Shown: piece after piece, positions 1 to 64,000 of the stretch
Position numbering within the stretch: position 1 is the first letter of the stretch
How the letters are laid out: each line of letters starts with the position of its first letter
Assembly (NCBI GenBank): GCA_964584495.1
Contig: CAZPAH010000002.1
Span: 17,775-81,774 of the forward strand
DNA from: an uncultured bacterium
GTDB lineage: Bacteria; Krumholzibacteriota; Krumholzibacteriia; Krumholzibacteriales; Krumholzibacteriaceae
Direction: 5' to 3'
Length of the DNA: 64,000 nucleotides
Notes under the pieces: generated by a model
Database searches by the model: none
Told to the model about the DNA's origin: nothing
What the model saw: only the letters and a program-made list of their open reading frames with translations
Position numbers and translations under genes: made by a program

Positions 1-11
1 AACCCGCCGGC

Positions 12-1406
12 TCATATCCGCCTCTCGGCAGTGTTCTCGACCGGCGGCAGGGCGAAAAGGGCGAGAAGAACCATCGAGTATCGCGACAGCAGCATCATAT
101 GGGAAAAGAAATGATGAATGATGAAGGCGGCGAAAAGCATCAGCAGACATTCCTTCATCGCCCGATCCTTCCCACCGCTCCCGCCGTCCCGGGCCGCGAT
201 ATTTCGTAGAAGCGAGCCGAGGAAGGCGAGATAGACGAGAAGGGGGAAAATCCCCGTTTCCGATAGTATCATGACGAATGTGTTGTGGGGCCCGTTCTCC
301 ACCTCCGTTGTCGATATCCCCTGCTTCGGGATCGAGTACTCGAGGGCCGAATACAATCCATACCCGGTGAGGGGGCGGTCCAAAAACCTCGAGAAGTGGA
401 ACCGGAGAAGAGACAGCCTGCTGTTATCGTCGATATCTCCGCTGACGAGCGATGTTATCTTCCTGAAAGAATGTCTCACGTCGACCGCGGCATCGGTCTT
501 TATGAACCGGACCGTTCTCTCGGCTCCGATGACAAGAAGGGTGCCGGCTACGAAGATCACGAGCGCCCTGCGGGACCTACGCCGTATGACCAGCAGCTGG
601 GAGGCGAAAATGAGGGCGAAGACGAGAAGCCCCTCTCGCGAGAAGGTGACGAATACGCCGCAGAAGAAAAGTACCTGCATCATAGCCAAAAGAAACGCCT
701 TCCGGCGGCCGGCGGCGGTACGCATCAGGTAGATCGAGGCGATCATCGAAAGATTGACTATGAACGCCGAGGTGTTGGCGTTCTTGAGAAGCCCGGCGGC
801 TCTCCCCTCAGAGTGTGAAAGGGACAATCCGGCGGGATCGATCAGCTCGGCGATATTAAGCAGGGAAGTAAAGATGCCGAGAAGCACTATGAGATTAATC
901 ACGTTCTCGAGCCGTTCCCGCCTGTTCGTAAAGAGGAACAGCACGGTGAAGCAGGCGGAGGCATACACGATCTCCCTGAGCCAGAGCACCGTGCCTTCCC
1001 CGGTCCCCTCTATCATGCCCGCCGAGAGGCTCGTAACGATGAAGAGGATATAAAGGACCACGGGCAGGTTCGGCCGGTTGAGCCGCGTCCTCGTCAGCAG
1101 GAGGGCCGTGAGAAGCGAGAGAGCCAGCATAAGAAAAACTATCTTGCCGAAGGGGAACGAAAGGATGGAGGTGGCCCATGCGTCAAGCCGCAGAAAAGAC
1201 AACGATACGAGCGGGTAGATAACTAGAACGGGCCGGCTCAGAAAAAGGATCGCGGCCAATCCCAGCGATGCCAGCGTGAAGAAACGGGGGTCCACGCCGA
1301 AACCGGCGCTTATCGCGAGAACCGCCGCGCAGGCGGCCGCAGGCGCCTTAATCGCCGACCAAGCACGGCCGGCCTCCACGGGAACGAAAGGTTTCGCGCC
1401 GGACAT
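12..1406 (-). CDS. O-antigen ligase/polymerase family membrane protein (Wzy_C/WaaL-type)
   Basis: 464-aa polytopic membrane ORF. Contains GPHNTFVMILSETGIFPLL, which fits the H-N-x-x-L-x-x-x-E-x-G signature of the O-antigen ligase (Wzy_C) family. Immediately upstream (same strand) of a Wzz-like gene. Confidence 0.7.
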   Translation of the reverse strand: MSGAKPFVPVEAGRAWSAIKAPAAACAAVLAISAGFGVDPRFFTLASLGLAAILFLSRPVLVIYPLVSLSFLRLDAWATSILSFPFGKIVFLMLALSLLTALLLTRTRLNRPNLPVVLYILFIVTSLSAGMIEGTGEGTVLWLREIVYASACFTVLFLFTNRRERLENVINLIVLLGIFTSLLNIAELIDPAGLSLSHSEGRAAGLLKNANTSAFIVNLSMIASIYLMRTAAGRRKAFLLAMMQVLFFCGVFVTFSREGLLVFALIFASQLLVIRRRSRRALVIFVAGTLLVIGAERTVRFIKTDAAVDVRHSFRKITSLVSGDIDDNSRLSLLRFHFSRFLDRPLTGYGLYSALEYSIPKQGISTTEVENGPHNTFVMILSETGIFPLLVYLAFLGSLLRNIAARDGGSGGKDRAMKECLLMLFAAFIIHHFFSHMMLLSRYSMVLLALFALPPVENTAERRI

Positions 1407-1411
1407 ACAAG

Positions 1412-2452
1412 CTACTCCCCCGCGGTGGTCTTGATAAAGACGGCCGCCCTGAGATCGTTTTTCAGCTCTTCGAGAAGTGAATCGACCGTATCCCTATCCT
1501 CTCCCATCTTCCAGCTCACCACCCTGTCGCGGATAACGGCAAGAACGGCTCCCGTTATCAATCCGGCGAGCAGGAACGATATCAAGATACGAACGGGATC
1601 GGGGTAGAACGGCTTTTCGGGCACCTCGCCGTAATCGAGGACACTGAGGATGGGCGTATCCCTGCCGGAATCCAAGGCCGCCTTTTCGGCCTGCTTACCC
1701 AGCTCGAGGCATAACGCCTGCTTTATCTCGACCTCGCGGCCGAGACGCCTCAGCTCCATCAGCAAACCGGGCTCGGTCGAATTGGCGTAATCCCTGTTCA
1801 TCTTCCTGAAAGCCTCGAGATTGTCGTCGGCCTCGGCCAGTTCGATCCGGGACATATCCCTCTTTTTTCTTATGAAATCGTATACTTCCTCGGACGAGGC
1901 CCTGCGTTCGGTCCGGTTATATTGCTCGAGCCGCTCTATATAGGCGCGGGCCACAAGGGAGGATAGAACCGGGTTGCCGGTTGTAACCTGGATGACAAGC
2001 GTCCCCGAGTCGCCGTCTATCCAGAACCTGGCCACCCTGCTTCTGAGCTTGAACAGGGCCGCATCGTCGTTTGGGGCGCAGAGATATTCCTGGAGGGTTT
2101 TCTCGGCGGTTTTTCCATGATCCTCGAAAACGAAGGTTCTCCTGAGAATATCGATCGATATCCTCCTGCTCCTGAGGATATCGGGATACAGCATCATGGA
2201 GCTTTCGCCGCTTCCCCTTCCCATCAGAACCGAGAGATCGGGCAGCCCGCCCTCTGTCATATCGAAGCCGGGTCGGTCGGAGGAGCCGGGAAGAACCGTA
2301 GCTGTGGAACGGTACCTCCTGCCCGCCAGCGCGAATTTCAAAACTCCCGCGATAAGGGAAATAAATACCATCCATAAAAGAAAATATTTTCCCCTAGCAA
2401 GCGATCTGTATATCGATCCGATCACGCCGAATTCGTCCATGTAACGGCCCAC
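1412..2452 (-). CDS. polysaccharide chain-length determinant (Wzz/GumC-like) protein
   Basis: 346 aa with one N-terminal TM (FLLWMVFISLIAGVLKF) and one C-terminal TM (ILISFLLAGLITGAVLAVI), the latter preceded by a proline-rich segment (FYPDPVRI), and a long central soluble coiled region. This is the bitopic architecture typical of the Wzz family. 5-nt gap to the Wzy-like gene. Confidence 0.6.
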   Translation of the reverse strand: MGRYMDEFGVIGSIYRSLARGKYFLLWMVFISLIAGVLKFALAGRRYRSTATVLPGSSDRPGFDMTEGGLPDLSVLMGRGSGESSMMLYPDILRSRRISIDILRRTFVFEDHGKTAEKTLQEYLCAPNDDAALFKLRSRVARFWIDGDSGTLVIQVTTGNPVLSSLVARAYIERLEQYNRTERRASSEEVYDFIRKKRDMSRIELAEADDNLEAFRKMNRDYANSTEPGLLMELRRLGREVEIKQALCLELGKQAEKAALDSGRDTPILSVLDYGEVPEKPFYPDPVRILISFLLAGLITGAVLAVIRDRVVSWKMGEDRDTVDSLLEELKNDLRAAVFIKTTAGE

Positions 2453-2604
2453 CCGCCGGTTCCGGTTATAACCCGTTGATTTAATGAATGTTGCCTTAGC
2501 ACCCCGCCGCCGTATACGTTCGATCCGGAATGCCGGGAAAAAGCTCCGGCCGTAACGGGGTTTTCATGGGGAAAATTGCAAGAAGAACGCCACCGGGCCG
2601 TCTC

Positions 2605-4086
2605 TCAACGTCCCATCGGCAGCCATAGGGAGAAGCCGTTCTTACCGTCCTTGCCATCGAGGCGCTGGAGAAGGCCGCGGTGTCCGGCTACGATAGTGCG
2701 CGCAAGCGACAGGCGGATTTCGCCGCCCTCCCTATTCCCGGCGGTTTCGTCCGCCCCGTCCGGCGACGGCCCGCTCGATTTTACGCCGTCGGCAACCGGC
2801 GCATCCCCCACGGAAGAGCCGATATCGACCCTGTAATAACGGTCCGCCCTTGCGGCGGCGAAACCGATCTCATTGCTGACCCGGGCGAGCTCCGGGAAAT
2901 CCGCGGCGGCGGCGGCGGAGATCCTTCCGGTTATGCAATCGTCCATACCGGAGCGGCCGCCCCCGGCAAAACCGGTATCGATACCGGCGGGAGGCCGATC
3001 CTCTACCGCCGTTACGATCTCCATGACCCCTCCGCTTCCAAAAGAAGCGAGAGCGCCGTCGATGATCGATCTTATGACTATCTTCATCTTCGACGGGTCG
3101 GCCGGAATATCAACGGGCCCTGCGGCGTCATCGAACCTTACGGTGATCCGTTTCTCCTCCAGCTCCGCTATGTATTCACGGAGGCAATCCTCGATCAGCG
3201 ATGAGATGTCGGTATCCTCCGGGGCGATCCCGACATCGTCGAAATTCATTTCCGCGACCGAAATCAGCTGGTCGACGGTCTTCTCTAGATTGACAAGAGC
3301 GTCTTTCGCCATATCGACGAGGATTTCCCCGCCGACCTCTCCCGGTTCAAGTGAATATAGCGCGCTTTTCAGGACACCGACCGGTGGAGCCAGTTCTATC
3401 GAGCTGCTCCTTATGAACTCTCCCTTGATACGCGAGAAATCGCCGGCCTTCTCCCCGCCTGCGGCGGTCCGGGTCAACGCGGCCGCATTCCCAAGGGCCG
3501 CTCCGGCGACCATGACGATCATCCCGAGAAACTCGGCGTCCGCATCGCTGAATATCTTGTTGCCTTCCATTCTGCCCACAAGAAGGATCCCCAGCAGCTC
3601 CCTCTTCGCGTAAACTGGCGAACAGTAAGGGAATCCGGCTTCGAGCAGCGACCTCACCGGATCGCTTTCAGCGTCGCCCCGGAGCTCTCCCGCATGATAT
3701 CGTTTAATATCGACCGGCCGTTTCTCCTGCTCAATCCAGGCTATGAAGTGGGAAGCATCTTGGATGCGCCGGGGTAATTCCGTTCGCCCCTTTCCCACAA
3801 CATGGCCGAGCTCTATCGTCATGCCCCCGGGGAGGACCCGGTAGAAGGCGACCCTGCCGATTCCCAGCTGCTCGACAATCGTCATGAGGAAAAGTCTGAT
3901 TATCCCTTCAGCGTCAAGCCTGCCCGCCAGTTTCTCGAACAGCCTGAAAAGGGTATCGAAGGCGAATATCTTCCTTTCCAGCTTTTTTTCGAGCATCCCG
4001 ACACTCGACCTGCCGGCAGCCTTCCTTCTTTTAGAAGTGGTTTCATCCATTTTAAGTACCGGTTCCAGAGGCTGAAAACCGGCCAC
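2605..4086 (-). CDS. GAF-domain protein with degenerate histidine-kinase-like C-terminus (possible pseudokinase)
   Basis: GAF-like region (residues about 50-200) is followed by a dimerisation-like helix (LISVAEMNFDD) that lacks the phospho-acceptor His. Then comes an HATPase-like tail (GGGRSGMD ... GEIRLSLARTIVAGHRGLL ... GFSLWLPM) with N-box Asn replaced. True start is probably the internal Met (MDETTSKRRK, about 4050). Confidence 0.45.
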   Translation of the reverse strand: MAGFQPLEPVLKMDETTSKRRKAAGRSSVGMLEKKLERKIFAFDTLFRLFEKLAGRLDAEGIIRLFLMTIVEQLGIGRVAFYRVLPGGMTIELGHVVGKGRTELPRRIQDASHFIAWIEQEKRPVDIKRYHAGELRGDAESDPVRSLLEAGFPYCSPVYAKRELLGILLVGRMEGNKIFSDADAEFLGMIVMVAGAALGNAAALTRTAAGGEKAGDFSRIKGEFIRSSSIELAPPVGVLKSALYSLEPGEVGGEILVDMAKDALVNLEKTVDQLISVAEMNFDDVGIAPEDTDISSLIEDCLREYIAELEEKRITVRFDDAAGPVDIPADPSKMKIVIRSIIDGALASFGSGGVMEIVTAVEDRPPAGIDTGFAGGGRSGMDDCITGRISAAAAADFPELARVSNEIGFAAARADRYYRVDIGSSVGDAPVADGVKSSGPSPDGADETAGNREGGEIRLSLARTIVAGHRGLLQRLDGKDGKNGFSLWLPMGR

Positions 4087-4475
4087 ACCCGCATGGAAAT
4101 CTTACTCGATATCGGTCGTGGCGCTCGTTTTCGTCGCCCGAGAGCAAAACCCTGTGAATCATAAGGTTACGGCGATTCCCAGCCGGACGGCCCGCTGGCT
4201 GTTTTCGTCTAACCGCTTGTCGGACGGCATCTTGCCTTACCGAACTCTTCAAAGCCGCCGGCCTTTATAGTTCCGGGCTGCAAGAACCATTCACATTGGG
4301 GGGTAGATTAGGGGAGTCGGTAAAAAAAGCTGGGCTGGAAAAAGGGCACCACGATACGCGATGCCCCACACTCTGCTTCATTCTGTAATGCCGTCCCGGG
4401 GTTATAAGGAGCGGACCGGCCCATACCGGCCGGCCGCTGACCCATAAAAACTGAATCCCTCCCTGCCCCAGCCTA

Positions 4476-4970
4476 TCAACCTTGAATCTTCTTGATCTCC
4501 TTGGAGATCAGCTGGACGTGTCTTTTCTCTTCGCCGATCAGCTTGTCTATCTCCTTCTTTCCCAAATCTTCGCGTGTCCGCGATTTCATCTCGTCGAAAA
4601 AGAGGATCGTATCCTTTTCGAATCTCAGGGCCTCTTCCAGAATTTGTACCGGTCCGCCAGCCTTGGCGGCGACCGCCTCGGCTTCCTTGGCCGTACCGAA
4701 CAATCTCGACTTTACCAGGGCGTCTAGATATAGATACTCCTGGTCATCGGGATCGGAAGCCGTCGGAGATGTCACCGCCGGGGGAAGGGAATCGCGAAGG
4801 CCCTTGAAAACTTCGAGATGCTTCTGCTCTTCCGAGAAGAGCATGTCGAAAATCTTCTTCAGAGCAGGGTCTTTCGTAATCTCAGAAGCCTTCCTGTAGT
4901 AGGCCATGCCGTTAGTCTCTATGTTCATTCCCATTTCGAATACTTCATCGGCATTGAAAGAAATACCCAT
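4476..4970 (-). CDS. rubrerythrin-family ferritin-like diiron protein (no rubredoxin domain)
   Basis: Two ferritin-like halves, each with an E-x-x-H motif (EEQKH, EEKRH) on a four-helix-bundle pattern. Last gene of the perR-led minus-strand cluster. Confidence 0.6.
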   Translation of the reverse strand: MGISFNADEVFEMGMNIETNGMAYYRKASEITKDPALKKIFDMLFSEEQKHLEVFKGLRDSLPPAVTSPTASDPDDQEYLYLDALVKSRLFGTAKEAEAVAAKAGGPVQILEEALRFEKDTILFFDEMKSRTREDLGKKEIDKLIGEEKRHVQLISKEIKKIQG

Positions 4971-5074
4971 TTTTATCCTCCTAAGCTAAAAACACCGGCC
5001 TCCCTGACGAGCCGCGGCGGATGCTGGGATCATGGCCGATCATTCTTCCCGGCGCCCCGACCGGGTGAGATCAC

Positions 5075-5236
5075 TTAATCGAGAGGCTCGAACTCATCCT
5101 TACCGACCCCACAGTCGGGACAAACCCAGTCACCCGGGAGATCCTCGAAAGAGGTGCCGGCCGGCACTCCGTTATCCGGATCCCCGATTGCGGGATCATA
5201 CACGTACCCGCACACGGTGCACTTCCACTTTTTCAT
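5075..5236 (-). CDS. rubredoxin
   Basis: [15 protein letters not shown]...[16 protein letters not shown] carries both CxxCG knuckles and the aromatic core of rubredoxin. Start moved to the internal ATG (MKKWKC), which has an AAGGAGA RBS upstream. About 53 aa. Confidence 0.85.
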
Positions 5237-5272
5237 CGTATTCTCCTTTCCAGGCCCCATTCTTTCGATCGA

Positions 5273-5764
5273 TCAATCCTCTAGAAAAGAGGTCGAATCG
5301 AAATCGAACCAGTACAACCCTCCCGCCAGAGAATTCTTCTCGGCAGTTAAAAGGTTATAATGCCCCATTTCTATCTGTGCAAGCTCCAAAAAGAATTTTT
5401 TCAGCTCGGCGGACACGGTCGCTCCCGCCTGCTTCTTGTAGAATTCATGCGCTTTCAGCTCGGCCTCAATCGCGATATCGAGTGCCTGCATCGCACCGGT
5501 CTCTTCCCGTATCGAGAGGCCCTGAATCTCGGCGAACGATTCGTTCTCGACGCCGGGCGCCGGGACCGTGCCGAACAGCTTCTCGTACCATCTGCCGAGA
5601 CTGTCCCTGTGCCCCTTCTCATCGAGCGAGAGCTGCAGAAACCTTTTTTTCCCTTCCGGATTCTCAATCCTGCCGGCAATTTCCGAATAAAAATTCATCG
5701 CCTTTATTTCGGCGATAATGGCCGTTTCCATAGCTTCCCTGAGATCTTCGGAGGTACCACTCAA
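5273..5764 (-). CDS. ferritin-like / rubrerythrin-family diiron protein
   Basis: 163 aa with two helix pairs carrying E-x-x-H motifs (DEKGH, IEMGH), the typical diiron-centre ligands of rubrerythrin or erythrin. No rubredoxin domain. Confidence 0.6.
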   Translation of the reverse strand: MSGTSEDLREAMETAIIAEIKAMNFYSEIAGRIENPEGKKRFLQLSLDEKGHRDSLGRWYEKLFGTVPAPGVENESFAEIQGLSIREETGAMQALDIAIEAELKAHEFYKKQAGATVSAELKKFFLELAQIEMGHYNLLTAEKNSLAGGLYWFDFDSTSFLED

Positions 5765-5767
5765 AGC

Positions 5768-6766
5768 TCATGCTCCTTTCGATTTCATTATGACAACGGA
5801 GATGTCGTCCTCAAGCGGCCTCTCCTTGACATGATCCTTTACACCGTCGATTATCGCCTCGATTATATCGGCGGGAGAACCGCCGCGGTTCCTTTCCAGA
5901 AGGCTCGCCACCCTCTTCCTCCCAAAGATCTCCCCCGCCTCGTTGCGCGCCTCGATGATCCCATCCGAGAACGAGCACAGGATATCGCCGCCGCCGAACG
6001 GGATCGAATGCTCCCTGTAGCGGAAGTCCGCGTCGATGCCCACGATCAGCTGCGTCTGGAGAAGGGAGCTCACCTGCCCTTTCTTATCGACCAGGAAAGG
6101 AGGCTCGTGTCCTGCGCAGGTAAAGGACAGCATCCCTTCTCTTGAATCGAAGAAAACGCAGAGCATCGTCAGGAAGATACCGCTTCCTTCATATTTTTTG
6201 TTCATTCTGGAGTTGATAAGCCCCACAATCCTGCCGGGACTTATCAGCCCGCTGTCCGCCCCCGCGGGCCCGGACCCTTCGAGATACTCCCCCACTATCC
6301 TCGCGGCGAAGGCATTCAGCCCCGCAGCGGCCGGACCGTGTCCCATCACGTCATAGATATAAAGCAGGGTCCCTCTCGTTCCGCTCCCGCGATCGCCTAT
6401 GGTCTCGGTATGGATATTATCCCCACCCACGAACCGGGACGGGATGCAGAGATATGCCCCTTCGATCGTGTCGTCGGTTCCGAGATCGTTTATCGAAAGC
6501 TCGCCGGAGATCGAATAGGCCATAGCCTCCTCTTCGCCGTTCTCCTCGGGAGCCTCCTTGCTCTTCTCGATCGCCCTGTACTCGTTAAGGAGGAGCCTCC
6601 TGTGCACCCTCTCCTCTTCCGCCAGTCTCGATAGAAGAGCTTTTATCGTAGGCGGCGTTATGGGGTTCTCGCTGCCCTTGTAATAGTAATTGAAGGAACT
6701 GGTCTCCCGTATCATCGCCTTCGACAGTATCTCCAGTATCTCTTTTTTAATCTCCGCCTGCATCAT
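5768..6766 (-). CDS. PP2C/SpoIIE-family serine phosphatase with N-terminal ferritin-like (E-x-x-H) half-domain
   Basis: C-terminal 230 aa has SpoIIE/PP2C motifs (YIYDVMGHGPAAAGLNAF; GDILCSFSDGIIEARNEAGEIFG). N-terminal about 90 aa form a helical segment with EEERVH, resembling one half of a rubrerythrin/ferritin-like bundle. Confidence 0.7.
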   Translation of the reverse strand: MMQAEIKKEILEILSKAMIRETSSFNYYYKGSENPITPPTIKALLSRLAEEERVHRRLLLNEYRAIEKSKEAPEENGEEEAMAYSISGELSINDLGTDDTIEGAYLCIPSRFVGGDNIHTETIGDRGSGTRGTLLYIYDVMGHGPAAAGLNAFAARIVGEYLEGSGPAGADSGLISPGRIVGLINSRMNKKYEGSGIFLTMLCVFFDSREGMLSFTCAGHEPPFLVDKKGQVSSLLQTQLIVGIDADFRYREHSIPFGGGDILCSFSDGIIEARNEAGEIFGRKRVASLLERNRGGSPADIIEAIIDGVKDHVKERPLEDDISVVIMKSKGA

Positions 6767-6829
6767 GACCTGTCTTTAAAGGCTTCCCCGGCACCGCGCC
6801 GGGCGTCACGGAAATCTGCGCGGGTCGAT

Positions 6830-7447
6830 TTATGGCCTGCTCTTGTTCTCCCGGAACTGGGCATAGGTGATCGGCTCGCCCCCGCTAAGCAATCCGCCGC
6901 AAAGTATATCGCCGATGAAGATACTGTGCGTTCCCACGTCCGCCGTCAGGCTTGGAACTATTGAAGCTTCTAGGTAACCCACCGAATCCTCCAGCAGGGG
7001 ACACCCGTTCTCGCCCTTCTTGACCCGAACTCCCTTCAGCTTATCGAATTCCCTTCCCGACCTGTATCCGAAGCGCCTTACCATCTTATGGTCGTTTACG
7101 CCCAGGATGGAGGCGGCGAACAGACCGCTCTTCTCGATATACTCGTGGGTAAGATTCTTCTTGTTGATGGCGATCGCAATGCGGGGAGGCTCGCTGGTTA
7201 CCTGGAAGAGGGTATTGCATATCTGCCCGTTCGATTTCTCCCCGTCGATCGACGTGACGACATAGAGACCGTAAACGATCTTGAGGCACACGTCGATTAT
7301 CGCCCGTATCTTGTCCGTAGGTATCGCGGCTTCGATCGACTGGGAGGAAAACGATCCCATCTTGCCGCAGGCGGGACACTTATCGGGCGGGAAAGAATCG
7401 ACTACCACATGACCACAGGAAGAGCACACCCAGTTTTGTGCAACCAT
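6830..7447 (-). CDS. flavin reductase-like (FMN-binding) protein with N-terminal rubredoxin-like zinc ribbon
   Basis: N-terminus WVCSSCGHVV...DKCPACG (CxxC-x15-CxxC). The remainder matches the flavin-reductase-like beta-barrel pattern (GLYVVTSIDGEKSNGQICNTLFQVTSEPPRIAIAINKKNLTHEYIEKSGLFAASIL). Confidence 0.65.
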   Translation of the reverse strand: MVAQNWVCSSCGHVVVDSFPPDKCPACGKMGSFSSQSIEAAIPTDKIRAIIDVCLKIVYGLYVVTSIDGEKSNGQICNTLFQVTSEPPRIAIAINKKNLTHEYIEKSGLFAASILGVNDHKMVRRFGYRSGREFDKLKGVRVKKGENGCPLLEDSVGYLEASIVPSLTADVGTHSIFIGDILCGGLLSGGEPITYAQFRENKSRP

Positions 7448-7457
7448 ACGATTCTCC

Positions 7458-7874
7458 TTACAGGCATTCCCGGCAGATTCCCCTGAAGACGGCGCTGCAA
7501 GATTCCACCCGGTGTCCGTCGATCTCGGCCGTGTCGTAGCATTTTTTGCTTTCGCTATCGACCGGGATATCGAAGATTCTGTTGCACTTGCCGCATATGA
7601 AATGATTGTGCATCTCCGTGAATGGATCGTAGTTCAGATAACCCTTGGAAACGCAGATCGCCTGGATCTCCCCGATCTTCTCGAGCATTTCCAGGGTATT
7701 GTAGACGGTGGAGAAGGAGAGGCCCGGATTTTTACGCTTCAGCTCATTGTAGATCGAGACCGCCGCAGGGTGATTGCGGTTCCCGATCATATACTTTATG
7801 ACGGCAAGCCTCTGCGGCGTAAGCTTGAACCCCTTCTTTCTAAGAAGGGCGATCGTTTCATCTAGAGCGTGCAA
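7458..7874 (-). CDS. perR: Fur-family transcriptional regulator, peroxide-responsive (PerR-like)
   Basis: 138 aa. N-terminal winged helix (LTPQRLAVIKYM), HPAAVSIY, and C-terminal HNHFICGKCNR...CxxC structural-zinc motif of the Fur family. Assigned PerR rather than Fur/Zur only because it leads a rubrerythrin/rubredoxin operon. Confidence 0.7.
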   Translation of the reverse strand: MHALDETIALLRKKGFKLTPQRLAVIKYMIGNRNHPAAVSIYNELKRKNPGLSFSTVYNTLEMLEKIGEIQAICVSKGYLNYDPFTEMHNHFICGKCNRIFDIPVDSESKKCYDTAEIDGHRVESCSAVFRGICRECL

Positions 7875-7944
7875 TTTGTAAGTCCCTTCCGTTCACCATC
7901 CTAGGCCCTATCGCTCTATCAAGGATATATCCGGAGCGGCCCAG

Positions 7945-7983
7945 TGTCAATAATAATTCTTAATAAGAACACAACTTATTAAA
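7945..7983 (-). promoter_or_regulatory. putative perR promoter (-35 TTGACA) with adjacent AT-rich inverted repeat CTTAATAAG-N7-CTTATTAAA
   Basis: AT-rich island in otherwise GC-rich DNA, 75-125 nt upstream of the perR start. The minus strand reads TTGACA-N15/17-TATATC/TATCCT. A 9-bp inverted repeat (one mismatch) lies at about 7959..7983, with further TTAAATATTAAATTATTAA repeats to 7999. Confidence 0.35.
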
Positions 7984-7999
7984 TATTAAATTATTAATC

Positions 8000-8728
8000 T
8001 CATCCGCCGGAGACCCCGCCCGCAGGACCTCCCCCGTAGCCGCAAATAGTCTCGAGGGGACACCCCTCGCAAACCGGCTTTTTCCCGCAGAACCTTTTTC
8101 CGTGTTCTACGATCAGCGCGTGGTACTCCTGGTAAATCAGGACGTCGCCGGGAAGGTTCGTCTCGAACAGATCCCTTATCTGCTCGTATCCTTCCTCTCC
8201 CGTCAAGATTCCTATCCGAGAGAATATCCTTCTTGTATACGCATCTACAACAAAAAACTGCTTTCCGAAAGAGTAGAGCATGATCGAATCAGCCGTTTCG
8301 GGACCTATTCCATTCAATCCCAGCAGGCCTTCCCGCGTTATCGGCTCCCTCTCGGCGAAAAGACCGGCCAGCCTCCGAAGCCTCAATCCCTTCTGGTTAT
8401 AGTATCCCGACGGCCTGATAAGGGCCGACAGGGTTTCCTCGTCGGCCGATAAGAGCTTTTCCGGATCGAGCAGCCCCGCCCTGAGCAGGTTGACCACTCC
8501 CTTTGCGGCGTTCTTCCACGAGGTGTTCTGCGTCAGAACGGCTCCGGCTGCGACTTCGAACCTTTGCGCCTCCGTCTCTGGTCCTCCGGTATACCTGGGC
8601 TCATCGGCTCCCGCTCCGGTGACCGGCCACCATCCCCTCGGCCCGTACGACTCCATCAGCAACGTGTATACGGCCTCCACCACCGCTCCCGGTCTTTTAT
8701 CGAACCCGCCTCCCAACTTGATCGCCAC
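8000..8728 (-). CDS. HhH-GPD superfamily base-excision repair protein (endonuclease III-like) with C-terminal Cys cluster
   Basis: HhH-GPD core (FVVDAYTRRIFSRIGI ... helix-hairpin-helix, Gly/Pro-rich loop, Asp) and a C-terminal CGKKPVCEGCPLETIC cysteine motif as in Nth/MutY-type [4Fe-4S] glycosylases. Confidence 0.65.
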   Translation of the reverse strand: MAIKLGGGFDKRPGAVVEAVYTLLMESYGPRGWWPVTGAGADEPRYTGGPETEAQRFEVAAGAVLTQNTSWKNAAKGVVNLLRAGLLDPEKLLSADEETLSALIRPSGYYNQKGLRLRRLAGLFAEREPITREGLLGLNGIGPETADSIMLYSFGKQFFVVDAYTRRIFSRIGILTGEEGYEQIRDLFETNLPGDVLIYQEYHALIVEHGKRFCGKKPVCEGCPLETICGYGGGPAGGVSGG

Positions 8729-8886
8729 CTCCTATTGCGAGACACGGTGAGAGGATACCCCGTAACTCCGGCTTTTACCAGAAATCAATAGCGGGGATCA
8801 AAGATTCTAAAATGCCTTGCCGCCGTGGAAGAGTCCGCTTATTGTCCTTATATGTTATTTAGATTCAATTCGAAGGAGAGCTCCAA

Positions 8887-10422
8887 ATGAATGAAGAGAA
8901 GTTCCAGGCCGGCGCGAAAAACCGTTCGGCGACCCTAAGAGCGCTTGACAGGATAGAGAGGATTGGAAACAGGCTTCCTCACCCCGCCACCCTCTTCGCA
9001 ATCTTCGCCGCAACGGTGGCGGTATTGTCGTATATCGTCCACCGCGCCGGGATCACGGCGGTTCATCCCGGTACCGGAAAGGTTATCGAGGCGGTAAACA
9101 TGCTGAATCCGGACGGGCTCCGTTTCATCTATTCCAGGACGACCGACAACTTCGTCCACTTTCCTCCCCTCGGAATAGTGCTGGTGGCGATGATAGGGAT
9201 AGGTGTGGCGGAGGGGTCCGGCCTGATATCCGCCCTCCTGAGACATCTCGTGACGGCGGCGCCGCGCCGACTCGTAACGGCGGCCGTCGTCACTGCAGGC
9301 ATCCTTTCCCATCTCGCCTCCAGCGTCGGCTACGTCGTTCTCATACCCTTGGGAGCGATGATATTCATGGCTTTCAAGCGCCACCCGATAGCGGGGATCG
9401 CCGCCGCGTTCTGCGGAGTCTCGGGAGGATTCGGGGCCAATTTCCTTATCGGATCGATAGACCCTATCCTTGCCGGGCTCACCGAATCGGCCGCGACGCT
9501 TATCGTTCCGGGGATCCATATCAATCCGGCCGTCAACTTCTACTTCATGGTCGCATCCGCCTGCCTCCTGGTGTTCCTGGGGACTTGGGTCACCGAGAAG
9601 ATCGTGGAACCGAGGCTGGGAACCTACGAGGGGAAGCACGAGGAATTCGAGTCTGTATCGCCGAAAGAGAAAAAGGGACTCGCCTGGGCCGGAATAACCT
9701 GCGCCGTCGTGATCGCCCTTCTTCTTCTGATGGTGATCCCCTCCAACGGCGTCCTCCGTGACCCGGAGACAGGCTCGATCCTGCGTTCTCCCTTCATGAG
9801 CGGCAGGATAAGCGCGATCATGATATTCTTTCTCCTCCCGGGAATCGCCTACGGTATAGCGGTCGGCACGATCCGCAGCGACAAGGATGTCGTAAAACAG
9901 ATGACCTCCTCGATGAAGGGACTCGCCGGTTATATAGTCCTGGTTTTCTTCGCCGGACAGTTCGTCTATTATTTCAAGCACAGCAACATCGGGGTGCTGC
10001 TCGCCATAAGGGGGGCCGATCTGCTGAAAACCCTGGGGTTCACCGGTATATGGCTTCTCATCTCTTACGTCATACTCTCGGCTTTCATCAACCTCTTCAT
10101 GGGTAGCGCATCGGCGAAATGGGCGATCATGGCCCCCGTCTTCGTTCCGATGTTCATGCTCCTCGGCTATCATCCGGGGATCACGCAGGCGGCCTTCAGG
10201 ATCGGCGACTCGATAACGAACATTATCACCCCTATGATGAGCTATTTCGCGTTGATAGTCGCATTCGCCCAGAAATACGACGAGCGCTACGGTATCGGCA
10301 CGATCACGGCGACGATGCTGCCGTACTCGATCATCTTCGGTTTCTTCTGGATAGCGCTTCTCGCCGTTTGGATGCTGCTCGGACTACCTACAGGGCCCGA
10401 TGCGCCTATTCATCTCCCGTAA
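8887..10422 (+). CDS. AbgT-family transporter (p-aminobenzoyl-glutamate/antimetabolite transporter family)
   Basis: 511-aa polytopic membrane protein. Length, N-terminal amphipathic start and hydrophobicity pattern match the AbgT/YdaH family. RBS GAAGGAGAG lies before the ATG. Confidence 0.7.
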   Translation: MNEEKFQAGAKNRSATLRALDRIERIGNRLPHPATLFAIFAATVAVLSYIVHRAGITAVHPGTGKVIEAVNMLNPDGLRFIYSRTTDNFVHFPPLGIVLVAMIGIGVAEGSGLISALLRHLVTAAPRRLVTAAVVTAGILSHLASSVGYVVLIPLGAMIFMAFKRHPIAGIAAAFCGVSGGFGANFLIGSIDPILAGLTESAATLIVPGIHINPAVNFYFMVASACLLVFLGTWVTEKIVEPRLGTYEGKHEEFESVSPKEKKGLAWAGITCAVVIALLLLMVIPSNGVLRDPETGSILRSPFMSGRISAIMIFFLLPGIAYGIAVGTIRSDKDVVKQMTSSMKGLAGYIVLVFFAGQFVYYFKHSNIGVLLAIRGADLLKTLGFTGIWLLISYVILSAFINLFMGSASAKWAIMAPVFVPMFMLLGYHPGITQAAFRIGDSITNIITPMMSYFALIVAFAQKYDERYGIGTITATMLPYSIIFGFFWIALLAVWMLLGLPTGPDAPIHLP

Positions 10423-10466
10423 AAGCCCGCGGGGGTCACCGGCTGCTATCAGTTAAAGATTCAGTG

Positions 10467-11345
10467 AGGGCGGTCGATAACTGTTGTGTGAAAGAAAAGC
10501 TGCATAAGTACAAGAAGATCGAGAGCGGATTTATCACCGACCTGAAAACTTTGTCGGCCGCCGAGAGGGCCGTCGGGTGCAAAAAGCACGGGAACTCAGT
10601 TTCCAGCAGGGTATTCGTTGAAACCAGCGCCGGCTGCCCACCGGGTTCCCATGTGCGATTCCATCTCGATCTTCCCGGCGGGGGACAATACACGCTGTCC
10701 GGAGTCATCGAATGGGGCAACGACGGCTCCCTCCCCGGAAAACCGGTCGGTTTGGGAATACACGTGCTCGAGATGGAAGAAGGCCGGGAAAAGGGCCCCG
10801 CCGACGGAGACGATCCGGCGGCCGGCCGGGAGGCACCGCCGGTTGCGGAGGAGCGAAGACACGGCAGAAGCAGTCTTCCGCCCTTGGAGGAGATCGCGGA
10901 GCTGCTGCACTCCCTTCTCGATATGAAGATCGCGGTCGAACCGGGTCAGCCGGTGCAGCTCGACCAGGAGAAGCCGACGGCGGTCGCCACGTTTGTTAAC
11001 GAAGCCGGAAGGGTCAAGACCGTCCTGCTTTGTGATCTTGAAGGCATCATATATCTGGGAGCCGGGATGGCGGTGATGCCGGCCGACCTCGCGCACGAAT
11101 TCATCTCTTCGAAGAATATCCCGGACAATATCGCGGAGATTTTCCAGGAAGTCATCAACGAATCGGCTAACCTCTTTAACAAGAGCGGAAAACTTCACCT
11201 CTCGCCTGGAGTCCTTAAGATCACACCCGACACCCTGCCCGACAAGGTCGAGAGATTGATATCCAAGCCGGGGTCTCGCCTCGATATTAAGATAGAGGTC
11301 CCAGGTTACGGGACGGGTATGATCTCCCTGATCGAGTCATCGTAG
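10467..11345 (+). CDS. hypothetical protein, possible PilZ-like N-domain plus CheX/CheC-like C-domain
   Basis: The supplied ORF (from 10119) overlaps abgT. The first plausible starts after the abgT stop are in-frame GTG codons at about 10467 or 10488. The region HVRFHLDLPGGGQYTLSGVIEWG...GLGIHVLEM resembles a PilZ beta-barrel, and the C-terminus (NIAEIFQEVINESANLFNKSG) resembles CheX-like phosphatase folds. Both calls are weak. Confidence 0.3.
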   Translation, partial: RAVDNCCVKEKLHKYKKIESGFITDLKTLSAAERAVGCKKHGNSVSSRVFVETSAGCPPGSHVRFHLDLPGGGQYTLSGVIEWGNDGSLPGKPVGLGIHVLEMEEGREKGPADGDDPAAGREAPPVAEERRHGRSSLPPLEEIAELLHSLLDMKIAVEPGQPVQLDQEKPTAVATFVNEAGRVKTVLLCDLEGIIYLGAGMAVMPADLAHEFISSKNIPDNIAEIFQEVINESANLFNKSGKLHLSPGVLKITPDTLPDKVERLISKPGSRLDIKIEVPGYGTGMISLIESS

Positions 11346-11488
11346 AGATCTCCCTGGATAAAGGCGGTGCCCGGCGGTATTCGGATCCGATCGATCCGCA
11401 CCGCGGTATAAAACAATATACTTTTATAGCGTCAGCCCGTAAACTTTCCAGGCGCGTTGCAGGTCTTATACGCGGGAAAAGGTTCGTT

Positions 11489-12559
11489 ATGCGGATAGCG
11501 TTTCTAGGTGACGGTTCTCTAAATCATGTCCGGAGGTGGGCCGGGTATTTCGACGAAAAGGGGCACGAGATACTGCTCGTCTCCTTCGAGGAGATGCCGG
11601 AATGCCCTTTCCCCACCGTTCGGCTGCCCAGGCGGTTGCCGACCAGGCTGGCAGGGTATCTCCTCTCCCTTCCAAAGCTTAAAAAAACAATATCCCGCTT
11701 TCGTCCCGATCTGCTCAACGCCCTTTACATCGCCGGCTACGGATTCATCGGCTCGCTGGCGGGGGTGAGACCGCTCGTTGTCTCGGCCCTCGGTTCCGAT
11801 CTGCTGGTGGATTACCCGTCGAACCCGATCCACCGCCGGCAGATAGGGTACGCGCTTAAAAGGGCCGATCTTGTCACTACCGACGCGGAGATCCTATCCA
11901 GGGCGGCGCTCTCCGCGGGGGCCGGCGAAGACAGGTTGCTCGAAGCCTTTTTCGGAATAGACGATTCCCTGTTTTTCCCCCCATCCGGTGGGGAGTTTTT
12001 TCCCGGCGCATCGCCCGCCAGGATAGTCAGCACCAGGAACCTCTACCCCGTTTACAACATAGATCTTCTTGTCGACGCGGCCCCCATTATTCTGGAAAAG
12101 ATCGACGCCAGGTTCGTCATCTGCGGCGACGGCCCCCTGAAGAAGAAGATCGAGGAAAAGGTCACCCGCATGGGACTCGCCCCGGTCTTCTGCTTTCCGG
12201 GAAAACAGAGTCCGGAAGGGATCGCTTCGATCCTCAGGGAGGGATCGGTCTACGTATCCGTTTCACGATCCGATTCGACCTCCGTTTCCCTTCTTGAGGC
12301 TATGGCCTGCGGAGTGCCTCCCGTGGTGACCGATATCCCCGCGAACAGGGAGTGGATAAAAGACGGGGAGAACGGGTTTCTGGTTCCCCCCGATTCCCCG
12401 CGGGCCCTGGCCGACGCCGTCGTGAAGACGGCGCTGGACCGGGAAACCTCCGGCGGTTTCTCACGGATAAATATCGAGCTTGTGAGGAAAAAGGGACTAT
12501 GGAAAGAGAACATGGAGCGGGTGGAGCGGGCGTTTCAGGATCTCGTCGACCGGCGGTGA
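11489..12559 (+). CDS. glycosyltransferase family 1 (GT4, retaining)
   Basis: GT-B fold. C-terminal domain has the E-x7-E-type motif region (EAMACGVPPVVTDIPANREWIKDGENGFLV) diagnostic of GT4/RfaG-like enzymes. Confidence 0.75.
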   Translation: MRIAFLGDGSLNHVRRWAGYFDEKGHEILLVSFEEMPECPFPTVRLPRRLPTRLAGYLLSLPKLKKTISRFRPDLLNALYIAGYGFIGSLAGVRPLVVSALGSDLLVDYPSNPIHRRQIGYALKRADLVTTDAEILSRAALSAGAGEDRLLEAFFGIDDSLFFPPSGGEFFPGASPARIVSTRNLYPVYNIDLLVDAAPIILEKIDARFVICGDGPLKKKIEEKVTRMGLAPVFCFPGKQSPEGIASILREGSVYVSVSRSDSTSVSLLEAMACGVPPVVTDIPANREWIKDGENGFLVPPDSPRALADAVVKTALDRETSGGFSRINIELVRKKGLWKENMERVERAFQDLVDRR

Positions 12560-12565
12560 TACAAG

Positions 12566-13996
12566 ATGAAAGTCCGGGCGGAACACAATCATTTGACGAT
12601 GCTGGCAAGATGGGTACTGCTGGCCCTGGTCATAGGGACCGCCGGCGCAGTGATAGTAGCGCTTTTCAACGGGCTGCTCGGGCTGACGATCGATAGATCC
12701 TCACTCATCTTGACGGGAGCGCCTTTCCTGCTGCCGATCACCGCGGCGCTGCTGGAAGGCGGCCTCATACTCCGGTACGTGCCGGGAGCGGGAGGGGAGG
12801 GAATACCCAGCTACATTCTCGCCATAAACCGCGCCCGGGGAAAGATGAGCTACCTCGAGGCCCTTCTCAAATTTCCGGCGACCATCCTGACGCTCGGAAT
12901 GGGAGGAAGCGGCGGAATAGTTGGCCCGTTGGCCCAGATGGGAGCGGGCGCGGGAAGCTTTATCGCCTACAAGATCTTCAGGCCGCTGCGTATTTACTCC
13001 GAAGATACCCCGCGCACCGCCGCTATCTGCGGGGTGAGCGGAGCGATAAGCGCTATATTTCATTCTCCGCTGGGCGGCGGGCTTTTCGCCGCCGAGGTGC
13101 TCAAGCGCGAATCGATGCGCTACAGGGACCTTTTCCCCGCGGTAATGACGGGCTGCATCTCCTATATCGTATCGGCGTTCGTTCTCGGGGAAGCGCCGGT
13201 CTTCTCCGTACAGGCCCCACCGGGACACCCCGGAGGAGCCGTGTACGCATGGATGCCTCTTGTGGCATTGCTGGCGGGTGGCACCGGTATGCTCTTCATC
13301 TTCGGGTTCGAAAGCGTGACCCGAATCCTGAGCAGGATCCCGGGCCGCCAGCCGGTACGAGCCCTGACGGCCGGCGGCGTGCTCGCCACCGTCTGGATAT
13401 TAGGCGGATCGGAAGTGCTCCGCACGTCGATGCCCCTCTTCGGCCGGATCACGGGGGGCAACCTTTCAGAGATTTCGGTCCCCGCGCTTCAGGGGCAGTC
13501 GTTCGCCTACATCCTTTTGCTCGTGATTCTTCTAAAGATCCTAACGACATCTTTCACCGTGGGAAGCGGGATGAGCGCCGGGTTCACCGGGCCGCTCCTA
13601 CTGCTTGGAGCGGGAGTGGGGGCCCTCTCTTCCATTCTGACCGGATCGGTCACCGGCAGCGTGGAGTACCACGCTTTCATGGCATGCGGCATATCGGGAA
13701 TAATGGGGGCCACGTTGAATATCCCCATCGCCGCTTCCGTTCTGGCCATCGGCATCTTCGGCCCCGAGTATACACTCCCGTCCTTCACCGGAGGGATCAT
13801 CGCCTTTCTCGTTTTCAGAAGCAGAACGATATATACCTACTTCAATGACGACCTCCCCGCCGTCCCGGATCGGGAGGCGGCGGCGCCCTCTGCCGGCGCC
13901 GGCAGAATAATAGAGAAGGAAGAACGGTCAGCGGGGGGAAACTCCGGACCGCCGCGGGACATCAAGGTAAACTCCGCTACCGAAGAGGACCGCTAG
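12566..13996 (+). CDS. ClC-family voltage-gated chloride channel/transporter homolog
   Basis: Polytopic membrane protein with ClC selectivity-filter-like motifs: GEGIPS (GSGIP), GGSGGIVGP (GK/REGP) and GGLFAAEV (GxFxP/E region). 7-nt gap after the GT4 gene suggests co-transcription. Confidence 0.65.
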   Translation: MKVRAEHNHLTMLARWVLLALVIGTAGAVIVALFNGLLGLTIDRSSLILTGAPFLLPITAALLEGGLILRYVPGAGGEGIPSYILAINRARGKMSYLEALLKFPATILTLGMGGSGGIVGPLAQMGAGAGSFIAYKIFRPLRIYSEDTPRTAAICGVSGAISAIFHSPLGGGLFAAEVLKRESMRYRDLFPAVMTGCISYIVSAFVLGEAPVFSVQAPPGHPGGAVYAWMPLVALLAGGTGMLFIFGFESVTRILSRIPGRQPVRALTAGGVLATVWILGGSEVLRTSMPLFGRITGGNLSEISVPALQGQSFAYILLLVILLKILTTSFTVGSGMSAGFTGPLLLLGAGVGALSSILTGSVTGSVEYHAFMACGISGIMGATLNIPIAASVLAIGIFGPEYTLPSFTGGIIAFLVFRSRTIYTYFNDDLPAVPDREAAAPSAGAGRIIEKEERSAGGNSGPPRDIKVNSATEEDR

Positions 13997-14216
13997 AGTG
14001 TAAACGGCCCCACAGGGCGTCTTACAGGGCGAAATTACTGGGTGTTATTCCCCTCCTCACAGCTTCCTGCCCTGTATCTAGGCCGAGATTCAACGCCGGT
14101 ATGGAAAGAACCGAACGGTCGGGCCGCCACGTAATCTTCTTTTTCCGAATCTGTTACGCCGACGCGCCCCGCTCCTCCAACAAACGGCTTCCCCGTAGGA
14201 GCCCCACCGCCCCGAT

Positions 14217-14909
14217 ATGGAATATATCTTGTACATATCGATACAGAATCCCTGCGTAGCCGACGGAAAGGCGATTATGCACCAGTTGACGATATTTACC
14301 AACCTGACCAAGATAGCCGCCCTTATCTATCTCCTCGCCATGGCGACAGGGGGATACAGGGGAAAGGGACCGAGAAGGATCCTGATCCCCCTTATCATCC
14401 CCGTTTCGATCGCCCTCAATTGGTTGTCCGGAGGCATCGGCGGGCTTCTATTCTCCCTTTCGGGAATCGCCGTCGCATCCCTCTGTCTCTTTCCCCTTTC
14501 GCTATGGAACAGGCTTCCCCGTTCAGGCTTCGTTGATGCATCGGCGGTGGGAACGATCTTCGGTCCGACCGGTTCGATAGCGGTTTTCGCGATAGCGTTG
14601 ATTCTACAGGTGGTCGAATGGCTGGTGGGCGGACGGTCCACATCGATAAGGGACCGGTTTGCCGGCTACGCTTTCAGCTTCGCATCGTCCTTTACCACCG
14701 ATGCCCAGTCCTCGCCTTTTACCGCGATAGAGGCAAAGAAGGTCATGATAGACGAATACCGAATCATCGACGAGATGGGAGGCGATTCTTTCCGCCGGGA
14801 ACACGAGTTCCTTGACGCGCCGCCCCAACTTAATAGTCTCACCCTTCCATGGCGGGCGAGACTGGCGCTCGCCACTCTATCAATCCTGATAAGCGGTCTT
14901 TTTATTTAG
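14217..14909 (+). CDS. hypothetical polytopic membrane protein
   Basis: 4-5 predicted TM helices. It loosely resembles A24 prepilin-peptidase-like membrane proteins, but the catalytic Asp pair is not evident, so no function is assigned. Start is uncertain (alternative Met at about 14277). Confidence 0.35.
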   Translation: MEYILYISIQNPCVADGKAIMHQLTIFTNLTKIAALIYLLAMATGGYRGKGPRRILIPLIIPVSIALNWLSGGIGGLLFSLSGIAVASLCLFPLSLWNRLPRSGFVDASAVGTIFGPTGSIAVFAIALILQVVEWLVGGRSTSIRDRFAGYAFSFASSFTTDAQSSPFTAIEAKKVMIDEYRIIDEMGGDSFRREHEFLDAPPQLNSLTLPWRARLALATLSILISGLFI

Positions 14910-14922
14910 CGGGAAGTAATCC

Positions 14923-15270
14923 ATGTCCGTGAGAAACCGAACCCGCAGAACCGTTCTCGGAAAAACCCTCCTTACCCTGAACCGGCATTTTCGCCGGACC
15001 CTGCGATACATCAACCGGACGGGTATCCCGGCCGGATGCGCCCTGTGGATCACTCCATGTCACGGCATATACACGGTTGGCAACAGCAAGCCGGTCGACA
15101 TAGCCTTTCTCAACGGAGAAGGGAGAGTCGTCAAAATGCTCCGGAATTTTCCGCCGGACTGCTATGCCGACTCCGTGCCGGCCGCGGTGAGCGCGCTGGA
15201 GCTGCCGGCCGACGTCCTCGCCGAGACGGGGACCCGCATAGGCGATGACCTCGAGTTCGATATCGAATAA
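14923..15270 (+). CDS. DUF192-family protein (COG1430-like)
   Basis: 115 aa. The pattern RRTLRYINRTGIPAGCALWITPCHGIYTVGNSKPVDIAFLNGEGRVVKM...ELPAD matches the conserved core of DUF192 proteins. Confidence 0.5.
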   Translation: MSVRNRTRRTVLGKTLLTLNRHFRRTLRYINRTGIPAGCALWITPCHGIYTVGNSKPVDIAFLNGEGRVVKMLRNFPPDCYADSVPAAVSALELPADVLAETGTRIGDDLEFDIE

Positions 15271-15280
15271 TGGTTTTTCC

Positions 15281-16471
15281 TTACATTCCACCCGCCGGCT
15301 CGGCCCAGTACCCGATCGACGCGTATCCGACCCAGTGCCTCAGTGTCGCTATATTGGTCGCTCCAAGCCCCACATCCTCCGGGCCTCGCATAACGGGTTC
15401 GATGCTTGTGCTGTAGCCGAGAAGGAACCCATCGGGCTCCGGTATACCTTCGAGCGAGCAGAGGTCGCATAGGAGGTCCAAGCCGAACGGTATCGAATAG
15501 ACTCCGCACCAGGTCACTTTGTACGGGTACTGCAGGTCGTCCCGCTCGACCATATCCCTGAACAGGGAGATCTTCACTCCATTCACCGGACCGGTCAGGG
15601 AAGAGTCGATTATTTCCCTGTCCTGCCGGACGGCCCTGGCGTAACCGGCGCTGTCGACTCCGAAGGGGGCATAGTTCGTTCCACCCCACCCCTCATCTCC
15701 ATAATGTACGCAATCGGCCGAGATGAGAACCGCCACGTCGGCGCCCAGCTCGAGGCCGCTCTCCTCCATTTCACGGAAAATTATATCCGCAAGTTCGCCC
15801 GCCGCATCGCCCATGAGGGCGCCGGGGAGGCGGGAAACCAGAATTGGCAGTATCTCCACCCCTTCGCCCTTACCGGAATCATCCGCGAAACCGGGATACT
15901 GGATGAAAGGGATGAAAGCCTCGAGCGAATGTTCCCGCTCATGCATCTCCTTACTGACGAGAACGATATCTTCGGGAAGGGAAGCGATGATTTTATCCCT
16001 GACCGCGGAGACCTTCGTCTCCCCGTACGGACCGGCCCATGCGTCGAAGCCGTCGAAGATAAGCTTGCCCTCTATCCCCTCGCGCCTCGCCCTGTGGCAG
16101 ACCCCGATCAGAATCAGGAGTTTCGCCCTGACCCGGCTCATTACCCTGAGATATTCAACACCCGCGTAGATATAGTCGTCGTGGGGACAGACGGCGCCGA
16201 TCATGGCGGTTCCGGGGAGATTCACCGCGGCACTCTCCCCCTCACTCGAAAGATAGGCCTTCGCGGCCCTTATAAGCGGTTCGAGCTGCCCCGGCTCCGT
16301 GGCATAACCTACCGAGTCGATCGGAACCCTCACCATGCTGTCCCCGGCCATCGCGGCGGAAGCGCAAATACAGGCGGCCAGCGAGAGCGCCGACACGCAG
16401 AGCATGCGGCGCCGCGCTGAAACCCTAGTCAAATCCATAATACACCTCCATATCTTTCCCTCAGGATACAA
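15281..16471 (-). CDS. MEMO1-family protein (AmmeMemoRadiSam system protein B-like), secreted/lipoprotein form
   Basis: AVCPHDDYIYAGVEY matches the MEMO/class-III extradiol dioxygenase-like signature (PHAGYxYSG). N-terminus has a signal peptide with a lipobox-like LAACIC. 396 aa is longer than canonical MEMO proteins (about 270 aa). Confidence 0.5.
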   Translation of the reverse strand: MYPEGKIWRCIMDLTRVSARRRMLCVSALSLAACICASAAMAGDSMVRVPIDSVGYATEPGQLEPLIRAAKAYLSSEGESAAVNLPGTAMIGAVCPHDDYIYAGVEYLRVMSRVRAKLLILIGVCHRARREGIEGKLIFDGFDAWAGPYGETKVSAVRDKIIASLPEDIVLVSKEMHEREHSLEAFIPFIQYPGFADDSGKGEGVEILPILVSRLPGALMGDAAGELADIIFREMEESGLELGADVAVLISADCVHYGDEGWGGTNYAPFGVDSAGYARAVRQDREIIDSSLTGPVNGVKISLFRDMVERDDLQYPYKVTWCGVYSIPFGLDLLCDLCSLEGIPEPDGFLLGYSTSIEPVMRGPEDVGLGATNIATLRHWVGYASIGYWAEPAGGM

Positions 16472-16759
16472 CAGTATTCGACGAACGTCCAGTATGGTCG
16501 AATTAGCTTGGAGGACGGGACGTGAAGGGCGATCCGGCGATGGAGGGGAACCGTTGACCTTCAGTTTTTTCTCCGGCCTCTTGCCGGTGAATATTTTAAT
16601 TATTTTCCTACGAAAGTGCTTAACTTTCTCATTCCAGGGAAATATATTCAGTTCTCGGGCCGCGGCAAACCGGCCCGAAAGTCACGGATTAAAAATCGAT
16701 TCGGCATCGAAGCAAGGCGGAGTTAACCGGCGGCATTCCCCGGCACTAGGGAAGGAACG

Positions 16760-17956
16760 ATGACGGAAAAGAGAAGAAAAAGGATCCTCACGGCGATTTC
16801 CCTCTACCATGCATGCAATGACGGATCGGTCGTCACCCTGCCGATGCTCTTCCCCCTTCTTTTCGATCAGGGCATCCTGATCAGAAATTATGACGACATC
16901 GGGAGGCTCAATCTTGTCGGCCTCGTAGTCGCCTTCAGCTTCCAGGCCGCCCTCGGACACTGGGCGAGAAGAAGGCATTCAGGATACTACCTGGCGGCCG
17001 ACGCCCTAATCACCGGGGTATCCCTTTTCCTGCTCACCCTATCGATCGACTACTGGATGCTGGTCGTCTTCTTCGTCGCCATGAGAATAGGAACCAGCAT
17101 ATATCACCCGGTAGGCATATCCTGGCTCTCCCACACGTTCGGAGGAATGAACCTCGACAAGCCGATGGGGGTGCAGTCGGCGTTCGGGGACCTCGGGGTC
17201 CTTATATCATTCTCGACAACGGGACTGCTCGCCCAGAAATTCGGATGGAAAATCCCGCTTTTTCTATGGGGATTCTTGAACTTCGCCGCGATGGTCGTCG
17301 GTCTCTTCATATCGAGGAGGACGACCAGCCGACAGGAAGCGATCGAGCAGAAGGAGGAGGAGAAGGAACCTGTATCCTGGATCAAAGCTTTTGGTTCCCT
17401 CGGAACGTTTGTCCCGATGATCGTTCTCGGAGGCCTCACCTGGGGCATCACCCTTAACTTCGCTCCCAGCCTCATGGACCACGGGCTGGGACTATCCCTG
17501 TCGGAAACCGGTGTCGTATTCGGCTTCTGGATCGCCGCGGGAGCACTGTCGTCACTGTTTTACGGAAAGATAACGGAGCTGTTCGGCAGGCTCAGGTCGC
17601 TTATCCTCGCTCTAACGATCATCGCCGGCACCACCTTTGTCATCGGATTCTCGCGGGATGTCTCGATATCGATCGCCGCCATGACACTTTACGGAGCGGC
17701 CCTCTTCATCATCTACCCGGCGATCCTCTCGTATCTGGGCGGCAGATCCAACCCGAGAAACCGGACCCCCACATTCGCCCTTTCGGCGAATATCATGATC
17801 GTCGCCAACTCGATATTCACCTACCTGTCGGGCCGCATTTCGGACCTGTACGGCATCCACACCCCGTTCATCCTGATCGGAATCATCACGTCCCTTGTCC
17901 TTCTCTATGTCCTCATGATAAGATCTTCCCTGAAATCATCTCTTTCGAAAGGATAA
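16760..17956 (+). CDS. MFS transporter
   Basis: 398 aa with 12 predicted TM helices in two 6-TM halves. Loop motifs of the major facilitator superfamily (GxLaDrxGrr-like region HWARRRHSG). Confidence 0.7.
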   Translation: MTEKRRKRILTAISLYHACNDGSVVTLPMLFPLLFDQGILIRNYDDIGRLNLVGLVVAFSFQAALGHWARRRHSGYYLAADALITGVSLFLLTLSIDYWMLVVFFVAMRIGTSIYHPVGISWLSHTFGGMNLDKPMGVQSAFGDLGVLISFSTTGLLAQKFGWKIPLFLWGFLNFAAMVVGLFISRRTTSRQEAIEQKEEEKEPVSWIKAFGSLGTFVPMIVLGGLTWGITLNFAPSLMDHGLGLSLSETGVVFGFWIAAGALSSLFYGKITELFGRLRSLILALTIIAGTTFVIGFSRDVSISIAAMTLYGAALFIIYPAILSYLGGRSNPRNRTPTFALSANIMIVANSIFTYLSGRISDLYGIHTPFILIGIITSLVLLYVLMIRSSLKSSLSKG

Positions 17957-17958
17957 TT

Positions 17959-18486
17959 ATGGGAACGATCCGCCGGTTGATTCTGGCTTCGACCGCCGCG
18001 GCGGTGCTGGCCTCGGCAGGATGCTCGGGCCCCTCTACCGGTAACGAGGAAAACGTGCTCAGGCGCTTTCCGATAACCGGCTCGTCCGATATCATCACGA
18101 AATCGGGAGTGAGCTTTGACAGAGAGGTAACCAGCGACGGTAACGGCTCCATAAGGATAGAGGCGACCGGGCCCAGGACGGTGCAGCTCTACCAGCTCGG
18201 CGCCCCCGCGACCCAAGACCGTCTTCTCACCTACAAGGCCTCACTGAAAACGGAGAATTTCGACGGCAAGGTCTACCTCGAGCTGAAGTACCGCGTACCT
18301 GGGAAAGGCGAATTTCAACGGAGGGGCCTTAAAGACTCGCTGTCGGGAAATGCCGGCTGGAAAACCGTCACGGCCTCGATCCGTCCGGAAAAGGATTCCA
18401 CGCCGGATATCATATGGCTGAACGTAGTCGCCCACGGCACCGGCACCGCCTGGATCGACGACATAAGGCTTGTCGAAAGCCGCTGA
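17959..18486 (+). CDS. hypothetical lipoprotein
   Basis: Signal peptide with lipobox LASAGC. Soluble beta-rich remainder with no recognisable motif. Starts 3 nt after the MFS gene. Confidence 0.5.
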   Translation: MGTIRRLILASTAAAVLASAGCSGPSTGNEENVLRRFPITGSSDIITKSGVSFDREVTSDGNGSIRIEATGPRTVQLYQLGAPATQDRLLTYKASLKTENFDGKVYLELKYRVPGKGEFQRRGLKDSLSGNAGWKTVTASIRPEKDSTPDIIWLNVVAHGTGTAWIDDIRLVESR

Positions 18487-18574
18487 ACCGGGGCCAGCTG
18501 AAACAAAGACCGGGCCATATCCGTATCGAAATTGTAGCCGGCCACGGGCCGGTTCAGGATGAAAGGGGATAACG

Positions 18575-18775
18575 ATGGTTTCTTTTCTGCTGTGGTGCCT
18601 TCTGCTGGTCGTCTGCTGGCCGCTGGCCCTGATCGTACTGCTGCTCTTCCCTCTCCTGTGGCTGATAGCGCTGCCTTTCAGGATAGCGGGAGCGATTATC
18701 GCGGGCCTATTCGGAATTATCTGGGGCCTGATAACACTCCCGTTCAGAATTATATGCGGGCGCTGCATATTCTAG
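18575..18775 (+). CDS. small hydrophobic membrane protein (66 aa)
   Basis: RBS AAAGGGGA 6 nt before the ATG. Two predicted TM helices with an internal repeat (ALPFRIAGAII / TLPFRIICG). A competing 73-aa ORF in another frame is not hydrophobic. Confidence 0.35.
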   Translation: MVSFLLWCLLLVVCWPLALIVLLLFPLLWLIALPFRIAGAIIAGLFGIIWGLITLPFRIICGRCIF

Positions 18776-18794
18776 GCTGAACGCCCGCCTTCCC

Positions 18795-20783
18795 CTACTT
18801 TCCGTCCCCGCCCGCCAGGGAGTACCGGTACATGAACAGGGAAAGTAGGATAATCATCACGATCGCGACGATCTCACCGGAATTCTCCGAATAGGAAAGC
18901 TTCAAAAACGATTCCCAGCCCAAGGCCGCTATGACGGCGGCTACAACCCCGGCGATCGAACCTCCCGCTATAAACCCCGAGGCAACGAGTATCCCCCGTT
19001 CCTTTCTCTCTTTCGCCTTTTTCTCGTCCCTGCTGCTGTTGCCTACCAGGTAGGAGATAAATCCCCCGACGAGAACGGCGGTATTGAGCTGTATCGGTAG
19101 ATACATCCCGAGCGCGAAGGCCAGGGCGGGTACACCCGACATCGCGAGTATCACGGATATTATCACACCGAAGGAGAAGAGTATCCACTGTACCCCCGCT
19201 TCCGGTCCCATCAGCCCGAAGATGATCTCCTTCATCGCGGATGCTTGGGGAGCCGGCATCTCCAGGGATCCCAGAGTATAGGTCCTTGCGAGCAACATCA
19301 TCGCCAGTCCGCAGAAAACGGCCGAAACCGTTATTCCGAGAAACTTGAAGACCTGCTGATTCCTAGGGGTCGCCCCGATCCAGTATCCGACCTTCAGGTC
19401 GGTCGCGAAGGCGCCGGCGACCGCCAGCGCAGTGCAGACCACTCCACCGATTATCAGCGCCACGAACATTCCCGGCTTCCCGGAGAGTCCCACCCTGGTC
19501 AATATTACGCTTGTTATAATGAGCGTCGCCAGTGTCATCCCCGACACCGGATTGGTTCCTATCAACCCTATGGCCCTGGCTGCGACCATCGTGAACAGGA
19601 ACGATATGCCGAGGGCCAGAAGTATTCCTATCGTGCTGACCTGGGAATTTGCGAGCCCCCCCCTGAAGAAGAGCCAAAGGCAGAGGGCTATCGCCGCCAC
19701 CCCGATCAAGACATCCCGCATGCTCAAATTCCTGTCGGTCCGCTTCTCGTGGAGTTCCCCTCTAGAGGCAGCCATCCCCTTGACCCCCAGCATGAAAGAT
19801 TTTCCAATCGAGGGAATACTCTTTATAATTCCCATAATACCGGCGCCGGCGATGCCGCCGATACCGATCAAGCGGACGTAGCTGACGAATATGTCATCAA
19901 CGCCCATCTCTGAGATCGGCACGGTCGCGGGGGGAATGATCCCGGCAAGGTGCGAGCCGAAATAATGAACGAGAGGGACGATGACCAGGAATGAGAGGAA
20001 AGATCCCGCGGCGATAATAGATGCGTATTTTATCCCTACGATATAGCCCAGCCCGATTATCGCCGAAAGCCCGTCGACCCTGACGGCCATGGCGAACCGG
20101 CGTTCGAGCCATTTTCCGATCCATACAGCCTTGAACGAGATAATCTCGCGCCAGAGTCCGAAAGTCAAAATGCATAGATCGAAAACGAATCCTACGAACG
20201 CGGACCAGATCAGTATCGTCGCCTGCCTCCCGGCTCCCTGGCCCGCCACGAGTATCTCCGTCGTGGCCATCGCCTCGGGGAAAGGGAGCTTTCCGTGCTC
20301 CTTGACCATCAGGTAGTCCCTGAGCGGTATAAGGAATAGGACGCCCAGGCATCCTCCGAAGAAAGCGGTAAGGAATATATGCCAGAAGGAAACCTTCACG
20401 TCGAGCATGTAGAGCGCCGGTATGGTGAAAACGGCCCCCGCCACTACGGCGCTGGAGGCGGCTCCGACGGATTGGATGATGACATTCTCCAGGATCGTGC
20501 TTTTGCGGGCGAATATATTGGCCAGCCCTATGGCGAGGATAGCTATCGGTATCGCCGCCTCCATCCCCTGCCCGGTCTTGAGCGCCAGGTACGCGGAGGC
20601 GAGCGAGAATATCATCGCCATAATCAGCCCTATCCCGACGGATCGAAGCGTGACCTCGAAGGGAGAGCTTTCTGCGGGAACTATCGGGTGATATGTTTCA
20701 CCCTCGCCCAGGGTCCTGTACGCTTCCGGGGGAAGCTTTTTCGGAACGTCAACCATCGCAAATCCTTTCTCCGGTTTTTCCAT
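18795..20783 (-). CDS. OPT-family oligopeptide transporter
   Basis: About 660-aa polytopic protein. N-terminal region (PEAYRTLGEGETYHP...EVTLRSVGIGLIMAMIFSLASAYLALKTGQGMEA) and overall topology match the OPT superfamily. Start is chosen at MEKPEKG; MVDVPKK about 27 nt downstream is an alternative. Confidence 0.7.
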   Translation of the reverse strand: MEKPEKGFAMVDVPKKLPPEAYRTLGEGETYHPIVPAESSPFEVTLRSVGIGLIMAMIFSLASAYLALKTGQGMEAAIPIAILAIGLANIFARKSTILENVIIQSVGAASSAVVAGAVFTIPALYMLDVKVSFWHIFLTAFFGGCLGVLFLIPLRDYLMVKEHGKLPFPEAMATTEILVAGQGAGRQATILIWSAFVGFVFDLCILTFGLWREIISFKAVWIGKWLERRFAMAVRVDGLSAIIGLGYIVGIKYASIIAAGSFLSFLVIVPLVHYFGSHLAGIIPPATVPISEMGVDDIFVSYVRLIGIGGIAGAGIMGIIKSIPSIGKSFMLGVKGMAASRGELHEKRTDRNLSMRDVLIGVAAIALCLWLFFRGGLANSQVSTIGILLALGISFLFTMVAARAIGLIGTNPVSGMTLATLIITSVILTRVGLSGKPGMFVALIIGGVVCTALAVAGAFATDLKVGYWIGATPRNQQVFKFLGITVSAVFCGLAMMLLARTYTLGSLEMPAPQASAMKEIIFGLMGPEAGVQWILFSFGVIISVILAMSGVPALAFALGMYLPIQLNTAVLVGGFISYLVGNSSRDEKKAKERKERGILVASGFIAGGSIAGVVAAVIAALGWESFLKLSYSENSGEIVAIVMIILLSLFMYRYSLAGGDGK

Positions 20784-21036
20784 TTTCCGCACCCGGCGCC
20801 CCGGGCAAGAACCAGTCAAACCTATCGCCCCGGTTCGCTCGATATCGAGGGAAGATCATATCACTCCCGTCATGAGCCGGCCAGCCTTTTCACGCGGGAC
20901 TCCGGCGGCGCCGCGGGCAGCAAATCCTTGACCGGCACTGCGGTTTAGAGGTTATACTCCACCATGCAGCCGGATACTCGCGACTCGGCGCAGACGGCTG
21001 CAGGTGGGGCGTAAAGGAAGGAAAGCGAGGCGCAAG

Positions 21037-22272
21037 ATGAAGGAATCACGGGAAGCTTTTTCGAGAAGGTCCTTTCTCGGAACGGGGATCGCGGGGATCG
21101 TCGGTGCCGGGCTGGGGATTGCCGGAAGCCCGGTCCTGCTGGAGGGACAGACCGACCCTCCTCGGGAAAATGAAAAGAGCAAGAAAGAGGAGAAACCACG
21201 GATAAAGAGCTACCGGAGGCTCGGCCGCACGGGATACAAGGTCTCCGACCTGGCTTTCGGCAACGCCGGCATGCAGGACACATCGCTGCTGGAATACGCC
21301 ATGGAGCGCGGAATAAACTACGTCGATACGGCCCGCCAGTACTACGACATGGAGGTCTTGATCGGAAAGCTCTTTCCGGCCAAGAGGGACAAGCTGTTTG
21401 TGACAACAAAGCTGGAACCGGAACTTTTCACCGCCGAAACGACCGAGGCGCAGATAACCAAGGCGCTCGAGGAAAGCCTTCAGCGGCTCAACACCGATTA
21501 CGTCGATTGCTGCCTCGTACACTCGGTGGGCGACCCGAACCTCGGCGGCCCCGAAAGGATCCGGAACCCGGCGATACAGGAGGCGTTCGAGAAGGCTAAA
21601 AAAGCGGGGAAGGCGAGATTCTGGGGCGCCAGCTCCCACGGTCCCCTGATGATCGAGGATTTCACATGGCTTATCGAAAACACGGAGATAGACTTGATCA
21701 TGCCCGGTATGAATCGCATGACACGCGGTCTCGAACCCGTTCTGGCCAAGGCTAAGCAGAAGGATATCGCCGTCGCCGCGATGAAATCGCTCTCCGCGGC
21801 AAGGAAGATAGACTATTCGGAGTATATGAAGGAGGGAACGACGGCGCGCCAGGCCCTTCTCAAATGGATGCTGGCCCAGCAGAATATGGACACGATAACG
21901 ATCACGATGCGCACCTTCGAGGATATCGACGAGTTTGTAGCCGTATCGGGAAATCCTAAGATCTCCTCGGCGGAATCGAAGGTGCTCACCGGGTACTGCT
22001 CGCTCCTCGACCACGACTATTGCCGTCCCGGATGTGACGGGTGTTTGGATGCGTGCCCGATCGGTATTCCGATCCACGACATACTCAGGTACAGGCTCTA
22101 CTTCAACAATTACGGCAGGGAAAAATACGCGATGGGGATGTATGCCAAGCTGCCCGATTCCAAGAAAGCGTCCAGCTGCCTCTCCTGCGATGGGAGATGC
22201 TCCGGCTCATGTCCGTTCGGTCTGGATATAAGAGGTAAGCTTGTCGAGGCTCATTCCGATCTCGTCATATAG
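21037..22272 (+). CDS. aldo/keto reductase with Tat signal peptide and C-terminal Cys-rich (Fe-S-like) domain
   Basis: Twin-arginine motif SRRSFLGTGIAGIVGAGLGIA. AKR TIM-barrel core (GINYVDTARQYYD, catalytic Tyr/Lys region). C-terminal CRPGCDGCLDACP...CLSCDGRCSGSCPFG resembles Fe-S-binding tails of Fe-S AKRs. Start is at the ATG after an AAGGAAGGAAAG RBS; the track starts at an upstream GTG. Confidence 0.7.
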   Translation: MKESREAFSRRSFLGTGIAGIVGAGLGIAGSPVLLEGQTDPPRENEKSKKEEKPRIKSYRRLGRTGYKVSDLAFGNAGMQDTSLLEYAMERGINYVDTARQYYDMEVLIGKLFPAKRDKLFVTTKLEPELFTAETTEAQITKALEESLQRLNTDYVDCCLVHSVGDPNLGGPERIRNPAIQEAFEKAKKAGKARFWGASSHGPLMIEDFTWLIENTEIDLIMPGMNRMTRGLEPVLAKAKQKDIAVAAMKSLSAARKIDYSEYMKEGTTARQALLKWMLAQQNMDTITITMRTFEDIDEFVAVSGNPKISSAESKVLTGYCSLLDHDYCRPGCDGCLDACPIGIPIHDILRYRLYFNNYGREKYAMGMYAKLPDSKKASSCLSCDGRCSGSCPFGLDIRGKLVEAHSDLVI

Positions 22273-22290
22273 AAAGAGTGGAGGACTATC

Positions 22291-23085
22291 ATGAACAAAT
22301 ACGTAACGATACCGGGAACGGCGCGCTCGGCGATGCTCGCCTGCCTTGCCTTCATAGCTGTTATATCCGGCTGCTCCGGCGGAGAGATAGATACGAAAGA
22401 TCCCGCCCGAAAAGTCCTCGCGGAGTCGGTGAAGGCGATGGGCGGTTTGAAGAGAGCCTCGGGATGGAAAACGAGGATAGAGAAGGGCGAGATGTTCTCG
22501 GACTTTCCCGGTTGGGGGAGGTTGCAGGCCAAATGCGCCAGGTACGTCGAGAAGCCGGACAAGATATTCATCGATCAGGATTACAGCGCTTTCGATAATC
22601 CGTTCTATTTCTCTTATACGTACAATAACGGCGTCGCGTGGCAGGAGGTCAACATGGGTATAAGGCAGAATCCCGCCACGACGGCATACCTCGAGAGGCA
22701 GCTGAAAACGATCGATGGAGCGGCATACTATCTTACCGGCTGCGATACATTCTTTATCGTTACCGATGTCGAAGACGATTCCCTGCTCACGGCTTCCAGG
22801 CTGGAACGAATCGGATGCGTCGACGAGGGGGACACCGCCTATTTCGATATCTGCAGGGAGACCCACCTCCCGCTGAGAATGATAGCGAAGGAGCGGGGAA
22901 GCCTCCTTCACACCATACTGGATGATTACAGAAAAACGGGAGGTCTGAAAGTCCCGTTCCACCTGACCGTTTACAGGGACGGCCGAAAGGCGTCAGAGTA
23001 CAGATGGGAGGAGATTTCTTTCGGTTCCAGAATCGACCCTGAGATCTTCGAAAAGAACCGTCCCGCAGACAGCGGGGGCCCGTGA
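22291..23085 (+). CDS. hypothetical lipoprotein (possibly LolA-like fold)
   Basis: Signal peptide with lipobox ISGCSG. Beta-rich 240-aa body. Weak resemblance to LolA-like/DUF4292 outer-membrane lipoprotein-sorting-like proteins; not verifiable without profile search. Confidence 0.45.
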   Translation: MNKYVTIPGTARSAMLACLAFIAVISGCSGGEIDTKDPARKVLAESVKAMGGLKRASGWKTRIEKGEMFSDFPGWGRLQAKCARYVEKPDKIFIDQDYSAFDNPFYFSYTYNNGVAWQEVNMGIRQNPATTAYLERQLKTIDGAAYYLTGCDTFFIVTDVEDDSLLTASRLERIGCVDEGDTAYFDICRETHLPLRMIAKERGSLLHTILDDYRKTGGLKVPFHLTVYRDGRKASEYRWEEISFGSRIDPEIFEKNRPADSGGP

Positions 23086-23115
23086 CGGGATCTCTCAACG
23101 GTGTCCCGGCGCTTG

Positions 23116-24612
23116 CTACACGCCCGCCTCGGGCAGGGGGAGGAGTATATCGGCCCTGGTGCCTTCCCCAAGCTTGCTTTCGAGCTTGAAGGTGCCACCG
23201 TGATCCTTGATTATCCTGTACGCTATAGGTAGTCCCAGCCCGGCTCTGTCCTGCCTTCTATGAGTGGTAAAGAACGGCTCGAGGGCTCTGTCGCCTTCAC
23301 GTTCCGACATACCCTCGCCGTTATCGATAACACTTATCCTTAGATATTTTTTCGGCTGTTGTTTAGTGAAGGACTCCGTATCGGGCGGTGAGAACGAAGC
23401 CGCCGCCGCTTCGATCCTCAAAAGCCCCCCTTCAGGCATCGCATCGGCGGAATTGATGCAGATATTGAGAATGGCCCTCTCGATCTGTCCCCTGTCGATG
23501 CAAACGGTCTCCAGCCCTTCCTCGCACCGGCAGACTATCCTTATGCCGGGGGGAAAGGTCCTCTGGAGCAGGCGGCTGAGAGATTGTATGATCTCCGCGG
23601 CCGATTCTTCTTTTCTGCGGGGCAACGTGTTGTTGCCGAGCGACTGGAGTTTCCTCGTATATTCGCCGGCCTGCTCGGTCGCGTTGAGGATCTCCTCGAG
23701 ATCTTTCCTGATCGGATTATCATCTTCCAGTCCCGAAAGGACCAGTGTGGCCAGACCCGTGATCCCGCATACGATATTATTAAAATCGTGGGCGATATCT
23801 CCCGCCAGATTGATAAGGGCTTCGACCCTCTGCGTGTTCAGATAGTTATGAGCCATTCTAGTCTGTTCGGTTATATCCCTCACGATACCGCACATCCCGA
23901 TCACCTTCCGGCGCTCGCCGTCGTAGAGCGGCACCTTGGATATCTGCAGGACCGTCTTCCGCCCATTCTTGACTATCGTCCTTTCGTAACGTACCTGTTT
24001 GCCCGAGAGTACGATTTCATCAGTGCCGTCCTCTTTCTCGATCTCTATCGCATTAAGAATTGTCATCCTCTTTCCGACTATCTCCCCGGCCGTCAACCCG
24101 GCCATATCGGCGAAAGCCTTGTTGGCCAGCGTATAGATGCCGTCGCAGTCCTTAGTGAATATCGCATCGTCGACGCCTTCGAATATCGCCTTGAGGAGCT
24201 CATTTCTTTCCGCAAGGGCCTTCTTGAATTTGTCGGCCTTATCGAGATCGATGACGAATCCCGTCATCGCCGCGAGATCCCCCTTCGAATCGAATATGGG
24301 GCTCGATGTGATCCGCACCGGAAAGATCACGCCGTCTTTCCGTTTGAAATCCATATCGATTTCAGAGGATCCGGTCTCCAGTATCGATCTTATCTTTCCG
24401 GGTATTTCCTCTATTCTTTCTTTGGGCCAGAAGGGGTAAGGGGGGGTTGAACCGAGCAGCTCTTCGGTCGTGAAGGATACCATTTTGCAAAAAGCGTCAT
24501 TGACATCAATAATGACGCCTCCCTTGTCTATGACAAGAATGGCTATCGCTGCTTCCTTGAAAATGGTCCGGCTGTACTCCAGCTCTTCCATTTCTATCCC
24601 GTCGTTTCGCAT
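23116..24612 (-). CDS. PAS-domain sensor histidine kinase (cytoplasmic)
   Basis: Two PAS-like modules (IDVNDAFCKMVSFTTEELLG...; GIYTLANKAFADMAGLTAGEIVG), H-box AHDFNNIVCGITG, and HATPase_c N/G boxes (DNGEGMS; GLGLPIAYRIIKDHGGTFKLES). No TM segments. Confidence 0.8.
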   Translation of the reverse strand: MRNDGIEMEELEYSRTIFKEAAIAILVIDKGGVIIDVNDAFCKMVSFTTEELLGSTPPYPFWPKERIEEIPGKIRSILETGSSEIDMDFKRKDGVIFPVRITSSPIFDSKGDLAAMTGFVIDLDKADKFKKALAERNELLKAIFEGVDDAIFTKDCDGIYTLANKAFADMAGLTAGEIVGKRMTILNAIEIEKEDGTDEIVLSGKQVRYERTIVKNGRKTVLQISKVPLYDGERRKVIGMCGIVRDITEQTRMAHNYLNTQRVEALINLAGDIAHDFNNIVCGITGLATLVLSGLEDDNPIRKDLEEILNATEQAGEYTRKLQSLGNNTLPRRKEESAAEIIQSLSRLLQRTFPPGIRIVCRCEEGLETVCIDRGQIERAILNICINSADAMPEGGLLRIEAAAASFSPPDTESFTKQQPKKYLRISVIDNGEGMSEREGDRALEPFFTTHRRQDRAGLGLPIAYRIIKDHGGTFKLESKLGEGTRADILLPLPEAGV

Positions 24613-25124
24613 GTGTCTTGCCTCTTTTAAAACGAGAGCCGGGCTGGTAACGGGGCGTGAAGCGGTCGATCCTACGTACAGGCACGTCGACCATAATCAC
24701 GCCCGGTATCCCCTCCTTTTTTCTATCGGCCGGAAAGACCGGGCCCTTTACATTTTTTACCCGGGGGCTACCGGGAAACTCTTTGTCATTCGTAAAGATC
24801 CGGATCCCCCCCCGAGCACGACAGCAGCGCGGCGGACGCCGAGCGGCGGCCTTGTCATATTTCTTGCATAAATCCCCGCGAGCGGCGGTCATTAATGGTA
24901 AAACCGGCAGTTTGAAAGGAGCAAGGGTGTTTTGAAACGGAGAATCAACTCACACAAGCCGAAACATGCTCATCGTAAATCACAGGAAGAACGAAGAACA
25001 AACCGGACCATCGATAAATCCGAAAAGAAAATAAGGAAATACGGATTGACAGACGGAAACTTCGAGGAGGGAGAGAACGGCAACGAGGAGAGAGACCTTG
25101 CCACGAGCCTTCCCGAGTAGCGAT

Positions 25125-26231
25125 TCACTTTAAAGCATCCAACAAATCCTGCCTCGTCACTATACCGACGATAGACCCCTTTTCGTCGGTAACCGGGACG
25201 AGGCTGTATCCTCTGCCCATGATAAGCCGGTACAATCCCTCGGCCGGATCCGAGCCCTCTGCGCTTTCAAGGAGCCGGGGAAGCTCGATTACCTCTGCGA
25301 CCGCGGTGTCGGACCACCGATCCCTGGCGATATCCCTGAAATCCTCTAGTTTGACAAGGCCTGCAAATCTCCCTCCGATCACTACCGGAAAAGAATCGTA
25401 CCTGTACCTGAGAAAGTATTCCTCGACAAGGGTCTCGAGATCGAGCGAGCCGTCTACCGACACCGGTTCTCTCCTCATTATGTCGGATACCTTCCTCTCT
25501 GCGAGTATCTGCGCGAAGGCGGCATTCCTGTAGCCCGTCGATGCCGCATGCTTTAGAAAGAATCCGATGAATATCATCCATGCTCCGCTGATTAAATTAT
25601 TCTGAAAGAGGATATTCACGACTCCAAGGCCTATCAGCAAAATAGCGAATCCGCTTCCAATCCTGCCCGCCGTTCTGGTGGCCGCTATCATCTCCCCTTT
25701 CCTCATCCATAGGATACTCCGCAGTATTCTGCCGCCGTCCAATGGAAAGCCGGGAACCATGTTGAAAATGAATATCCCTATATTGATTCCGGCCACCGTC
25801 ACGAACAGCGTCTTTATGAGGAAGACCGGAGCCGACAACCAGGCCAGGAGTAAATATACCCCGATGAGAAGAAGTGTCATGGCCGGGCCGGCGGCCGCTA
25901 TCTTCAATTCGAGGTGCGGATCATCCACCTCCCTGCTCATGCTGGCGACGCCTCCGAACATGAACAGCGTTATCTTGTTGATCTTGAGCCCGTTCCTCAT
26001 CGCCACGAGAGAATGACTGAATTCGTGAATGAGAATCGAAGCGAAAAGCATCAGGGCCGTAAGAAGAGAAAGTATCCACAGCGACAAGCCGGTAAAGACC
26101 CCCGGGTAGCTTTCCGGAAAATAACCGGTTGCGAAGGTCGATACGACGAGCACGAGCACGAGCACCCAGCTTACGTTGAGCTCCACCGGAATGCCCCAAA
26201 GCCTGAACAGACGCACACTACTCTTGAACAT
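25125..26231 (-). CDS. M50-family (site-2-protease-like) zinc metallopeptidase with tandem CBS domains
   Basis: HEFSH (HExxH) in a TM helix plus further TM helices. C-terminal pair of CBS domains (VSDIMRREPVSVDG...; GRGYSLVPVTDEKGSIVGIVTRQDLLDALK). Confidence 0.75.
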   Translation of the reverse strand: MFKSSVRLFRLWGIPVELNVSWVLVLVLVVSTFATGYFPESYPGVFTGLSLWILSLLTALMLFASILIHEFSHSLVAMRNGLKINKITLFMFGGVASMSREVDDPHLELKIAAAGPAMTLLLIGVYLLLAWLSAPVFLIKTLFVTVAGINIGIFIFNMVPGFPLDGGRILRSILWMRKGEMIAATRTAGRIGSGFAILLIGLGVVNILFQNNLISGAWMIFIGFFLKHAASTGYRNAAFAQILAERKVSDIMRREPVSVDGSLDLETLVEEYFLRYRYDSFPVVIGGRFAGLVKLEDFRDIARDRWSDTAVAEVIELPRLLESAEGSDPAEGLYRLIMGRGYSLVPVTDEKGSIVGIVTRQDLLDALK

Positions 26232-26269
26232 AGAATCACCCGGGTGAGATTTAACCCTCGATCGGTCCT

Positions 26270-26629
26270 TTAAAGCTCATCCTCCTCGAGGCATTTGACG
26301 AAATTGTTTTTTCCGTCAACCTCGATGAAGATCGGATGAGCCTGGCCGGAGGACCACGAGAAGGCCATTATATCGACGAGGTCGCCCTTGTTGATCAGGT
26401 GGGCGGCGGCCCCGTTCATGCAGATAATCCCCGATCCCCTCCCGCCTTTGATCACGTAGGTTTCAAGCCTCTTACCGTTTGTGCGGTCGACGACATGAAC
26501 GTTCTCATGCTCGCTGAGATTGGCGCGATCGATCAGATCTTCATCAATCGTGATGGACCCCACGTATCTCAGGTCGGCTTGTGTGATCTTGGCTTTGAGG
26601 ATCATCGATTTTAACAAAAGGCGTTTCAT
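26270..26629 (-). CDS. panD: aspartate 1-decarboxylase proenzyme
   Basis: MKRLLLKSMILKAKITQADLRYVGSITIDEDL is near-identical in pattern to the PanD N-terminus, including the Gly-Ser self-cleavage site (YVGSITID). 119 aa. Confidence 0.85.
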   Translation of the reverse strand: MKRLLLKSMILKAKITQADLRYVGSITIDEDLIDRANLSEHENVHVVDRTNGKRLETYVIKGGRGSGIICMNGAAAHLINKGDLVDIMAFSWSSGQAHPIFIEVDGKNNFVKCLEEDEL

Positions 26630-26807
26630 GGAGTTCTCCTATTGCCGTGCGAACGCGGCGTCGTCACGGGCTCGAATCAACGCGTGTTTCGTATTATACC
26701 AGATCGACCGCTTGATTTCATCTATATTCTGCCTTTCGGCCTGCCTTTCGGAGCAAATCGTATTTCGAATGAGGTACGCAAAGACCGCACGAGCTCGAGC
26801 GGCCGGC

Positions 26808-28028
26808 TTATCCCCTCATCCTGTTGAAGCCGAGAAGATAGAGCATTAGATATTTCATTTTGAAAAGGCGCATTTTCCAGGCGGAACCTTCCCTCCCCGC
26901 GAATCTATCCAGGGTCGCGATGAAAAAAGCCGGATCGATGCGCTTGGTTATCTGCCGCCCCTTCCATAACCATGGGGAACAGCAGCCGATCCTGTTGATC
27001 TCCGACGGCTCCTGGCCGAAAACATTTTTCCTGTCAGGGTCCCAGAAGTGGGTCGTTGTCGCGAGATATCCGGCTTCCCGGGCGATCATTCTTGCTACGG
27101 GGCCGATCCCGCCGCCCGGCCAGCACAGAAAATCGATGGTGGTTCCCAATCCCGACGACAGGATCTCACGGGACCCGGCCAGCTCGTCGCGGACTCGCCT
27201 CTCGAATTCCCCGTCCGTCTCCATCCTCCCCCCTTCACCTGCCACCTTCGAGAGATCATCGAGCTCCGAACGCCAGCCGTGCCGCTCGAAAAACTCCGGC
27301 CCACCGTTCTCCGCCACATGGCGAACCAGCCTTCCGGTAAGATCGCGGTCCTCGAAATAGCGCTTTCCCGAAAGAGACTTGCCGTGACTGTATATGGGCG
27401 TTCCGTATGGGATTTCCTTTCCGATGTCGAGATTCATGTACTCGTGCTTTCTTCCGGGAAAGAGATTCCAGAAAAGCCAGGGCGGGGTTGCATATCCCTC
27501 GATCCCGCGGGGTCTGTGATAATCGAGTATCTCGGGGCCGTCGAAATACCAGGTATGTGTTTTCGCGTGGGACTGTATTTCGATATGCCCCGAAGCAGTC
27601 ATTTCCTTCATTTCCGCCCAGGAAAGAAACCCCGTCGCTCTTAGATCATCCTCTACCATGAGGCCGTTCCAACAATCCTCGATCGTCGGCCGCCTGCCGG
27701 CATAGGGATCTATAAAATCGGTCGTCATCCAGATGACGCCGCGATGGCCGTACTTCTTGAGAAGCGGGTATGCGTATACCCAGTTGTCGAGATATCCGTC
27801 GTCGAAGGTGAGCACCACGGGCTTCTCGGGCAGCGGCGCGCCCGTTTTCATATGATCGTGCAGCCGGGCGAGCGTGATCGCCGTCCATCCCTCATCCCTG
27901 AGCATCCTCATCTGCCCTTCGAAGACGTCGAGCGGGATAACGAGGTGGTTCCATATCCAATCGGGGTGTTCCGGACCCACACCGTGGTACATTACTACCG
28001 GAATCCCTGCCGGTCCGCTACTCTTCAT
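26808..28028 (-). CDS. polysaccharide deacetylase family protein (carbohydrate esterase family 4-like)
   Basis: NodB-homology motifs VVLTFDDGYLDNW and HGVIWMTTDFI plus a downstream His-rich region. 11-nt overlap with the upstream GT4 gene. Confidence 0.7.
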   Translation of the reverse strand: MKSSGPAGIPVVMYHGVGPEHPDWIWNHLVIPLDVFEGQMRMLRDEGWTAITLARLHDHMKTGAPLPEKPVVLTFDDGYLDNWVYAYPLLKKYGHRGVIWMTTDFIDPYAGRRPTIEDCWNGLMVEDDLRATGFLSWAEMKEMTASGHIEIQSHAKTHTWYFDGPEILDYHRPRGIEGYATPPWLFWNLFPGRKHEYMNLDIGKEIPYGTPIYSHGKSLSGKRYFEDRDLTGRLVRHVAENGGPEFFERHGWRSELDDLSKVAGEGGRMETDGEFERRVRDELAGSREILSSGLGTTIDFLCWPGGGIGPVARMIAREAGYLATTTHFWDPDRKNVFGQEPSEINRIGCCSPWLWKGRQITKRIDPAFFIATLDRFAGREGSAWKMRLFKMKYLMLYLLGFNRMRG

Positions 28029-29280
28029 TCCATCCCCCGGTCTCCGTCCCTTTACCGGGCCGGCCCTTCCCCCGGTACAATTCGAGATAAAGTTTCCCCA
28101 CCCTATCCGCCACGCTCCTCATGCCGTAGCCGGCCTCTATATCGGCGGCCGCTTTTCGACCTAGGCGCGCGGAAAGATCCGGCTCGGCCAGAACCCTCTC
28201 CATCGCCTCTGAGAGGGCCCCCGCATCGCCCGGCGGAACGAGCATGCCGTTTCCGCCACTCTCTATAGTCTCGGGGATCCCCCCAACCGCCGTCGCGACG
28301 ACCGCTTTGCCGGCGGCCATCGCTTCCAGCATCGAGACGGGAAGCCCTTCGCGGATGGATGATAATACAAACAGATCGGCCGCTTCAAGAAGGTCGGGGA
28401 TATCACGCCTCGATCCCGGCAGGACGAAACTCCCCTCCAATCCGAGTTCCGCAGCCTTCGCCAGTATCTCATCCCGGCGGGGACCGTCCCCGGCGATAAC
28501 GCATCTCGCTTCGGGAACCTTCTTCTTCAAGATCGAGAAGCTCTCCGCCAGGAGGGTGTAATTCTTCTCCTCGACAAGCCTCCCCGCAGAGAAGATCAGC
28601 CTGTCTTCTTCTCCCCATCCGAACTCACTCATCACGGCGGCTTTTCCCTTTCCGCCTCCCGCGAAAGATGCGGGATCGACGGCGTTGGGGATATAGATCA
28701 ATTTCCCGGCGGGTGTCTTCTCCCTGTCCCTCCTGATTTCGAGGATATCCCTGCTTACGCATATCCGCATATCGGTAATCCGGTTGAGCAGCCTCTCCAT
28801 GAGAAGGTAGGCCCTGCCCTTCCACAACCCCTTGCCGTGTTCCGTCGTCACGAGCACCGGTACCCGGGCCGCCCGCGCCGCCAATCTCCCCACCACGTCG
28901 GCGAGCACCAGGTGACAGTGCACTACATCGAATCGGCCTTTCCTCAAGAAACGCACAAGCCTGTAAAACGCCGCCGGGAAAAATCTCATTCTGAAATCGA
29001 GGAAAAGTACCGTTTCGACAACGCCTGCGGCCTCCGCCTCCATCTCCCTGTCACCCCGCTTGAAAAGACAGAGGGACACCGACAGCCTGTCCCTGTCCAG
29101 ATGCTTCAACAATTCCAGGACCTGAACTTCCGCCCCCCCGATATGAAAACGCGGAAGCAGGACGCAGACCTTCAGCTTTCTTCCGGATTCTATCAATCTC
29201 ACCCTCCACGCACGGTTAAAGCGCCCCCCGTAGGGGGCTGCCGCATCAGGCGAGTAATGATACCCCCGCTCACGGTTCAA
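28018..29280 (-). CDS. glycosyltransferase family 1 (GT4)
   Basis: GT-B fold. C-terminal motif EGLPVSMLEAMAAGKAVVATAVGGIPETIESGGNGMLV typical of GT4. Start codon choice is uncertain. Confidence 0.75.
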   Translation of the reverse strand: MNRERGYHYSPDAAAPYGGRFNRAWRVRLIESGRKLKVCVLLPRFHIGGAEVQVLELLKHLDRDRLSVSLCLFKRGDREMEAEAAGVVETVLFLDFRMRFFPAAFYRLVRFLRKGRFDVVHCHLVLADVVGRLAARAARVPVLVTTEHGKGLWKGRAYLLMERLLNRITDMRICVSRDILEIRRDREKTPAGKLIYIPNAVDPASFAGGGKGKAAVMSEFGWGEEDRLIFSAGRLVEEKNYTLLAESFSILKKKVPEARCVIAGDGPRRDEILAKAAELGLEGSFVLPGSRRDIPDLLEAADLFVLSSIREGLPVSMLEAMAAGKAVVATAVGGIPETIESGGNGMLVPPGDAGALSEAMERVLAEPDLSARLGRKAAADIEAGYGMRSVADRVGKLYLELYRGKGRPGKGTETGGWNEE

Positions 29281-29325
29281 TCAAAGGTTTTTCGCGGCGG
29301 CACCGGTATCACCGTGAATCCAGAG

Positions 29326-29366
29326 CGGGAAATAATAGGAAAAGGCCGCGACATCCCATCGCGGCC
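29326..29366 (-). terminator. rho-independent terminator downstream of the OMP gene
   Basis: On the minus strand: GGCCGCGA-tgggatg-TCGCGGCC (8-bp perfect stem, 7-nt loop) followed by UUUUCCUAUUAUUU. About 60 nt after the OMP stop. Confidence 0.5.
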
Positions 29367-29426
29367 CTGTAACCACGCCTCGCCGGCGACGTACTCTTGC
29401 CCGGGAACCGGAGAAAACGCCGCGTT

Positions 29427-30110
29427 CTAGAACTCGTAGCCGAAAAGGAGACCGAAACCGATATTCTTCGTCTCCTCCTCTTCCAAAACCTGTGTTTCGG
29501 CGATGCCGTTAATATGTCCCGAAGCAGTGCCCCCGCTGATTATCTTGGCGAAACCGAGGTTGAACCTCCCGTCGACGAGGATATTTCCTCCCCCGATCCC
29601 GTACGCGAAGCCGAAGCCGAAGACGAAGCCGAAGTCGGCGCTGCTCATGACATCCTTCATGTCGAAAGAGCCGTTGACCTGCTGCCCGAACTGTTCCCCC
29701 TCTAGCTTCATGTCTGCGCTTAGAAGTATGCCGACATCCGGTCCAATGAAAAAGGAAGTGCAGAATCCGCTCTCCGTCGGAATCGAGTATTTCGCCAGTA
29801 TCGGTATGTCGAGATAGTTGTACTCACCGGTGAACTTGAGCGCCCCGAAAGGCAGGAACATGATCTCGCCCTCGCATCCCTTCATCGTGTAGAGGAACTC
29901 CGGCTGAACGCTGAAATTCTTCGTGAAAGCGTAATTCGCGAAGGCTCCGCCCACCCATCCGTTCTTGAAAGCGGTGTCGTCCCAGCCGAGCGGAACGGTC
30001 GTGATATTGGCCGAGTATATTCCGCCCTTGGCACCGAAGGATAGCTCGCCGGCCGCAGCGGCCGTATTCAGCATCATCAAAACCGCGAGTAAAGAGATTA
30101 TCCGTTTCAT
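29427..30110 (-). CDS. outer-membrane beta-barrel protein (OmpA-like/porin-family barrel)
   Basis: Signal peptide MKRIISLLAVLMMLNTAAAA. Alternating amphipathic beta-strands. C-terminal ...GLLFGYEF with terminal Phe typical of BAM substrates. Start is set at the internal ATG (MKRIIS), preceded by GGAGAGGATGAA. Confidence 0.6.
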   Translation of the reverse strand: MKRIISLLAVLMMLNTAAAAGELSFGAKGGIYSANITTVPLGWDDTAFKNGWVGGAFANYAFTKNFSVQPEFLYTMKGCEGEIMFLPFGALKFTGEYNYLDIPILAKYSIPTESGFCTSFFIGPDVGILLSADMKLEGEQFGQQVNGSFDMKDVMSSADFGFVFGFGFAYGIGGGNILVDGRFNLGFAKIISGGTASGHINGIAETQVLEEEETKNIGFGLLFGYEF

Positions 30111-30445
30111 CAATTCATCCTCTCCGGGAAAATATCCAATAGCCCTTCGATTACGCAACAACTGCGTATCCACCCTTATCGCCCTCTCGAGATCACCCCC
30201 TCGTCATACTGCCTCCGATATAAGGTCGTCGGCCTTTATCCTAAAATATATATTTACTCGTCCGCCACAAAATAATAAAGGCCCGTAGAAATTTCCACAG
30301 TGTCCGTTGACAGTCGGCGCACCCCGCTTCCCGCTCCGTAAAATCAAGGCCTAAAAGCCGAAATCCACAGCCAACACGGCCGTTATGGAATCTCATGATC
30401 TAAGATACAGATTTTTCGGATCGATCTCAAACAAAACTTGCAGAT

Positions 30446-30461
30446 TGGCACCAGGTTTGCA
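30446..30461 (+). promoter_or_regulatory. sigma-54 (RpoN) -24/-12 promoter consensus TGGCAC-N5-TTGCA
   Basis: Exact match TGGCACcaggtTTGCA with the GG-N10-GC spacing, about 85 nt upstream of the SPFH operon ATG at 30547. Extended context gATTGGCACcaGGTTTGCAcg. No other promoter-like element lies between it and the gene. Confidence 0.5.
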
Positions 30462-30546
30462 CGAATCCCCCACGGTTCAGCATGACACAAAAAAATTACG
30501 GATTTCATTGCACAGGGTGGCCGATTTCTACCGATAGGAGGCTCCG

Positions 30547-31704
30547 ATGTCACAATTCATGGAAGTACTGGAATGGTTCGATCTAACGGGAGAAGAGATA
30601 GTGCACAGGATCCCGCCCGAGGGATCGGCGGAGATCAAGATGGGGGCCCAGCTCATCGTCAGGGACAACCAGGCATCGGTATTCTTCAAGGACGGCAAGG
30701 GACTCGATATTTTCGGCGCTGGACGTCACACCCTTACAACGAAGAACCTTCCGATATTGACCAAAATCCTCGCCCTCCCCTGGGGATTCAAGAGCCCGTT
30801 CAGGGCGGAAGTGTATTTCGTCAACATGAAGTGCTTCCTCGATCAGAAATGGGGCACGAAAGACCCCGTCGCTTTCAAGGACAGCAAGCTGGGGCTCGTC
30901 AGGCTGAGGGCTTTCGGCATCTACACGTTCAAGATCACCGAGCCGGTCCTCTTCATAAACACGGTCGTGGGGACTCAGGGCGTCTATACGAGCGAGATGA
31001 TAGGCAACTACCTGCGCGACGTCATCGTCGCCCGGATAAACGATCTGTTCGGCGAGAAGCTCGACACCATCTTCGATCTTCCGCAGAATTACGACGAGCT
31101 GGCGATGGAGATAAAGGAACGCCTCGTAAACGATTTTTCCAAGTATGGAATGGAGTTAAACGATTTCTTCATCAACTCGATAACCCCCCCTCCCGAGGTC
31201 CAGAAAATGATCGACGAGAGAAGTGGACTCGAGGCGGTGGGAAATCTCGATGATTTCTTCAAGTTCAAGGCGGCCAAGGCGATGGGCGATGCCGCTTCAT
31301 CCGGCGGTTCGGGAGCGACCGGCTCCGCCGCCTCGGGCGGCATGGGGATCGGCGTCGGGGCCGGTCTCGGGATGATGATCCCCGGGATGCTTGCGAAGAG
31401 CGCACAGCCGGGTTCGGCGGGGACGGCCACCGCCTCGGGCAGCGGCCTCCAATGTCCGAAATGCCACAATGAAATAGACGAGGAGTCGCGCTTCTGCCGG
31501 AACTGCGGAACGCAGATCGTAGTGATGAACCGTTGCCCCGAGTGCCGGAGCGAACTACCGCCCGGGGCGAAATTCTGCTCGAATTGCGGCAGCAGACTCG
31601 GAGCGGAATTGAACTGTCCTCACTGCGGCGCCAAGCTGCCTCCCGGCACCAAGTTCTGCACGAATTGCGGGGAAAAGGTGGATAAAGAGGACGATGCAGG
31701 TTAA
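30547..31704 (+). CDS. SPFH/band-7 (stomatin/prohibitin/flotillin-like) protein with Gly/Ser/Ala linker and three C-terminal zinc ribbons (COG4260-like)
   Basis: N-terminal about 245 aa SPFH-like domain. Then a low-complexity linker ([25 protein letters not shown]...). Then three tandem zinc ribbons: CPKC-x10-FCRNCG, CPEC-x10-FCSNCG, CPHC-x10-FCTNCG. RBS GGAGG 6 nt upstream. Confidence 0.8.
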
Positions 31705-32398
31705 ATGCAGCCTCTGCGGAGGCGAAAACGAGCTACATCCAGGACAGCAGATGCTGTTTTGCGTCTACTGCGGATCCTCACTCGCGATAGGCGGCGGAGA
31801 AAAGAGCGAACATCTGATTCTCCCGCACAAGAGGAACGACCGGATCGCCGAAGAGGCCCTCCGGTCTTTCCTGGCAGGGAGGGGGCTCGCGCGTCCCCGC
31901 GAGATCGAGACCGGATTTTCCTATATCCCGTATACCACGGGCGAAGACGATAAGGGCCGCCCCGTGCTTTTGCCCGCTTCCCGAGAGGCGGATCCGACCG
32001 GCGTTCTCGCTTTTCCCCCAGCCGGCAACTACCGCTATTTCGATGAAGAGGCGGCCGGAAAAGAAACGATCGTACAGCCCGGCGGTGAAATTCCGCGCGG
32101 CGTCAAGATGCTTCATCTCCCCGTATACGAGATCTCGTACCGGGCCGGGGGTGGCAGGTGGAAAGCAGCCGTGATGGGCGAGAGCCTTTTCGTCTACGCC
32201 GACGAGTTCCCGCCGGCTCAAACCGCCCCTTTGAGCGCAACCAACATGCTCGCCGCCTCTTGTCTCTTTGTTCTTTACCTCTTCGCGGGGAGATTGGGTC
32301 ACGGCTGGGCGGGACGCCTGCTGGTGACTTCGGCGGCGGCCGCGCTCGGATTCGTCGGATTCACTATCCGCAGAAGGATATTCGATGGTAGAAGATAA
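31694..32398 (+). CDS. N-terminal zinc-ribbon protein with C-terminal membrane anchor (operon partner B)
   Basis: CSLCGG-x14-CVYCG at the N-terminus; conserved LPVYEISYR motif; C-terminal hydrophobic hairpin ([16 protein letters not shown]...[17 protein letters not shown]). Overlaps the SPFH gene by 11 nt, indicating translational coupling. Confidence 0.6.
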
Positions 32399-33431
32399 TT
32401 CAGCGGTGATCGAGACCGGGAGGCGGAATGCCTCGGTCCCCTCCGAACAAGCCGGCGGAGCTTCGCGCGAGACGATAGGAGTGAACTGCCCCTCCTGCGG
32501 GGGATCGCTCCGCCTCCACGAGGGAGAGAGAAGCCTCGAGTGCGAATACTGCGGCTCGGCCCTTTTCGTCACCTGCCCCAAGGGGGTCAAGAGATTCATT
32601 CTTCCGCCGGCGATATCAGCGGGTAAAGCGAGGATGGCCGCGCTTCATCACCTTACGGAGAAGACGAACGGCAGGGTAAAGGCCCGCCACGCCTCGATAA
32701 TCGACCTCCGCCTCATACACGTCCCCTTCTGGCGCATGCACGGCAAGCTGACCGGATGGATCGCCGGCGACATGACCAGCCAGAAGGAGGTCCAAACGGT
32801 AACGCCCACGATAAACGGAGTCCAGGTCAAGACAACCTACCAGGAGGAGAAGCATCCTTTCTCCAAGCTGATATTCAAGGAGGTCGACTGGTCGTCGCCT
32901 GCCTGCTCGGTCCGCCACCTGGGACTGCAGGGGATATCCCTCAAGGCGCGATTCCTCAAGTGGGATGTGTTCGACCATAAGATGACGGAAGAACTGAACA
33001 CCGCCCTTCCCATGAAACCGGTCCGGCGGGCCGAAAGAGAGGGGTTCCAATACCTGTCACGCCTTTCCATGCCGACCGGCTCGAACGTCCGCGGCTCGAG
33101 GTTTCACCTATTCGGCAACACCCTTTCGCTGTACTACTACCCAGTATACATCCTCCGTTACAGGCACAGGGGGATGATTCACGCGATCACCATAGACGGC
33201 GGCGACGGACGGATAATCCGTGGCGATATTCCTAAGAGGAAGCTGATAGATTCGAGATCCCTCTTTTTCATCCCAGCCGGAATCGCCTTCCTCGCGTCCA
33301 CCTGGTTTCCGCTCATTTTTATTGCCGCAGCCGGAGTATACGCCTGGGACTCTTTCCAGGCATCCGCATTCGAGCCTCCGCACAGGTGGCTGCTGGGGCG
33401 TCTCGATGACTGGTTCGGGGGTGAGATGTAG
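32385..33431 (+). CDS. N-terminal zinc-ribbon protein with C-terminal TM helix (operon partner C, paralog of B)
   Basis: CPSCGG-x14-CEYCG; shares the YPVYILRYR / LPVYEISYR motif with partner B; C-terminal TM (FFIPAGIAFLASTWFPLIFIAAAGVYAW). 14-nt overlap with the previous gene. Confidence 0.6.
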   Translation: MVEDNSAVIETGRRNASVPSEQAGGASRETIGVNCPSCGGSLRLHEGERSLECEYCGSALFVTCPKGVKRFILPPAISAGKARMAALHHLTEKTNGRVKARHASIIDLRLIHVPFWRMHGKLTGWIAGDMTSQKEVQTVTPTINGVQVKTTYQEEKHPFSKLIFKEVDWSSPACSVRHLGLQGISLKARFLKWDVFDHKMTEELNTALPMKPVRRAEREGFQYLSRLSMPTGSNVRGSRFHLFGNTLSLYYYPVYILRYRHRGMIHAITIDGGDGRIIRGDIPKRKLIDSRSLFFIPAGIAFLASTWFPLIFIAAAGVYAWDSFQASAFEPPHRWLLGRLDDWFGGEM

Positions 33432-33432
33432 G

Positions 33433-34263
33433 ATGGACGGAAAGATCGGCGTGAAGGTCCTAAGGTGCGAAGAGTGCGGAACGCCGTTGCCCGTTATGGG
33501 CAGGTTCGTGACCTTTCAGTGCCCTACCTGCTTCCGGTTTTGGATCATAAACTCCGACAGGCTGGCCCCTCTTGCCGTTTACAGAGCCCCCCTTCCCGAA
33601 GGTTACGAGGGAGATCCCCTGCTTCTCCCCTTCTGGATGATCGAGATAGAGAAGGAGGAGTTGCGTGGAAGAATAGATTCGTCGCTCGCCAGGCTCAACG
33701 AGGCAGCCATGATCATCGCCGGAAAGAGCCTTGAGGAGAGCCGGGCCCAGGTCGAGATAACTACCGGCGAGATCGAGGGAGATCCCAGCCCGGGCGCCAA
33801 AACGGCGATGATAGGCGACGCCGTGCGCGTCAAGAAATCCGTCTCGGACAGCGAGATCAATTTCCTCTTGAGAAAACTGGAAGGCCCGGGTTTCTCGTTC
33901 GTATACGTTCCGGCCTTCCATACGGTCAACGGCTTCGCCTACCTCAAGGTGGGCCGGCTTCTGACAAGGGTCCAGCCCTCGTTCAAGCCGTCAAGGGTCC
34001 AGCTGCCCGACAATCCAGTCTACTGTGCTCTGACCGCCGACGACGCCCTCTCGCTGATCGACTACGTCTTCTTCGCGACCCTTCCCGAATCGATACGGGA
34101 ATGCGCGGAAATCCTGGAGGATATAGAGCTGCGCCCCGCCTCCCCCCCCAGGCTTGTGGAATTCCCCTTCGAACAGAGGGGTGCCGACCTGAAAAGCCTT
34201 ATCGGTGATTTCAACATATCAATAAGGCTTCTCGACGGCTCGGGAAGGTCTTCGGAGGAATGA
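33433..34263 (+). CDS. N-terminal zinc-ribbon protein, soluble (operon partner D)
   Basis: CEECG-x14-CPTC at the N-terminus with the same C-x2-C-x14-C-x2-C spacing as partners B and C. No TM segments. The ATG lies 1 nt after the partner C stop. The track ORF starts earlier but overlaps partner C. Confidence 0.55.
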   Translation: MDGKIGVKVLRCEECGTPLPVMGRFVTFQCPTCFRFWIINSDRLAPLAVYRAPLPEGYEGDPLLLPFWMIEIEKEELRGRIDSSLARLNEAAMIIAGKSLEESRAQVEITTGEIEGDPSPGAKTAMIGDAVRVKKSVSDSEINFLLRKLEGPGFSFVYVPAFHTVNGFAYLKVGRLLTRVQPSFKPSRVQLPDNPVYCALTADDALSLIDYVFFATLPESIRECAEILEDIELRPASPPRLVEFPFEQRGADLKSLIGDFNISIRLLDGSGRSSEE

Positions 34264-34381
34264 TCCTTCCACCGGGTCGGCCCGCTTCGAACCTCTTTAC
34301 CCCAGATATTTTAGCCCCGGCATAGGCAATAATTTCCCGCGATCTTGACCGGACCCGCCGCCGGAATGGATCACGGATAGC

Positions 34382-34407
34382 GGGGATCGTTTAATCCCTT
34401 TTGTTTA
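34382..34407 (+). terminator. putative intrinsic terminator after the SPFH/zinc-ribbon operon
   Basis: GGGGAT-cgttta-ATCCCU stem-loop (5-6 bp) followed by UUUUGUUU, about 120 nt after the last operon gene. Modest stem, so low confidence. Confidence 0.4.
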
Positions 34408-34521
34408 CAGGCTGTTATTTGGGCGTCTCTTTTTGCCCTGGCCGCCCACCTTTCAGGCAACCTTCTTGCGTTTCGATTCCGCGAGAAGAACGGACAATCA
34501 AATACGGGAGATGAAACGGGT

Positions 34522-36066
34522 TTGACGGAACGAACCGGCCTCGAGGAGCCCCTAAGGGAAGAGATCGCCGCGGAGCGCGAAAGCGCCACCGGTCCCATCC
34601 CCGTCCGATGCGAACCGCCGGAAGGGGCTGAGGACGGCTCACGCGTAATCAGGCGTGTCGCCAGGAACACCCTTTCGCTTACCGGAGCCAATCTCGCCAG
34701 CAGCGGCCTGACGTTCCTCGCCACAGCCTACCTGGCGCGAATCCTCACCGCCGAGGGGTTCGGGATACTCGGATTCGCCCAGGCGGCGATGACCTATTTC
34801 ACCCTCCTGATCAACATGGGGTTCGCCCATTACGGGGTGAGGGAGATCGCCCGCAGGCCGGGCGATGTCGACCGTTACGTCAACAACATCGTCACGATCA
34901 GGACCATTCTCGCCGCGGTGAGCTACGCCCTGCTCTTTCTCTTCGCCTACTCGATCTCGAAACCGTTCACAGTCAAAGCGGCGATCCTCATACTCGGCCT
35001 GAAGCTTTTCAGCCTCACCTTCAACCTCAGATGGGTCTTCCAGGGCAAGGAGAGGATGGGATGGATAGCGGTCAGCAGATTCGTCCCCCAGCTCTTTTAC
35101 GCGGCGGCCGTCTTCCTGCTGGTGGAACACCGCGAGCAGGTCCTAAGGGTTCCCGCACTGCAGGTGGCCTCGACCGCAGCGGGAACCGCCATCCTATTGG
35201 CCCTCTATCTTAGAAGCGGACGGAGGTTGAAATTCAGCATCGACATGCCGTTCTGGAGGGAAATATTCAGGCAATCCATTCCGATGGCGGCCAGCTACGT
35301 TCTCAACCAGGTCTACGTGAACTTCGACATGATCTTCCTGGGTTTCACGCATGGAGAGAAGACGGTGGGATTCTATCACGCCGCGAACAGGATCGTTCTG
35401 ACGATCAACATGTTCGGCACATATTACTTCTTCAGCCTTTTCCCGAACCTCTCGAGAATCTTCTTCGATTCGAGGGAGAAGCTCCAGGCGCTCGTATCGA
35501 ACAGCATTAAATATGTGACGATCCTTCTTTTCCCGGTTGCCGTGGGCGGAACCGTGCTCGCCGGACCGATCATACGGACGGCCTTCGGGAGCGGGTATGC
35601 GGCCAGCGTGCTGCCCCTCCAGCTTCTCATTTGGAACGTCGTCATTATAAATATACGGCAGCACTACAGCAACACGCTGATAGCCTGCAACCTTCAAAAA
35701 CGGTACATGTACTGCGCTGCCCTGGGGGCCGCGACGAACATAGTTCTGAACATGATCTTCATCCCGCGCTTCGGTATGCCCGCGGCCGCCTGCACGACGA
35801 TATTCTCCGAGCTCGTCGTCCTCGCCTCGATCCGCAGGGAAACGGGAAAGATTATAAAAACCCGTATCTGGAGGGTAATCGCCAGGCCCCTGGCGGCCTC
35901 ACTGGCGATGGGCGGTATCCTCCTGCAGACGGGAGGATGGAACATCTTCGGAAGAGTAGCGCTCGGCGCATCGGTCTACTTCCCCCTCCTGTTCCTGGTG
36001 GGAGGCCTGAGCGGAAAGGATATTCGAAGGTTGAGCAGGATCGGCCGCGAACGGAACCGGCGGTAG
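34522..36066 (+). CDS. polysaccharide biosynthesis protein / Wzx-like flippase (MOP superfamily)
   Basis: Polytopic (about 12-14 TM) protein after a roughly 50-aa cytoplasmic N-extension. Hydrophobicity pattern and length match oligosaccharide flippases of Wzx/RfbX type. Confidence 0.6.
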   Translation: MTERTGLEEPLREEIAAERESATGPIPVRCEPPEGAEDGSRVIRRVARNTLSLTGANLASSGLTFLATAYLARILTAEGFGILGFAQAAMTYFTLLINMGFAHYGVREIARRPGDVDRYVNNIVTIRTILAAVSYALLFLFAYSISKPFTVKAAILILGLKLFSLTFNLRWVFQGKERMGWIAVSRFVPQLFYAAAVFLLVEHREQVLRVPALQVASTAAGTAILLALYLRSGRRLKFSIDMPFWREIFRQSIPMAASYVLNQVYVNFDMIFLGFTHGEKTVGFYHAANRIVLTINMFGTYYFFSLFPNLSRIFFDSREKLQALVSNSIKYVTILLFPVAVGGTVLAGPIIRTAFGSGYAASVLPLQLLIWNVVIINIRQHYSNTLIACNLQKRYMYCAALGAATNIVLNMIFIPRFGMPAAACTTIFSELVVLASIRRETGKIIKTRIWRVIARPLAASLAMGGILLQTGGWNIFGRVALGASVYFPLLFLVGGLSGKDIRRLSRIGRERNRR

Positions 36067-36122
36067 TATGACCAAGCGCGGGCCCCTCGCCACCGCGGCC
36101 GCTTCGGAGGAGATGTAGAAGG

Positions 36123-37835
36123 TTGAAAACGGGAAAGGATATCGTCTCAAAATACCGCCTCTCGGCGAATGGAGATCCCGCGGCGGACGATCCCCGCCTC
36201 CGGGGACACCTCTGCAGCCGCCCGTCATACAGGGGGCCCGGCGGCCTCTGGCATCATTCGTATTTCGATGCGCTGGACGGGGGCCGCCCGGTCTACCGCT
36301 GGAACACTGGGGCCATACTGTCGGCGATCTCGTTCCACTACGCCGTCGGAGACATGACGCTCCTCGAGGAGATCCGCCGCGATCCATGGCTTTCCCGGAT
36401 CGACGAGGGCCAGGAACCCTACCTTCTCGATATCCCGCCTCACGGCCGCCGTATCGAAAAAACAGAGACGATCGCCGGGAACCTCCTGGAGAAGCTGCGC
36501 GATGAGGCGGCCGGCGCGTGCCGCGGACGCGACGATATCTATATCCTTCTGTCGGGGGGGCTCGACAGCAGGATCGTTGCCTCAACGGTCGCCCGGTTGT
36601 ACGATGAGGGCAGGATAAAAAACAGGCCGGCGGCCGTGACATGGGGTCTCGAGAATTCCCGCGACTATCAGTACGGCCGGGCCGTCGCCCGGACACTCGG
36701 GTTGGAGTGGATACACATAGATATTGGCCCCGGGACGTTGATCGAGAACATCGAGCTCTCGGCGCTCAACGGAAACCTCCTCCCCCCATCCGACCTTCAC
36801 TGCCTGTCCTGGTTCAGGCGTCTCTCTCCCGCCTCCCTCGTCCTGGCCGGCAGCTATGGCGACTCGATCGGCCGCGGCGAATACAGCGGGCAGCATCTTC
36901 TGGAGCTGAGGTATCACAATCCGTCTAACCTGTTCGGCCTGGTCCGTGCTGAGCTGTGCGCTCCGGCGGCCCGGCGGGTGGAGAAGGAGCTGACGGCGCT
37001 TCGAGGCAGAGGCGCAGGTAGACCCGTCTACGCCGTGTGCGAGCTGGAGCAGCAGGCGCATTACATGAGGGGGATGATCCATCAAGCTATCAGCATCGTA
37101 TCCTCATGGTGCGACGTCTATCAGCTTTTCACAGATCCCTCCGTCTACTCCTACATCTGGTCGATCCACCCATCGCTCAGGGGAAACGCTATCTACGCCT
37201 CACTTCTTGAGCTTTTGGATCGACGCCTCGCCCGTATCCCCTGGGCCAGAACCAACCGGGCCATGAGTGGGAAAACCGTCGGGAGGCTCGGAGGTCTACA
37301 AAAAGAGTTTCACAACTACTCCGATTGGATAAGCGGGGAGCTTTACAAGCGGATATCGGAGTATGTCGATCCCGCCTGGTTCGCCTCCACCGGAATCTTC
37401 AACGGGGACAAGGTCGAGCGGCTGGGGGCACGCCTCTCGCCCGGCCGTGCGGGAGGAGAAGGCGGATCTTTCAAACCGTACAGCGTCTACCTCTGGCTCG
37501 CCGCCTTCAGGAGATTCGCCGAGCTGTGCGGGGAGCGGGGCAAGACGCTCGAGCTTTCTGAGGAAAGGGACAAAGCCTGCCCGAGCGCCCTGCTCGATCA
37601 TCCTCCCGACGACAGGTCCTTCCTGAGAAAGGTTATCGGCAGGTCCAGGAAGGCCAGGGAGCTCAGGCGCAAGTTTCGAAGGGTACGTCTTAAAAAACGG
37701 GCGCTGAAGGAGTTCCCTCCCGAACCGGACGACGGGCGGCTCCACGGGGAAACGTGGAACGGAGCGACCGCCCCGGGAAAAGACCTAAGTCCCGGAATAG
37801 AAAAGACTAAAGTCCCTGTTTCAGGATCCGAATAG
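36123..37835 (+). CDS. asparagine-synthetase-domain protein lacking the N-terminal glutaminase domain
   Basis: PP-loop motif LSGGLDSRIVAS of the AsnB synthetase (ATP pyrophosphatase) domain, but the N-terminus has no Cys-2 Ntn glutaminase signature (MCG). Followed by a full-length AsnB paralog. Confidence 0.55.
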   Translation: MKTGKDIVSKYRLSANGDPAADDPRLRGHLCSRPSYRGPGGLWHHSYFDALDGGRPVYRWNTGAILSAISFHYAVGDMTLLEEIRRDPWLSRIDEGQEPYLLDIPPHGRRIEKTETIAGNLLEKLRDEAAGACRGRDDIYILLSGGLDSRIVASTVARLYDEGRIKNRPAAVTWGLENSRDYQYGRAVARTLGLEWIHIDIGPGTLIENIELSALNGNLLPPSDLHCLSWFRRLSPASLVLAGSYGDSIGRGEYSGQHLLELRYHNPSNLFGLVRAELCAPAARRVEKELTALRGRGAGRPVYAVCELEQQAHYMRGMIHQAISIVSSWCDVYQLFTDPSVYSYIWSIHPSLRGNAIYASLLELLDRRLARIPWARTNRAMSGKTVGRLGGLQKEFHNYSDWISGELYKRISEYVDPAWFASTGIFNGDKVERLGARLSPGRAGGEGGSFKPYSVYLWLAAFRRFAELCGERGKTLELSEERDKACPSALLDHPPDDRSFLRKVIGRSRKARELRRKFRRVRLKKRALKEFPPEPDDGRLHGETWNGATAPGKDLSPGIEKTKVPVSGSE

Positions 37836-37877
37836 GTAAGTGAGCGAAGATCGCCATTATTCAAGAAAGGACCGCTA

Positions 37878-39860
37878 ATGTGCGGCATAGCCGGTATATT
37901 TCATCTCGACCCCAGAGCCGAAGCGGACCGGTCCCTCCTCGCCGGGATGACCGATATCCTCGCCCACAGGGGCCCGGACGACAGCGGGCTCTACGTTGAC
38001 GGCCGGATCGGTCTCGGCCACAGGAGGCTCTCCATAATCGACCTGCGGACCGGTCAGCAGCCGATGTCGTCGAACGACCGCACCGTCTGGCTCGTTCTCA
38101 ACGGGGAGATATACAATTTCAAGGAACTGAGGCGCGAGCTGAGATCGTTCGGCCACGCGTTCCGGACCAGATCGGATACTGAGGTTGTAATTCAGGCCTA
38201 TAACCAGTGGGGAACCGGTTTCCTTGGGAAGATGAACGGCATGTTCGCCCTCGCCCTCTGGGATTGCAGCCGGTCCCGCCTCGTGCTGGCGAGGGACCGC
38301 CTTGGAATCAAGCCTCTCTACACGACCGTCGCGGGAAACGCCCTCCTATTCGCCTCCGAGATCAAGTCGCTGCTCCGATACCCCGGCGTGCGCCGCGAAC
38401 CCGATCCCGAATCGATCTCCGCCTATCTCGGATTCAGGTGCCCGCTCGGCGACAAGACTCTTTTCAAGAAGATAGAAAAGCTGAGCCCGGGACACATGCT
38501 GGTCGCCGAGAACGGCTACCTATCCAAAATATCGTACTGGGAGCTTCCCCTCGATGGAAAGCGGAAGGACCGAGGCGAGGAATACTACGTCAAAAAGATC
38601 CGGTCACTTCTGAAGCGCTCTGTGAGGCGGAGGATGATCAGCGACGTTCCGATCGGCGCATACCTCAGCGGGGGCCTCGACAGCTCGATCATAGTGTCCC
38701 TAATGGCCGGCATGAGCCGGTCCCCCGTGAAGACCTACACGATAGGATTCGAGGAGGAGGGATACAACGAGCGCCGGTACGCCCGGTTGGCGGCCGACAT
38801 GTACGGCACCGACCACCGGGAGATCCTGCTGGGCGACGACGATTACACGAGCCTGATCCCCGAGCTGATCCGCTTCAAGGACGCCCCCCTTTCGGTGGCG
38901 AACGAGATACCGCTCTACGTGATGTCGAGGGAGCTGAAGAAGGATATCACCGTCGTCCTGTCCGGAGAGGGGGCCGACGAGCTGTTCGCCGGCTACGGCC
39001 GTATATTCAGATCTCCATTCGACTACGAGAGGGCCCTCTTCCTTGAAACCGACACCGAGATCCTTCCGCAATACAGGGAAACCCTCCTGTCACGGGTCGA
39101 GGATATATACGGCACCCGCTCCTTCCTGAACGAGCTGGTCCACTTCATGAAAAAGTACAGATGGATGAGTCCCGCCGACAAGGGGATATTCCTCTCACAG
39201 CCCCTTCTCGATTCGATCAACGGGGACGAGAGGGCGCTGGGCTACTTCGCCTCCCAGATGAAGGACGCCATGCATCTGAACCACTACGAAAAGCTTCTCT
39301 ACATCTTCCAGAAAACTCATCTCGAGAACCTCCTAATGCGGGTCGACATGACCACGATGGCTGCATCGGTCGAGGCACGAGTGCCCTTCGTCGACCACGA
39401 ATTGGTCGAGTTCGTTTTCACGATGCCATTCCATTACAAGATCAGATGGAAGAGCGATCTCCACAAGCTGATGGCCGCTTTTCTGGCGAGCGACGAGATC
39501 AGCGAAAAATTCGATACACCTAAATACATACTGAGAAGATCATTCTCCTCCGACCTGCCAGAAGAGATACTGACCCGCCGGAAGATGGGATTCCCCGTCC
39601 CGTTGGACCGGTGGATGGGAGGCGGGTATGCCCTGTTCATGAGGGAGATTCTTCTCGACGGGCGGACGCGCCGAAGGGGGATGTTCAATATCGGTTCGGT
39701 CGAGAAACAGCTGGGCCGCGCAGAGGAACATGACCACGGAACGGCCCTCAAGCTCTGGATGCTTATGAACCTGGAGCTTTGGTTCAGGGAGTATATAGAT
39801 AAACCGGAAGGGGGAAAGGTTTCTGCCGGCCGCGGCCCCGAGCTCGCCGCGGCCGTCTGA
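37878..39860 (+). CDS. asparagine synthase (glutamine-hydrolysing) family amidotransferase
   Basis: Starts MCGIAGIF (catalytic Cys2 of the class-II glutamine amidotransferase), RLSIIDL, PP-loop YLSGGLDSSIIVS. 660 aa, typical of AsnB-like enzymes that sit in polysaccharide loci. Confidence 0.8.
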   Translation: MCGIAGIFHLDPRAEADRSLLAGMTDILAHRGPDDSGLYVDGRIGLGHRRLSIIDLRTGQQPMSSNDRTVWLVLNGEIYNFKELRRELRSFGHAFRTRSDTEVVIQAYNQWGTGFLGKMNGMFALALWDCSRSRLVLARDRLGIKPLYTTVAGNALLFASEIKSLLRYPGVRREPDPESISAYLGFRCPLGDKTLFKKIEKLSPGHMLVAENGYLSKISYWELPLDGKRKDRGEEYYVKKIRSLLKRSVRRRMISDVPIGAYLSGGLDSSIIVSLMAGMSRSPVKTYTIGFEEEGYNERRYARLAADMYGTDHREILLGDDDYTSLIPELIRFKDAPLSVANEIPLYVMSRELKKDITVVLSGEGADELFAGYGRIFRSPFDYERALFLETDTEILPQYRETLLSRVEDIYGTRSFLNELVHFMKKYRWMSPADKGIFLSQPLLDSINGDERALGYFASQMKDAMHLNHYEKLLYIFQKTHLENLLMRVDMTTMAASVEARVPFVDHELVEFVFTMPFHYKIRWKSDLHKLMAAFLASDEISEKFDTPKYILRRSFSSDLPEEILTRRKMGFPVPLDRWMGGGYALFMREILLDGRTRRRGMFNIGSVEKQLGRAEEHDHGTALKLWMLMNLELWFREYIDKPEGGKVSAGRGPELAAAV

Positions 39861-39876
39861 GGGGAGCCTGAATAAG

Positions 39877-40620
39877 ATGAGAGTAATAATACTGGCGGCG
39901 GGAAAGGGAGAACGGCTCTATCCGTTGACGAAAAACAGCCCCAAGAGCCTTCTTGAGCTTGGCGGGGGCAAAACCGTTCTGGAAAGCCAGCTCGAGCATA
40001 TCGCCACGGTGGGGATCGGCGATGTGACAATCGTCACCGGATACAAGACGGAACAGATCGAAGCCAAGGTTCTCGGTTTCGACGGTCTCGAAATCACGAT
40101 CTGCTATAATCCTTTCTTCTCGACGAGCAACAACCTGATATCGGCCTGGCTGGCGATCCGGGAAACGGGGGAAAACTTCGTGCTAGTCAACGGAGACGAC
40201 GTATTCAAGGTCCACGTGCTCTCGGGGCTGCTCGAATCGAAAAACGATATCACCATGGTGATAGACCGCAAGGAGGAGTACGACTCCGACGACATGAAGG
40301 TAATCACACGCGGCGGAAGAATCCTGGAAGTAAGCAAGGAGATCGATCCGGCCAGGGCCGACGGAGAATCGATCGGGATGATCCTATTCAGGGGAAAGGG
40401 CCGAACGATCATCAGGGAGACGCTGGAGAGGATGGTCCGCAGGGATGAAGCCAAGAATATCTTCTACCTGGCCGCCCTCCAGGAGATCATGAACATGGGC
40501 TTCCCGGTGAACTACCATGAATGCTCGCGGGAAGACTGGGCGGAGATCGATTTCCATTCGGATCTTTCATTCATCCGCTCACGGATAGACAGATACGCGG
40601 CCGATATAGTGAACGTATGA
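39877..40620 (+). CDS. sugar-/alcohol-phosphate cytidylyltransferase-like nucleotidyltransferase (IPCT/LicC-like)
   Basis: MRVIILAAGKGERLYPLTKNSPKSLLELGG is the G-x-G-x-R-L nucleotide-binding loop of small nucleotidyltransferases. 247 aa. Confidence 0.6.
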   Translation: MRVIILAAGKGERLYPLTKNSPKSLLELGGGKTVLESQLEHIATVGIGDVTIVTGYKTEQIEAKVLGFDGLEITICYNPFFSTSNNLISAWLAIRETGENFVLVNGDDVFKVHVLSGLLESKNDITMVIDRKEEYDSDDMKVITRGGRILEVSKEIDPARADGESIGMILFRGKGRTIIRETLERMVRRDEAKNIFYLAALQEIMNMGFPVNYHECSREDWAEIDFHSDLSFIRSRIDRYAADIVNV

Positions 40621-40633
40621 TGAAAGGACGGCG

Positions 40634-41398
40634 ATGGAATCGATAGCCGAGCTCCGCGCGCTGTGCCGCAGGGAGAACGACGAGGACAACCGCAAGACGA
40701 TGTTCCTCGCATCGAGGGTCTCGATCTATTTCACCCGGCTCTTCCTTATGATGAATATGTCGGCGAATCAGGTCACCTATCTCTTCATCGTTCTCGGCAT
40801 CGCCGGGTCATTTTCGTTTCTCGGCCCAGGCCCATACTGGGCCCTCGCGGGCTACATACTGATGAGACTACACGTGATCGCCGATGTCTGCGACGGCGAG
40901 GTGGCCAGGTACAGACGCACCTTCAGCTCCACCGGCGCCTACCTCGATTTTCTGACCCATTACCTGGTCTACGGGATCGTGCTGTTCGCCATTCCGCTGA
41001 GGTGCTACATGGATTTCGGCCGTTTCTGGAGCGTGACGGCGGGGTTCGTCCTGGTGCTCTCGAACACGATGAACAGGGCTTCGGTCGATTGCTGGTTCAG
41101 GGCCAACTTCGGCAAAAAGGGAAGAGACGAAATCGAAGAGGGTGGACCGGGCCGCAAGAGGAGTTCCCTCTCCCGCTGGAGAAAGACGGCCGTACTCCTT
41201 GCTTCCCACTCGACGAGCCTCCAGACCTTTCTCAACTTCTATATCGCCGCGGTCATCCTGGAAAGGCTGTTGGCGCTTGATCTCCGTCTGTACCTGATCC
41301 CGGCCTACGCGGCGGCCCTCTCCCTGTTCACCTCGGCCAGGATAGCGCTTACGATAGCGCGGGGGAGGATCCCGCGCAGGGCGACGTACTATTCATGA
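40634..41398 (+). CDS. CDP-alcohol phosphatidyltransferase family protein (DIPPS-like)
   Basis: DVCDGEVARYRRTFSSTGAYLDFL fits D-x2-DG-x2-AR-x8-G-x3-D. The N-terminal helix NMSANQVTYLFIVLGIAGSFSFL resembles di-myo-inositol-phosphate-phosphate synthase-type enzymes. Follows the nucleotidyltransferase by 13 nt. Confidence 0.6.
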   Translation: MESIAELRALCRRENDEDNRKTMFLASRVSIYFTRLFLMMNMSANQVTYLFIVLGIAGSFSFLGPGPYWALAGYILMRLHVIADVCDGEVARYRRTFSSTGAYLDFLTHYLVYGIVLFAIPLRCYMDFGRFWSVTAGFVLVLSNTMNRASVDCWFRANFGKKGRDEIEEGGPGRKRSSLSRWRKTAVLLASHSTSLQTFLNFYIAAVILERLLALDLRLYLIPAYAAALSLFTSARIALTIARGRIPRRATYYS

Positions 41399-41410
41399 GA
41401 CGGAGCGCCT

Positions 41411-42631
41411 TTGAACGGCGCCGGATCGAAAAAGGAGAACCGTTCCCCGATGTCAACCGGCACGGACAGTAACCATGGAACTATCGAGGATATCCTCGAT
41501 CGGATAGAGGAAGTCGCCCGTACCGGCGAGGACCGGCTGGCGGATACCAGGATATGCAGGATAGCCTCCTTTCCGACGAGGGAGTTTCCGGGGAGCGGCC
41601 TTCCCGGCTACTACCTCTGCAAAAATATCAAGGGCCCCACCCTCTTTCTCACGAGAAAGACGGGGGAGCCGGTGGACGTCCCCCCCCACGTCGATCTGAG
41701 GATGATCGATCACTCGAGCCCGCTTCTCGGAGAGAAGATCGATCCATTGAAGGCGGCATCGAAACTTCCCGGCCTTATGAAGTTCTTTCTCTCTACGGTA
41801 AGGCCGATGACCCGCTTCAAACCCGAGATCGTTCATATTCACTCTCCCCTGTACATCCTTCACGCCGTCTGGGCGAAATTCATACTCGGCTCGCGCGTGT
41901 GCATGACCTTCCACGGCTCCGACCTTCTGAGGATAAAGAGATCGAGGATCCTTCAGAAGCTTCTTCCGTGCCTCGTCGATCTCTTCTTCTATGTATCCCC
42001 ATCGATGGCCGCCGACCTGGCGCAATTCATCCCCGTCTCGAGAATGATTCATACTCCCAACGGCGTCGATCTCGATAATTTCAACGACCGGAACCTAAAG
42101 AGGGAGAAGCGGATCGTGGCAGTCGGAAACCTGAGGTGGCAGAAAGGATACGAGTATCTGCTCGACGCTTTCGCCTCGCTCGACGCCCCCGGTTATTCCC
42201 TCGCCGTTCTGGGGGACGGCCCCCTGAGAGACGCCATGGAAAAAAGGATCGAAAAGCTTGGAATGGAAGACCGCATATTCCTCCCGGGAAGAAAGAGCCA
42301 CGAGGAGATCGCCTATCTCCTGAACAGGAGCGAGATCTTCGTAATGTCATCGGTTTCCGAGGGGTTTCCGAAGGCGCTCGTGGAAGCTATCGCATCGGGC
42401 CTTCCCGTTGTGACGACCGATGTCGGCTGCTGCCGTGAGCTGACCGGCGAGGCGGGCATCTGCGTCGCACCCGGCGACGCTGACGCGCTGGCGGCGGCGC
42501 TCGCCAGGCTTATCGACGACGGCGATCTCAGAAAGGGATTTTCCAGGAAAGCATCGGAGTCGGCCGTCAAGTACGGATGGGAAAAACCGTGCGAAACCGT
42601 AAGAGAAGCGTACGAAAAAATCGTATCCTGA
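41411..42631 (+). CDS. glycosyltransferase family 1 (GT4)
   Basis: C-terminal EGFPKALVEAIASGLPVVTTDVGCCRELTGEAGICV motif of GT4 enzymes. Confidence 0.7.
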   Translation: MNGAGSKKENRSPMSTGTDSNHGTIEDILDRIEEVARTGEDRLADTRICRIASFPTREFPGSGLPGYYLCKNIKGPTLFLTRKTGEPVDVPPHVDLRMIDHSSPLLGEKIDPLKAASKLPGLMKFFLSTVRPMTRFKPEIVHIHSPLYILHAVWAKFILGSRVCMTFHGSDLLRIKRSRILQKLLPCLVDLFFYVSPSMAADLAQFIPVSRMIHTPNGVDLDNFNDRNLKREKRIVAVGNLRWQKGYEYLLDAFASLDAPGYSLAVLGDGPLRDAMEKRIEKLGMEDRIFLPGRKSHEEIAYLLNRSEIFVMSSVSEGFPKALVEAIASGLPVVTTDVGCCRELTGEAGICVAPGDADALAAALARLIDDGDLRKGFSRKASESAVKYGWEKPCETVREAYEKIVS

Positions 42632-42811
42632 AATTCGTTCAGGCCTTCAGGAGGAAAGGGGGAAACCAAAATCGATTTTTTTGCGGAACACCTCTTGTAA
42701 AAATTTTTTAGATATGCCATGTTCTGTCATGTCAGAGGATCGTTAAAGGCACTGTAACGGCTGCCGGTTCTGCCGGCCGCCTTCACTTGAGAAAGCAAGG
42801 AGGAGGATTAA

Positions 42812-43417
42812 GTGAAAAAGGGTTATCTTGTAGCCATCGTTCTTTCGGCGCTGCTGATCCTGCCGGTATCGGGCAGCCGCGCGGAGTCGTTCCTAGACGA
42901 AGTGACTTTCGGAGCCGACGCGGGGCTCTCTATGCCGATGGGTAACTCGGGCGATCTGTACAGCATGGGTTTCGTGGTCGGGGTCAACGGATTCTATCCC
43001 TACAGGGAGAACATCCTGATAGGCGGGCGCATCGCCTACAACAGGTGGGGAATCGACAGCGGCGGCTGGGTCGGCAGCAATGTCGACGGCTCCTCCTCGG
43101 TAATGGAGTTCGTGCCGCAGGTCCGGTACCTCTTCCCCACGGAAGAAGGAAAAACGATGAGCTTCTTCGGGCAGGGCGGACTGGGATTCTACAGGTACGC
43201 TTTCAATGTCGACGTCGAAAACGATCTGCCCCTCGTGGGAGTTCAAAAATACAGCTACGATGATTCGGCCGTGAATCTCGGGCTCTGTTTCGGCGGGGGA
43301 GCTCTATTTGAGCAAGGCTCCGGAAGGGTCTGGGAAGTGAGACCGATGATTCATATGGTTTTTACGGAGGGGGAATCCACGACCTTCCTTTCCCTGACGG
43401 TCGGAACCACGTTCTGA
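42812..43417 (+). CDS. small outer-membrane beta-barrel protein
   Basis: Signal peptide MKKGYLVAIVLSALLILPVSGSRA. Alternating beta-strand pattern. C-terminal ...LSLTVGTTF with terminal Phe. 201 aa (8-stranded barrel size). Confidence 0.55.
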   Translation: MKKGYLVAIVLSALLILPVSGSRAESFLDEVTFGADAGLSMPMGNSGDLYSMGFVVGVNGFYPYRENILIGGRIAYNRWGIDSGGWVGSNVDGSSSVMEFVPQVRYLFPTEEGKTMSFFGQGGLGFYRYAFNVDVENDLPLVGVQKYSYDDSAVNLGLCFGGGALFEQGSGRVWEVRPMIHMVFTEGESTTFLSLTVGTTF

Positions 43418-43442
43418 TCGATTCCAGGGTGCGGAGAACCGT

Positions 43443-44234
43443 TTGATGCGAAGAATATTGCCGTTGCTCGCCGCGATCCTCATTGCGGCGGGCGGCGTGT
43501 GGGAAGTTCGGGCGGCCATAGAGCCGCCCGATTCAATCTCTGTCGAAGCAGGGGGAGAAAACGTCCGGGTGAGGGCCGTCGATTCAATTTTCTCCATCTC
43601 CGCGCGGCGGAAAGCCGGTAGGGAAGAGATCGGCTGGTATGTGTCCCTTTTCCGCCTTCTTAACGGAAGGGCGGCCAACCCCGTCTTCGACGCGATCATG
43701 CCCCCTATCACCGATTTCAGAAGATCCAGGATCTTCGTGCTCGTCGCCTGGTCCGCCCTCGTGATATTCGGGGGAAGAAAGGGACGCTGGGCCGCTTTCA
43801 TGTTGATACCGCTTATCGTCGCTTCGGATCAGATATCCTCATCCCTGCTGAAACCTCTCGTAGCGAGGATGCGCCCCTGCGAGGTTCTGGGAAATGTGCG
43901 CCTATGGCACGGCTCGGAGGGTTGGATCGTCACTCCGGCCGATATATCCGGAAGCTACAAGTCGTCGTTCTCCTTTCCATCTAGCCACGCAACCAACATC
44001 ACGGCGGCGATGCTCTTTCTGGGATTGGTCTACAGGAGACTGCTGGTGCCGCTTCTCGTCTTGGCCCTCGCCGTATCGTACTCTAGAATCTACGTGGGGG
44101 TTCACTGGCCCCTTGACGTGGCGGCCGGGATGGCTATAGGCGGATCGCTTGCCGTGATCGCTTGGCTGATTTTCAAAAAACTTGCAGGTACGGCGGCGAA
44201 CGGCCGTACGGCGAAGAGCGGCGGCGGAATCTGA
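43443..44234 (+). CDS. PAP2-superfamily membrane phosphatase
   Basis: Acid-phosphatase motifs KPLVARMRP (KxxxxxxRP), PSSHA (PSGH) and SRIYVGVHWPLD (SRxxxxxHxxxD). Confidence 0.7.
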   Translation: MMRRILPLLAAILIAAGGVWEVRAAIEPPDSISVEAGGENVRVRAVDSIFSISARRKAGREEIGWYVSLFRLLNGRAANPVFDAIMPPITDFRRSRIFVLVAWSALVIFGGRKGRWAAFMLIPLIVASDQISSSLLKPLVARMRPCEVLGNVRLWHGSEGWIVTPADISGSYKSSFSFPSSHATNITAAMLFLGLVYRRLLVPLLVLALAVSYSRIYVGVHWPLDVAAGMAIGGSLAVIAWLIFKKLAGTAANGRTAKSGGGI

Positions 44235-44253
44235 GACATCCCGTTCCGGCGGC

Positions 44254-45165
44254 CTACACGACCAGAACGGGGCATATTCCTTTCTGGATGACCTTCGCCG
44301 AGGTGCTGCCGAAGAGGAAATCTCCTATCCCATGGGAACCGGCCGTCCCCATGATGATCAGATCAACCTTCTCCTTCTTCGCGAGCTCCCTTATGCTGTC
44401 GCCCGCCCTTCCCTCGCTGACCCTGTAGCTCACGTCGAACCCCTCCAGTTTTCCTCCCAGATCCTCTTTCATCTTGGCGGTCACACGCTCCTCCAGATCG
44501 GGATCGAGCTGCAGGATCGAAGTCACTCCGGAAGTGTAGTACACCGGCGGTATTTCCACGTCGATCGCATGGTAAACTATGATTTCCGCATGGTTCACCA
44601 AGGCCATCGATTTCACGTATTCGGCCGGTTTGTAAGATTTTTTCGAAAAATCCACGGGGAAGAGTATCTTCCGGATCTGCACATCCCCCGTGTCCGGATC
44701 TATAAACTCATGCTCATGCTGCTTCACGACGAGAACCGGGCATGTCGAGTACCGGATGATGTTCTCGGCGACGCTTCCGAGAAGAACATGCGACAGGCCG
44801 CTCCGGCCGTGCGTCGATATCACTATCATCCCTATCTCACCCTCATCTTCCACGAATTCGAGTATAGCCGCGTGGGGGGAGACTCCCTGAATAACCTCTT
44901 TTCTGACCGGCACACCGGCCCCTTCGGCCCTTTTCTCTCCGTCCTTGAACATCCCTATCGCCACGGCCCTCGCTTCCTCGCAATACTTCTTCAGGGAGGG
45001 AAACTGGTGCTCAGGGTCGTTGGGATCGTGCTCGAACAGGGTTATGGCATGGAGCATAATCAACTCGGCTTTGTGGATCTTAGCCATCTTGATCGCGTAC
45101 GGCAGCGCATGATTGGCGACTTCGGAAAAATCGGTCGTAAAGAGCACTTTTTTGATCTCGGGCAT
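44254..45165 (-). CDS. universal stress protein, tandem UspA domains
   Basis: Two UspA domains (KKVLFTTDFSEVANHALPYAI...; RKILFPVDFSKKSYKPAEYV...) with ATP-binding G-x2-G-x9-G-S/T-type loops (GTAGSHGIGDFLFGSTSAKV). Start is moved from the track's TTG to ATG (MPEIKK) with a GGGGAGA RBS. Confidence 0.75.
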   Translation of the reverse strand: MPEIKKVLFTTDFSEVANHALPYAIKMAKIHKAELIMLHAITLFEHDPNDPEHQFPSLKKYCEEARAVAIGMFKDGEKRAEGAGVPVRKEVIQGVSPHAAILEFVEDEGEIGMIVISTHGRSGLSHVLLGSVAENIIRYSTCPVLVVKQHEHEFIDPDTGDVQIRKILFPVDFSKKSYKPAEYVKSMALVNHAEIIVYHAIDVEIPPVYYTSGVTSILQLDPDLEERVTAKMKEDLGGKLEGFDVSYRVSEGRAGDSIRELAKKEKVDLIIMGTAGSHGIGDFLFGSTSAKVIQKGICPVLVV

Positions 45166-45184
45166 ATCGTCTCTCCCCGGTTGG

Positions 45185-45204
45185 TTGAACGCTAGAGCGT
45201 TCAA
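45185..45204. promoter_or_regulatory. 20-bp perfect palindrome TTGAACGCT-AG-AGCGTTCAA upstream of the usp gene
   Basis: 9-bp perfect inverted arms with a 2-bp spacer, 20-40 nt upstream of the usp ATG. Its size and symmetry fit a dimeric regulator site. Confidence 0.35.
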
Positions 45205-45472
45205 TTAAAAATCGGAATATTATCAAGAGTATTTACTGCGTTGATGCTATTTATAAAGAAGGCGGGTGTCAAGACGATTCGCCCGCGGCTTCCTCCTCCT
45301 GCCTTTACCGATTGTGCTTTCATTCCTACCACAGTTGCATTATTTTACCGGTCGAATAAAGGCACCCGCCGGCCTGAAGCCCCCCCGGGGGACAGCCGTC
45401 ATTCGCGGGATCGCCTGTGGCGGGGTCGATAGGTGGACCGATACCCGGACATTCCGGGCGGGAGGGATCTAG

Positions 45473-46843
45473 ATGCAGTTCGTGATATTGACGCCGAAGA
45501 ACTTACGGACCCTGCTGATCCTGCTTGCGGCCCTTGTGGCGGGTTTCGCGGTAAGCCGCATCCAGCCGGAAGGGTTGGGCGAGGCGGGAAGGATAACGCT
45601 CGGCATATTCACGACCGCAGCGATCCTCTGGATAGTCGAACCGTTTCCGCTCTACGTCACTTCCTTCGTCATCGTTATCCTCGAGGTGATCTTTCTCGGG
45701 CGCTCCGGGGGACCGCTCGGCCTAAGCCCGACCGGATATTCGATCTTTCTCACCCCGTTCTTCGGATCGGTCGTGGTACTTTTTCTCGGCGGTTTCGTAA
45801 TGGCGGGCGCCGTGAAGAGGTACGGGCTGGACGAGAGGATGTCCAGGGCGATCCTGCGTAAAGTGGGAACGAGACCGCCGGTGGTCCTGCTCGGCATGAT
45901 GGCGACGACCGCCTTCCTTTCGATGTGGATATCGAATACCGCCACCACGGCGCTGATGGTGGCCGTGGCCATACCGATCATCAACACCTTTCCAGCCGAC
46001 GAGCCTTTCAGGAAAGCGATAATGCTAGGTATCCCCTTCGCGGCGAATATCGGAGGGATTGGAACGCCAATCGGAACGCCCCCCAACGCCATCGCAATGG
46101 GTATTCTGGAGAATACGGGGCACGGGCTGTCTTTCACGGGTTGGATGCTGAGGGGAATTCCCGTTGTGGCGATCCTGCTCGTTATCTGCTGGTTCCTCCT
46201 CTGCAGGATCTTCCCTGCACGGATCGGGAAGGTGGATCTGGATATGCCCGAGGAGGAGGAAAAGCTAGACCACAAATCGATCTTCATTCTCTCCGTCATC
46301 GCGGTCGTTGTTCTTCTCTGGCTGACCGCCGATCTTCACGGAGTACCTTCTTCCATAATCTCCCTCATACCGCTCGTCGTCTTCTTCGGCCTCAGGCTGA
46401 TGACCGACGACGACCTGAAGGAGCTCGGATGGGGAATCCTCTTCATAATAGGCGGCGGCATGAGCCTCGGCATCGCGATGAAGGAAAGCGGCCTGAGCGA
46501 ATGGATCGTGGCGGCGATACCTTTAGAGGGAATGGGCACGCTCCCGGTCCTTTTTATCTTCGCTCTGGCGGCGGCGGCGATGACCACCTTCATATCGAAC
46601 AGCGCTACGGCCAACCTCCTGATGCCGATAGTCGTCGGAGTCGCCGCCGTCTCCCCCGTTGTCAGCGCCGTCGTCGTCGCAATGGCGGCCTCGGCAGCGA
46701 TGATACTCCCGATAAGCACCCCCCCGAACGCGATAGCATACGGTTCGGGATATGTGGATGTCCGCGACATGATCAAGGGAGGATCGATAATCACACTGGT
46801 TTCGGTTGTAATTATTACCTTATTCATCTACCTGTTATTCTAA
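45473..46843 (+). CDS. anion permease of the ArsB/NhaD-DASS (divalent anion:Na+ symporter-like) superfamily
   Basis: Two-repeat polytopic protein with hairpin-loop motifs GTPIGTPPNAIAMG and ISTPPNAIAYG (the TPPN signature of DASS/SLC13-type carriers). Confidence 0.65.
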   Translation: MQFVILTPKNLRTLLILLAALVAGFAVSRIQPEGLGEAGRITLGIFTTAAILWIVEPFPLYVTSFVIVILEVIFLGRSGGPLGLSPTGYSIFLTPFFGSVVVLFLGGFVMAGAVKRYGLDERMSRAILRKVGTRPPVVLLGMMATTAFLSMWISNTATTALMVAVAIPIINTFPADEPFRKAIMLGIPFAANIGGIGTPIGTPPNAIAMGILENTGHGLSFTGWMLRGIPVVAILLVICWFLLCRIFPARIGKVDLDMPEEEEKLDHKSIFILSVIAVVVLLWLTADLHGVPSSIISLIPLVVFFGLRLMTDDDLKELGWGILFIIGGGMSLGIAMKESGLSEWIVAAIPLEGMGTLPVLFIFALAAAAMTTFISNSATANLLMPIVVGVAAVSPVVSAVVVAMAASAAMILPISTPPNAIAYGSGYVDVRDMIKGGSIITLVSVVIITLFIYLLF

Positions 46844-46883
46844 CCGGCGGTCCTGCACGGGCCTTAAAGCGCGGGGGAAAACG

Positions 46884-47258
46884 ATGAACGGGATAAACGA
46901 GACGGGAAAAGAGAGCGCGAGGCTGGAGCACTGCCCTAAGTGCCATTCGACCGAATGCAGAAACAACATGTATTTCTGCAAGGGAAGAGAGATCCGCGTA
47001 TATGTTGAATGCGCGAAATGCGGAGCGTTCGTCGCCCGTTACACGATCAGCTGCTACACGTCGGATAGGCCTTTCGAATCGATTCTCAGAAAGCTCCGTT
47101 ACGCGAAGCTCAACAGCGGGAAACGCACCATGAAACTGCTCCGGGGGTTCGAGGAAAATGTGTCCGGGGAATTCGCCCGCGTGCTCGAGCTCGTGAGGGA
47201 CCGCGAGGACTCGCGAAGAATCGACGAGATAATCAATGAGGATTTCAGCGGCGACTGA
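46884..47258 (+). CDS. hypothetical small Cys-rich (zinc-ribbon-like) protein
   Basis: CPKCHSTEC...C...CAKCG N-terminal cysteine cluster, then a charged helical tail. No family recognised. Confidence 0.4.
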   Translation: MNGINETGKESARLEHCPKCHSTECRNNMYFCKGREIRVYVECAKCGAFVARYTISCYTSDRPFESILRKLRYAKLNSGKRTMKLLRGFEENVSGEFARVLELVRDREDSRRIDEIINEDFSGD

Positions 47259-47353
47259 TTATCGTTCGGTCCTGGATGCCCGTGCCTTCCTCTCCCCCGT
47301 GCCGGCCGGATAATCCTCTTGTCATGAGGGCATTTTTCTAATAAACAGGTATT

Positions 47354-48940
47354 ATGGGAAAGAGCTACAGCCGCGAACTCTACGTGAATCAGACCTTTCT
47401 GGCTGCCGCCGTCATCTTTCTCGCTCTATCCGTTCGAATACTTCACGTGATTTTCACGGCCAAGCTCAACCCCCTCGCCTTCGACCTGGCCGTCGATGCC
47501 GCCGGTTACGACAGGTGGGCCAAGGCCCTAGTCTGGGGCGGAGAGCCGGGACATACGACCCTGATGCAGGCGCCCCTTTTCCCATGGTTCCTCGCCGTCA
47601 TATACCGCGTCTTCGGCCCTTCCCTCACGGCGGTCCGCCTCGTCCACGCCCTTCTAGGCACCTTCACGTGCGGATTCATAATCGCAATAACCAGAAGATT
47701 GTTCCGATCTTCAGCCGCGGGGATAGTGGCCGGAGCGGCGATGGCCCTCTACCTCCCCGCGATATTCTACGAGGGTGTCCTAGTCCCCGCGACTCTGATT
47801 CTTTTCCTCGACTCATCCTTCCTCATGCTCATGGTGCCGGAAAAGAGACCTGTCGGCAACCGGTCCGTTTTTCTGGCGGGGGCGGTTCTGGGTCTTTCGA
47901 TCCTAGCGAAACCGATCGCCATTATCCTTTTCCCCTTCGCCGTTCTCCATCTTTTTTTCAATCTAGGGATGAAGAGGGTGCCTGCCGGCCCCATAGCCGG
48001 GAACGGGCGGGGAAGAAGCTGGATGCCGCAATTTGCCTCAAAATCGGCCCTTCTCGCGGCGGGGATGATCGTTGCGATACTCCCGCTGACGATACGCAAC
48101 GCAAAAATCACTGGAGAATTCCTGCCGCTGACCACTGGGGGCGGCATCAACTTCTATATAGGAAACAACCCCAGGGCAAACGGATATTATGCCGTTCCCG
48201 AGTACAGGGGCAGATCGCTGGGAGGAACCCCCGAGAGACAGAAAACGATGATGTACCGGCTCGCCCGGGCCGAGTCCGGAAGAAAGCTCTCGCACTCGGA
48301 AGTTTCGGGTTTCTGGCTGAATAAGGGGATCGAGTTCTGCCGGAGGGAGCCGGGGCGCTGCGCAACGCTGGTATGGAACAAGTTCATATTCTTCTGGAAC
48401 CGTCACGAAAGGGCCAATGTCGAATCGCTCTACTTTCATAGACGTTTCGGCGGGATCCTATCCCTTCCCCTCGTCGGCTTCGGTCTTTTGGCTCCGTTCG
48501 GATTGCTGGGATTGCTCACATCAAGCAGCCGCTGGAAGAGCCTGATTCTTCTTTACGGTGGAGTCGCCGCCTACCTGGGCGCCGCCCTCGTATTCTACGT
48601 CCTGGCACGTTACCGCCTGCCGGTGGTTCCTTTCCTAGCCCCTTTCGCCGGTATCGGGGTGATAGACCTGCTGAAATCGATACGTAACAGGGAGCGGGCG
48701 GCCGCCGGCCTGAGGATCGCCGTTCTTTTTCTCCTCTTCTATTTCGTCAATATGAGGGTCTCCTCGGAAACGACCGAGGGGACCGCGGCGAACCTCGTGC
48801 GCCTTGGAAGGGTATACGAGGGGCAGGGGCAACTGGAGAAGGCCCGCACCGCCTACAGGGAATCCCTAGAGCTCGACCGGAAAAACAAGGCGGCCCGAGC
48901 CGGCCTTAAGTCCGTCTCGACGAAAGAGAAGCTCCAATAA
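47354..48940 (+). CDS. GT39/GT83-like (PMT/ArnT-family) membrane glycosyltransferase with C-terminal TPR repeats
   Basis: N-terminal polytopic domain with an acidic first loop (FDLAVDAAGYDRWAKA) like the ArnT/PMT DE-motif region. C-terminal soluble TPR (LVRLGRVYEGQGQLEKARTAYRESLELDRKN). Confidence 0.6.
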   Translation: MGKSYSRELYVNQTFLAAAVIFLALSVRILHVIFTAKLNPLAFDLAVDAAGYDRWAKALVWGGEPGHTTLMQAPLFPWFLAVIYRVFGPSLTAVRLVHALLGTFTCGFIIAITRRLFRSSAAGIVAGAAMALYLPAIFYEGVLVPATLILFLDSSFLMLMVPEKRPVGNRSVFLAGAVLGLSILAKPIAIILFPFAVLHLFFNLGMKRVPAGPIAGNGRGRSWMPQFASKSALLAAGMIVAILPLTIRNAKITGEFLPLTTGGGINFYIGNNPRANGYYAVPEYRGRSLGGTPERQKTMMYRLARAESGRKLSHSEVSGFWLNKGIEFCRREPGRCATLVWNKFIFFWNRHERANVESLYFHRRFGGILSLPLVGFGLLAPFGLLGLLTSSSRWKSLILLYGGVAAYLGAALVFYVLARYRLPVVPFLAPFAGIGVIDLLKSIRNRERAAAGLRIAVLFLLFYFVNMRVSSETTEGTAANLVRLGRVYEGQGQLEKARTAYRESLELDRKNKAARAGLKSVSTKEKLQ

Positions 48941-48953
48941 CCGTTTGCTTCCC

Positions 48954-51053
48954 CTACTTGTCCTCCTTCACCGCTTCCTTTCCGCCCTTCTTCAGCCACA
49001 GGTCGAACCAATCGAGAATCGACGCATACCAGAAGCTGTTGTTTTGAGGCTGGAGGATCCAGTGATTCTCGTCGGGGAACCTTATCATCTTCGAGGGCAC
49101 GCCGAGCCTCTGAAGGGCGGTGAACATCTGCTCCCCTCCCGTTATCGGAACCCGGAAGTCGAGCTCCCCGTGAATGATGAGGTGGGGCGTCGAGAAATTC
49201 TTGGCGTACCTTACCGGTGAAAGCTTGTCTATCAGCTGGGGGTTGCCCCAGGGGGTGCCGAAGAATTCCCACTCTGGAAACCAGAGCTCATCGGTCGATC
49301 CATAGGCGCTCCACTGATCGGCCTCCCCCGCGTGCGATACGAGTGCCGCGAACATCCGATCCTGATTGTGCCCCTGGATCCAGTTGCAGACGAATCCGCC
49401 GAAAGAGCCTCCCCATCCGCCGATCTTGTTCCTGTCTATCCATTCGTTCTTGTCGAGGACCGCTCTCACACCGTTCTTTATATCGACAATGACCTTCCCG
49501 CCCCAGTCGCCATTTACGCCGTCACAGAAGGCCTGGCCGTAACCGGTAGAACCGCGGGGATTGCAGAAGAATACCGCGTAGCCCGCCCCCGAAAAAATCG
49601 CGAATTCGTGACGGAAAGCGTAGCCGAACATCTGTTGCGGCCCACCGTGTATCCTGACGAGCATCGGGTACTTTGCTGAAGGATCGAAATCGATAGGTTT
49701 GACTAGAAATCCATGGACCCGCGTTCCTTCGGCCCCCTCGTACCAAATCTCCTCCGCATCGGGGAAATGATACTGGGCATACAGCTCGCCGTTGACATCG
49801 CTGAGCCTGCGGACCTTCTCCCCCTTCCCGTCGCACCTGAATATCTCGTAGTAATGCGTCATCGGCCTGTAACGGTAGATAAAGAAATTATCCTTGGGCC
49901 CCGCATTCACGTCTAGATGGTAGCCGCGGCCCGCCTCTCCCTTTCCGATCACCGTTTCGATCCTGCCGCCTCCGGAAGGGATGCTGAAAAGGTTTACATC
50001 ACCGCTGTCTTCCGCCTCGAAATAGATCTTCTTGCCGTTATGGGACCAGAAAAAGGCCGACACGCTCCTATCCAGCCCGGCCGTCAGGGATTTCGGCTCG
50101 CCGGAAGGCAGCTTCATTACCATCAGCTCGTACCTGTCGGACTCATACCCCGGCCTCCTCGTGCTCCTGTAGGCGAGGTACTTTCCGTCCGGCGATACCC
50201 GAGGGTGGCTGTCGGCGGCGGGATTGGAGGTTATCCTTCTCGTCTTTCCGCTTTGGTCGACACACCAGATATCTTCATTGTACGAAACGGCCTGGTCCTC
50301 GTCCTGCTTGCCGGAGAAATAAACGACCTTTCCCTTCGGATCGATGTCGAAATCGCGCCCCACCGATGCCAGCCAGTACGTTAGCGCATCATGCTTTAGA
50401 TCCGGAGTAATATCCTTCGGGTCGCCTCCGCCGATCCCGACGCGGAAGAGATGCTGCACCTTCCCATCCTCGTAGGTGTCCCAGTGACGGTACATAAGAT
50501 GCTCGTGGACCATCGCCGACACCTTCTTGTTTTCCTTCTCCTTGTCCTTCTCCTTAACGCAATCCAGGTCCGGGCAGTCGAGGTAGATCCGGCCTGTGAA
50601 GATCAATTCCTTTCCATCCGGTGTCCAGATCATATCCCCTACTCCACCCGGAAAATCTGTGATCTTACCCGCCTCGCCCCCACCTACAGGCAAAAGGTAT
50701 ATCTGCCCGGCACCCTCCCTCGAGGAAATGAAGGCTATTGTCTTGCCGTCGGGAGACCATCTCGGATTGCTGTCACCCTTGGGGCTGGTCGTCATGCGTC
50801 TCGGTTCACCGCCGTCGGCGGGCATAATCCATATATCCGAATTCCTGCTGTTATCCTCGAAGTCCGTCACGCTTACCACGTACGCTATCAATTTTCCGTC
50901 GGGCGAAAGCTCCAGATCGCTCAAACTTTTCATCTTCCATAGATCTTCGGGTGTCCATGGCTTTCCGTCAGCCTCCGCCGCGGCCGGCACAACCGCGGCC
51001 GACAGGATCATCAGCGCCGCGAGCGCCGCCGCCCTTGCAAACATTCTCATCAT
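48954..51053 (-). CDS. S9-family serine peptidase (prolyl oligopeptidase/acylaminoacyl-peptidase type) with N-terminal beta-propeller, secreted
   Basis: Signal peptide. TolB-like repeated SPDGK motifs (propeller). C-terminal alpha/beta hydrolase with GGWGGSFGG (GxSxGG nucleophile elbow) and a downstream His/Asp. Confidence 0.8.
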   Translation of the reverse strand: MMRMFARAAALAALMILSAAVVPAAAEADGKPWTPEDLWKMKSLSDLELSPDGKLIAYVVSVTDFEDNSRNSDIWIMPADGGEPRRMTTSPKGDSNPRWSPDGKTIAFISSREGAGQIYLLPVGGGEAGKITDFPGGVGDMIWTPDGKELIFTGRIYLDCPDLDCVKEKDKEKENKKVSAMVHEHLMYRHWDTYEDGKVQHLFRVGIGGGDPKDITPDLKHDALTYWLASVGRDFDIDPKGKVVYFSGKQDEDQAVSYNEDIWCVDQSGKTRRITSNPAADSHPRVSPDGKYLAYRSTRRPGYESDRYELMVMKLPSGEPKSLTAGLDRSVSAFFWSHNGKKIYFEAEDSGDVNLFSIPSGGGRIETVIGKGEAGRGYHLDVNAGPKDNFFIYRYRPMTHYYEIFRCDGKGEKVRRLSDVNGELYAQYHFPDAEEIWYEGAEGTRVHGFLVKPIDFDPSAKYPMLVRIHGGPQQMFGYAFRHEFAIFSGAGYAVFFCNPRGSTGYGQAFCDGVNGDWGGKVIVDIKNGVRAVLDKNEWIDRNKIGGWGGSFGGFVCNWIQGHNQDRMFAALVSHAGEADQWSAYGSTDELWFPEWEFFGTPWGNPQLIDKLSPVRYAKNFSTPHLIIHGELDFRVPITGGEQMFTALQRLGVPSKMIRFPDENHWILQPQNNSFWYASILDWFDLWLKKGGKEAVKEDK

Positions 51054-51180
51054 TAAACTCCTTTCACGCTGCCTTGTTCACCACCGGTGATTGTAACGCG
51101 AAACTGGCGGAAGATGAAAGGGGCAAATTTATATGGATGGCTGCGGGGAAAGCGGTTTAAACTGATCTCTCGAAGCAAGC

Positions 51181-51978
51181 ATGAATGGAGGAAAAGGGAT
51201 GCTTTTTGACGACGATCCCCGCGACAAGAGAAAGAAAAGATTCATCGCCGAGATGAAAAAGAGGAAATGCGGCCTTCTCATCTCTCCCCTGGCCTCTAAG
51301 CTGGCACGGTGGGAAAAAGGAGAGGCCGAGCCCGAGGAGCTCTTCCGCACCGCAGGGCACGCGGCTAATAAAGGCGAGGTGTTGATATCCGATTTCAAGA
51401 AACGGCCCGACGTGATACTTGCCGGAATCGCCATGGACGAGAACCGCTACATAACGACCGTCGGGGAGATCGGTATCGAGGTGAGAAAATGCCGGGTCAC
51501 CGAAGTATTCTCCGATGTCGTAATATCCCCCGTCCGCTGCGACGGCTCCGGTTTTTTCAGGGCCGCGGCCATGATCGTGGAAGATGCGGGTGGAGAAGAG
51601 GCGATTGGATACGGATCGCCTCTGCCGGCCGACCCCGGCACCGCCTTTTCGACCGGCCCCGGAGCTCTCACGGTGGAAGGAATAATTCATCTTTGCCTGG
51701 ACGCCCGAGGCGCAGCCGGGGCGGAGGACCAGGTCACGAAGGGACTCCTCGCGTCTTTCGCCCTGGCCGAGGGGCTCGACGCGGAAACCGTGGCGGTTCC
51801 CGGAATCGAGCCGGGAGAAGACGGCCTTTCACCCGCCGTCTACGCCGCAGGGGTCATTGAAGCTGTAAAGGAACACCCGGCAAGTAGTATCTCCAAGGTC
51901 GTGCTGACCGGAATGGAGGAGGAAACGGTGGGCGTTTTCGTCGAGCTTCTGGAGAGGCACGACGCGGAGAACGATTGA
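51181..51978 (+). CDS. hypothetical protein
   Basis: 265-aa soluble, acidic protein. Only a faint macro-domain-like resemblance in the C-terminal half (SPAVYAAGVIEAVKEH...VVLTGMEEETVGVF). Not assignable. Confidence 0.35.
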   Translation: MNGGKGMLFDDDPRDKRKKRFIAEMKKRKCGLLISPLASKLARWEKGEAEPEELFRTAGHAANKGEVLISDFKKRPDVILAGIAMDENRYITTVGEIGIEVRKCRVTEVFSDVVISPVRCDGSGFFRAAAMIVEDAGGEEAIGYGSPLPADPGTAFSTGPGALTVEGIIHLCLDARGAAGAEDQVTKGLLASFALAEGLDAETVAVPGIEPGEDGLSPAVYAAGVIEAVKEHPASSISKVVLTGMEEETVGVFVELLERHDAEND

Positions 51979-52009
51979 GGATCGAGGGTCATAGCACGGA
52001 AAAGATAAA

Positions 52010-52963
52010 ATGATGCGAAGGTTCGAGGTGACTGAGGAATGGGACGGCTCGCGTCTCGATAGGTTCGTGAGGGCCTTGCCGCCGAAACTCTCCTTTGCAG
52101 TGATACAGGAGATGGCGAGGAAGAGGCGCATCCTCGTGAACGGTCGAAAGGCGTCGGGCGGGTCGCGGTTAAAGGAAGGTGACACGGTCGAGATTGCCCT
52201 CCAACCCGCCGAGGCGGGAGGCGAAAATCCCTCCGGCGGCGGCAGGGGATCGATTTCGGACGCCGCTCTGAAAGACCTCGAGATGAAGTGGGGGTCGATA
52301 GGCGGATCGATCCGCGTCCTGTGGGAGGACAGTTCGATCCTTGCTATAAACAAACCGGCGGGCCTCGTAGTCCAGCCGGGAAACCGCAGCGGGAGAGGCT
52401 CGCTGCTGGACCTGCTGGACCGGTACTCGGGTAAGCGGGATACTGCGGAAGATATTCCGTCATTCCGCTACAGTCCCGTTCACAGGCTGGACAGGGATAC
52501 CACCGGAGTGCTCGTAGTTGCAAAGACACGGCGCGCGTCGAGGGCCCTGTCGGCGGCCTTTCGCAGGGGGGAGGCGGAGAAGCGCTACCTGGCGATACTA
52601 GAGTCGGTTCCTTCCCCGGCGGGGGGGACGATAACGACACCGCTGAGGACGCGGAAGGGCATCTCCTCAAAATCGATCGCCGATCAATCGGGGAAACAGG
52701 CCCGGACGACATACCGCCTGAAGAGAAGGCTCCCCGGGGGAAGATCTCTCGTCGAGCTTGCCATCGGTACGGGACGTACCCACCAGATCAGAGCCCACAT
52801 GGCTTCGATAGGATCCCCGGTCGCCGGCGACCGTATCTATGGAACAGGTGGCCGCCGCGCCGGCCGCCTGCTGCTGCACGCCTGGAAGATATCCTTCCTG
52901 CATCCGGAGACGGGAGAAAGGGTCAGGATTACCGTTCCCCCTCCGTCGGAATTTATCCCGTGA
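52010..52963 (+). CDS. RluA-family 23S rRNA/tRNA pseudouridine synthase (RluD-like, with S4 domain)
   Basis: N-terminal S4-like RNA-binding region (RLDRFV...), the catalytic motif HRLDRDTTGVLVVAKT with the conserved Asp, and the C-terminal RLLLHAWKISFLHP motif. Confidence 0.8.
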   Translation: MMRRFEVTEEWDGSRLDRFVRALPPKLSFAVIQEMARKRRILVNGRKASGGSRLKEGDTVEIALQPAEAGGENPSGGGRGSISDAALKDLEMKWGSIGGSIRVLWEDSSILAINKPAGLVVQPGNRSGRGSLLDLLDRYSGKRDTAEDIPSFRYSPVHRLDRDTTGVLVVAKTRRASRALSAAFRRGEAEKRYLAILESVPSPAGGTITTPLRTRKGISSKSIADQSGKQARTTYRLKRRLPGGRSLVELAIGTGRTHQIRAHMASIGSPVAGDRIYGTGGRRAGRLLLHAWKISFLHPETGERVRITVPPPSEFIP

Positions 52964-53045
52964 ACCGTTTCTCCCTATCTGTTAAGATAACGGCCCGGGC
53001 GAATGAAGCCGGGCTAATAAAATCGATTGTGAAAGGAAGGTTGAA

Positions 53046-54011
53046 ATGGACAAGGCGATGTTCGACGCGGCGGTCATTGCGGTAAGGGACTGTCTGAAGG
53101 TGAAAGAGGGCGAATTATTCCTCGTGGTCACAGACAGCGAACTCAAGGAGATCGGCAGGGCGCTGATGGAAGCCGGCGTGTCGCTAAAGGCGAACTCGGT
53201 CCTGATGGAGATGATGCCCCTCAGCCGGAACGGAGAGGAACCTCCCGAAATGGTGACACAGGCGATGATCCACAGCGATGCCGTCGTAGCCCCCACATCG
53301 AAATCCCTCACCCATACGGCGGCCAGGAGAAAGGCCTGCGAGAACGGTGCACGTGTCGCTACGATGCCGGGGATCACGGTCGATACGATGGTGCGCTGCT
53401 TGAACGCCGATTACTACGCTATTGCGGACAGGACCGTCAAGATCGCCGACCTGCTCACCGCGGCAAAGACTGCCCGCGTCACGACGGCGGCGGGGACGGA
53501 TATCACGCTGCCTTTGGGCGGAATAGACGCGATCGCTTCGAAGGGATTAATCCACGATCCCGGCTCTTTTGGAAACCTCCCCTCCGGCGAGGCATACATG
53601 ATGCCGGAAGAAGGCGGGTCCCAGGGGATTTTCGTAGTGGACGGGTCGATGGCCGGCATAGGGGACCTTGCCGACAAAGAGCCGATCACGATAAAGGTCG
53701 AGGGGGGATACGCGGTCGAGATTACCGGCGGCCCCGAGGCGGATCTTCTAAGGTCGAAGCTCGAACCCCTCGGAAAGCAGGCCTTCAACATCGCCGAGCT
53801 GGGCATCGGAACAAACGACGCTGCTAGAATAATAGGCAACATCCTAGAGGATGAAAAGGTGATGGGTACGATTCACATAGCGCTCGGAAACAACATGTCG
53901 ATGGGAGGAACGGTGGACGTCGCGGTGCATCTCGACGGCATCATCAAGGATCCCACAGTCGAGCTCGATGGAAAGATCCTGATGGACAAAGGAAAATTGC
54001 TTGTGAATTGA
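53046..54011 (+). CDS. aminopeptidase, M29 (AmpS/PepS)-like
   Basis: C-terminal segment (LPSGEAYMMPEE...GTIHIALGNNMSMGG...VHLDGII) resembles the metal-binding core of thermophilic aminopeptidase T-type enzymes. 321 aa is shorter than typical, so confidence is moderate. Confidence 0.45.
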   Translation: MDKAMFDAAVIAVRDCLKVKEGELFLVVTDSELKEIGRALMEAGVSLKANSVLMEMMPLSRNGEEPPEMVTQAMIHSDAVVAPTSKSLTHTAARRKACENGARVATMPGITVDTMVRCLNADYYAIADRTVKIADLLTAAKTARVTTAAGTDITLPLGGIDAIASKGLIHDPGSFGNLPSGEAYMMPEEGGSQGIFVVDGSMAGIGDLADKEPITIKVEGGYAVEITGGPEADLLRSKLEPLGKQAFNIAELGIGTNDAARIIGNILEDEKVMGTIHIALGNNMSMGGTVDVAVHLDGIIKDPTVELDGKILMDKGKLLVN

Positions 54012-54023
54012 CCCGCGTCGGCT

Positions 54024-54914
54024 CTACATCTCCATCAAACGATCGATCCTCTCCTGGATCGGAGGATGAGTGCTGAATAGCGATTTCGCCCTTTTCTCGA
54101 AAGGTTTGATCGGATTGACGATATATAGATGCTGCGTGGCCCTGTTCGCCACCTCTAGGACCTCGGCGTCCCCCGATATCTTCCGGAGGGCGGATGCGAG
54201 CCCGCGAGGATAACGGGTGAGCTGCACGGCGGAGGCGTCGGCCAGGTATTCCCGCTGCCTCGAAACGGCGAGCTGAAGCATCTTGGCGAAGATGGGCGCC
54301 ACTATCGCCAGTGCCAGCGCAACCAGTATCAGGGGACCGCTACCACCCTTTCCGCTTCTGCTCTTTTTTCTGCCGCCGGACCAGAAGACGCTCCTCAGGA
54401 AGAAATCGCTTATCATCACGATCGATCCGACCATGATGCCGACCATCATCGAGAAGAGAATATCCCTGTTCTGGATATGGGAAAGCTCGTGGGCTATCAC
54501 CCCCTGAAGCTCGTCCCTGTCAAGCTTCTCCATAAGGCCGCTCGTCACGGCGACGGAGGCGTGGCCGGGATCCCTGCCGGTCGCGAAAGCGTTCGGGGCG
54601 CTGTCCTCTATAACGTATATCGCGGGAACGGGCAGGCCCGCCGATATCGAAATCTCCTCGACGATATTGAAGAGCTGCGGATAATCCTTTTTTTCGATAC
54701 GCCTGGCCCTGCTCATCGAGAGTATCATCCCCGAGCCGCCGTAATAGCTGAACAGCGAAACGGTGACCGCGACTATCACCGCGAGGACCATACCGCCATA
54801 CCCGCTCCCATAATACCGGCCGAGGATATAACCTAGAAGCAGCAGGATCGCGGTCACCACCGACACGAGTATCCACGAATTTCTTTTGTTCTCCGTTATT
54901 TTATCGTACATCAT
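54024..54914 (-). CDS. htpX: HtpX-like M48 zinc metalloprotease
   Basis: Membrane protein with HELSHIQNRD (HExxH) and the downstream Glu-containing helix; typical HtpX size (296 aa). Immediately downstream of lemA on the same strand. Confidence 0.8.
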   Translation of the reverse strand: MMYDKITENKRNSWILVSVVTAILLLLGYILGRYYGSGYGGMVLAVIVAVTVSLFSYYGGSGMILSMSRARRIEKKDYPQLFNIVEEISISAGLPVPAIYVIEDSAPNAFATGRDPGHASVAVTSGLMEKLDRDELQGVIAHELSHIQNRDILFSMMVGIMVGSIVMISDFFLRSVFWSGGRKKSRSGKGGSGPLILVALALAIVAPIFAKMLQLAVSRQREYLADASAVQLTRYPRGLASALRKISGDAEVLEVANRATQHLYIVNPIKPFEKRAKSLFSTHPPIQERIDRLMEM

Positions 54915-55020
54915 GATTCCGCTACCCCCGGACCGCCGCTCCGGGCCGCTTCCACCGGGCCCGCGAGAATATCCGGCTCACCCGGGCCGTGGCCGACCGG
55001 CCCCGGCCTAGCGTCGCCGT

Positions 55021-55623
55021 TTAAGAGAACTTGACCTTGGGAGCCGCTCTCTCGCCCTCATTCTCCAGCTCGAAGAATTCCCTGGGCGCGAAGTTGAACA
55101 TACCGGCTATTATGTTGGAAGGAACCGTTTCCGTCCTCGTGTTGTAGATCATCACACAGTCGTTGTAATGCTGGCGGGCGAACGAGATCTTATTCTCGGT
55201 CGAAACCAGCTCCTCCTGGACCGCGAGCATATTTGTATTCGCTTTGAGATCCGGGTAGTTCTCGGCAACGGCGAAGAGCGAGCGCAGCGTGCTCGTAAGC
55301 ATATTCTCCGCCTTTGCCTGCTCGGCCACTCCCGAGGCGTTTATCGCCTGCTGCCTGGCCTTGGTTACATTCTCGAGAACTTCCCTCTCGTGCTTCATGT
55401 ATCCTTTCGCCGTCTCGACCAGATTCGGTATCAGATCGTATCTTCTCTTGAGCTGCACGTCTATCTGCGACCAGCCGTTGTCGCATCTCTTCCTCAGCCT
55501 GACAAGGGTGTTGTATATACCGATAACCGCAAGCACGACGATAACGACTACTATCAGGGCTATTACTGGGATCACCGTAAACCTCCATTCTTTCAGGAAT
55601 CCGCTGGGAACCGGTCCGGACAT
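55021..55623 (-). CDS. lemA: LemA-family protein
   Basis: Single N-terminal TM, then the conserved LemA core ([54 protein letters not shown]). The LemA-HtpX pairing is a well-known conserved gene pair. Confidence 0.8.
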
Positions 55624-55959
55624 CGTTCACCTAGGACCGGGAAACAATAATAATCGATCGTCCCGTTTCACTCAAAGAGAATACATCGAAGAGGCCTCTT
55701 TTATTCAACCGGCGGGGTCGGCCTGCGCGCAAGCCGTGATTTCCGCACGGGTTGCGAAGAGATGGGCATGTTCCGACACCCAAATGGGAAGCACTGACCT
55801 CCACGCGAGACAAGGCAGAATGAAAGAACGCCTCTCTCCTGAACGTGGCATAATGAGAATCGGGGAGCAACGATCGAGCCTTATCGGGACTATCGGGCCG
55901 ATGCGCCATAATATTATTACATAATGCTTTACGGCGGGGTATCCCTCTCGTATCCCGAT

Positions 55960-55975
55960 TGGCACACAGGTTGCT
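55960..55975 (+). promoter_or_regulatory. sigma-54 (RpoN) -24/-12 promoter consensus TGGCAC-N5-TTGCT
   Basis: TGGCACacaggTTGCT with GG-N10-GC spacing, about 60 nt upstream of the ATG at 56035 (RBS AAGGAGG). Shares the extended motif GATTGGCAC..AGGTTGC with the promoter at 30446. Confidence 0.5.
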
Positions 55976-56034
55976 GACCGACCATATAGAAAGAGGGGAC
56001 AGCAGGACTCATCTGGAGAGAAGGAGGTCACAGC

Positions 56035-56871
56035 ATGAGGAAGGTCTTCGTAGTCCTATTAGCCATGTCTCTGAGCGGCTTGTTCGTATCATGCTCTGAA
56101 GACAGCACCACGGTCACCCCGACGCCTTCGTTCGGGATCTCGACGTCAGCGCTTCCCGCGGGTTACACCTGTACTCCGTACAATTTCGACCTGCAGGCTT
56201 CTGGCGGAACGGCGCCCTACACCTGGGCACTCGAGGCGGGTTCGACTCTTCCTGCGGGCATTTCACTGTCCTCGGAAGGAAAGCTCCTCGGTGTTCTGGA
56301 AAGCGCCGGCTCATTCAATTTCAGCGTAGTCTGCACCGATGCAGCGGGTACGCCTCGCACGGATACCGAAGAGTTCACTCTCGATATCGAGGTTCCGGCC
56401 AATCCGGCGCTCGCCATCTACTATGACGGCGACGCCACGGTTTGCAGCTCGGAAACGGCGGCCTTTAGCGCGCTCGATTGCTATGTTTTCATCATGCTCG
56501 ATGAGACAGCCCTCGATTGCGCCTACGGAACCGAGTTCATGCTCACGATAACCGACGTGGACAACGATCCCTTGGCTCTCGGTACGCAGTACACGCACTC
56601 CTATGTCGATTACCCTGATTACGTGACGCTCACGATGGGCGATCCCTTCAGCGGTATCGCCATTTCGTTCTCGAGAGGTTACTATTACTCGGACGGCCCG
56701 ATCCAGGTCGCCAGCTTCGGCCTGCTGCTGCTCGAGTCTCTTGACAACCTGACGTTCAACATCGAGCCGAGCCCCTCCTCCGAGTGGACCCGTCCCGTTG
56801 TTGCCACCTGCGATGGCGAACATTCTACGCAGGAAGTCACCGGCCGCCGCGCCGCTCTGAACTTCCAGTAA
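56035..56871 (+). CDS. lipoprotein with putative Ig-like (cadherin/dystroglycan-type) domain
   Basis: Signal peptide with lipobox LFVSCS. PYTWALEAGSLPAGISLSSEGKLLGV is characteristic of the bacterial putative-Ig-domain repeat. A second beta-rich domain follows. Confidence 0.55.
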   Translation: MRKVFVVLLAMSLSGLFVSCSEDSTTVTPTPSFGISTSALPAGYTCTPYNFDLQASGGTAPYTWALEAGSTLPAGISLSSEGKLLGVLESAGSFNFSVVCTDAAGTPRTDTEEFTLDIEVPANPALAIYYDGDATVCSSETAAFSALDCYVFIMLDETALDCAYGTEFMLTITDVDNDPLALGTQYTHSYVDYPDYVTLTMGDPFSGIAISFSRGYYYSDGPIQVASFGLLLLESLDNLTFNIEPSPSSEWTRPVVATCDGEHSTQEVTGRRAALNFQ

Positions 56872-56898
56872 GAGCTGGCCATCAAGAGCGATTAAATG

Positions 56899-56943
56899 TC
56901 CCCGGGAGTTCCGGCATCAGCCGGACTCCCGGGTTCTTTTTTA
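56899..56943 (+). terminator. rho-independent terminator after the Ig-like lipoprotein gene
   Basis: About 14-bp stem CCCGGGAGTTCCGGC-atca-GCCGGACTCCCGGG (one bulge) followed by UUCUUUUUUACC, about 30 nt after the stop codon. Confidence 0.6.
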
Positions 56944-56985
56944 CCTATCGGCTCTTTTCTCCGTCCCCGAACATCCCGCCGCCTC

Positions 56986-59481
56986 CTAGTCCTTCTTGAA
57001 CAGATCCTTGAGCTTGTCGGCCGCTCCCTTCTTCAGTCCGTCGATCAGTTTCTCGCCCGCCCTTGCCTTCGCCCTGCTCTGGTCGAGCCTTATCTTCGGC
57101 GACTTCGCCGTACCGCCGATATCGAAATCGAATACCAGGTTCCCCCCGTCGTCGCGGAAGAGATCCAGCAGGTCACGGTAGCCGTCAAGGTCTTTCATCC
57201 CCTTCTGGGCCGCGGGGGAAATCTTCAGGTTCGCCTTGTAAGCGAGTGTTCCGTCCAGACCGAAAGATCCAGAGATCGACCAATCGCCCGTCGACGACTT
57301 CAGCAGCCAGTCTTCGGTGCTGAATCTTCCCCCGCTTATCCTGTAGCTTCCCGTCCACTGATTGAATTTCACCTTCTTGAGACTCTCCAGCTTCATCCCC
57401 GAGGATTCGGCGAGGGGGGAGATGAATTCGGAAAGGTCGACCACTCCCCCGGAGGAAGACGCGTTGCCGGAGATATCCATCGACATAAGCGGGTCTATAC
57501 CGGGTCCCGTATCGACATCGCCGACTACCTTGAAGGAGAAGAGGCCGCTCACCGACGATCCCATCTTGTGAAGCGGGCGCAGCGCCTGCGAGGCCTCGAT
57601 ATTCTCGAACACTATATTGATCCGCGTGTTTATCCTCGCCACGTTCCTCAGGTTCGAATCGATCTTACCCCTACCCTTTCCGCCCGCAAAATCAATACCC
57701 ACCGGATAAGCGTTCAACATGCCGTCCCTGACGGCACCCTTGGCATTCAGCGAGGTGAAAACTGCCTTCCGGGTGATCACCGAATCGACCGCGACGGAGA
57801 AACCCGTCCGTTTAAGGAATGGGACGATCCCCGCGAGGGCCGGGGAGCTTTCCTTGGAAGCCGCTCCGGTTCCCTTCGCGCCTGACGGCGGCGCCTTGCC
57901 CTTTTCCCCTTCAGCTCCCTTTAATTCCTGGAACGGCCGCGCATCGAATGATCTCGCGCTAAGGTCGATATTTATATCGGGAACATTCCGTATCGAATCG
58001 ATGACCTTGGCGAGATCGACGCTCCGATCGCCGCCCCCGGCCGTGGCGGACAGTTCGGCGAGGCAGGGGAAAAGCCCTTTCATCGAGCCGGTCACCCGCC
58101 ACCGGTCGTGCCCCGCCAGGATCCCCGCCTCGATCTTGCTCACATCGCCCCCCGAGATCACGGCCGTCCCGTCGACCGAAAAGATCTTAAGAGGCCCGCC
58201 GGCGGTCTGGATACTGATACCGGTCGCCGTGAGTTTTCCCCCAAGCTCGAGATTTTTCCAGGCACCGGCGATAACGGCGGGATCCCTCTTGCCTTCGCCG
58301 GAGGGAAACAGGCCGGACAGAACGGGCAATGCCGCCTTCCCCTTGATCTCACCCTTGATTTTACCGGCAACCGTCGTCCCCTCGATTTTGAGGGACCTAG
58401 TCAGCGCCGCCACGTCCATATCGGCGCCGGCGTTGAAACCGAGACGTCCCGGTTTACGGTCGCCGCCGATCGGAAGATCGAACGAGACCCGGGCGGATAC
58501 TCCCTCGGAGGCGAGATCGATCCTCTCGCTCCTTATCCCGCCGGTCGAAAACTCGACCGCGCCTCCCGCCTTGACGGGAATCCGCATTTTCCCGGCCGTG
58601 GAGGAGACCTCGTTCAGCGCTAGGCTACCGTTCACCTTTATCCGCGAGATATTTTTCAGGGACCCTCCCGCCTCCACCCTAAAATCGATCGTCCCGCCGG
58701 TCGGATCGAACGGCACCGCATCGGCCAGTTTCTTGCCTTTTAGCTGCGGGAGAAAACGTTCCGGCTGGAGGGAAATCAACTTTCGATAAAGCTTCACGAC
58801 GTCGTTCCCGCTGCTTTCAACCGTTGCCGAGAAGACCCCCTCTCCACTCAAGCCTTCCAGCTTTCCCGCGACGGCCGCCTCGGCCAGTCCATCGACTTCC
58901 ACGGTGCAATCGGTGAGAGATAGATCCTCGAAACGGGGTCCGGCATCGAGGATGCCACTCAACGAAACCCTGCCCAACGCCAGTTTCTCCCCGGTAGAGG
59001 CCTTTTCCAGCTCGACCTCGCCCGCATCGAGCTTCACAACGGCGTGATAACCGTCGCCCGACGGTTCCATCGACATCCAAGCCTTTAAATCCCTGACCTG
59101 TGCGTTGATCCCCCGGCTAGGATCGATCACAACGACGACCCCGCCCTCGACCTCGACATTCTTGATGTCGGGGTGTTTCCTGATAAGGCTCCATAGCGAT
59201 ACGTTGATAACCAGCTTCCGGGAGGCGAAATCGATCCCGACCCCCGCGGGAAGCTTCTTCTCGAACGAAAGATCCCTTGCATCCACTCCGAATCCGAACG
59301 GAAATCGGACCCCGATATCGCCGATCTCGATTTTCGCGTCGACCGCCTTCTCGATCCTGGGGACTATCATAACCATGAGCCTCTCTCGCGTGAGGAACAA
59401 ACGGAGGACCACGCTCACGGCCAGAATAATGCCGGCGGCGACGCACAACGCTACAATCAGCTTCCTGCCCCTGCTTTTCAT
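56986..59481 (-). CDS. AsmA-family protein (large periplasm-spanning, TamB/AsmA-like)
   Basis: 831 aa. Single N-terminal TM anchor (LIVALCVAAGIILAVSVVL), then a long beta-rich Gly/Ser-rich body. C-terminal region with the AsmA-like pattern (WTGSYRISGGRFSTEDWLLKSSTGDWSISGSFGLDGTLAYKANLKIS). Confidence 0.65.
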   Translation of the reverse strand: MKSRGRKLIVALCVAAGIILAVSVVLRLFLTRERLMVMIVPRIEKAVDAKIEIGDIGVRFPFGFGVDARDLSFEKKLPAGVGIDFASRKLVINVSLWSLIRKHPDIKNVEVEGGVVVVIDPSRGINAQVRDLKAWMSMEPSGDGYHAVVKLDAGEVELEKASTGEKLALGRVSLSGILDAGPRFEDLSLTDCTVEVDGLAEAAVAGKLEGLSGEGVFSATVESSGNDVVKLYRKLISLQPERFLPQLKGKKLADAVPFDPTGGTIDFRVEAGGSLKNISRIKVNGSLALNEVSSTAGKMRIPVKAGGAVEFSTGGIRSERIDLASEGVSARVSFDLPIGGDRKPGRLGFNAGADMDVAALTRSLKIEGTTVAGKIKGEIKGKAALPVLSGLFPSGEGKRDPAVIAGAWKNLELGGKLTATGISIQTAGGPLKIFSVDGTAVISGGDVSKIEAGILAGHDRWRVTGSMKGLFPCLAELSATAGGGDRSVDLAKVIDSIRNVPDINIDLSARSFDARPFQELKGAEGEKGKAPPSGAKGTGAASKESSPALAGIVPFLKRTGFSVAVDSVITRKAVFTSLNAKGAVRDGMLNAYPVGIDFAGGKGRGKIDSNLRNVARINTRINIVFENIEASQALRPLHKMGSSVSGLFSFKVVGDVDTGPGIDPLMSMDISGNASSSGGVVDLSEFISPLAESSGMKLESLKKVKFNQWTGSYRISGGRFSTEDWLLKSSTGDWSISGSFGLDGTLAYKANLKISPAAQKGMKDLDGYRDLLDLFRDDGGNLVFDFDIGGTAKSPKIRLDQSRAKARAGEKLIDGLKKGAADKLKDLFKKD

Positions 59482-59599
59482 GATAAACCATCCTTATTTT
59501 TCGCGACCCTTCCACTCTATCTCAATCCCCCCGCAAATTCAACGCGATTGGTATGGCCGCCCCCTACGACGTGCCGGGGATCCTGTATAGACGGCCCAT

Positions 59600-59628
59600 T
59601 TGACAATAGCGAAAATAGTGCTTATCTT
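59600..59628 (+). promoter_or_regulatory. sigma-70-like promoter TTGACA-N17-TATCTT
   Basis: Perfect -35 hexamer and a 17-nt spacer before TATCTT, about 20 nt upstream of the ATG at 59650. Leader is short, so this is tentative. Confidence 0.3.
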
Positions 59629-59649
59629 TAAGTTAAAGCGATCAAGGGG

Positions 59650-60630
59650 GTGCATATCATGAATAAACCTAACGGTTCGTGCATAAGGGGCCGCCGGTCG
59701 GCGGTTGCACTTGTCCTCGGCGCATCCCTGCTTCTCGTCGCGGCGGGCTGCGGAGAGAATGAGGATACAGGCATCACTTCAACGGGGAACGGTCCGGCGG
59801 GGTCCCTCGTAAGCACGACGGGGTGCAAGACACACTCGGCGATTTTGTCTTTTTACGCAGGCGAGACGCCCCAGGAGTGTTTCCAATACGAGTACTCCAC
59901 CCGGCGTCTGAAAATCGATCATATCAACCTCTGCCTCAACTGCTGCCCGGGAACGATCGAGGGTACCGTTACGATAGAGGGTGACACGATAAGGATCAAA
60001 GGATCTGAGGAAGAAGGATCCGCGCCATGCAGATGCCTCTGTCTCTATGACATCGAATACGAGATATCCGATCTGGATCCGGGAACCTGGACGATCCTCT
60101 TCGAGGGCGATTATGTCGAAAGCCCCAACGAGATTCTAGTTGCCACGGTCGACCTCGCCGAAGGAGCCGGCGGAGAACGCTGCGTTCCAAGGGAGGGATA
60201 CCCATGGGACTTGCAGGGAGAAGAGCCTTACGGCACCCTGACCGGCCACGGCACCTGCAAGGAGGATCTGCTATCACCCGAGGGCGGAGATTCGCCGGTC
60301 AACGAGGCATGCGCTTTCTACGGCTACGAAGGGAACATTCTTCTCATAGAGAGGACGAACCTGCGGCTCAATTGCTGCCAGGACATGATCTACGCATCGA
60401 TAGTCTTCCAGGGGCATGATATAACGATCACCGAGAGCGAGGATCCCCGGGGCGGACTCTGCGACTGCGTCTGCTTCTACGATATGTACTACACCCTGAG
60501 GAATGTCGAGCCGGGCGTCTACACGATCAGGTTCGTCGAGCCATACCTGGGGCAGAACGAGCCGCCTCTCGAGATGACGGTCGACCTTACCACGATCCCT
60601 TCCGGGGAACACTGCGTTCTAAGGTACTGA
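59650..60630 (+). CDS. lipoprotein composed of a tandem duplicated 7-Cys domain (uncharacterised)
   Basis: Signal peptide with lipobox LVAAGCG. Two about 110-aa repeats share GxCK...Y.Y...L.I...NL.LNCC...G..I.I..SE....G.C.C.C.YD..Y......PG.YTI.F.E.Y. The repeats begin TGCKTHSAILSF... and HGTCKEDLLSPE.... Confidence 0.55.
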   Translation: MHIMNKPNGSCIRGRRSAVALVLGASLLLVAAGCGENEDTGITSTGNGPAGSLVSTTGCKTHSAILSFYAGETPQECFQYEYSTRRLKIDHINLCLNCCPGTIEGTVTIEGDTIRIKGSEEEGSAPCRCLCLYDIEYEISDLDPGTWTILFEGDYVESPNEILVATVDLAEGAGGERCVPREGYPWDLQGEEPYGTLTGHGTCKEDLLSPEGGDSPVNEACAFYGYEGNILLIERTNLRLNCCQDMIYASIVFQGHDITITESEDPRGGLCDCVCFYDMYYTLRNVEPGVYTIRFVEPYLGQNEPPLEMTVDLTTIPSGEHCVLRY

Positions 60631-60646
60631 TTTTTTCCGCTTCCGG

Positions 60647-61522
60647 TCAAAACGTCGCTGCGCTGCTCTCGTTGCTCTTTATCACCCCTCGTTCGACCGA
60701 AAACAGGGTATTGGCTGCGGCTATGCGCCCCATGATCTCCAGGGAAAGATTCAGATAATCTTCCATCCCGTAGCTCTTCGGGCGGTAGCTGAATATGTCT
60801 TTCCCGTAACGCGGCGACTCTGCCAGGGCGATATTTTCCCTTATCATCGTGTCGAGAAGGAGCGGGCCGTAACGCTCCCTCAAGGCCTGCACAACGGTGC
60901 GGCTCAGCACCTTCCTCCCGTCGTACCGCGTTGCTATAAGGCCGCCGATAACGAGATCCTCGTTCAGCTCGACCATTATCGATTCTATCTTTGTTATCAG
61001 ATCCTCCAGGCTCCTTATGGCCAGGTATTCCGTCTGCACCGGAATGAAGACCTTCCTGGCGGCCGCAAGAGCGTTTATCGATACGAGCCCGAGGCTGGGG
61101 GGGCAATCGAATAGTATGTAATCGAAATCGTCCCTTACCCTGGAAATCGCGTTTTTAAGCAGGAATTCCCTGTCGCCCGTGTTGGCGAAGGCGGTCTCCG
61201 CCTCGGCGAATTCCAGTGTCGACGGTATCATCGAAATGGACAGCTGCGACTCGCTGCCGTTGATGCAGAGGCGCGCCCTCAACGGTTTCGCAATGATCGC
61301 ATCAGCCGGATGGATCGTGCCGCGCATCGCATCGTAGATCGTTTTTCCGACCTCGTTCCTCTCTATACCGAGAAAACTGGTAAGGTGCCCCTGTGGATCA
61401 AGATCGACTATGAGGACTTTCTTGCCCATGATAGCAAGCCCCGCCCCTACATTGACCACTGAGGTGGTCTTTCCAACCCCGCCTTTTTGATTAAGGAACG
61501 CCGCCGTCTCAGATCGGTGCAT
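60647..61522 (-). CDS. ParA/MinD-family P-loop ATPase (orphan; no parB adjacent)
   Basis: Deviant Walker A NQKGGVGKTTSVVNVGAGLA, Walker A-prime/B regions, ParA-like length, plus a roughly 40-aa C-terminal extension. Confidence 0.75.
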   Translation of the reverse strand: MHRSETAAFLNQKGGVGKTTSVVNVGAGLAIMGKKVLIVDLDPQGHLTSFLGIERNEVGKTIYDAMRGTIHPADAIIAKPLRARLCINGSESQLSISMIPSTLEFAEAETAFANTGDREFLLKNAISRVRDDFDYILFDCPPSLGLVSINALAAARKVFIPVQTEYLAIRSLEDLITKIESIMVELNEDLVIGGLIATRYDGRKVLSRTVVQALRERYGPLLLDTMIRENIALAESPRYGKDIFSYRPKSYGMEDYLNLSLEIMGRIAAANTLFSVERGVIKSNESSAATF

Positions 61523-61541
61523 CTTCCCTCCTTATTTGTAG

Positions 61542-61557
61542 TTGACTCGAGAGTCAA
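61542..61557. promoter_or_regulatory. 16-bp palindrome TTGACTC-GA-GAGTCAA about 20 nt upstream of the parA start
   Basis: Perfect 7-bp inverted arms with a 2-bp spacer, between the parA RBS (GGAGGG) and the upstream intergenic region. Candidate operator or partition-related site. Confidence 0.3.
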
Positions 61558-61646
61558 AGAATAACCGCCATCAGGACACTAAAGCGCGCATTCTCTCTCG
61601 ATCGGTCGATTTTTTCAACCATTTTCTTGCCTTTCCCCCCTCCAAT

Positions 61647-61688
61647 ATCAAAAAATCCCTCCGGGCGGCGCGTGGGTGTCGCCGCCCG
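61647..61688. terminator. strong GC-rich stem-loop flanked by A5 and T5 tracts (bidirectional intrinsic-terminator-like)
   Basis: AAAAAT-CCTCCGGGCGGC-gcgtgggtgtc-GCCGCCCGGAGG-ATTTTT: 12-bp perfect stem (extendable to 13) with an A-tract 5' and a T-tract 3'. Lies in the divergent intergenic region between parA (-) and the tricorn gene (+). Confidence 0.5.
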
Positions 61689-61799
61689 GAGGATTTTTAC
61701 AAAATTCTTGAAACTTATAAGCTCGTAATCAGTATTAATAGATACCGGTACGATTGTGTCTCCGAATTTAACGCCCTTTTCCCCGAAAGGAGCCTTCAT

Positions 61800-64000
61800 A
61801 TGGGCAAAAGAGTACTTCTTCTTTTTGTTCTTGCGGTTCTCGCGGCGCCGGGGATGGCATCCGCCACCGAGGAATGCCGCCTGATGCGCTATCCCGACAT
61901 ATACGGGAATTCGATAGTATTTTCCTACGGTGGAGACCTATGGACGGTTCCGGCGACCGGTGGAACCGCATCTATTTTGACATCTCATGCCGGCGGGGAG
62001 GTATTCGCCAAGTTCTCCCCCGATGGAAAGACCCTCGCTTTCTCGGCTTTATACGACGGCAACTTGGATGTTTTCACGATCCCCGCCGGAGGCGGCGTTC
62101 CCAAGAGGGTGACCTTCCATCCCAAGGCGGACTTCGTTCTCGACTGGCATCCCGATGGAAAGAAGATCCTCTATAGATCGACCAAGGACGCAAAGACGAA
62201 TCCCGGGCCCCGCTACAGGAGACTCTATACGGTCGAGGCGGACGGAGGCTACCCGGAACCTCTCCCTCTGTTCGAGGGGGAGCTCACCTCATATTCGCCC
62301 GACGGCAAGAAGATAGCTTACAACAGAATGTCACGCGAGTTCAGGACATGGAAGCGTTACAGGGGCGGCATGGCCCAGGATATATGGCTCTACGATCTCG
62401 ATAAAAATGAAGTCGAGAAGCTCACCACGTATGAGGGAACCGACGCATTCCCCATGTGGTACGGGGATAAGATCTACTTTATATCCGACCGGGAGAGGAC
62501 GATGAACATCTTCTGCATCGATCTCTCATCGCGTAAAATCCGTAAAATCACGAATCACAAGGAGTACGACGTCAAGTGGCCGAGCCTCGGTGACGGATCG
62601 ATAGTCTACGAGAACGGCGGGTATCTGTACGTCCTCGATCTCGCCTCGGAAAAGACGAAGAAGCTCGATGTAATCATCCCCAGCGAGCTCAACAACAGAC
62701 GTCCGCGGTACAGGGATGTCGCCAACTGGATCAGGTATTTCGATATTTCTGCCACGGGGAAACGAGCCGCCTTCGGAGCGCGGGGCGATGTTTTCACCGT
62801 GCCCGCGGAAAAAGGAGAGGTACGCAACCTCACCCAAACTCCAGGAATTCGCGAACGCAGCCCCGCATTTTCCCCGGACGGCAAGTGGGTTGCCTACCTC
62901 TCCGACAGATCGGGCGAGTACGAGCTCTACATGAAAAAACCGGACGGTACAGGTGAAGAGGTGAAGGTGACATCCGGTATGGGCGGATACCCGTTCGCCA
63001 TATCCTGGTCGCCGGACAGCAAGAAGATCATCTACCACGACCAGAGCTACTCGCTCTATTATGTCGATATCGACAAGAAGCAGATCAAAAAGATCGACAG
63101 CGAGGACTGGGGAGACATAACCGATTACTCCTGGTCTCCAGACAGCAGGTGGATCGCGTACGCAAAGAACGGCGACAACCGGTACGGGTCCATCTATCTC
63201 TATTCGCTCGACGAAGGGGAATCATACAAGGTAACGAGCGATCTCTTCAACGATTACGACCCCGTCTTCGATCCGGAAAGCAAGTATCTATATTTCATCT
63301 CCGACAGGACCGTGAATATGAGGTTCACCAACCTGGAGCTCGGTTGGGATTTCCCCGCCCCCGCGACCATATGCGTCGCCACACTTCTCGCCGAGACACC
63401 TTCTCCGCTGGCGCCCGAAAGCGACGAGATCGAGGTGAAGGCGGACGATACCAAGGATGATAAGGGAGACGCCGACAAGAAGGATGAGGAGAAGAAGGAC
63501 GAGACCGGCGACAAGGATAAGAAAGAGGATGAAAAAGAGAAAGAGGCGATGAAGATAGATATCGACGGGTTCGAGGGAAGGATAGTCTCCCTGCCCGTCG
63601 GTCCGGGCAACTATGTCGGCCTCTCCGCAGCCGAGGGAAAGGTTCTCTATTTTTCCATCCCGGAGGGGATGATTAGCAACAGCCCCCCTGATCTCTCGCA
63701 GTTCTCGCTGAATTATTTCGACATGAAGAAGAGGGAATCTAAAAAGATTATCGGCGGCATCAACGGTTACACCCTTTCCAGCAACGGAAGCAAGATCCTC
63801 TACGGAGCGATGGGCACCTACGGAATCATCGATGTCGCCCCCGGAAAGAACGTGGGTGACGGCAGGCTGAATGTCGACCTTGAGGTCAAGTGGGACCCTG
63901 AGGCCGAGTGGAGACAGATATTCTACGAGGCCTGGCGCATGGAGCGCGATTTCTTCTATGTCGGCAATATGCACGGGGTCGACTGGAATCAAATGAAAAG
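61800..64000 (+). CDS. tricorn protease homolog (S41 family), N-terminal beta-propeller region; partial, runs off the window end
   Basis: Not in the ORF track because no stop occurs before the window end. Reading from the ATG at about 61800 gives signal peptide MGKRVLLLFVLAVLAAPGMASA, then RYPDIYGNSIVFSYGGDLWTVP...WKRYRGGMAQDIWLYDL...GDKIYFISDRERTMNIFCID..., the characteristic tricorn propeller-1 pattern, continuing open to 64000. Only antisense ORFs appear in this stretch. Confidence 0.7.
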   Translation, partial: MGKRVLLLFVLAVLAAPGMASATEECRLMRYPDIYGNSIVFSYGGDLWTVPATGGTASILTSHAGGEVFAKFSPDGKTLAFSALYDGNLDVFTIPAGGGVPKRVTFHPKADFVLDWHPDGKKILYRSTKDAKTNPGPRYRRLYTVEADGGYPEPLPLFEGELTSYSPDGKKIAYNRMSREFRTWKRYRGGMAQDIWLYDLDKNEVEKLTTYEGTDAFPMWYGDKIYFISDRERTMNIFCIDLSSRKIRKITNHKEYDVKWPSLGDGSIVYENGGYLYVLDLASEKTKKLDVIIPSELNNRRPRYRDVANWIRYFDISATGKRAAFGARGDVFTVPAEKGEVRNLTQTPGIRERSPAFSPDGKWVAYLSDRSGEYELYMKKPDGTGEEVKVTSGMGGYPFAISWSPDSKKIIYHDQSYSLYYVDIDKKQIKKIDSEDWGDITDYSWSPDSRWIAYAKNGDNRYGSIYLYSLDEGESYKVTSDLFNDYDPVFDPESKYLYFISDRTVNMRFTNLELGWDFPAPATICVATLLAETPSPLAPESDEIEVKADDTKDDKGDADKKDEEKKDETGDKDKKEDEKEKEAMKIDIDGFEGRIVSLPVGPGNYVGLSAAEGKVLYFSIPEGMISNSPPDLSQFSLNYFDMKKRESKKIIGGINGYTLSSNGSKILYGAMGTYGIIDVAPGKNVGDGRLNVDLEVKWDPEAEWRQIFYEAWRMERDFFYVGNMHGVDWNQMK

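What the first reader, a model, noticed from the sequence alone, without database searches (positions are those of the whole stretch)
39877..41398. IPCT/DIPPS-like gene pair (cytidylyltransferase plus CDP-alcohol phosphatidyltransferase) inside a glycan locus
The nucleotidyltransferase (GKGERL loop) is followed after 13 nt by a CDP-alcohol phosphatidyltransferase whose motif (DVCDGEVAR-x8-G-x3-D) and N-terminal helix resemble di-myo-inositol-phosphate-phosphate synthase rather than phospholipid synthases. In hyperthermophiles this pair makes the osmolyte di-myo-inositol phosphate. Here, flanked by AsnB-type amidotransferases and GT4 genes, it may instead attach a phospho-alcohol head group (inositol, glycerol or similar) to a glycan or lipid. 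The third motif Asp appears replaced by His, which is unusual.
Basis: partly seen in the sequence, partly recalled or inferred. Interest (0 to 1): 0.6.

Follow-up and report, generated by a model that had tools for sequence, protein, structure and literature searches.

The report
Phospho-alcohol transfer cassette in glycan operon
Two adjacent genes that first load a small phosphorylated alcohol onto CDP and then transfer it to a membrane-bound acceptor sit in a surface-polysaccharide operon; the transferase belongs to a large, unstudied branch of its enzyme family in which the usual catalytic aspartate is always a histidine.

Summary
A 247-aa LicC/IPCT-type cytidylyltransferase (39877-40620) lies 13 nt upstream of a 254-aa CDP-alcohol phosphotransferase (40634-41398). 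The transferase motif is D84xxD87GxxAR-x8-GxxxD105xxxH109.

Both genes sit in a tight operon: Wzx, AsnB-like, AsnB, NTase, CDP-OH, GT4. The host is a Krumholzibacteriota/Latescibacteria-type MAG.

The pair is related to IPCT/DIPPS but is not a member. Scores are 50 and 33 bits against a 580-bit cut-off. The nearest solved relatives are LicC and AF2299.

The His is not a one-off. It marks a large uncharacterised clade of at least 480 clusters at 50% identity, with His in 158 of 163 motif-bearing sequences. That clade lives in glycopolymer loci.

Close NTase relatives usually follow an AsnB gene. They are followed either by a His-type CDP-OH enzyme or by a TagF-like transferase.

Best reading (about 0.5): a Kennedy-like activation and transfer of a phospho-alcohol onto a lipid-linked glycan, not osmolyte synthesis. 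The identity of the alcohol and of the acceptor is unresolved. This is a new variant of a known kind, of moderate to high interest.

The parts
34522..36066 (+). Wzx/MOP-family flippase, first gene of the operon
   Evidence: PF01943 1.8e-45 and NF041871 Wzx_EPS 2e-20. A 60% identical gene sits at the same position in L002.
36123..37835 (+). AsnB-like PP-loop adenylating enzyme with no glutaminase domain
   Evidence: PF00733 3e-8 over residues 122-294 only. No PDB relative at E<=0.01. Seen only in the Krumholzibacteriota-type relative L002.
37878..39860 (+). Glutamine-dependent AsnB-type amidotransferase, 16 nt upstream of the NTase
   Evidence: PF00733 3.8e-90 and GATase_7 4e-48; TIGR01536 499.9 bits, above its 267 cut-off; TIGR03108 504.7 bits, below its 817 cut-off. 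An AsnB lies immediately upstream of the NTase in 31 of 68 metagenomic loci.
39877..40620 (+). LicC/PntC/IPCT-type phospho-alcohol cytidylyltransferase (NTase)
   Evidence: Pfam results. PDB hits: LicC 4.7e-13 for the single sequence and 4.7e-27 for the family profile. R13, K23 and D107 are invariant; they align with the GKRL, PK and GD motifs of T. maritima IPCT, whose catalytic residues are R16, K26 and D112 (PMC12275187).
40621..40633 (+). 13-nt spacer with an AAGGA ribosome-binding site, indicating translational coupling of the pair
   Evidence: Sequence read.
40634..41398 (+). His-type CDP-alcohol phosphotransferase with a six-TM fold
   Evidence: PF01066 7.9e-8. AF2 model pLDDT 86. Foldseek best match AF2299, E 3.5e-6. 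Profile against PDB.
40883..40960 (+). Signature D84xxD87GxxAR92-x8-G101xxxD105xxxH109 (D4 replaced by His)
   Evidence: H109 is invariant in 21 homologues down to 22% identity. His is present in 80 of 80 genome loci and in 158 of 163 motif-bearing sequences.
41411..42631 (+). GT4 glycosyltransferase, 12 nt downstream of the CDP-OH gene
   Evidence: PF00534 7.5e-38. The position directly after the CDP-OH gene is conserved in L001, L002, L005, L089 and L158. Nearest solved relatives are MshA, BshA and PimA.
42812..43417 (+). 201-aa signal-peptide protein with no family match; possibly part of the locus
   Evidence: No Pfam or NCBIfam hit. A 53% identical gene is at the same place in L002.
43443..44234 (+). 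PAP2 lipid-phosphate phosphatase, undecaprenyl-diphosphatase-like; possibly for carrier-lipid recycling
   Evidence: PF01569 4.4e-22; NF047884 SepP 72 bits, below cut-off. Conserved in L002.

Best explanation
The pair forms the last two steps of a Kennedy-like branch inside a surface-polysaccharide operon. The soluble NTase condenses CTP with a small phosphorylated alcohol X-P to give CDP-X. The six-TM enzyme, at the cytoplasmic face of the inner membrane, transfers X-phosphate from CDP-X to a hydroxyl of a membrane-bound acceptor and releases CMP. The acceptor is most probably a lipid-linked glycan intermediate. D84, D87 and D105 would hold the metal, and H109 would replace the usual Asp as general base. 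The GT4 then extends the intermediate, or glycosylates X itself, and Wzx flips it outward. The AsnB encoded directly upstream probably acts on X or on CDP-X, for example by amidating a carboxyl group.

Shown: gene structure, family placement, the clade-wide His, conserved gene order, and interchange with TagF-like enzymes.

Inferred: the chemistry, the identity of X, the acceptor, and the role of AsnB. X may be glycerol phosphate or phosphoglycerate/glyceramide; inositol phosphate looks unlikely.
For: 1. Family placement in the CDP-alcohol-donor branch. AF2299, the closest relative, binds CDP-glycerol (PMC4634129). The NTase groups with phospho-alcohol cytidylyltransferases.
2. Coupling of the two genes. 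They are 13 nt apart. NTase then His-type CDP-OH are adjacent in L001, L002, L005 and L089 and in 7 more metagenomic loci. In P0100 the two domains are fused in one protein.
3. Glycan context. The order Wzx, AsnB, NTase, CDP-OH, GT4 is conserved in L002. In L089 the order AsnB, NTase, CDP-OH, GT4 sits inside a Wza/Wzz/Wzy locus. Neighbours of His-type genes in 24 dereplicated genomes are GT2, TagG/H-type ABC transporters, GT4, TagF-like and LCP genes.
4. Non-orthologous displacement. In L093 and at least 14 AsnB-NTase loci a TagF-like glycerophosphotransferase homologue takes the place of the CDP-OH enzyme. P0074 fuses a TagF-like domain to a His-type domain.
5. Seven of the eight signature residues are kept and the His is invariant, which argues for an active enzyme.
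6. No gene for making X-P is present in the cassettes, so X-P is probably a central metabolite. CpgD shows that this NTase family can use 2- or 3-phosphoglycerate (PMC12275187).
Against: There is no biochemical evidence for any member of the His-type clade. The six-TM architecture is the one reported for enzymes with soluble acceptors (PMC4634129), so a soluble phosphodiester product is not excluded. A His-type/HAD-phosphatase fusion (P0171) points to a phosphorylated small acceptor in at least some members. CDP-OH enzymes have not been shown to act on glycans. No initiating phosphoglycosyl transferase was found near any of about 90 loci; this fits a priming role as well as a decorating one. 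AsnB could simply amidate a uronic acid of the polymer. The gene calls in fetched loci are my own simple ORF calls.
Confidence: 0.5

Rival explanations
1. Kennedy-type phospholipid synthesis. CDP-X plus diacylglycerol (or ceramide) gives a phospholipid with head group X. The GT4 then glycosylates the head group, as PimA does for phosphatidylinositol, and the MOP flippase moves the glycophospholipid outward.
For: Lipid synthesis is the usual job of PF01066 enzymes. A similar NTase plus CDP-OH pair has been proposed for a CDP-inositol route to inositol lipids in Bacteroides vulgatus (PMC9246714). The nearest solved relatives of the GT4 include PimA and MshA. A PAP2 lipid phosphatase lies nearby. 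P0088 fuses a choline-kinase-like APH domain to a His-type domain.
Against: The protein has only six TM helices, whereas enzymes with lipid acceptors typically carry 3-4 extra helices (PMC4634129). TagF-like enzymes replace it in otherwise equivalent cassettes. The cassette sits in Wza/Wzz/Wzy and TagGH loci. The GT4 match to PimA/MshA covers mainly the donor-binding C-terminal half.
Confidence: 0.2
2. Priming enzyme. The His-type enzyme transfers X-phosphate to a polyprenyl phosphate, or another lipid primer, and so starts the polymer in place of a WecA/WbaP-type initiating transferase. His would replace Asp because a phosphate nucleophile needs binding rather than deprotonation.
For: No WecA or WcaJ homologue (tblastn E<1e-3) is in the window or in about 90 related loci, although these carry Wzx, Wzy, GT and TagGH genes. 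In about 30 actinobacterial loci a canonical D-type paralogue sits beside the His-type gene, suggesting two different acceptor types. P0074 fuses a TagF-like domain to a His-type domain, resembling a primase plus polymerase. A PAP2 gene is nearby.
Against: There is no precedent for a phosphate acceptor in this family. Initiating transferases are often encoded elsewhere in the genome. The tblastn test used two E. coli queries and has limited sensitivity. No lipid groove could be evaluated.
Confidence: 0.12
3. Soluble phosphodiester solute synthesis, as in hyperthermophiles: di-myo-inositol phosphate, diglycerol phosphate or glycero-phospho-inositol. CDP-X plus a phospho-alcohol gives a diester phosphate that is then dephosphorylated.
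For: The proteins are homologous to IPCT/DIPPS and AF2299. The fold is the six-TM type used with soluble acceptors (PMC4634129). P0171 fuses a His-type domain to a HAD phosphatase. One close relative carries a source name (4484_7) that I recall as Guaymas Basin hydrothermal sediment; this is from memory, not checked.
Against: Scores are far below the IPCT/DIPPS cut-off. No inositol-1-phosphate synthase, phosphatase or kinase is in the operon or the window. The genes are co-operonic with Wzx, GT4 and AsnB and conserved inside exopolysaccharide loci. D4 is replaced.
Confidence: 0.07
4. The two genes are neighbours only. The NTase makes an NDP-sugar for the GT4, and the CDP-OH protein is a housekeeping phospholipid synthase or an inactive relic.
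For: NCBIfam lists many sugar-1-P nucleotidyltransferase models among weak NTase hits. The catalytic D4 is missing.
Against: The NTase profile ranks LicC, PntC and IPCT well above sugar-1-P enzymes. A fused NTase/His-type protein exists and adjacency recurs across lineages. The His is invariant over a clade of at least 480 clusters, which is not the pattern of decay. PgsA and PssA are the most distant relatives.
Confidence: 0.05

Closest known systems
AF2299 of Archaeoglobus fulgidus (PDB 4o6m/4o6n/4q7c), a CDP-alcohol phosphotransferase that binds CDP-glycerol
   Same: It is the best sequence match (5e-9 single sequence, 2.6e-22 profile) and the best fold match (Foldseek E 3.5e-6). It shares the six-TM core, a juxtamembrane N-terminal helix, the CDGE(I/V)AR motif and a soluble CDP-alcohol donor (PMC4634129).
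   Different: AF2299 keeps D4 and carries a fused cytidylyltransferase-like N-terminal domain (PMC4634129). It is archaeal and its physiological reaction is not established. Identity to the window protein is only about 19-20%.
Bifunctional IPCT/DIPPS (NF041135; PDB 4mnd), which makes di-myo-inositol-phosphate phosphate
   Same: It uses the same two enzyme superfamilies in the same order, cytidylyltransferase then CDP-alcohol phosphotransferase, and the same two-step logic.
   Different: It is one fused protein there and two genes here. Scores are 50 and 33 bits against a 580-bit cut-off. D4 is present there and is His here. It makes an osmolyte, whereas this pair sits in a glycan operon; no MIPS is seen here.
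LicC plus LicD (phosphocholine decoration of teichoic acid and LPS)
   Same: LicC is the closest solved relative of the NTase. Both systems make a CDP-alcohol and then transfer the phospho-alcohol to a glycan. A sister clade of the NTase is encoded next to LicD genes.
   Different: LicD has an unrelated fold. NTase relatives that follow an AsnB gene are never found with LicD (0 of 31 loci). No choline kinase or transporter is present here.
TagD/TagF (TarF, TarB) CDP-glycerol glycerophosphotransferases of wall teichoic acid
   Same: They are functional analogues. TagF-like genes occupy the position of the CDP-OH gene in equivalent AsnB-NTase cassettes, and one protein fuses a TagF-like domain to a His-type domain.
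   Different: TagF is a peripheral GT-B-like enzyme unrelated to PF01066. TagD is a different cytidylyltransferase fold (PF01467).
CpgD (CCNA_01210) of Caulobacter, a phosphoglycerate cytidylyltransferase
   Same: It belongs to the same LicC/IPCT-like NTase family. Its substrate is a glycolytic intermediate, so no dedicated precursor gene is needed (PMC12275187). This gives a precedent for a carboxyl-bearing X that an AsnB could amidate.
   Different: I could not compare the sequences, because CpgD is not in the collections I could read. Its product goes onto a sphingolipid through CpgA, whose activity is undetermined (PMC12275187).
Bacteroides vulgatus-type NTase / CDP-alcohol phosphatidyltransferase / HAD cluster proposed for CDP-inositol-dependent inositol lipid synthesis (PMC9246714)
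   Same: It is a bacterial, unfused pair of NTase plus CDP-OH gene, and its function is likewise only predicted.
   Different: That cluster lies next to MIPS and a HAD hydrolase and was found with the canonical DX2DGX2AR...GX3DX3D motif. Here there is no MIPS and no HAD; AsnB, GT4 and Wzx are present and D4 is His.

Membership tests
IPCT/DIPPS (NF041135, bifunctional inositol-1-P cytidylyltransferase / DIPP synthase) | Whole-protein HMM score at or above the curated cut-off (580 bits) | tested here: not met
   The NTase scores 50.2 bits and the CDP-OH protein 32.8 bits.
IPCT/DIPPS | Complete signature D1xxD2GxxAR...GxxxD3xxxD4 with D4 as catalytic base | tested here: not met
   Seven of eight residues are present and D4 is H109. 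A D4-to-Asn change abolishes activity in a PIP synthase (PMC4634129).
IPCT/DIPPS | A supply of L-myo-inositol-1-phosphate (MIPS gene in the genome or neighbourhood) | tested here: inconclusive
   No MIPS domain was found among about 58 window ORFs scanned. The rest of the genome is not available.
CDP-alcohol phosphotransferase superfamily (Pfam PF01066) | Pfam gathering threshold, and a six-TM fold with the active site on TM2-TM3 | tested here: met
   33.3 bits against 22. The AF2 model (pLDDT 86) has six long helices after a juxtamembrane helix. Foldseek probability is 1.00 to AF2299, PIPS, PgsA1 and DIPPS.
Phospholipid synthases PgsA / PssA (CDP-diacylglycerol donors) | HMM score above cut-off, or closest relationship to these enzymes | tested here: not met
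   TIGR00473 pssA scores 21.4 bits against 107, and there is no PgsA hit. Profile against PDB gives PSS 1.8e-4 and PgsA 0.36, against AF2299 2.6e-22.
LicC/PntC/IPCT-type phospho-alcohol cytidylyltransferases (PF00483/PF12804 fold) | Pfam thresholds, catalytic Arg/Lys/Asp, and closer to LicC, PntC and IPCT than to sugar-1-P enzymes | tested here: met
   46.9 and 42.6 bits. R13, K23 and D107 are invariant and align with the catalytic motifs of T. maritima IPCT (PMC12275187). Profile E-values are 5e-27, 6e-21 and 1e-18 against 1e-15 or weaker for the others.
LicC proper (CTP:phosphocholine cytidylyltransferase) | Phosphocholine as substrate; companion choline kinase/transporter and LicD | tested here: inconclusive
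   No LicA, LicB or LicD is in the window. AsnB-associated NTases form clades separate from the LicD-associated clade. Substrate specificity cannot be read from sequence with these tools.
TagF/LicD glycan phospho-alcohol transferases | Homology to PF04464 or PF04991 | tested here: not met
   The window CDP-OH protein matches only PF01066. The relationship is one of analogy (same slot in the cassette), not homology.

The most novel reading that the evidence does not exclude
The conserved trio AsnB, LicC-like NTase and an interchangeable phosphotransferase installs a previously unassigned, amide-bearing phospho-substituent on surface glycans. One candidate route starts from 2- or 3-phosphoglycerate, proceeds through CDP-glycerate and AsnB amidation, and gives glyceramide phosphate, a substituent known chemically from the Providencia alcalifaciens O22 antigen. 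In this reading the His-type CDP-alcohol phosphotransferases are a fourth, membrane-embedded class of glycan or glycopolymer phosphotransferases alongside TagF, LicD and LtaS/EptA types. In Actinobacteria, paired with a glycerol-1-phosphate-dehydrogenase-like gene, a canonical D-type/DUF5941 paralogue and TagGH, they could be the missing LtaS-independent route to poly(glycerol phosphate) polymers.
Probability: 0.25. Interest if true: 0.8.

Novelty: new variant of a known kind. Interest (0 to 1): 0.6.

Why it matters
CDP-alcohol phosphotransferases are textbook phospholipid synthases defined by eight 'absolutely conserved' residues (PMC4634129). This finding points to a large, taxonomically broad branch that breaks that rule at the catalytic base. 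The branch has at least 480 clusters at 50% identity. It spans Krumholzibacteriota and Latescibacteria relatives, many Actinomycetota, WOR-3, a Rubrivirga MAG and Patescibacteria. It is wired into polysaccharide and teichoic-acid-like loci rather than lipid synthesis.

If these enzymes act on glycans or prime glycopolymers, three things follow:
- A new enzyme class is added to glycan phosphodiester chemistry.
- The frequent AsnB/NTase gene pair in environmental polysaccharide loci gets an explanation.
- There is a concrete candidate for how Actinobacteria that lack LtaS make lipoteichoic-acid-type polymers, an open question noted in PMC3196553.

Members occur in tractable genera (Streptomyces, Curtobacterium, Leifsonia), so the idea can be tested directly.

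Tried and rejected
- Looked for MIPS, G1P dehydrogenase, PEP mutase, choline kinase and WecA/WbaP-type initiating transferases in the window. None was found (Pfam on about 58 ORFs; tblastn).
- Tried to name X from annotation. Source names for NTase relatives are inconsistent nearest-match labels ('phosphocholine cytidylyltransferase family', 'choline kinase', 'L-glutamine-phosphate cytidylyltransferase'), so I rejected them as evidence.
- Literature searches for DUF5941, for a His variant of the signature, and for the Providencia O22 gene cluster found nothing useful.
- The promoter and terminator scan gave no more sites than shuffled sequence.
- The GT4's similarity to MshA and PimA was considered as a hint for inositol. 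I set it aside because the match covers mainly the donor-binding half.
- The AsnB-like 570-aa protein has no solved relative.
It therefore says nothing about the frequency of the cassette in Krumholzibacteriota.
Full report
**1. What is in the sequence**

They are separated by 13 nt that contain an AAGGA ribosome-binding site.

- The first protein passes the Pfam thresholds for NTP_transferase and NTP_transf_3 and carries the AAGKGERL loop.
- The second passes the threshold for CDP-OH_P_transf (33.3 bits against 22).
- Its motif reads D84-VC-D87-GEVAR92, eight residues, G101-AYL-D105-FLT-H109.
- The final Asp of the family signature is therefore His. In the eight-residue notation this is D4.

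The pair is the fourth and fifth gene of a co-directional block with short gaps of 12 to 56 nt:

| Coordinates | Gene |
|---|---|
| 34522-36066 | Wzx flippase |
| 36123-37835 | AsnB-like protein without a glutaminase domain |
| 37878-39860 | full AsnB |
| 39877-40620 | NTase |
| 40634-41398 | CDP-OH transferase |
| 41411-42631 | GT4 |
| 42812-43417 | 201-aa protein with no family match |
| 43443-44234 | PAP2 phosphatase |

Promoter and terminator consensus scans found no more sites than shuffled sequence, so they neither divide nor confirm the operon.

Close homologues carry the source names 'Candidatus Krumholzibacteriota' and 'Latescibacteria'. A Krumholzibacteriota genome, L002, has the same gene order with 51-77% identical proteins.

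**2. Where the two proteins belong**

*The CDP-OH protein.*
- The best solved relative is AF2299 (E 5e-9), followed by IPCT/DIPPS (1e-3).
- A profile of 21 homologues sharpens the ranking: AF2299 2.6e-22, IPCT/DIPPS 8e-12, PIP synthases 7e-6 to 5e-5, PS synthase 2e-4, CHPT1 1e-3, PgsA 0.36.
- An AlphaFold model (pLDDT 86, pTM 0.85) has a juxtamembrane helix and six long helices.
- Foldseek gives the same order of relatives.

*The NTase.*
- Its family profile ranks LicC 5e-27, the AEP cytidylyltransferase PntC 6e-21 and T. maritima IPCT 1e-18.
- Sugar-1-phosphate enzymes score 1e-15 or weaker.
- R13, K23 and D107 are invariant. They align with the catalytic motifs of T. maritima IPCT, whose catalytic residues are R16, K26 and D112 (PMC12275187).

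Membership of IPCT/DIPPS fails, however. Scores are 50 and 33 bits against a 580-bit cut-off. D4 is absent. No inositol-1-phosphate synthase is among the roughly 58 window ORFs scanned.

**3. The histidine marks a clade**

- H109 is invariant in 21 homologues down to 22% identity.
- A profile search of 1.84 billion representative proteins found 480 clusters at E<=1e-30.
- Across all 178 proteins fetched carry a recognisable motif, and 158 of those have His at D4.
- All 80 genome loci retrieved with the motif have His. They are mostly Actinomycetota such as Agromyces, Curtobacterium, Leifsonia, Cryobacterium, Streptomyces and Brevibacterium, plus WOR-3 and a Rubrivirga MAG (Rhodothermota, by my own knowledge of the genus). 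For three further loci, from Planctomycetota, Omnitrophota and an uncultured bacterium, the motif was not located by my pattern.
- About 30 of these loci also carry a canonical paralogue ending in Asp, 1-3 kb upstream. In the seven such paralogues scanned it is fused to DUF5941.

In PIP synthase, D1-D3 bind the metal, D4 is the proposed catalytic base, and a D4-to-Asn change abolishes activity (PMC4634129). An invariant His with the other seven residues intact suggests an active enzyme. The His may take over the base role or reflect a different acceptor or donor. NCBIfam has no model for this clade, and I found no paper on it.

**4. Context of the His-type clade**

Neighbours in 24 dereplicated genomes were GT2 (15 proteins), ABC-2 permeases (10) and ABC ATPases (9), DUF5941/CDP-OH (7), NTP_transf_3 (7), GT4 (6), TagF-like (3) and LCP ligases (2). 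This is the profile of cell-wall glycopolymer loci.

Individual loci:
- L003: GT2, His-type, GT2, TagF-like, ABC transporter, NTase.
- L004: Wzx, acetyltransferase, RtcB, His-type, Wzy, two GT4s.
- L006 (Patescibacteria): GT4s, TagF-like, His-type, an NTase/DHQ-synthase-like/SDR fusion, and a kinase.
- Streptomyces L085: D-type/DUF5941, a LicC-like NTase (33% identical to the window's), a glycerol-1-phosphate-dehydrogenase-like protein (231 bits, below cut-off), His-type, and a TagG-like permease.

A 2026 survey lists the Streptomyces synteny among orphan genes linked to teichoic acid (PMC13118837).

Fusion proteins link the His-type domain to a LicC/IspD-like NTase (P0100), a choline-kinase-like APH kinase (P0088), a TagF-like domain (P0074), a HAD phosphatase (P0171) and a D-type domain (P0136).

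**5. Context of the NTase**

Relatives at 52-62% identity are far more numerous than close relatives of the CDP-OH protein.

- In L089 the order is AsnB, NTase, a 247-aa His-type CDP-OH, GT4, inside a Wza/Wzz/Wzy locus.
- In L093 the order is GT2, GT4, AsnB, NTase, TagF-like, methyltransferase, GT4, Wzx. This is the same kind of cassette with a TagF-like enzyme in the CDP-OH slot.

A scan of metagenome contigs gave 79 loci that carry the NTase, analysed:
- AsnB lies immediately upstream in 31 of the 68 loci where an upstream gene is visible.
- TagF-like genes are in 36 loci, LicD in 23 and CDP-OH in 20.
- Loci with AsnB directly upstream of the NTase contain TagF-like (14) or CDP-OH (5) genes but never LicD (0).

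A neighbour-joining tree separates one LicD/TagF-associated NTase clade from all the AsnB-associated clades, which include the window's protein. Apart from L159, L127 and L162, CDP-OH genes in the AsnB-associated clades are His-type. Those in the LicD clade have the canonical Asp. Other frequent neighbours are GT2, SAM methyltransferases, GT4 and, in three loci, glycerophosphodiester phosphodiesterases.

**6. Interpretation**

The evidence favours a Kennedy-like branch of glycan assembly:
1. X-P plus CTP gives CDP-X (NTase).
2. X-phosphate is transferred from CDP-X to a membrane-bound acceptor (His-type enzyme).
3. The product is glycosylated (GT4) and flipped (Wzx).

TagF-like enzymes, which transfer polyol phosphates onto lipid-linked glycans, replace the CDP-OH enzyme in equivalent cassettes. 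That is the strongest argument that the acceptor is a glycan intermediate.

AsnB is the most constant partner of the NTase, so it probably acts on X or on CDP-X. AsnB homologues that amidate nucleotide-activated uronic acids (WbpS and WbtH types) are my own recollection, not tested here.

No gene for making X-P occurs in the cassettes, so X-P should be a common metabolite. My rough, unquantified ranking is:
- Glycerol phosphate. AF2299 binds CDP-glycerol (PMC4634129); TagF-like and GDPD genes are neighbours; a G1P-dehydrogenase-like gene occurs in actinobacterial relatives.
- Phosphoglycerate, perhaps amidated to glyceramide phosphate. CpgD is a precedent (PMC12275187). D-glyceramide 2-phosphate exists on an O-antigen, cited in PMC6222762.
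- Phosphocholine or phosphoethanolamine.
- Inositol phosphate.

None of these could be tested with the tools available.

**7. Alternatives**

- *Phospholipid head-group synthesis* (0.2) remains possible. It is weakened by the six-TM architecture, which lacks the extra helices of lipid-acceptor enzymes (PMC4634129), and by the TagF interchange.
- *A priming role on polyprenyl phosphate* (0.12) is suggested by three things: no WecA/WbaP homologue in any of about 90 loci, the D-type/His-type paralogue pairs, and the TagF-like/His-type fusion. It has no precedent.
- *Osmolyte-type diester synthesis* (0.07) and *chance adjacency* (0.05) fit the context poorly.

**8. Verdict**

The finding is a new variant of a known kind. 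It is a member of a large uncharacterised His-type clade of CDP-alcohol phosphotransferases, embedded in a recurrent module of AsnB, NTase and phosphotransferase in polysaccharide loci. Interest is 0.6.

Noticed in passing
L085:4438-9737 (Streptomyces); similar in L061, L067, L070, L072, L078, L079, L086: The gene order is: canonical D-type CDP-OH fused to DUF5941, LicC-like NTase, glycerol-1-phosphate-dehydrogenase-like Fe-ADH_2, His-type CDP-OH, TagG-like permease, lying directly upstream of hopanoid genes. This could be an LtaS-independent route to poly(glycerol phosphate) polymers in Actinobacteria, an open question in PMC3196553.
   Followed up: partly
P0100, P0088, P0171, P0074, P0136 (representative proteins): Natural fusions join the His-type CDP-OH domain to a LicC/IspD-like NTase, an APH (choline-kinase-like) kinase, a HAD phosphatase, a TagF-like domain, and a D-type CDP-OH domain, respectively.
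   Followed up: partly
L095-L174 (metagenome loci around NTase relatives): AsnB lies immediately upstream of the NTase in 31 of 68 loci. LicD never co-occurs with that arrangement. CDP-OH genes in the LicD-associated clade keep the canonical Asp, whereas most of those beside AsnB-type NTases have His.
   Followed up: yes
L004:4424-5848 and L004:10482-12695: An RtcB-family gene sits directly upstream of a His-type CDP-OH gene inside a Wzx/Wzy glycan locus. A PPDK_N/PEP-utiliser protein is in the same locus; from memory, its architecture resembles the Campylobacter glutamine kinase Cj1418.
   Followed up: no
L006:9747-12410 (Patescibacteria): An 887-aa triple fusion of NTP_transferase, a DHQ-synthase-like domain and a short-chain dehydrogenase lies next to an APH kinase, a NUDIX protein and a His-type CDP-OH. 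It looks like a self-contained route to an unusual CDP-activated polyol or cyclitol.
   Followed up: no
window 30547-34263: An SPFH/Band_7 protein with three C-terminal zinc ribbons is followed by three genes with essentially no family match. The same four genes precede the Wzx gene in L002.
   Followed up: no
window 12-2452 (-), 11489-12559 (+), 26808-30173 (-), 47354-48940 (+): Further glycan genes are scattered through the window: Wzy_C plus a GNVR/Wzz-like protein, a GT4, a polysaccharide deacetylase plus GT4 plus an outer-membrane beta-barrel, and a PMT_2/ArnT-like GT-C enzyme with TPR repeats. No initiating phosphoglycosyl transferase was found anywhere in the window.
   Followed up: partly
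window 21004-22272; 5768-6766; 6830-7447: Three unusual domain combinations: an aldo/keto reductase with a C-terminal 4Fe-4S dicluster domain, a rubrerythrin fused to a SpoIIE phosphatase, and a rubredoxin-like domain fused to a flavin reductase.
   Followed up: no
window 39434-40030 (-), 40663-41280 (+), 40868-41209 (-): Long ORFs overlap the two genes in other frames or on the other strand. They have no family support and are typical of GC-rich DNA, so they are not genes.
   Followed up: partly

Follow-up and report, generated by a model that had tools for sequence, protein, structure and literature searches.

Organization of the lipoprotein locus

A gene for a 278-aa lipoprotein is located at positions 56035-56871 on the forward strand of the 64-kb window, by which we mean the whole stretch of Krumholzibacteriota DNA that was analysed. 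Genes for envelope and polysaccharide functions are abundant in the window. The lipoprotein gene was recognized by its open reading frame, its signal peptide, the lipobox Cys20, and a He_PIG domain. As read from the sequence, the signal peptide and lipobox are MRKVFVVLLAMSLSGLFVS-C20, with the Cys20 codon at 56092-56094, and the cysteine is followed by S-E-D-S. The He_PIG Ig domain (PF05345) covers aa 36-118 and scored 43.2 bits against the Pfam gathering threshold of 24; a second beta-sandwich domain, with conserved cysteines, extends from about aa 121 to aa 278. Full-length homologues numbered 83, with identities of 43-73%. Across 30 aligned homologues, C46, C137, C149, C162, and C259 were invariant and C20-S21 nearly so. 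The AlphaFold model was all-beta with two domains (pLDDT 79). A fold search against the PDB returned generic Ig tandems only (TM 0.16-0.28), which assigned no function from structure, and no NCBIfam family was found for the lipoprotein.

The known export signals of surface lipoproteins include SDDDD in B. fragilis and SDDFE in F. johnsoniae (PMC5080379). The start of the lipoprotein, C-S-[DE]-D, is almost invariant and resembles this Bacteroidota signal in having the lipobox cysteine, a serine, and acidic residues, together with an Ig-like beta-sandwich body, which suggests by analogy that the lipoprotein is probably displayed on the cell surface. Unlike C-SDDDD and C-SDDFE, the predicted signal belongs to another phylum, and it often has S or T in place of an acidic residue at the fourth and fifth positions.

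Transcription of the gene is predicted to end at an intrinsic terminator at 56901-56942 (forward strand), which was found by folding 56870-56960. The stem of the hairpin (56901-56933) is formed by 14 base pairs, interrupted by a single bulged U at 56910, and closes on a 4-nt loop; TTCTTTTTT then runs to 56942. The 91-nt stretch folded at -40.6 kcal/mol (z = -5.1), and none of 200 shuffles was as stable. The 14-bp-stem terminator with a U-tract that had been proposed for this gene was thus recovered, with the correction that its stem carries one bulge. Because of this bulge, a simple terminator scan missed the hairpin. An equivalent hairpin and T-run (at least 6 T in 8 positions) were found 62-93 nt past the stop codon in 26 of 33 loci; in the remaining seven (e.g., L021 and L035), the hairpin was present and the T-run was shorter. 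The stem sequence itself is conserved, the outer stem CCCCTCGGGA/TCCCGGGGGG recurring in most loci. The terminator pattern occurred in one copy per locus, and 8 of 38 loci also had a match on the minus strand.

The next downstream gene is convergent, and for this reason the lipoprotein unit is considered monocistronic. A monocistronic unit of sigma-54-type promoter, Shine-Dalgarno, Ig-like lipoprotein gene, and intrinsic terminator is strongly, if indirectly, supported by the sequence and its conservation, in agreement with the complete compact unit of the original prediction.

A conserved sigma-54-type promoter

The lemA-lipoprotein intergenic region is 411 nt long. On the same strand as the lipoprotein gene, it contains TGGCAC-acagg-TTGCT (TGGCACacaggTTGCT = TGGCACACAGGTTGCT) at 55960-55975, which matches the sigma-54 consensus exactly. 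The -24 GG is at 55961-55962 and the -12 GC at 55973-55974, with the two dinucleotides exactly 10 bp apart, and 60 nt lie between the C of TTGC and the ATG at 56035. The perfect promoter claimed at this position and distance is therefore present.

Exact matches to TGGCAC-N5-TTGCW were observed twice in the 64-kb window, against 0.00 expected from 100 shuffles, and both were intergenic and co-oriented with the downstream gene. When one mismatch was allowed, there were again two matches, against 0.71 expected, and 17 of 100 shuffles gave at least two, so that this count alone is not significant. The relaxed count is what a chance string without function would have in its favour. The comparative data refute that reading, to which we give almost no weight. 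The comparison included 35 loci, namely the window and 34 usable orthologous loci drawn from 38 Krumholzibacteriota genome contigs. TGGCA[CT]-N5-TTGC[TA] was found 54-63 nt before the ATG in all 35, at protein identities of 42-68%. Over both strands of 273,506 bp of related loci, the motif occurred 34 times, in each case at the orthologous promoter position and nowhere else.

Orthologous loci are not independent samples. The bases neighbouring the -24/-12 element have nevertheless diverged to approximately 0.1-0.3 bits, and the 12 bases immediately upstream to 0.1-0.5 bits; flanks saturated to this degree argue that the conservation of the promoter reflects selection. The -24 and -12 elements are fixed exactly 5 nt apart in the orthologues while spacer positions 3-5 vary, and this makes the conservation pattern that of a -24/-12 promoter. 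The promoter of the lipoprotein gene is very likely of the sigma-54 type. It is an ordinary promoter of a known class and reveals no new mechanism.

Transcription from sigma-54 promoters usually starts about 12 nt downstream of the -12 GC. From this geometry, a start at 55985-55987 (forward strand), approximately 11-13 nt after the GC, is predicted, and we infer from the promoter sequence that it would depend on RpoN. Genes for RpoN and its activators were searched by Pfam scans of 44 window ORFs and by searching six-frame translations of the window and of 38 genome-contig loci for motifs. Neither the 64-kb window nor any of the fetched loci yielded an rpoN or enhancer-binding protein gene, and there were no matches to GAFTGA, Sigma54_activat, or the RpoN box. 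A literature search on RpoN in Krumholzibacteriota returned nothing.

An invariant block upstream of the promoter

The conserved unit is larger than the original prediction had seen, and extends to an upstream block, an A/T-rich block, leader motifs, and the terminator stem. The upstream block, TGGCATAATGAGAAT (TGGCAT[AT]ATGAGAAT), comprises 15 bp at 55846-55860 (forward strand), approximately 139-125 nt before the predicted start. Each of the 34 loci whose sequence reached far enough upstream contained TGGCAT[AT]ATGAGA, in one copy per locus, the window included. The distance from the block to the T of TGGCAC was 112-114 nt in these loci (114 nt in 18, 113 nt in seven, and 112 nt in nine). 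Within 200 nt upstream, nothing else was as strongly conserved.

The block is followed by a spacer of constant length (55861-55906, forward strand), in which conservation was approximately 0-0.8 bits per column and RNAalifold gave 0 pairs; the same program found no consensus RNA fold around the block (0 pairs). An A/T-rich, position-conserved block with the consensus TAAC..TT..aCAA.A..TTAc then occupies 55907-55932 (forward strand). Its conserved columns are -53 to -50, -46/-45, -39 to -34, and -31 to -28 relative to TGGCAC, and its A+T content was mostly 0.6-0.8 (range 0.38-0.88) in a window of about 57% G+C. We regard this block as a candidate site for DNA bending or for an IHF/HU-like protein. 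Set beside the IHF consensus WATCAA-N4-TTR, its columns give aCAA-N4-TTA. Only 8 of the 34 loci have the strict core CAA-N4-TTR in register; the window is not one of them, its block reading ATAA-N4-TTA.

Enhancers of the glnAp2, nifH, and Pu promoters are usually located at a comparable upstream range. The upstream block was, in 34 of 34 loci, a conserved site within the enhancer range of approximately 80-150 bp, constrained in position and separated from the promoter by unconserved spacer. The fixed 112-114 nt and the unconserved, unfolded spacer argue for a protein contact at the DNA level in the enhancer range. From the sequence, the chances that the block is the enhancer of the sigma-54 promoter are about even. 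An activator, its binding to the block, and bending of the DNA at the A/T-rich block are what we infer from this arrangement.

TGGCATAATGAGAAT is not palindromic and lacks dyad symmetry, in contrast to the inverted repeats that make up the majority of characterised activator sites. This asymmetry would suit a block bound by some other regulator (a repressor, an anti-activator, or a nucleoid-associated protein), with the sigma-54 activator acting in solution or at some less conserved site elsewhere. CATAAT-GAGAAT within the block is also partly similar to a pair of NAT[AT]AT hexamers as in a Fur-type box, and weaker, direct-repeat-like copies (cAGAAT and GGCAAC) are located 30-50 nt further upstream. 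However, fixed phasing and a position at about -139 to -125 are requirements of an enhancer, and the 200 nt upstream hold no other site of comparable conservation. We regard the involvement of another regulator as unlikely.

The block can, in addition, be read as an extended -10 (TGgCATAAT), which raises the question of tandem promoters. The block would then be, or overlap, a housekeeping sigma-70-type promoter whose start precedes that of the sigma-54 promoter by about 125 nt; a basal long-leader transcript would accompany the inducible sigma-54 transcript, and an overlapping activator site would repress the upstream promoter. In every locus, TG-G-CAT[AT]AT fits TGnTATAAT at 8 of 9 positions, and the sole variable base (A/T) falls at a less conserved position of the -10. 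In E. coli, glnAp1 is upstream of glnAp2 in the glnA promoter region, and the position of the block relative to the sigma-54 promoter resembles this arrangement. No conserved -35 accompanies the block, however, as positions -20 to -15 relative to it read aaaCgC, and a sigma-70 scan did not flag it. A -10 alone would also leave the invariant GAGAAT behind it and the internal invariant G and C unexplained, and a promoter alone would not account for the constant 112-114 nt to the sigma-54 element. Tandem promoters are, on balance, improbable, and the enhancer remains our preferred reading of the block.

A small ORF through the block was rejected: the ATG in ATGAGAAT opens frames that differ in length and phase among the loci with spacings of 112, 113, and 114. 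A minus-strand ORF, I-L-I-M-P, would fit the A/T wobble and was ruled out by a stop two codons on in L011. The module accompanies the lipoprotein gene in either of its upstream contexts, with lemA divergent or with adk co-directional, and a paralogue (P0048, locus L119) that sits in a different genomic setting is without any part of it. The window has a long spacer on the lemA side, in which no adk remnant was found.

A second sigma-54-type promoter in the window

A second conserved sigma-54 promoter (site 1) is located at 30446, upstream of an SPFH/Band_7_1 gene. Of the 22 orthologous loci closest to it, 20 retain its element, or 21 when L048, which reads cGGCAT-N5-TTGCA, is counted. Conservation of this element in its own orthologues indicates that the lineage uses sigma-54 promoters, and lends indirect support to an rpoN gene in the genome.

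The two sites had been proposed to share an extended motif, GATTGGCAC-N2-AGGTTGC, and hence a common regulon. Site 1 reads GATTGGCAC-CA-GGTTTGC. AGGTT is there one base out of register with the -24/-12 elements, and GATTGGCAC is the sole stretch common to both sites. The GAT flank of the extended motif is not conserved among the orthologues of either gene, and the upstream block is absent from site 1 and from its orthologues. The extended motif was not upheld, and the co-regulation drawn from it lost its basis. Both genes are probably sigma-54-dependent, and nothing points to the same activator.

The leader and translation signals

A leader of about 50 nt would separate the predicted start from the ATG. 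Alignment of 35 leaders revealed two motifs at 55993-56009 (forward strand), GAGGGGAC (55993-56000) and CAGGACT (56003-56009), and the corresponding cGAGGGGAc and caGGAyT were almost invariant in these purine-rich leaders. The Shine-Dalgarno, AAGGAGG, is at 56021-56027 (forward strand), 7 nt before the ATG; AAGGAGGT was essentially invariant in all 35 loci, with AGGAGGT in L008. Three conserved GGA-type blocks are located in the 50-nt leader and a fourth in codons 2-3, and the AGGA block and the Shine-Dalgarno are about 18 nt apart. RNAalifold detected no conserved secondary structure in the leader (-2.9 kcal/mol, without convincing covariation). A riboswitch or other structured RNA in the intergenic region was rejected, as Rfam at a permissive E-value gave noise only (Tombus_IRE, E 1.5; CsrB, E 4.7, on the terminator) and there was no consensus fold.

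These results bear on whether TGGCAC-N5-TTGCT might match the consensus by coincidence and be a conserved RNA or protein site in a long 5' leader transcribed from a promoter further upstream. Conserved blocks span 55846 to the ATG, as in a cis-regulatory leader, and neither an rpoN nor an activator gene was seen in the window and fetched loci. Against this, the sigma-54 core matches at 11 of 11 positions, and a spacer variable in sequence and fixed in length is a promoter signature. No part of the region has a consensus structure, covariation, or an Rfam match, and an unrelated gene in the window has the same element, conserved in its own orthologues. A long leader of this kind is highly improbable.

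The leader partly resembles those controlled by CsrA/RsmA in having several GGA motifs, one of them over the Shine-Dalgarno, and CAGGAYT resembles the ACA-GGA-U core; unlike in those leaders, no conserved hairpins present the GGA motifs. GAGGGG in the 5' UTR is also complementary to CCCCUC in the terminator, as a G-run to a C-run, and inspection by eye showed no consistent covariation across clades. The GGA motifs could simply be ribosome-binding enhancers. It is doubtful, in our view, that the 15-mer is the site of an undescribed activator or DNA-binding mode and that the GGA-rich leader adds CsrA-like or 5'-3' UTR translational control. If true, such two-layer control would single out this phylum-specific surface lipoprotein as a determinant of key importance to Krumholzibacteriota and under tight switching.

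Proposed regulation and comparison with known systems

We propose, with a probability of roughly 0.8, that the locus is a single-gene unit transcribed from a sigma-54 (RpoN) promoter that depends on an enhancer. RNA polymerase with sigma-54 would bind TGGCAC-N5-TTGCT as a closed complex, and an ATP-dependent activator bound approximately 113 bp upstream would open it. The activator, presumably encoded elsewhere in the genome, would most likely be bound to TGGCATAATGAGAAT, with the A/T-rich block aiding DNA looping. Transcription from about 55985-55987 would yield the leader with its purine-rich GGA-type motifs and strong Shine-Dalgarno, and would end at the hairpin and T-tract, ahead of the convergent neighbour. 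The gene product, a predicted lipoprotein with two beta-sandwich (Ig-like) domains, would probably be displayed on the surface. The asymmetry of the block, the loose IHF core (8/34), the possible extended -10, and the failure to find rpoN or an activator gene in the window and the fetched loci are points against this model.

The unit resembles those of E. coli glnAp2, Klebsiella nifH, and Pseudomonas Pu in its exact -24/-12 consensus, its single gene, and a conserved element at a fixed distance about 110-140 bp upstream with an A/T-rich block between. A possible overlapping sigma-70-type promoter upstream would recall glnAp1/glnAp2. In contrast to glnAp2, nifH, and Pu, the upstream element here is a single asymmetric 15-mer and not paired inverted repeats, the IHF consensus is loose (8/34), and activator and RpoN genes were not seen in the window or the loci. 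In Borrelia, Rrp2-RpoN acts on lipoproteins by an indirect route, from RpoN through RpoS, and no enhancer site is required; in the present locus, the promoter belongs to the lipoprotein gene itself.

The host belongs to an uncultured phylum of the FCB group, and we know of no sigma-54 promoter studied there. To our knowledge, no member of the Krumholzibacteriota has been cultured, and we are aware of no earlier account of their gene regulation. The locus offers a clean phylum-wide regulatory module of candidate enhancer, bend, sigma-54 promoter, leader, and terminator, which could anchor regulon prediction in Krumholzibacteriota genomes. The 15-bp block could serve as a DNA bait for the cognate activator. 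Occurrence of the block (TGGCATWATGAGAAT) about 113 bp upstream of other sigma-54 promoters would define the regulon of that activator; a unique block would be a dedicated site. The module also flags a conserved lipoprotein family, probably surface-exposed, as a regulated trait. Control of lipoproteins and other cell-exterior components by sigma-54 is a recognised theme (Francke et al., 2011, PMC3162934). A gene for a surface or envelope lipoprotein under a putative sigma-54 promoter is in line with this theme and would add one more case of sigma-54 governing the cell exterior.

A probable sigma-54 promoter and compact transcription unit at the lipoprotein gene

The element TGGCACACAGGTTGCT is located on the plus strand at 55960-55975, and the ATG of the 278-aa lipoprotein gene (56035) lies 60 nt downstream of the C of its TTGC. 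Exact matches to TGGCAC-N5-TTGCW numbered two in the window against 0.00 expected; with one mismatch permitted, the match count was not significant by itself. Scanning one genome for each species, we retrieved 38 loci of the lipoprotein gene, almost all of them with the label Krumholzibacteriota or unclassified MAG. Of these loci, 34 contain the gene start; in every one of them, as in the window, the pattern TGGCA[CT]-N5-TTGC[TA] was present 54-63 nt before the ATG. The half-sites are fixed and exactly 5 bases apart and spacer positions 3-5 vary, which is the signature of a -24/-12 promoter. The 12 bases directly 5' of the element carry only 0.1-0.5 bits in the aligned loci; hence, divergence between the loci is saturated and selection has kept the element. 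The 38 loci total 273,506 bp; on both strands together they contain the pattern 34 times, always at the promoter position. The exact consensus, its conservation at the orthologous position and the lack of any other match uphold the original prediction of a sigma-54 promoter.

The compact unit claimed with it (promoter, ribosome-binding site, Ig-like lipoprotein gene and terminator) was likewise recovered, as AAGGAGG, an ORF with a lipobox, a He_PIG domain and a hairpin were all seen. We put the probability that promoter and compact unit were called correctly at about 85%. The unit is richer than first described, and is a well-documented further case of a known type of system in an unstudied phylum. 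Neither an rpoN gene nor an enhancer-binding protein gene was found in the window or in the loci retrieved, and the literature yielded nothing on RpoN in Krumholzibacteriota.

An invariant upstream block at a constant distance from the promoter

When the upstream regions were right-aligned at the promoter, a second invariant block, TGGCAT[AT]ATGAGAAT (55846-55860), emerged in 34/34 loci with enough sequence. The block, which had gone unnoticed in the original prediction, holds the same position in the lipoprotein-gene loci L001-L035 and has a single copy in the window. It stands 114 nt from the T of TGGCAC in 18 loci, 113 nt in seven and 112 nt in nine. The approximately 45 nt 3' of the block showed no conservation and 0 predicted pairs in the consensus fold. 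No consensus fold was found in the 60 nt 5' of the block, and an Rfam search of the region gave no match. Constant spacer length, free sequence and lack of RNA structure together argue for a DNA-level arrangement. The geometry of block and promoter is that of a sigma-54 enhancer: a protein bound at about -139 to -125 (the block) would touch the promoter-bound polymerase.

The block can also be read as an extended -10 (TGgCATAAT), although a conserved -35 is absent. A tandem sigma-70-type promoter, as in the glnAp1/glnAp2 arrangement, may thus lie at this position, which would not conflict with the enhancer reading. Between the putative enhancer and the promoter lies an A/T-rich block (55907-55932) with the conserved columns TAAC..TT..aCAA.A..TTAc. 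Its likeness to an IHF site holds at the consensus level, but only 8/34 loci have the strict core CAA-N4-TTR in register; hence, we term it just a candidate bending site.

Conserved leader and terminator

AAGGAGG is located at 56021-56027, 7 nt 5' of the ATG. The leader shows primary-sequence conservation, in the order cGAGGGGAc, caGGAyT and aAGGAGGT, followed by the ATG. The nucleotides of the first codons, ATG-AGG-AAG-GTC, hardly vary, and AGR is almost always the codon for Arg2. Four conserved purine blocks of the GGA type, GAGGGGAC, CAGGACT, AAGGAGG and ATGAGGAAGG, fall within leader and first codons (55993-56046). If transcription starts about 12 nt past the -12 GC, the GAGGGG block stands at the extreme 5' end of the transcript in many orthologues. 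It is 12-20 nt from the promoter and 42-48 nt from the ATG; because the latter distance is the steadier, an RNA-level role in translation or stability is suggested. The leader motifs resemble CsrA sites, one of them over the Shine-Dalgarno sequence, and the purine blocks have the look of CsrA targets or of a ribosome standby site. The leader showed neither a conserved fold nor covariation.

The predicted 14-bp-stem terminator with a U-tract (56901-56942) was borne out, with one bulged U. The hairpin (56901-56933) has a 4-nt loop and is followed by TTCTTTTTT; the 91-nt stretch containing it (56870-56960) folds at -40.6 kcal/mol (z = -5.1; 0/200 shuffles equal). A consensus terminator scan missed this hairpin because of the bulge. 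A nested hairpin with a T-run was present 62-93 nt past the stop codon in 26/33 loci (6-of-8 T test), and the remaining seven have a hairpin and then a shorter T-run. The pattern occurs once per locus, with a minus-strand match too in 8/38 loci. The outer stem, CCCCTCGGGA/TCCCGGGGGG, is common to most loci and the inner stem is variable. Such conservation is unusual. The outer-stem sequence, and not the structure alone, is kept across the phylum. The 5' arm of the terminator is complementary to the leader GAGGGG (UGUCCCC vs GGGGACA in the window).

The lipoprotein and its family

The ORF at 56035-56871 encodes 278 aa with the N-terminus MRKVFVVLLAMSLSGLFVSC, a signal peptide with the lipobox cysteine at its end. 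A He_PIG Ig-like domain spans residues 36-118 (43.2 bits, cutoff 24). We found 83 full-length homologues (43-73% identity), the named ones from Candidatus Krumholzibacteriota MAGs. In an alignment of 30 homologues, the MRKVF start is almost invariant, C20-S21 is near-invariant with acidic residues after it, and five cysteines of the mature part are invariant. The AlphaFold model (pLDDT 79) has two beta-sandwich domains; its PDB matches, all with TM below 0.3, were generic Ig tandems and thus point to no specific function.

In Bacteroidota, the export signals SDDDD and SDDFE lead to surface exposure of lipoproteins (PMC5080379). The mature N-terminus, Cys20-Ser-Glu-Asp-Ser (56092-56106), resembles these signals, and its C-S-[DE]-D hardly varies within the family. 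Bacteroidota and Krumholzibacteriota fall within one superphylum, FCB; given this and the export-signal-like start, surface display can reasonably be inferred.

Genomic context and a paralogue

Synteny around the lipoprotein gene is conserved among the loci. The order is an RluA-type pseudouridine synthase, an M29 peptidase, htpX and lemA (opposite strand), adk (about ten loci; same strand as the lipoprotein gene), the lipoprotein gene, and a convergent gene of about 830 aa. In the window, the last (56986-59481, minus strand; syntenic in most of the 38 loci) encodes an 831-aa membrane-anchored protein, with N-terminal similarity only at sub-threshold level to YhdP/DUF748 (AsmA-like) and GspN models. 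The lipoprotein gene is monocistronic, and the regulatory module accompanies it with either lemA or adk upstream. Approximately 220 nt between lemA and the upstream block are non-coding (55624-55845); adk (plus strand) is here in about ten related genomes, and no adk remnant was found anywhere in the window.

The paralogue P0048 (L119, 3001-4128; 375 aa) has an extra N-terminal domain and adjoins a huge FG-GAP repeat protein. In this other context, the sigma-54 promoter, upstream block, conserved leader and similar terminator are all absent; therefore, the module belongs to the lipoprotein locus, not to the protein domain.

The second sigma-54-type element of the window

Site 1, TGGCACCAGGTTTGCA (30446-30461), reads GATTGGCAC-CA-GGTTTGC and lies 5' of an SPFH/Band_7_1 zinc-ribbon gene and two further zinc-ribbon ORFs. 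Among the 22 closest orthologous metagenome loci (73% identity or more), 20 have TTGGCA[CT]-N5-TTGC[AT] at 75-90 nt before the ATG, or 21 counting L048, which has the near-match cGGCAT-N5-TTGCA. More distant homologues of the gene lack the element. Its retention in 20/22 loci argues that site 1, too, is a genuine sigma-54 promoter specific to this lineage, which evidently makes use of sigma-54.

A shared extended motif and a common regulon had been proposed for the two sites. Neither proposal was supported: only GATTGGCAC is common, AGGTT is one base out of register relative to the -24/-12 elements, and the GAT flank is unconserved in both families. The upstream block is absent 5' of site 1 and of its orthologues, and nothing points to a shared activator. 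The site 1 gene set resembles the envelope-stress genes pspA-ydjGHI of B. subtilis.

The window also contains a large envelope/polysaccharide gene set (34522-45195, 12-1406, 11489-12559 and 26808-29280). It includes a Polysacc_synt flippase, two asparagine-synthase-like genes, GT4 glycosyltransferases, a nucleotidyl transferase, a CDP-alcohol phosphatidyltransferase, PAP2, a Wzy_C O-antigen ligase-like gene and a polysaccharide deacetylase. At 5768-6766 (minus strand), a SpoIIE/PP2C-type phosphatase domain is fused to an N-terminal rubrerythrin-like domain, an unusual pairing.

Follow-up and report, generated by a model that had tools for sequence, protein, structure and literature searches.

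Surface lipoproteins of the SusE/SusF type in Bacteroidota combine a lipid anchor with tandem beta-sandwich binding domains. The protein described here resembles them in its lipobox, in an acidic motif after the lipid-bearing cysteine, in its tandem non-catalytic all-beta modules and in belonging to the FCB superphylum. It differs in that neither sequence nor Foldseek comparison revealed likeness to SusE or SusF, the gene lies outside a SusC/SusD locus, and its module, which carries eight conserved cysteines (8-Cys domain), would contain four disulfides. A second comparison is with the dockerin-borne non-catalytic cargo of cellulosome-like systems, as the same domain is the sole cargo behind a dockerin in many family members. 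Yet, the protein at this locus is lipid-anchored and has no dockerin, the domain is not a Pfam CBM or X-module, and the hosts are FCB bacteria, not Firmicutes. Cohesin modules (PF00963) consist of ~140 amino acids folded into nine strands. The 8-Cys domain shares this size, the all-beta composition, the number of strands and the tandem occurrence on anchored proteins, but cohesins lack the 8-Cys pattern and no cohesin was matched in Pfam or by Foldseek. Finally, inhibitors of the Kazal and Bowman-Birk types resemble the domain in a disulfide-pinned variable loop and a multi-headed tandem arrangement, although the 8-Cys domain is 3-4 times larger and gave no sequence or fold match to them. The potempins, lipoprotein inhibitors of Tannerella, share with our protein the lipid anchor, being located in the outer membrane of an FCB bacterium.

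The gene was studied in a stretch of 64,000 nucleotides, referred to as the window. An open reading frame on the + strand extends from 59650 to 60630 and would encode 326 aa if opened by GTG 59650; from ATG 59659 to the stop at 60630 it encodes 323 aa. The ATG was taken as the start because it is preceded by AAGGGGG at a spacing of 8 nt and because the resulting product is 100% identical to database entry P0001. Beside P0001, 51 further homologues were retrieved down to E = 1e-15. The features of the gene and its N-terminal region are as follows.

59600-59628, + strand: promoter-like TTGACA-17-TATCTT in the 168-bp divergent spacer, 10/12 matches in a consensus scan; a pattern match only, to a consensus that may not be the one used by the host phylum
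59644-59650, + strand: Shine-Dalgarno-like AAGGGGG, 8 nt upstream of ATG 59659, read off the sequence
59659-60630, + strand: coding sequence of the Cys-rich lipoprotein, 323 aa, from the list of reading frames and the identity to P0001
59659-59751, + strand: signal peptide with lipobox LVAAG/C, the predicted lipidated cysteine being codon 31 (59749-59751)
59752-59790, + strand: acidic tether GENEDTGITSTGN after the lipid-bearing cysteine, resembling a lipoprotein export signal

The N-terminus reads MNKPNGSCIRGRRSAVALVLGASLLLVAAG followed by the lipobox cysteine, i.e. a charged n-region, a hydrophobic core and a lipobox. All elements of the bacterial lipoprotein sequence criterion (n-region, hydrophobic region and lipobox within ~35 residues) were found, as RGRR, AVALVLGASLLLVAAG and C31, and residues 10-29 were helical in the AF2 model of the window protein. 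The lipobox cysteine was invariant in 50/50 aligned two-repeat homologues. The mature protein is strongly acidic with a pI of 4.19 (~4.2) and 49 D+E vs 16 K+R. Thus, the signal peptide and the lipobox bear out the original prediction of a lipoprotein, and the gene is best explained as encoding an exported protein that is lipidated at Cys31 (ATG numbering).

The mature part consists of two copies of the 8-Cys domain.

59791-60207, + strand: repeat 1, 8-Cys beta domain, aa 45-183, type A (NCCPG), delimited by HMM boundaries, self-alignment and AF2 strands
60223-60627, + strand: repeat 2, 8-Cys beta domain, aa 189-323, type B (NCCQDMIY), delimited by HMM boundaries

Repeat 2 is without the terminal YPW. 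The tandem duplication that had been noticed in the sequence was confirmed by a local alignment score of 206, compared with 31 ± 5.4 (maximum 59) in 300 shuffles (z ~32), at 33% identity between the repeats. Likewise, the motifs NCC, C-x-C-x-C-x-Y-D and PG-x-[WY]-T-I-x-F, which had been proposed as common to both copies, were found in each. The dimensions had to be corrected, though: with HMM boundaries of 45-183 and 189-323 the repeats comprise ~135-139 aa, not about 110, and they hold eight conserved cysteines instead of seven. In GTG numbering and in the order repeat 1/repeat 2 these are C59/203, C77/221, C98-99/242-243, C127-129-131/271-273-275 and C178/322. Repeat 1 has an additional, non-conserved cysteine, C95 (GTG numbering; 59932-59934), within NLCLNCC. 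The corresponding profile position 49 is a cysteine in just 1.6% of family copies; this extra residue makes the cysteine count of the mature protein odd and, therefore, one free thiol is predicted. Compared with homologues, repeat 2 of the window protein had 44-50% identity to second repeats vs 31-37% to first repeats, its own partner included, and the types NCCPG and NCCQDMIY were each kept across orthologues. Both observations characterize the repeats as specialized copies and not as recent duplicates, and by this sequence comparison the duplication is ancient.

The original prediction knew of no matching domain. This held in all libraries that were searched. In Pfam the top match of the window protein had E = 0.22 and 12 bits vs a cut-off of 26, and 60 repeats scanned singly yielded nothing better than E = 0.057; no CBM family was among the Pfam matches of the window protein or of these repeats. 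NCBIfam gave no match to the window protein, and neither a sequence search of the PDB nor a profile search of it with 60 sequences produced a match. AF2 predicted a single domain (repeat 2, with the repeat alignment as input) to be all-beta with nine strands at a pLDDT of 92 and a pTM of 0.86; the values for the full-length model were 87.7 and 0.63, respectively. Foldseek, run with the single-domain model against PDB and BFVD and with the full-length model against PDB, returned no match at E<=0.001; TM values obtained with the single-domain model were at most 0.4. GFP-like barrels were the top matches with TM 0.1-0.36 and were judged to be noise. Some repeats resembled CarboxypepD_reg and Y_Y_Y domains (weak Pfam hits in 3-4/60 repeats, E 0.06-0.1), yet the likeness was restricted to a local hairpin, L-x-P-G-x-Y-T-I, and membership in a CarboxypepD_reg, Y_Y_Y or Ig-like family was rejected with an hhalign probability of 1.4% over 16 columns only. 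A cystine-knot or knottin, in which six cysteines occupy a core of ~30-50 aa with a threaded ring, is improbable from the cysteine spacing, as here eight cysteines are spread across ~120 residues of a nine-strand domain. Literature searches by motif, phyla and dockerin fusions found no description of an 8-Cys domain. Taken together, a single repeat had no confident match to a known domain by Foldseek or profile comparison, and the 8-Cys domain matches nothing in the family and structure libraries or in the literature searches made.

The arrangement of the cysteines was analyzed by their joint loss in 375 full-length domain copies aligned to the family profile. All eight were retained in 341/375 copies. 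Where cysteines were missing they had disappeared in defined pairs. Profile positions 30 and 132 were co-lost in 21 copies, position 30 never alone (Fisher p = 3e-28); positions 53 and 81 were co-lost in 4/4 cases (p = 1e-9); and positions 52 and 83 were co-lost once (p = 0.005). For positions 12 and 85 no loss occurred in 375 copies. Mean-field DCA of 305 copies recovered 30-132 and 50/51-86/87, the latter connecting the NCC turn to the CLCLYD strand, while the remainder was noise. Such losses, in which certain pairs vanish independently and the remaining six cysteines stay, are the behavior of structural disulfides, not of a shared metal site, and indicate that each domain has four of them. 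In profile numbering, C30-C132 and C53-C81 are well-supported pairs from co-loss alone; we infer C52-C83 from the single co-loss and C12-C85 by elimination. Transferred to the window protein in GTG numbering, repeat 1 would contain C77-C178, C99-C127, C98-C129 and C59-C131, and repeat 2 C221-C322, C243-C271, C242-C273 and C203-C275. The family profile further showed a conserved polar set of H45, N47, N51, E72, E74, D88 and R135, which could constitute a structural network or an active, metal-binding or otherwise functional site.

A profile search of 1.84 billion cluster representatives demonstrated the extent of the family: 2955 were found at E<=1e-3, 1387 at E<=1e-10 and 508 at E<=1e-30. All members with source names were labelled "hypothetical protein" and came from metagenome-assembled genomes of Krumholzibacteriota, Latescibacterota, the "FCB group", UBP1 and Bacteroidota (Bacteroidales, Tenuifilaceae). 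The 195 proteins analyzed for architecture contained 1-5 domain copies and were of two main types. In the first a lipobox is followed by 1-3 copies; a lipobox was present in at least 100 of the 139 members with a short N-terminus. In the second a signal peptide and a type I dockerin precede 1-4 copies; Dockerin_1 was detected in 24/56 members with a long N-terminus (best E 9e-14). The 8-Cys domain was the only cargo behind signal peptide and dockerin in P0051 and P0052 (237-241 aa) and likewise in many other members. Rarer fusion partners were CarboxypepD_reg (seven domains), TSP_3, Kazal, ASH/Ig-like, Y_Y_Y, META and CopC. All partners found are extracytoplasmic, and no Pfam catalytic domain was fused to the 8-Cys domain in the members examined. 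In multi-domain members it was nearly always located at the extreme C-terminus. The exception is a subfamily of ~437 aa with a further Cys-rich domain of ~107 aa that lacks a name. Overall, the data are best explained if the modules form a large extracytoplasmic family that is common among uncultured bacteria of the FCB group and is displayed on either a lipid anchor or a dockerin.

Several variants were seen within the family. The C-terminal ~107-aa domain (…YIGTPYCSG..DCRYIG.GSKPCGGPW…) occurs in L005 at 9010-9347, in L002 at about 10950-11278 and in P0012-P0043. Without Pfam annotation, it is missing from the window protein and present in most of the ~437-aa members. P0113, P0114, P0147 and P0121 carry short repeats of ~100 aa that retain just a core of HxNAxxNCC and CxCxC. 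In P0113 five such repeats with five cysteines each are combined with five isolated cysteines in an acidic N-terminal region, a layout that hints at inter-segment disulfides. Locus L010 has three single-domain lipoprotein paralogues within 3.3 kb (4295-4825, 4888-5412 and 7001-7525), two of them in tandem, and one of the three is without the last conserved cysteine.

Variability within the domain was concentrated in one segment, which in the window protein corresponds to the following positions.

59827-59877, + strand: repeat 1, variable loop bounded by conserved cysteines 1 and 2, from family entropy and length
60259-60309, + strand: repeat 2, variable loop bounded by conserved cysteines 1 and 2, pLDDT <50 at model residues 18-22

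This C12-C30 loop was the most variable segment of the family with a mean entropy of 3.33 bits and a length of 11-29 aa; the core strands b3, b6 and b8 had 1.6-1.9 bits. It was also the sole low-confidence part of the single-domain model.

The earlier proposal of a surface lipoprotein stood as far as the lipobox carries it, while the surface location is plausible from the acidic motif and the dockerin fusions. In the family an S or G follows the lipid-bearing cysteine at +2, and an acidic residue (D or E) occupies +3 in 62% of members and +4 in 62% as well. The corresponding residues of the window protein are C-G-E-N-E-D, compared with a family consensus of C-[SG]-[DE]-[DE], and do not match the export signal canonically. 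In Bacteroidota a polar residue at +2 with two or more acidic ones at about +3 to +5, e.g. SDDDD or SDDFE, constitutes a lipoprotein export signal that suffices to bring a periplasmic lipoprotein to the cell surface (PMC5080379). This signal has been defined experimentally in Bacteroidota only, not in Krumholzibacteriota or Latescibacterota. As the acidic motif agrees with the dockerin-borne forms and the extracellular partner domains, surface exposure is the likeliest location and, by extension to these phyla, the window lipoprotein is probably surface-exposed.

The reading we favor, by exclusion and from the architecture, is that of a non-catalytic, surface-displayed recognition or binding module with a hypervariable loop bracketed by disulfides. 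It follows from the lack of a catalytic partner, the display on lipid or dockerin, the position at the C-terminal tip and the specialized tandem copies. Our preference is tentative and stays a little short of an even chance; no ligand, binding site or structural relative of the module was found. The mature protein would then consist of two anciently diverged all-beta copies of ~138 aa, each held by four disulfides. The hypervariable C12-C30 loop, pinned by disulfides at both ends, would set the binding specificity, and the tandem copies would provide two different binding heads or extra avidity.

The neighborhood of the gene was examined together with eleven further loci (L001-L011). In the window the gene is flanked as follows.

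56986-59481, - strand: AsmA/YhdP-like gene, 831 aa, divergent, weak Pfam YhdP match
60647-61522, - strand: parA, convergent, stop codons 16 nt apart, Pfam AAA_31/CbiA/ParA
61554-61799, - strand: 81-aa reading frame upstream of parA (the two spanning 60647-61799), no Pfam hit
61800-64000, + strand, frame of 61542: N-terminal ~730 aa of a Tricorn-type protease, PD40 repeats and Tricorn_C1

The Tricorn reading frame starts near 61.8 kb and runs beyond the end of the window with no stop inside. A block of genes for PseudoU synthase, M29, M48, LemA, He_PIG, the AsmA-like protein and the Cys-lipoprotein was syntenic in the window, L002, L004 and L005. A Tricorn gene followed downstream of the lipoprotein gene in the window, L001, L004 and L005, and the Tricorn of the window was 63-66% identical to those of the latter three. 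The locus was subject to insertions, of a methyltransferase gene together with a TPR-CHAT gene in L004 and of an ABC-transporter cluster (~5 kb) in L001. Only in the window genome do parA and the 81-aa reading frame sit between the lipoprotein and Tricorn genes. The convergent, orphan parA of the original prediction was indeed found, with no parB adjoining it; together with the 81-aa reading frame it looks like a two-gene insertion. The region of the lipoprotein gene and the parA insertion showed no compositional anomaly. As tblastn with ParA gave no match in L001-L011, the syntenic loci of related genomes lack the gene, which is uninformative as a neighbor.

In L003 and L006-L011 the neighbors of the family gene were unrelated. 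The twelve loci therefore argue against a conserved operon: the AsmA-like and Tricorn neighbors belong to a lineage-wide synteny block, and the lipoprotein gene stands alone. Positional orthologues of the Cys-lipoprotein were 34-42% identical vs 44-83% for M29, M48, LemA and He_PIG, and the domain composition shifted at the same locus, with an extra C-terminal domain in L002 and L005. Low identity and changing composition fit a fast-evolving exposed protein. The AsmA/YhdP-like gene (56986-59481, - strand) had 32-39% identity to its positional orthologues, so that both envelope genes are fast-evolving.

Some further associations were limited to single loci. In L004 the orthologous lipoprotein gene ends in a 4-nt overlap with a TPR-CHAT (caspase-like) gene of 964 aa at 8996-11890, which suggests co-transcription of the two in that genome only. 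In L011 the gene for a BNR-repeat protein with a C-terminal dockerin (9133-11130) follows that of a single-domain family lipoprotein, 1.6 kb further downstream; no other dockerin protein was seen next to a lipid-anchored member. The genes carA/carB lie within 0.3-2.5 kb of family members in the unrelated genomes of L001 (1438-5729) and L009 (7841-12212), probably by coincidence.

If the variable loop were a reactive loop, the protein might serve as a surface-anchored, double-headed inhibitor that blocks a secreted or periplasmic protease and protects the envelope. Such a function, proposed by analogy to the potempins, would agree with a hypervariable loop pinned by conserved disulfide cysteines, with the conservation of both repeat types across orthologues and with the fusion of one family member to a Kazal inhibitor domain. 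Candidate targets would be at hand in the Tricorn encoded downstream in the window, L001, L004 and L005 and in the TPR-CHAT protein of L004, whose gene shares 4 nt with the end of the lipoprotein gene. Yet, the Tricorn adjacency falls within the long lineage-wide synteny block, is disrupted by the insertions of the window (parA) and of L001 (ABC-transporter genes, ~5 kb) and is missing from L003 and L006-L011, and proteases are common throughout these genomes. Moreover, neither sequence nor Foldseek comparison gave likeness to solved inhibitors. Hence we consider an inhibitor unlikely.

A more far-reaching possibility, to which we assign a still smaller chance, is that the 8-Cys module is a new fold and the functional end of an FCB-specific display system. 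It would then be either the missing receptor of the non-cellulosomal dockerins of these phyla, the lipoprotein acting as a scaffold for anchoring, or a multi-headed protease inhibitor of a new class at the cell surface.

As a separate reading, a cohesin-like domain that docks the dockerins abundant in these phyla would turn the lipoprotein into a surface anchoring scaffold with two receptor modules. Its size of ~140 aa and its nine strands match those of cohesin modules, its tandem arrangement on a membrane anchor is reminiscent of anchoring scaffoldins, and dockerins and the domain are found together within phyla and within proteins, the BNR-plus-dockerin protein 1.6 kb from a family member in L011 being a further instance. 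On the other hand, Foldseek returned 620 PDB matches, all of them short of E<=0.001, the 50 best included no cohesin, and Pfam gave no match to PF00963. Cohesin homology was likewise rejected when hhalign, run against a cohesin-like segment of a family member, returned a probability of 0.1%. The six-frame translation of the 64-kb window contained no dockerin. Resting on analogy only, a cohesin-like function appears very unlikely.

We judge equally improbable that the surface lipoprotein carries a metal-binding or redox-active center made up of the NCC and CxCxC cysteines, as the original prediction had put forward. Eight (near-)invariant cysteines per domain, including a vicinal CC and a CxCxC, would suit such a center. 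So would the short variants, e.g. P0113, that keep five core cysteines, an odd number. In addition, many of the host organisms are presumably anaerobes, in which periplasmic disulfides may or may not form and extracytoplasmic thiols may stay reduced. The family data point in the opposite direction. Across 375 copies the cysteines were lost in fixed pairs and were not conserved as one set, 30+132 and 53+81 having been lost independently. A loss that is strictly pairwise with the other six cysteines kept, together with an even conserved count, argues against a cysteine-ligated center. Furthermore, no metal-cluster family was matched in Pfam or NCBIfam, and AF2 arrived at a confident fold without a cofactor.

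Least probable of all is a role, by analogy to the pairs YnbE with YdbH and TamL with TamB, as the outer-membrane lipoprotein partner of the divergent AsmA/YhdP-like lipid-transport protein, because, although this neighbor is retained in the window, L002, L004 and L005 and both genes evolve faster than those around them, related genomes share synteny throughout the block from PseudoU synthase to AsmA, which renders the adjacency uninformative, the pairing is absent in L001, L003 and L006-L011, and dockerin-fused, multi-domain extracellular forms are ill-suited to a periplasm-facing role.

Few if any members of the Krumholzibacteriota, Latescibacterota and related FCB lineages have been cultured, and the surface biology of these groups is almost wholly inferred from annotation. 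The ~3000 cluster-level representatives outside the searched libraries are therefore a sizeable blind spot concerning the interactions of FCB bacteria with polymers, prey and each other. Without a function the 8-Cys domain stays one more well-delimited domain of unknown function. Yet, its definition would provide a family of the Pfam type and possibly a new fold, and the domain would be a handle on the cargo of non-cellulosomal dockerins in Gram-negative bacteria.
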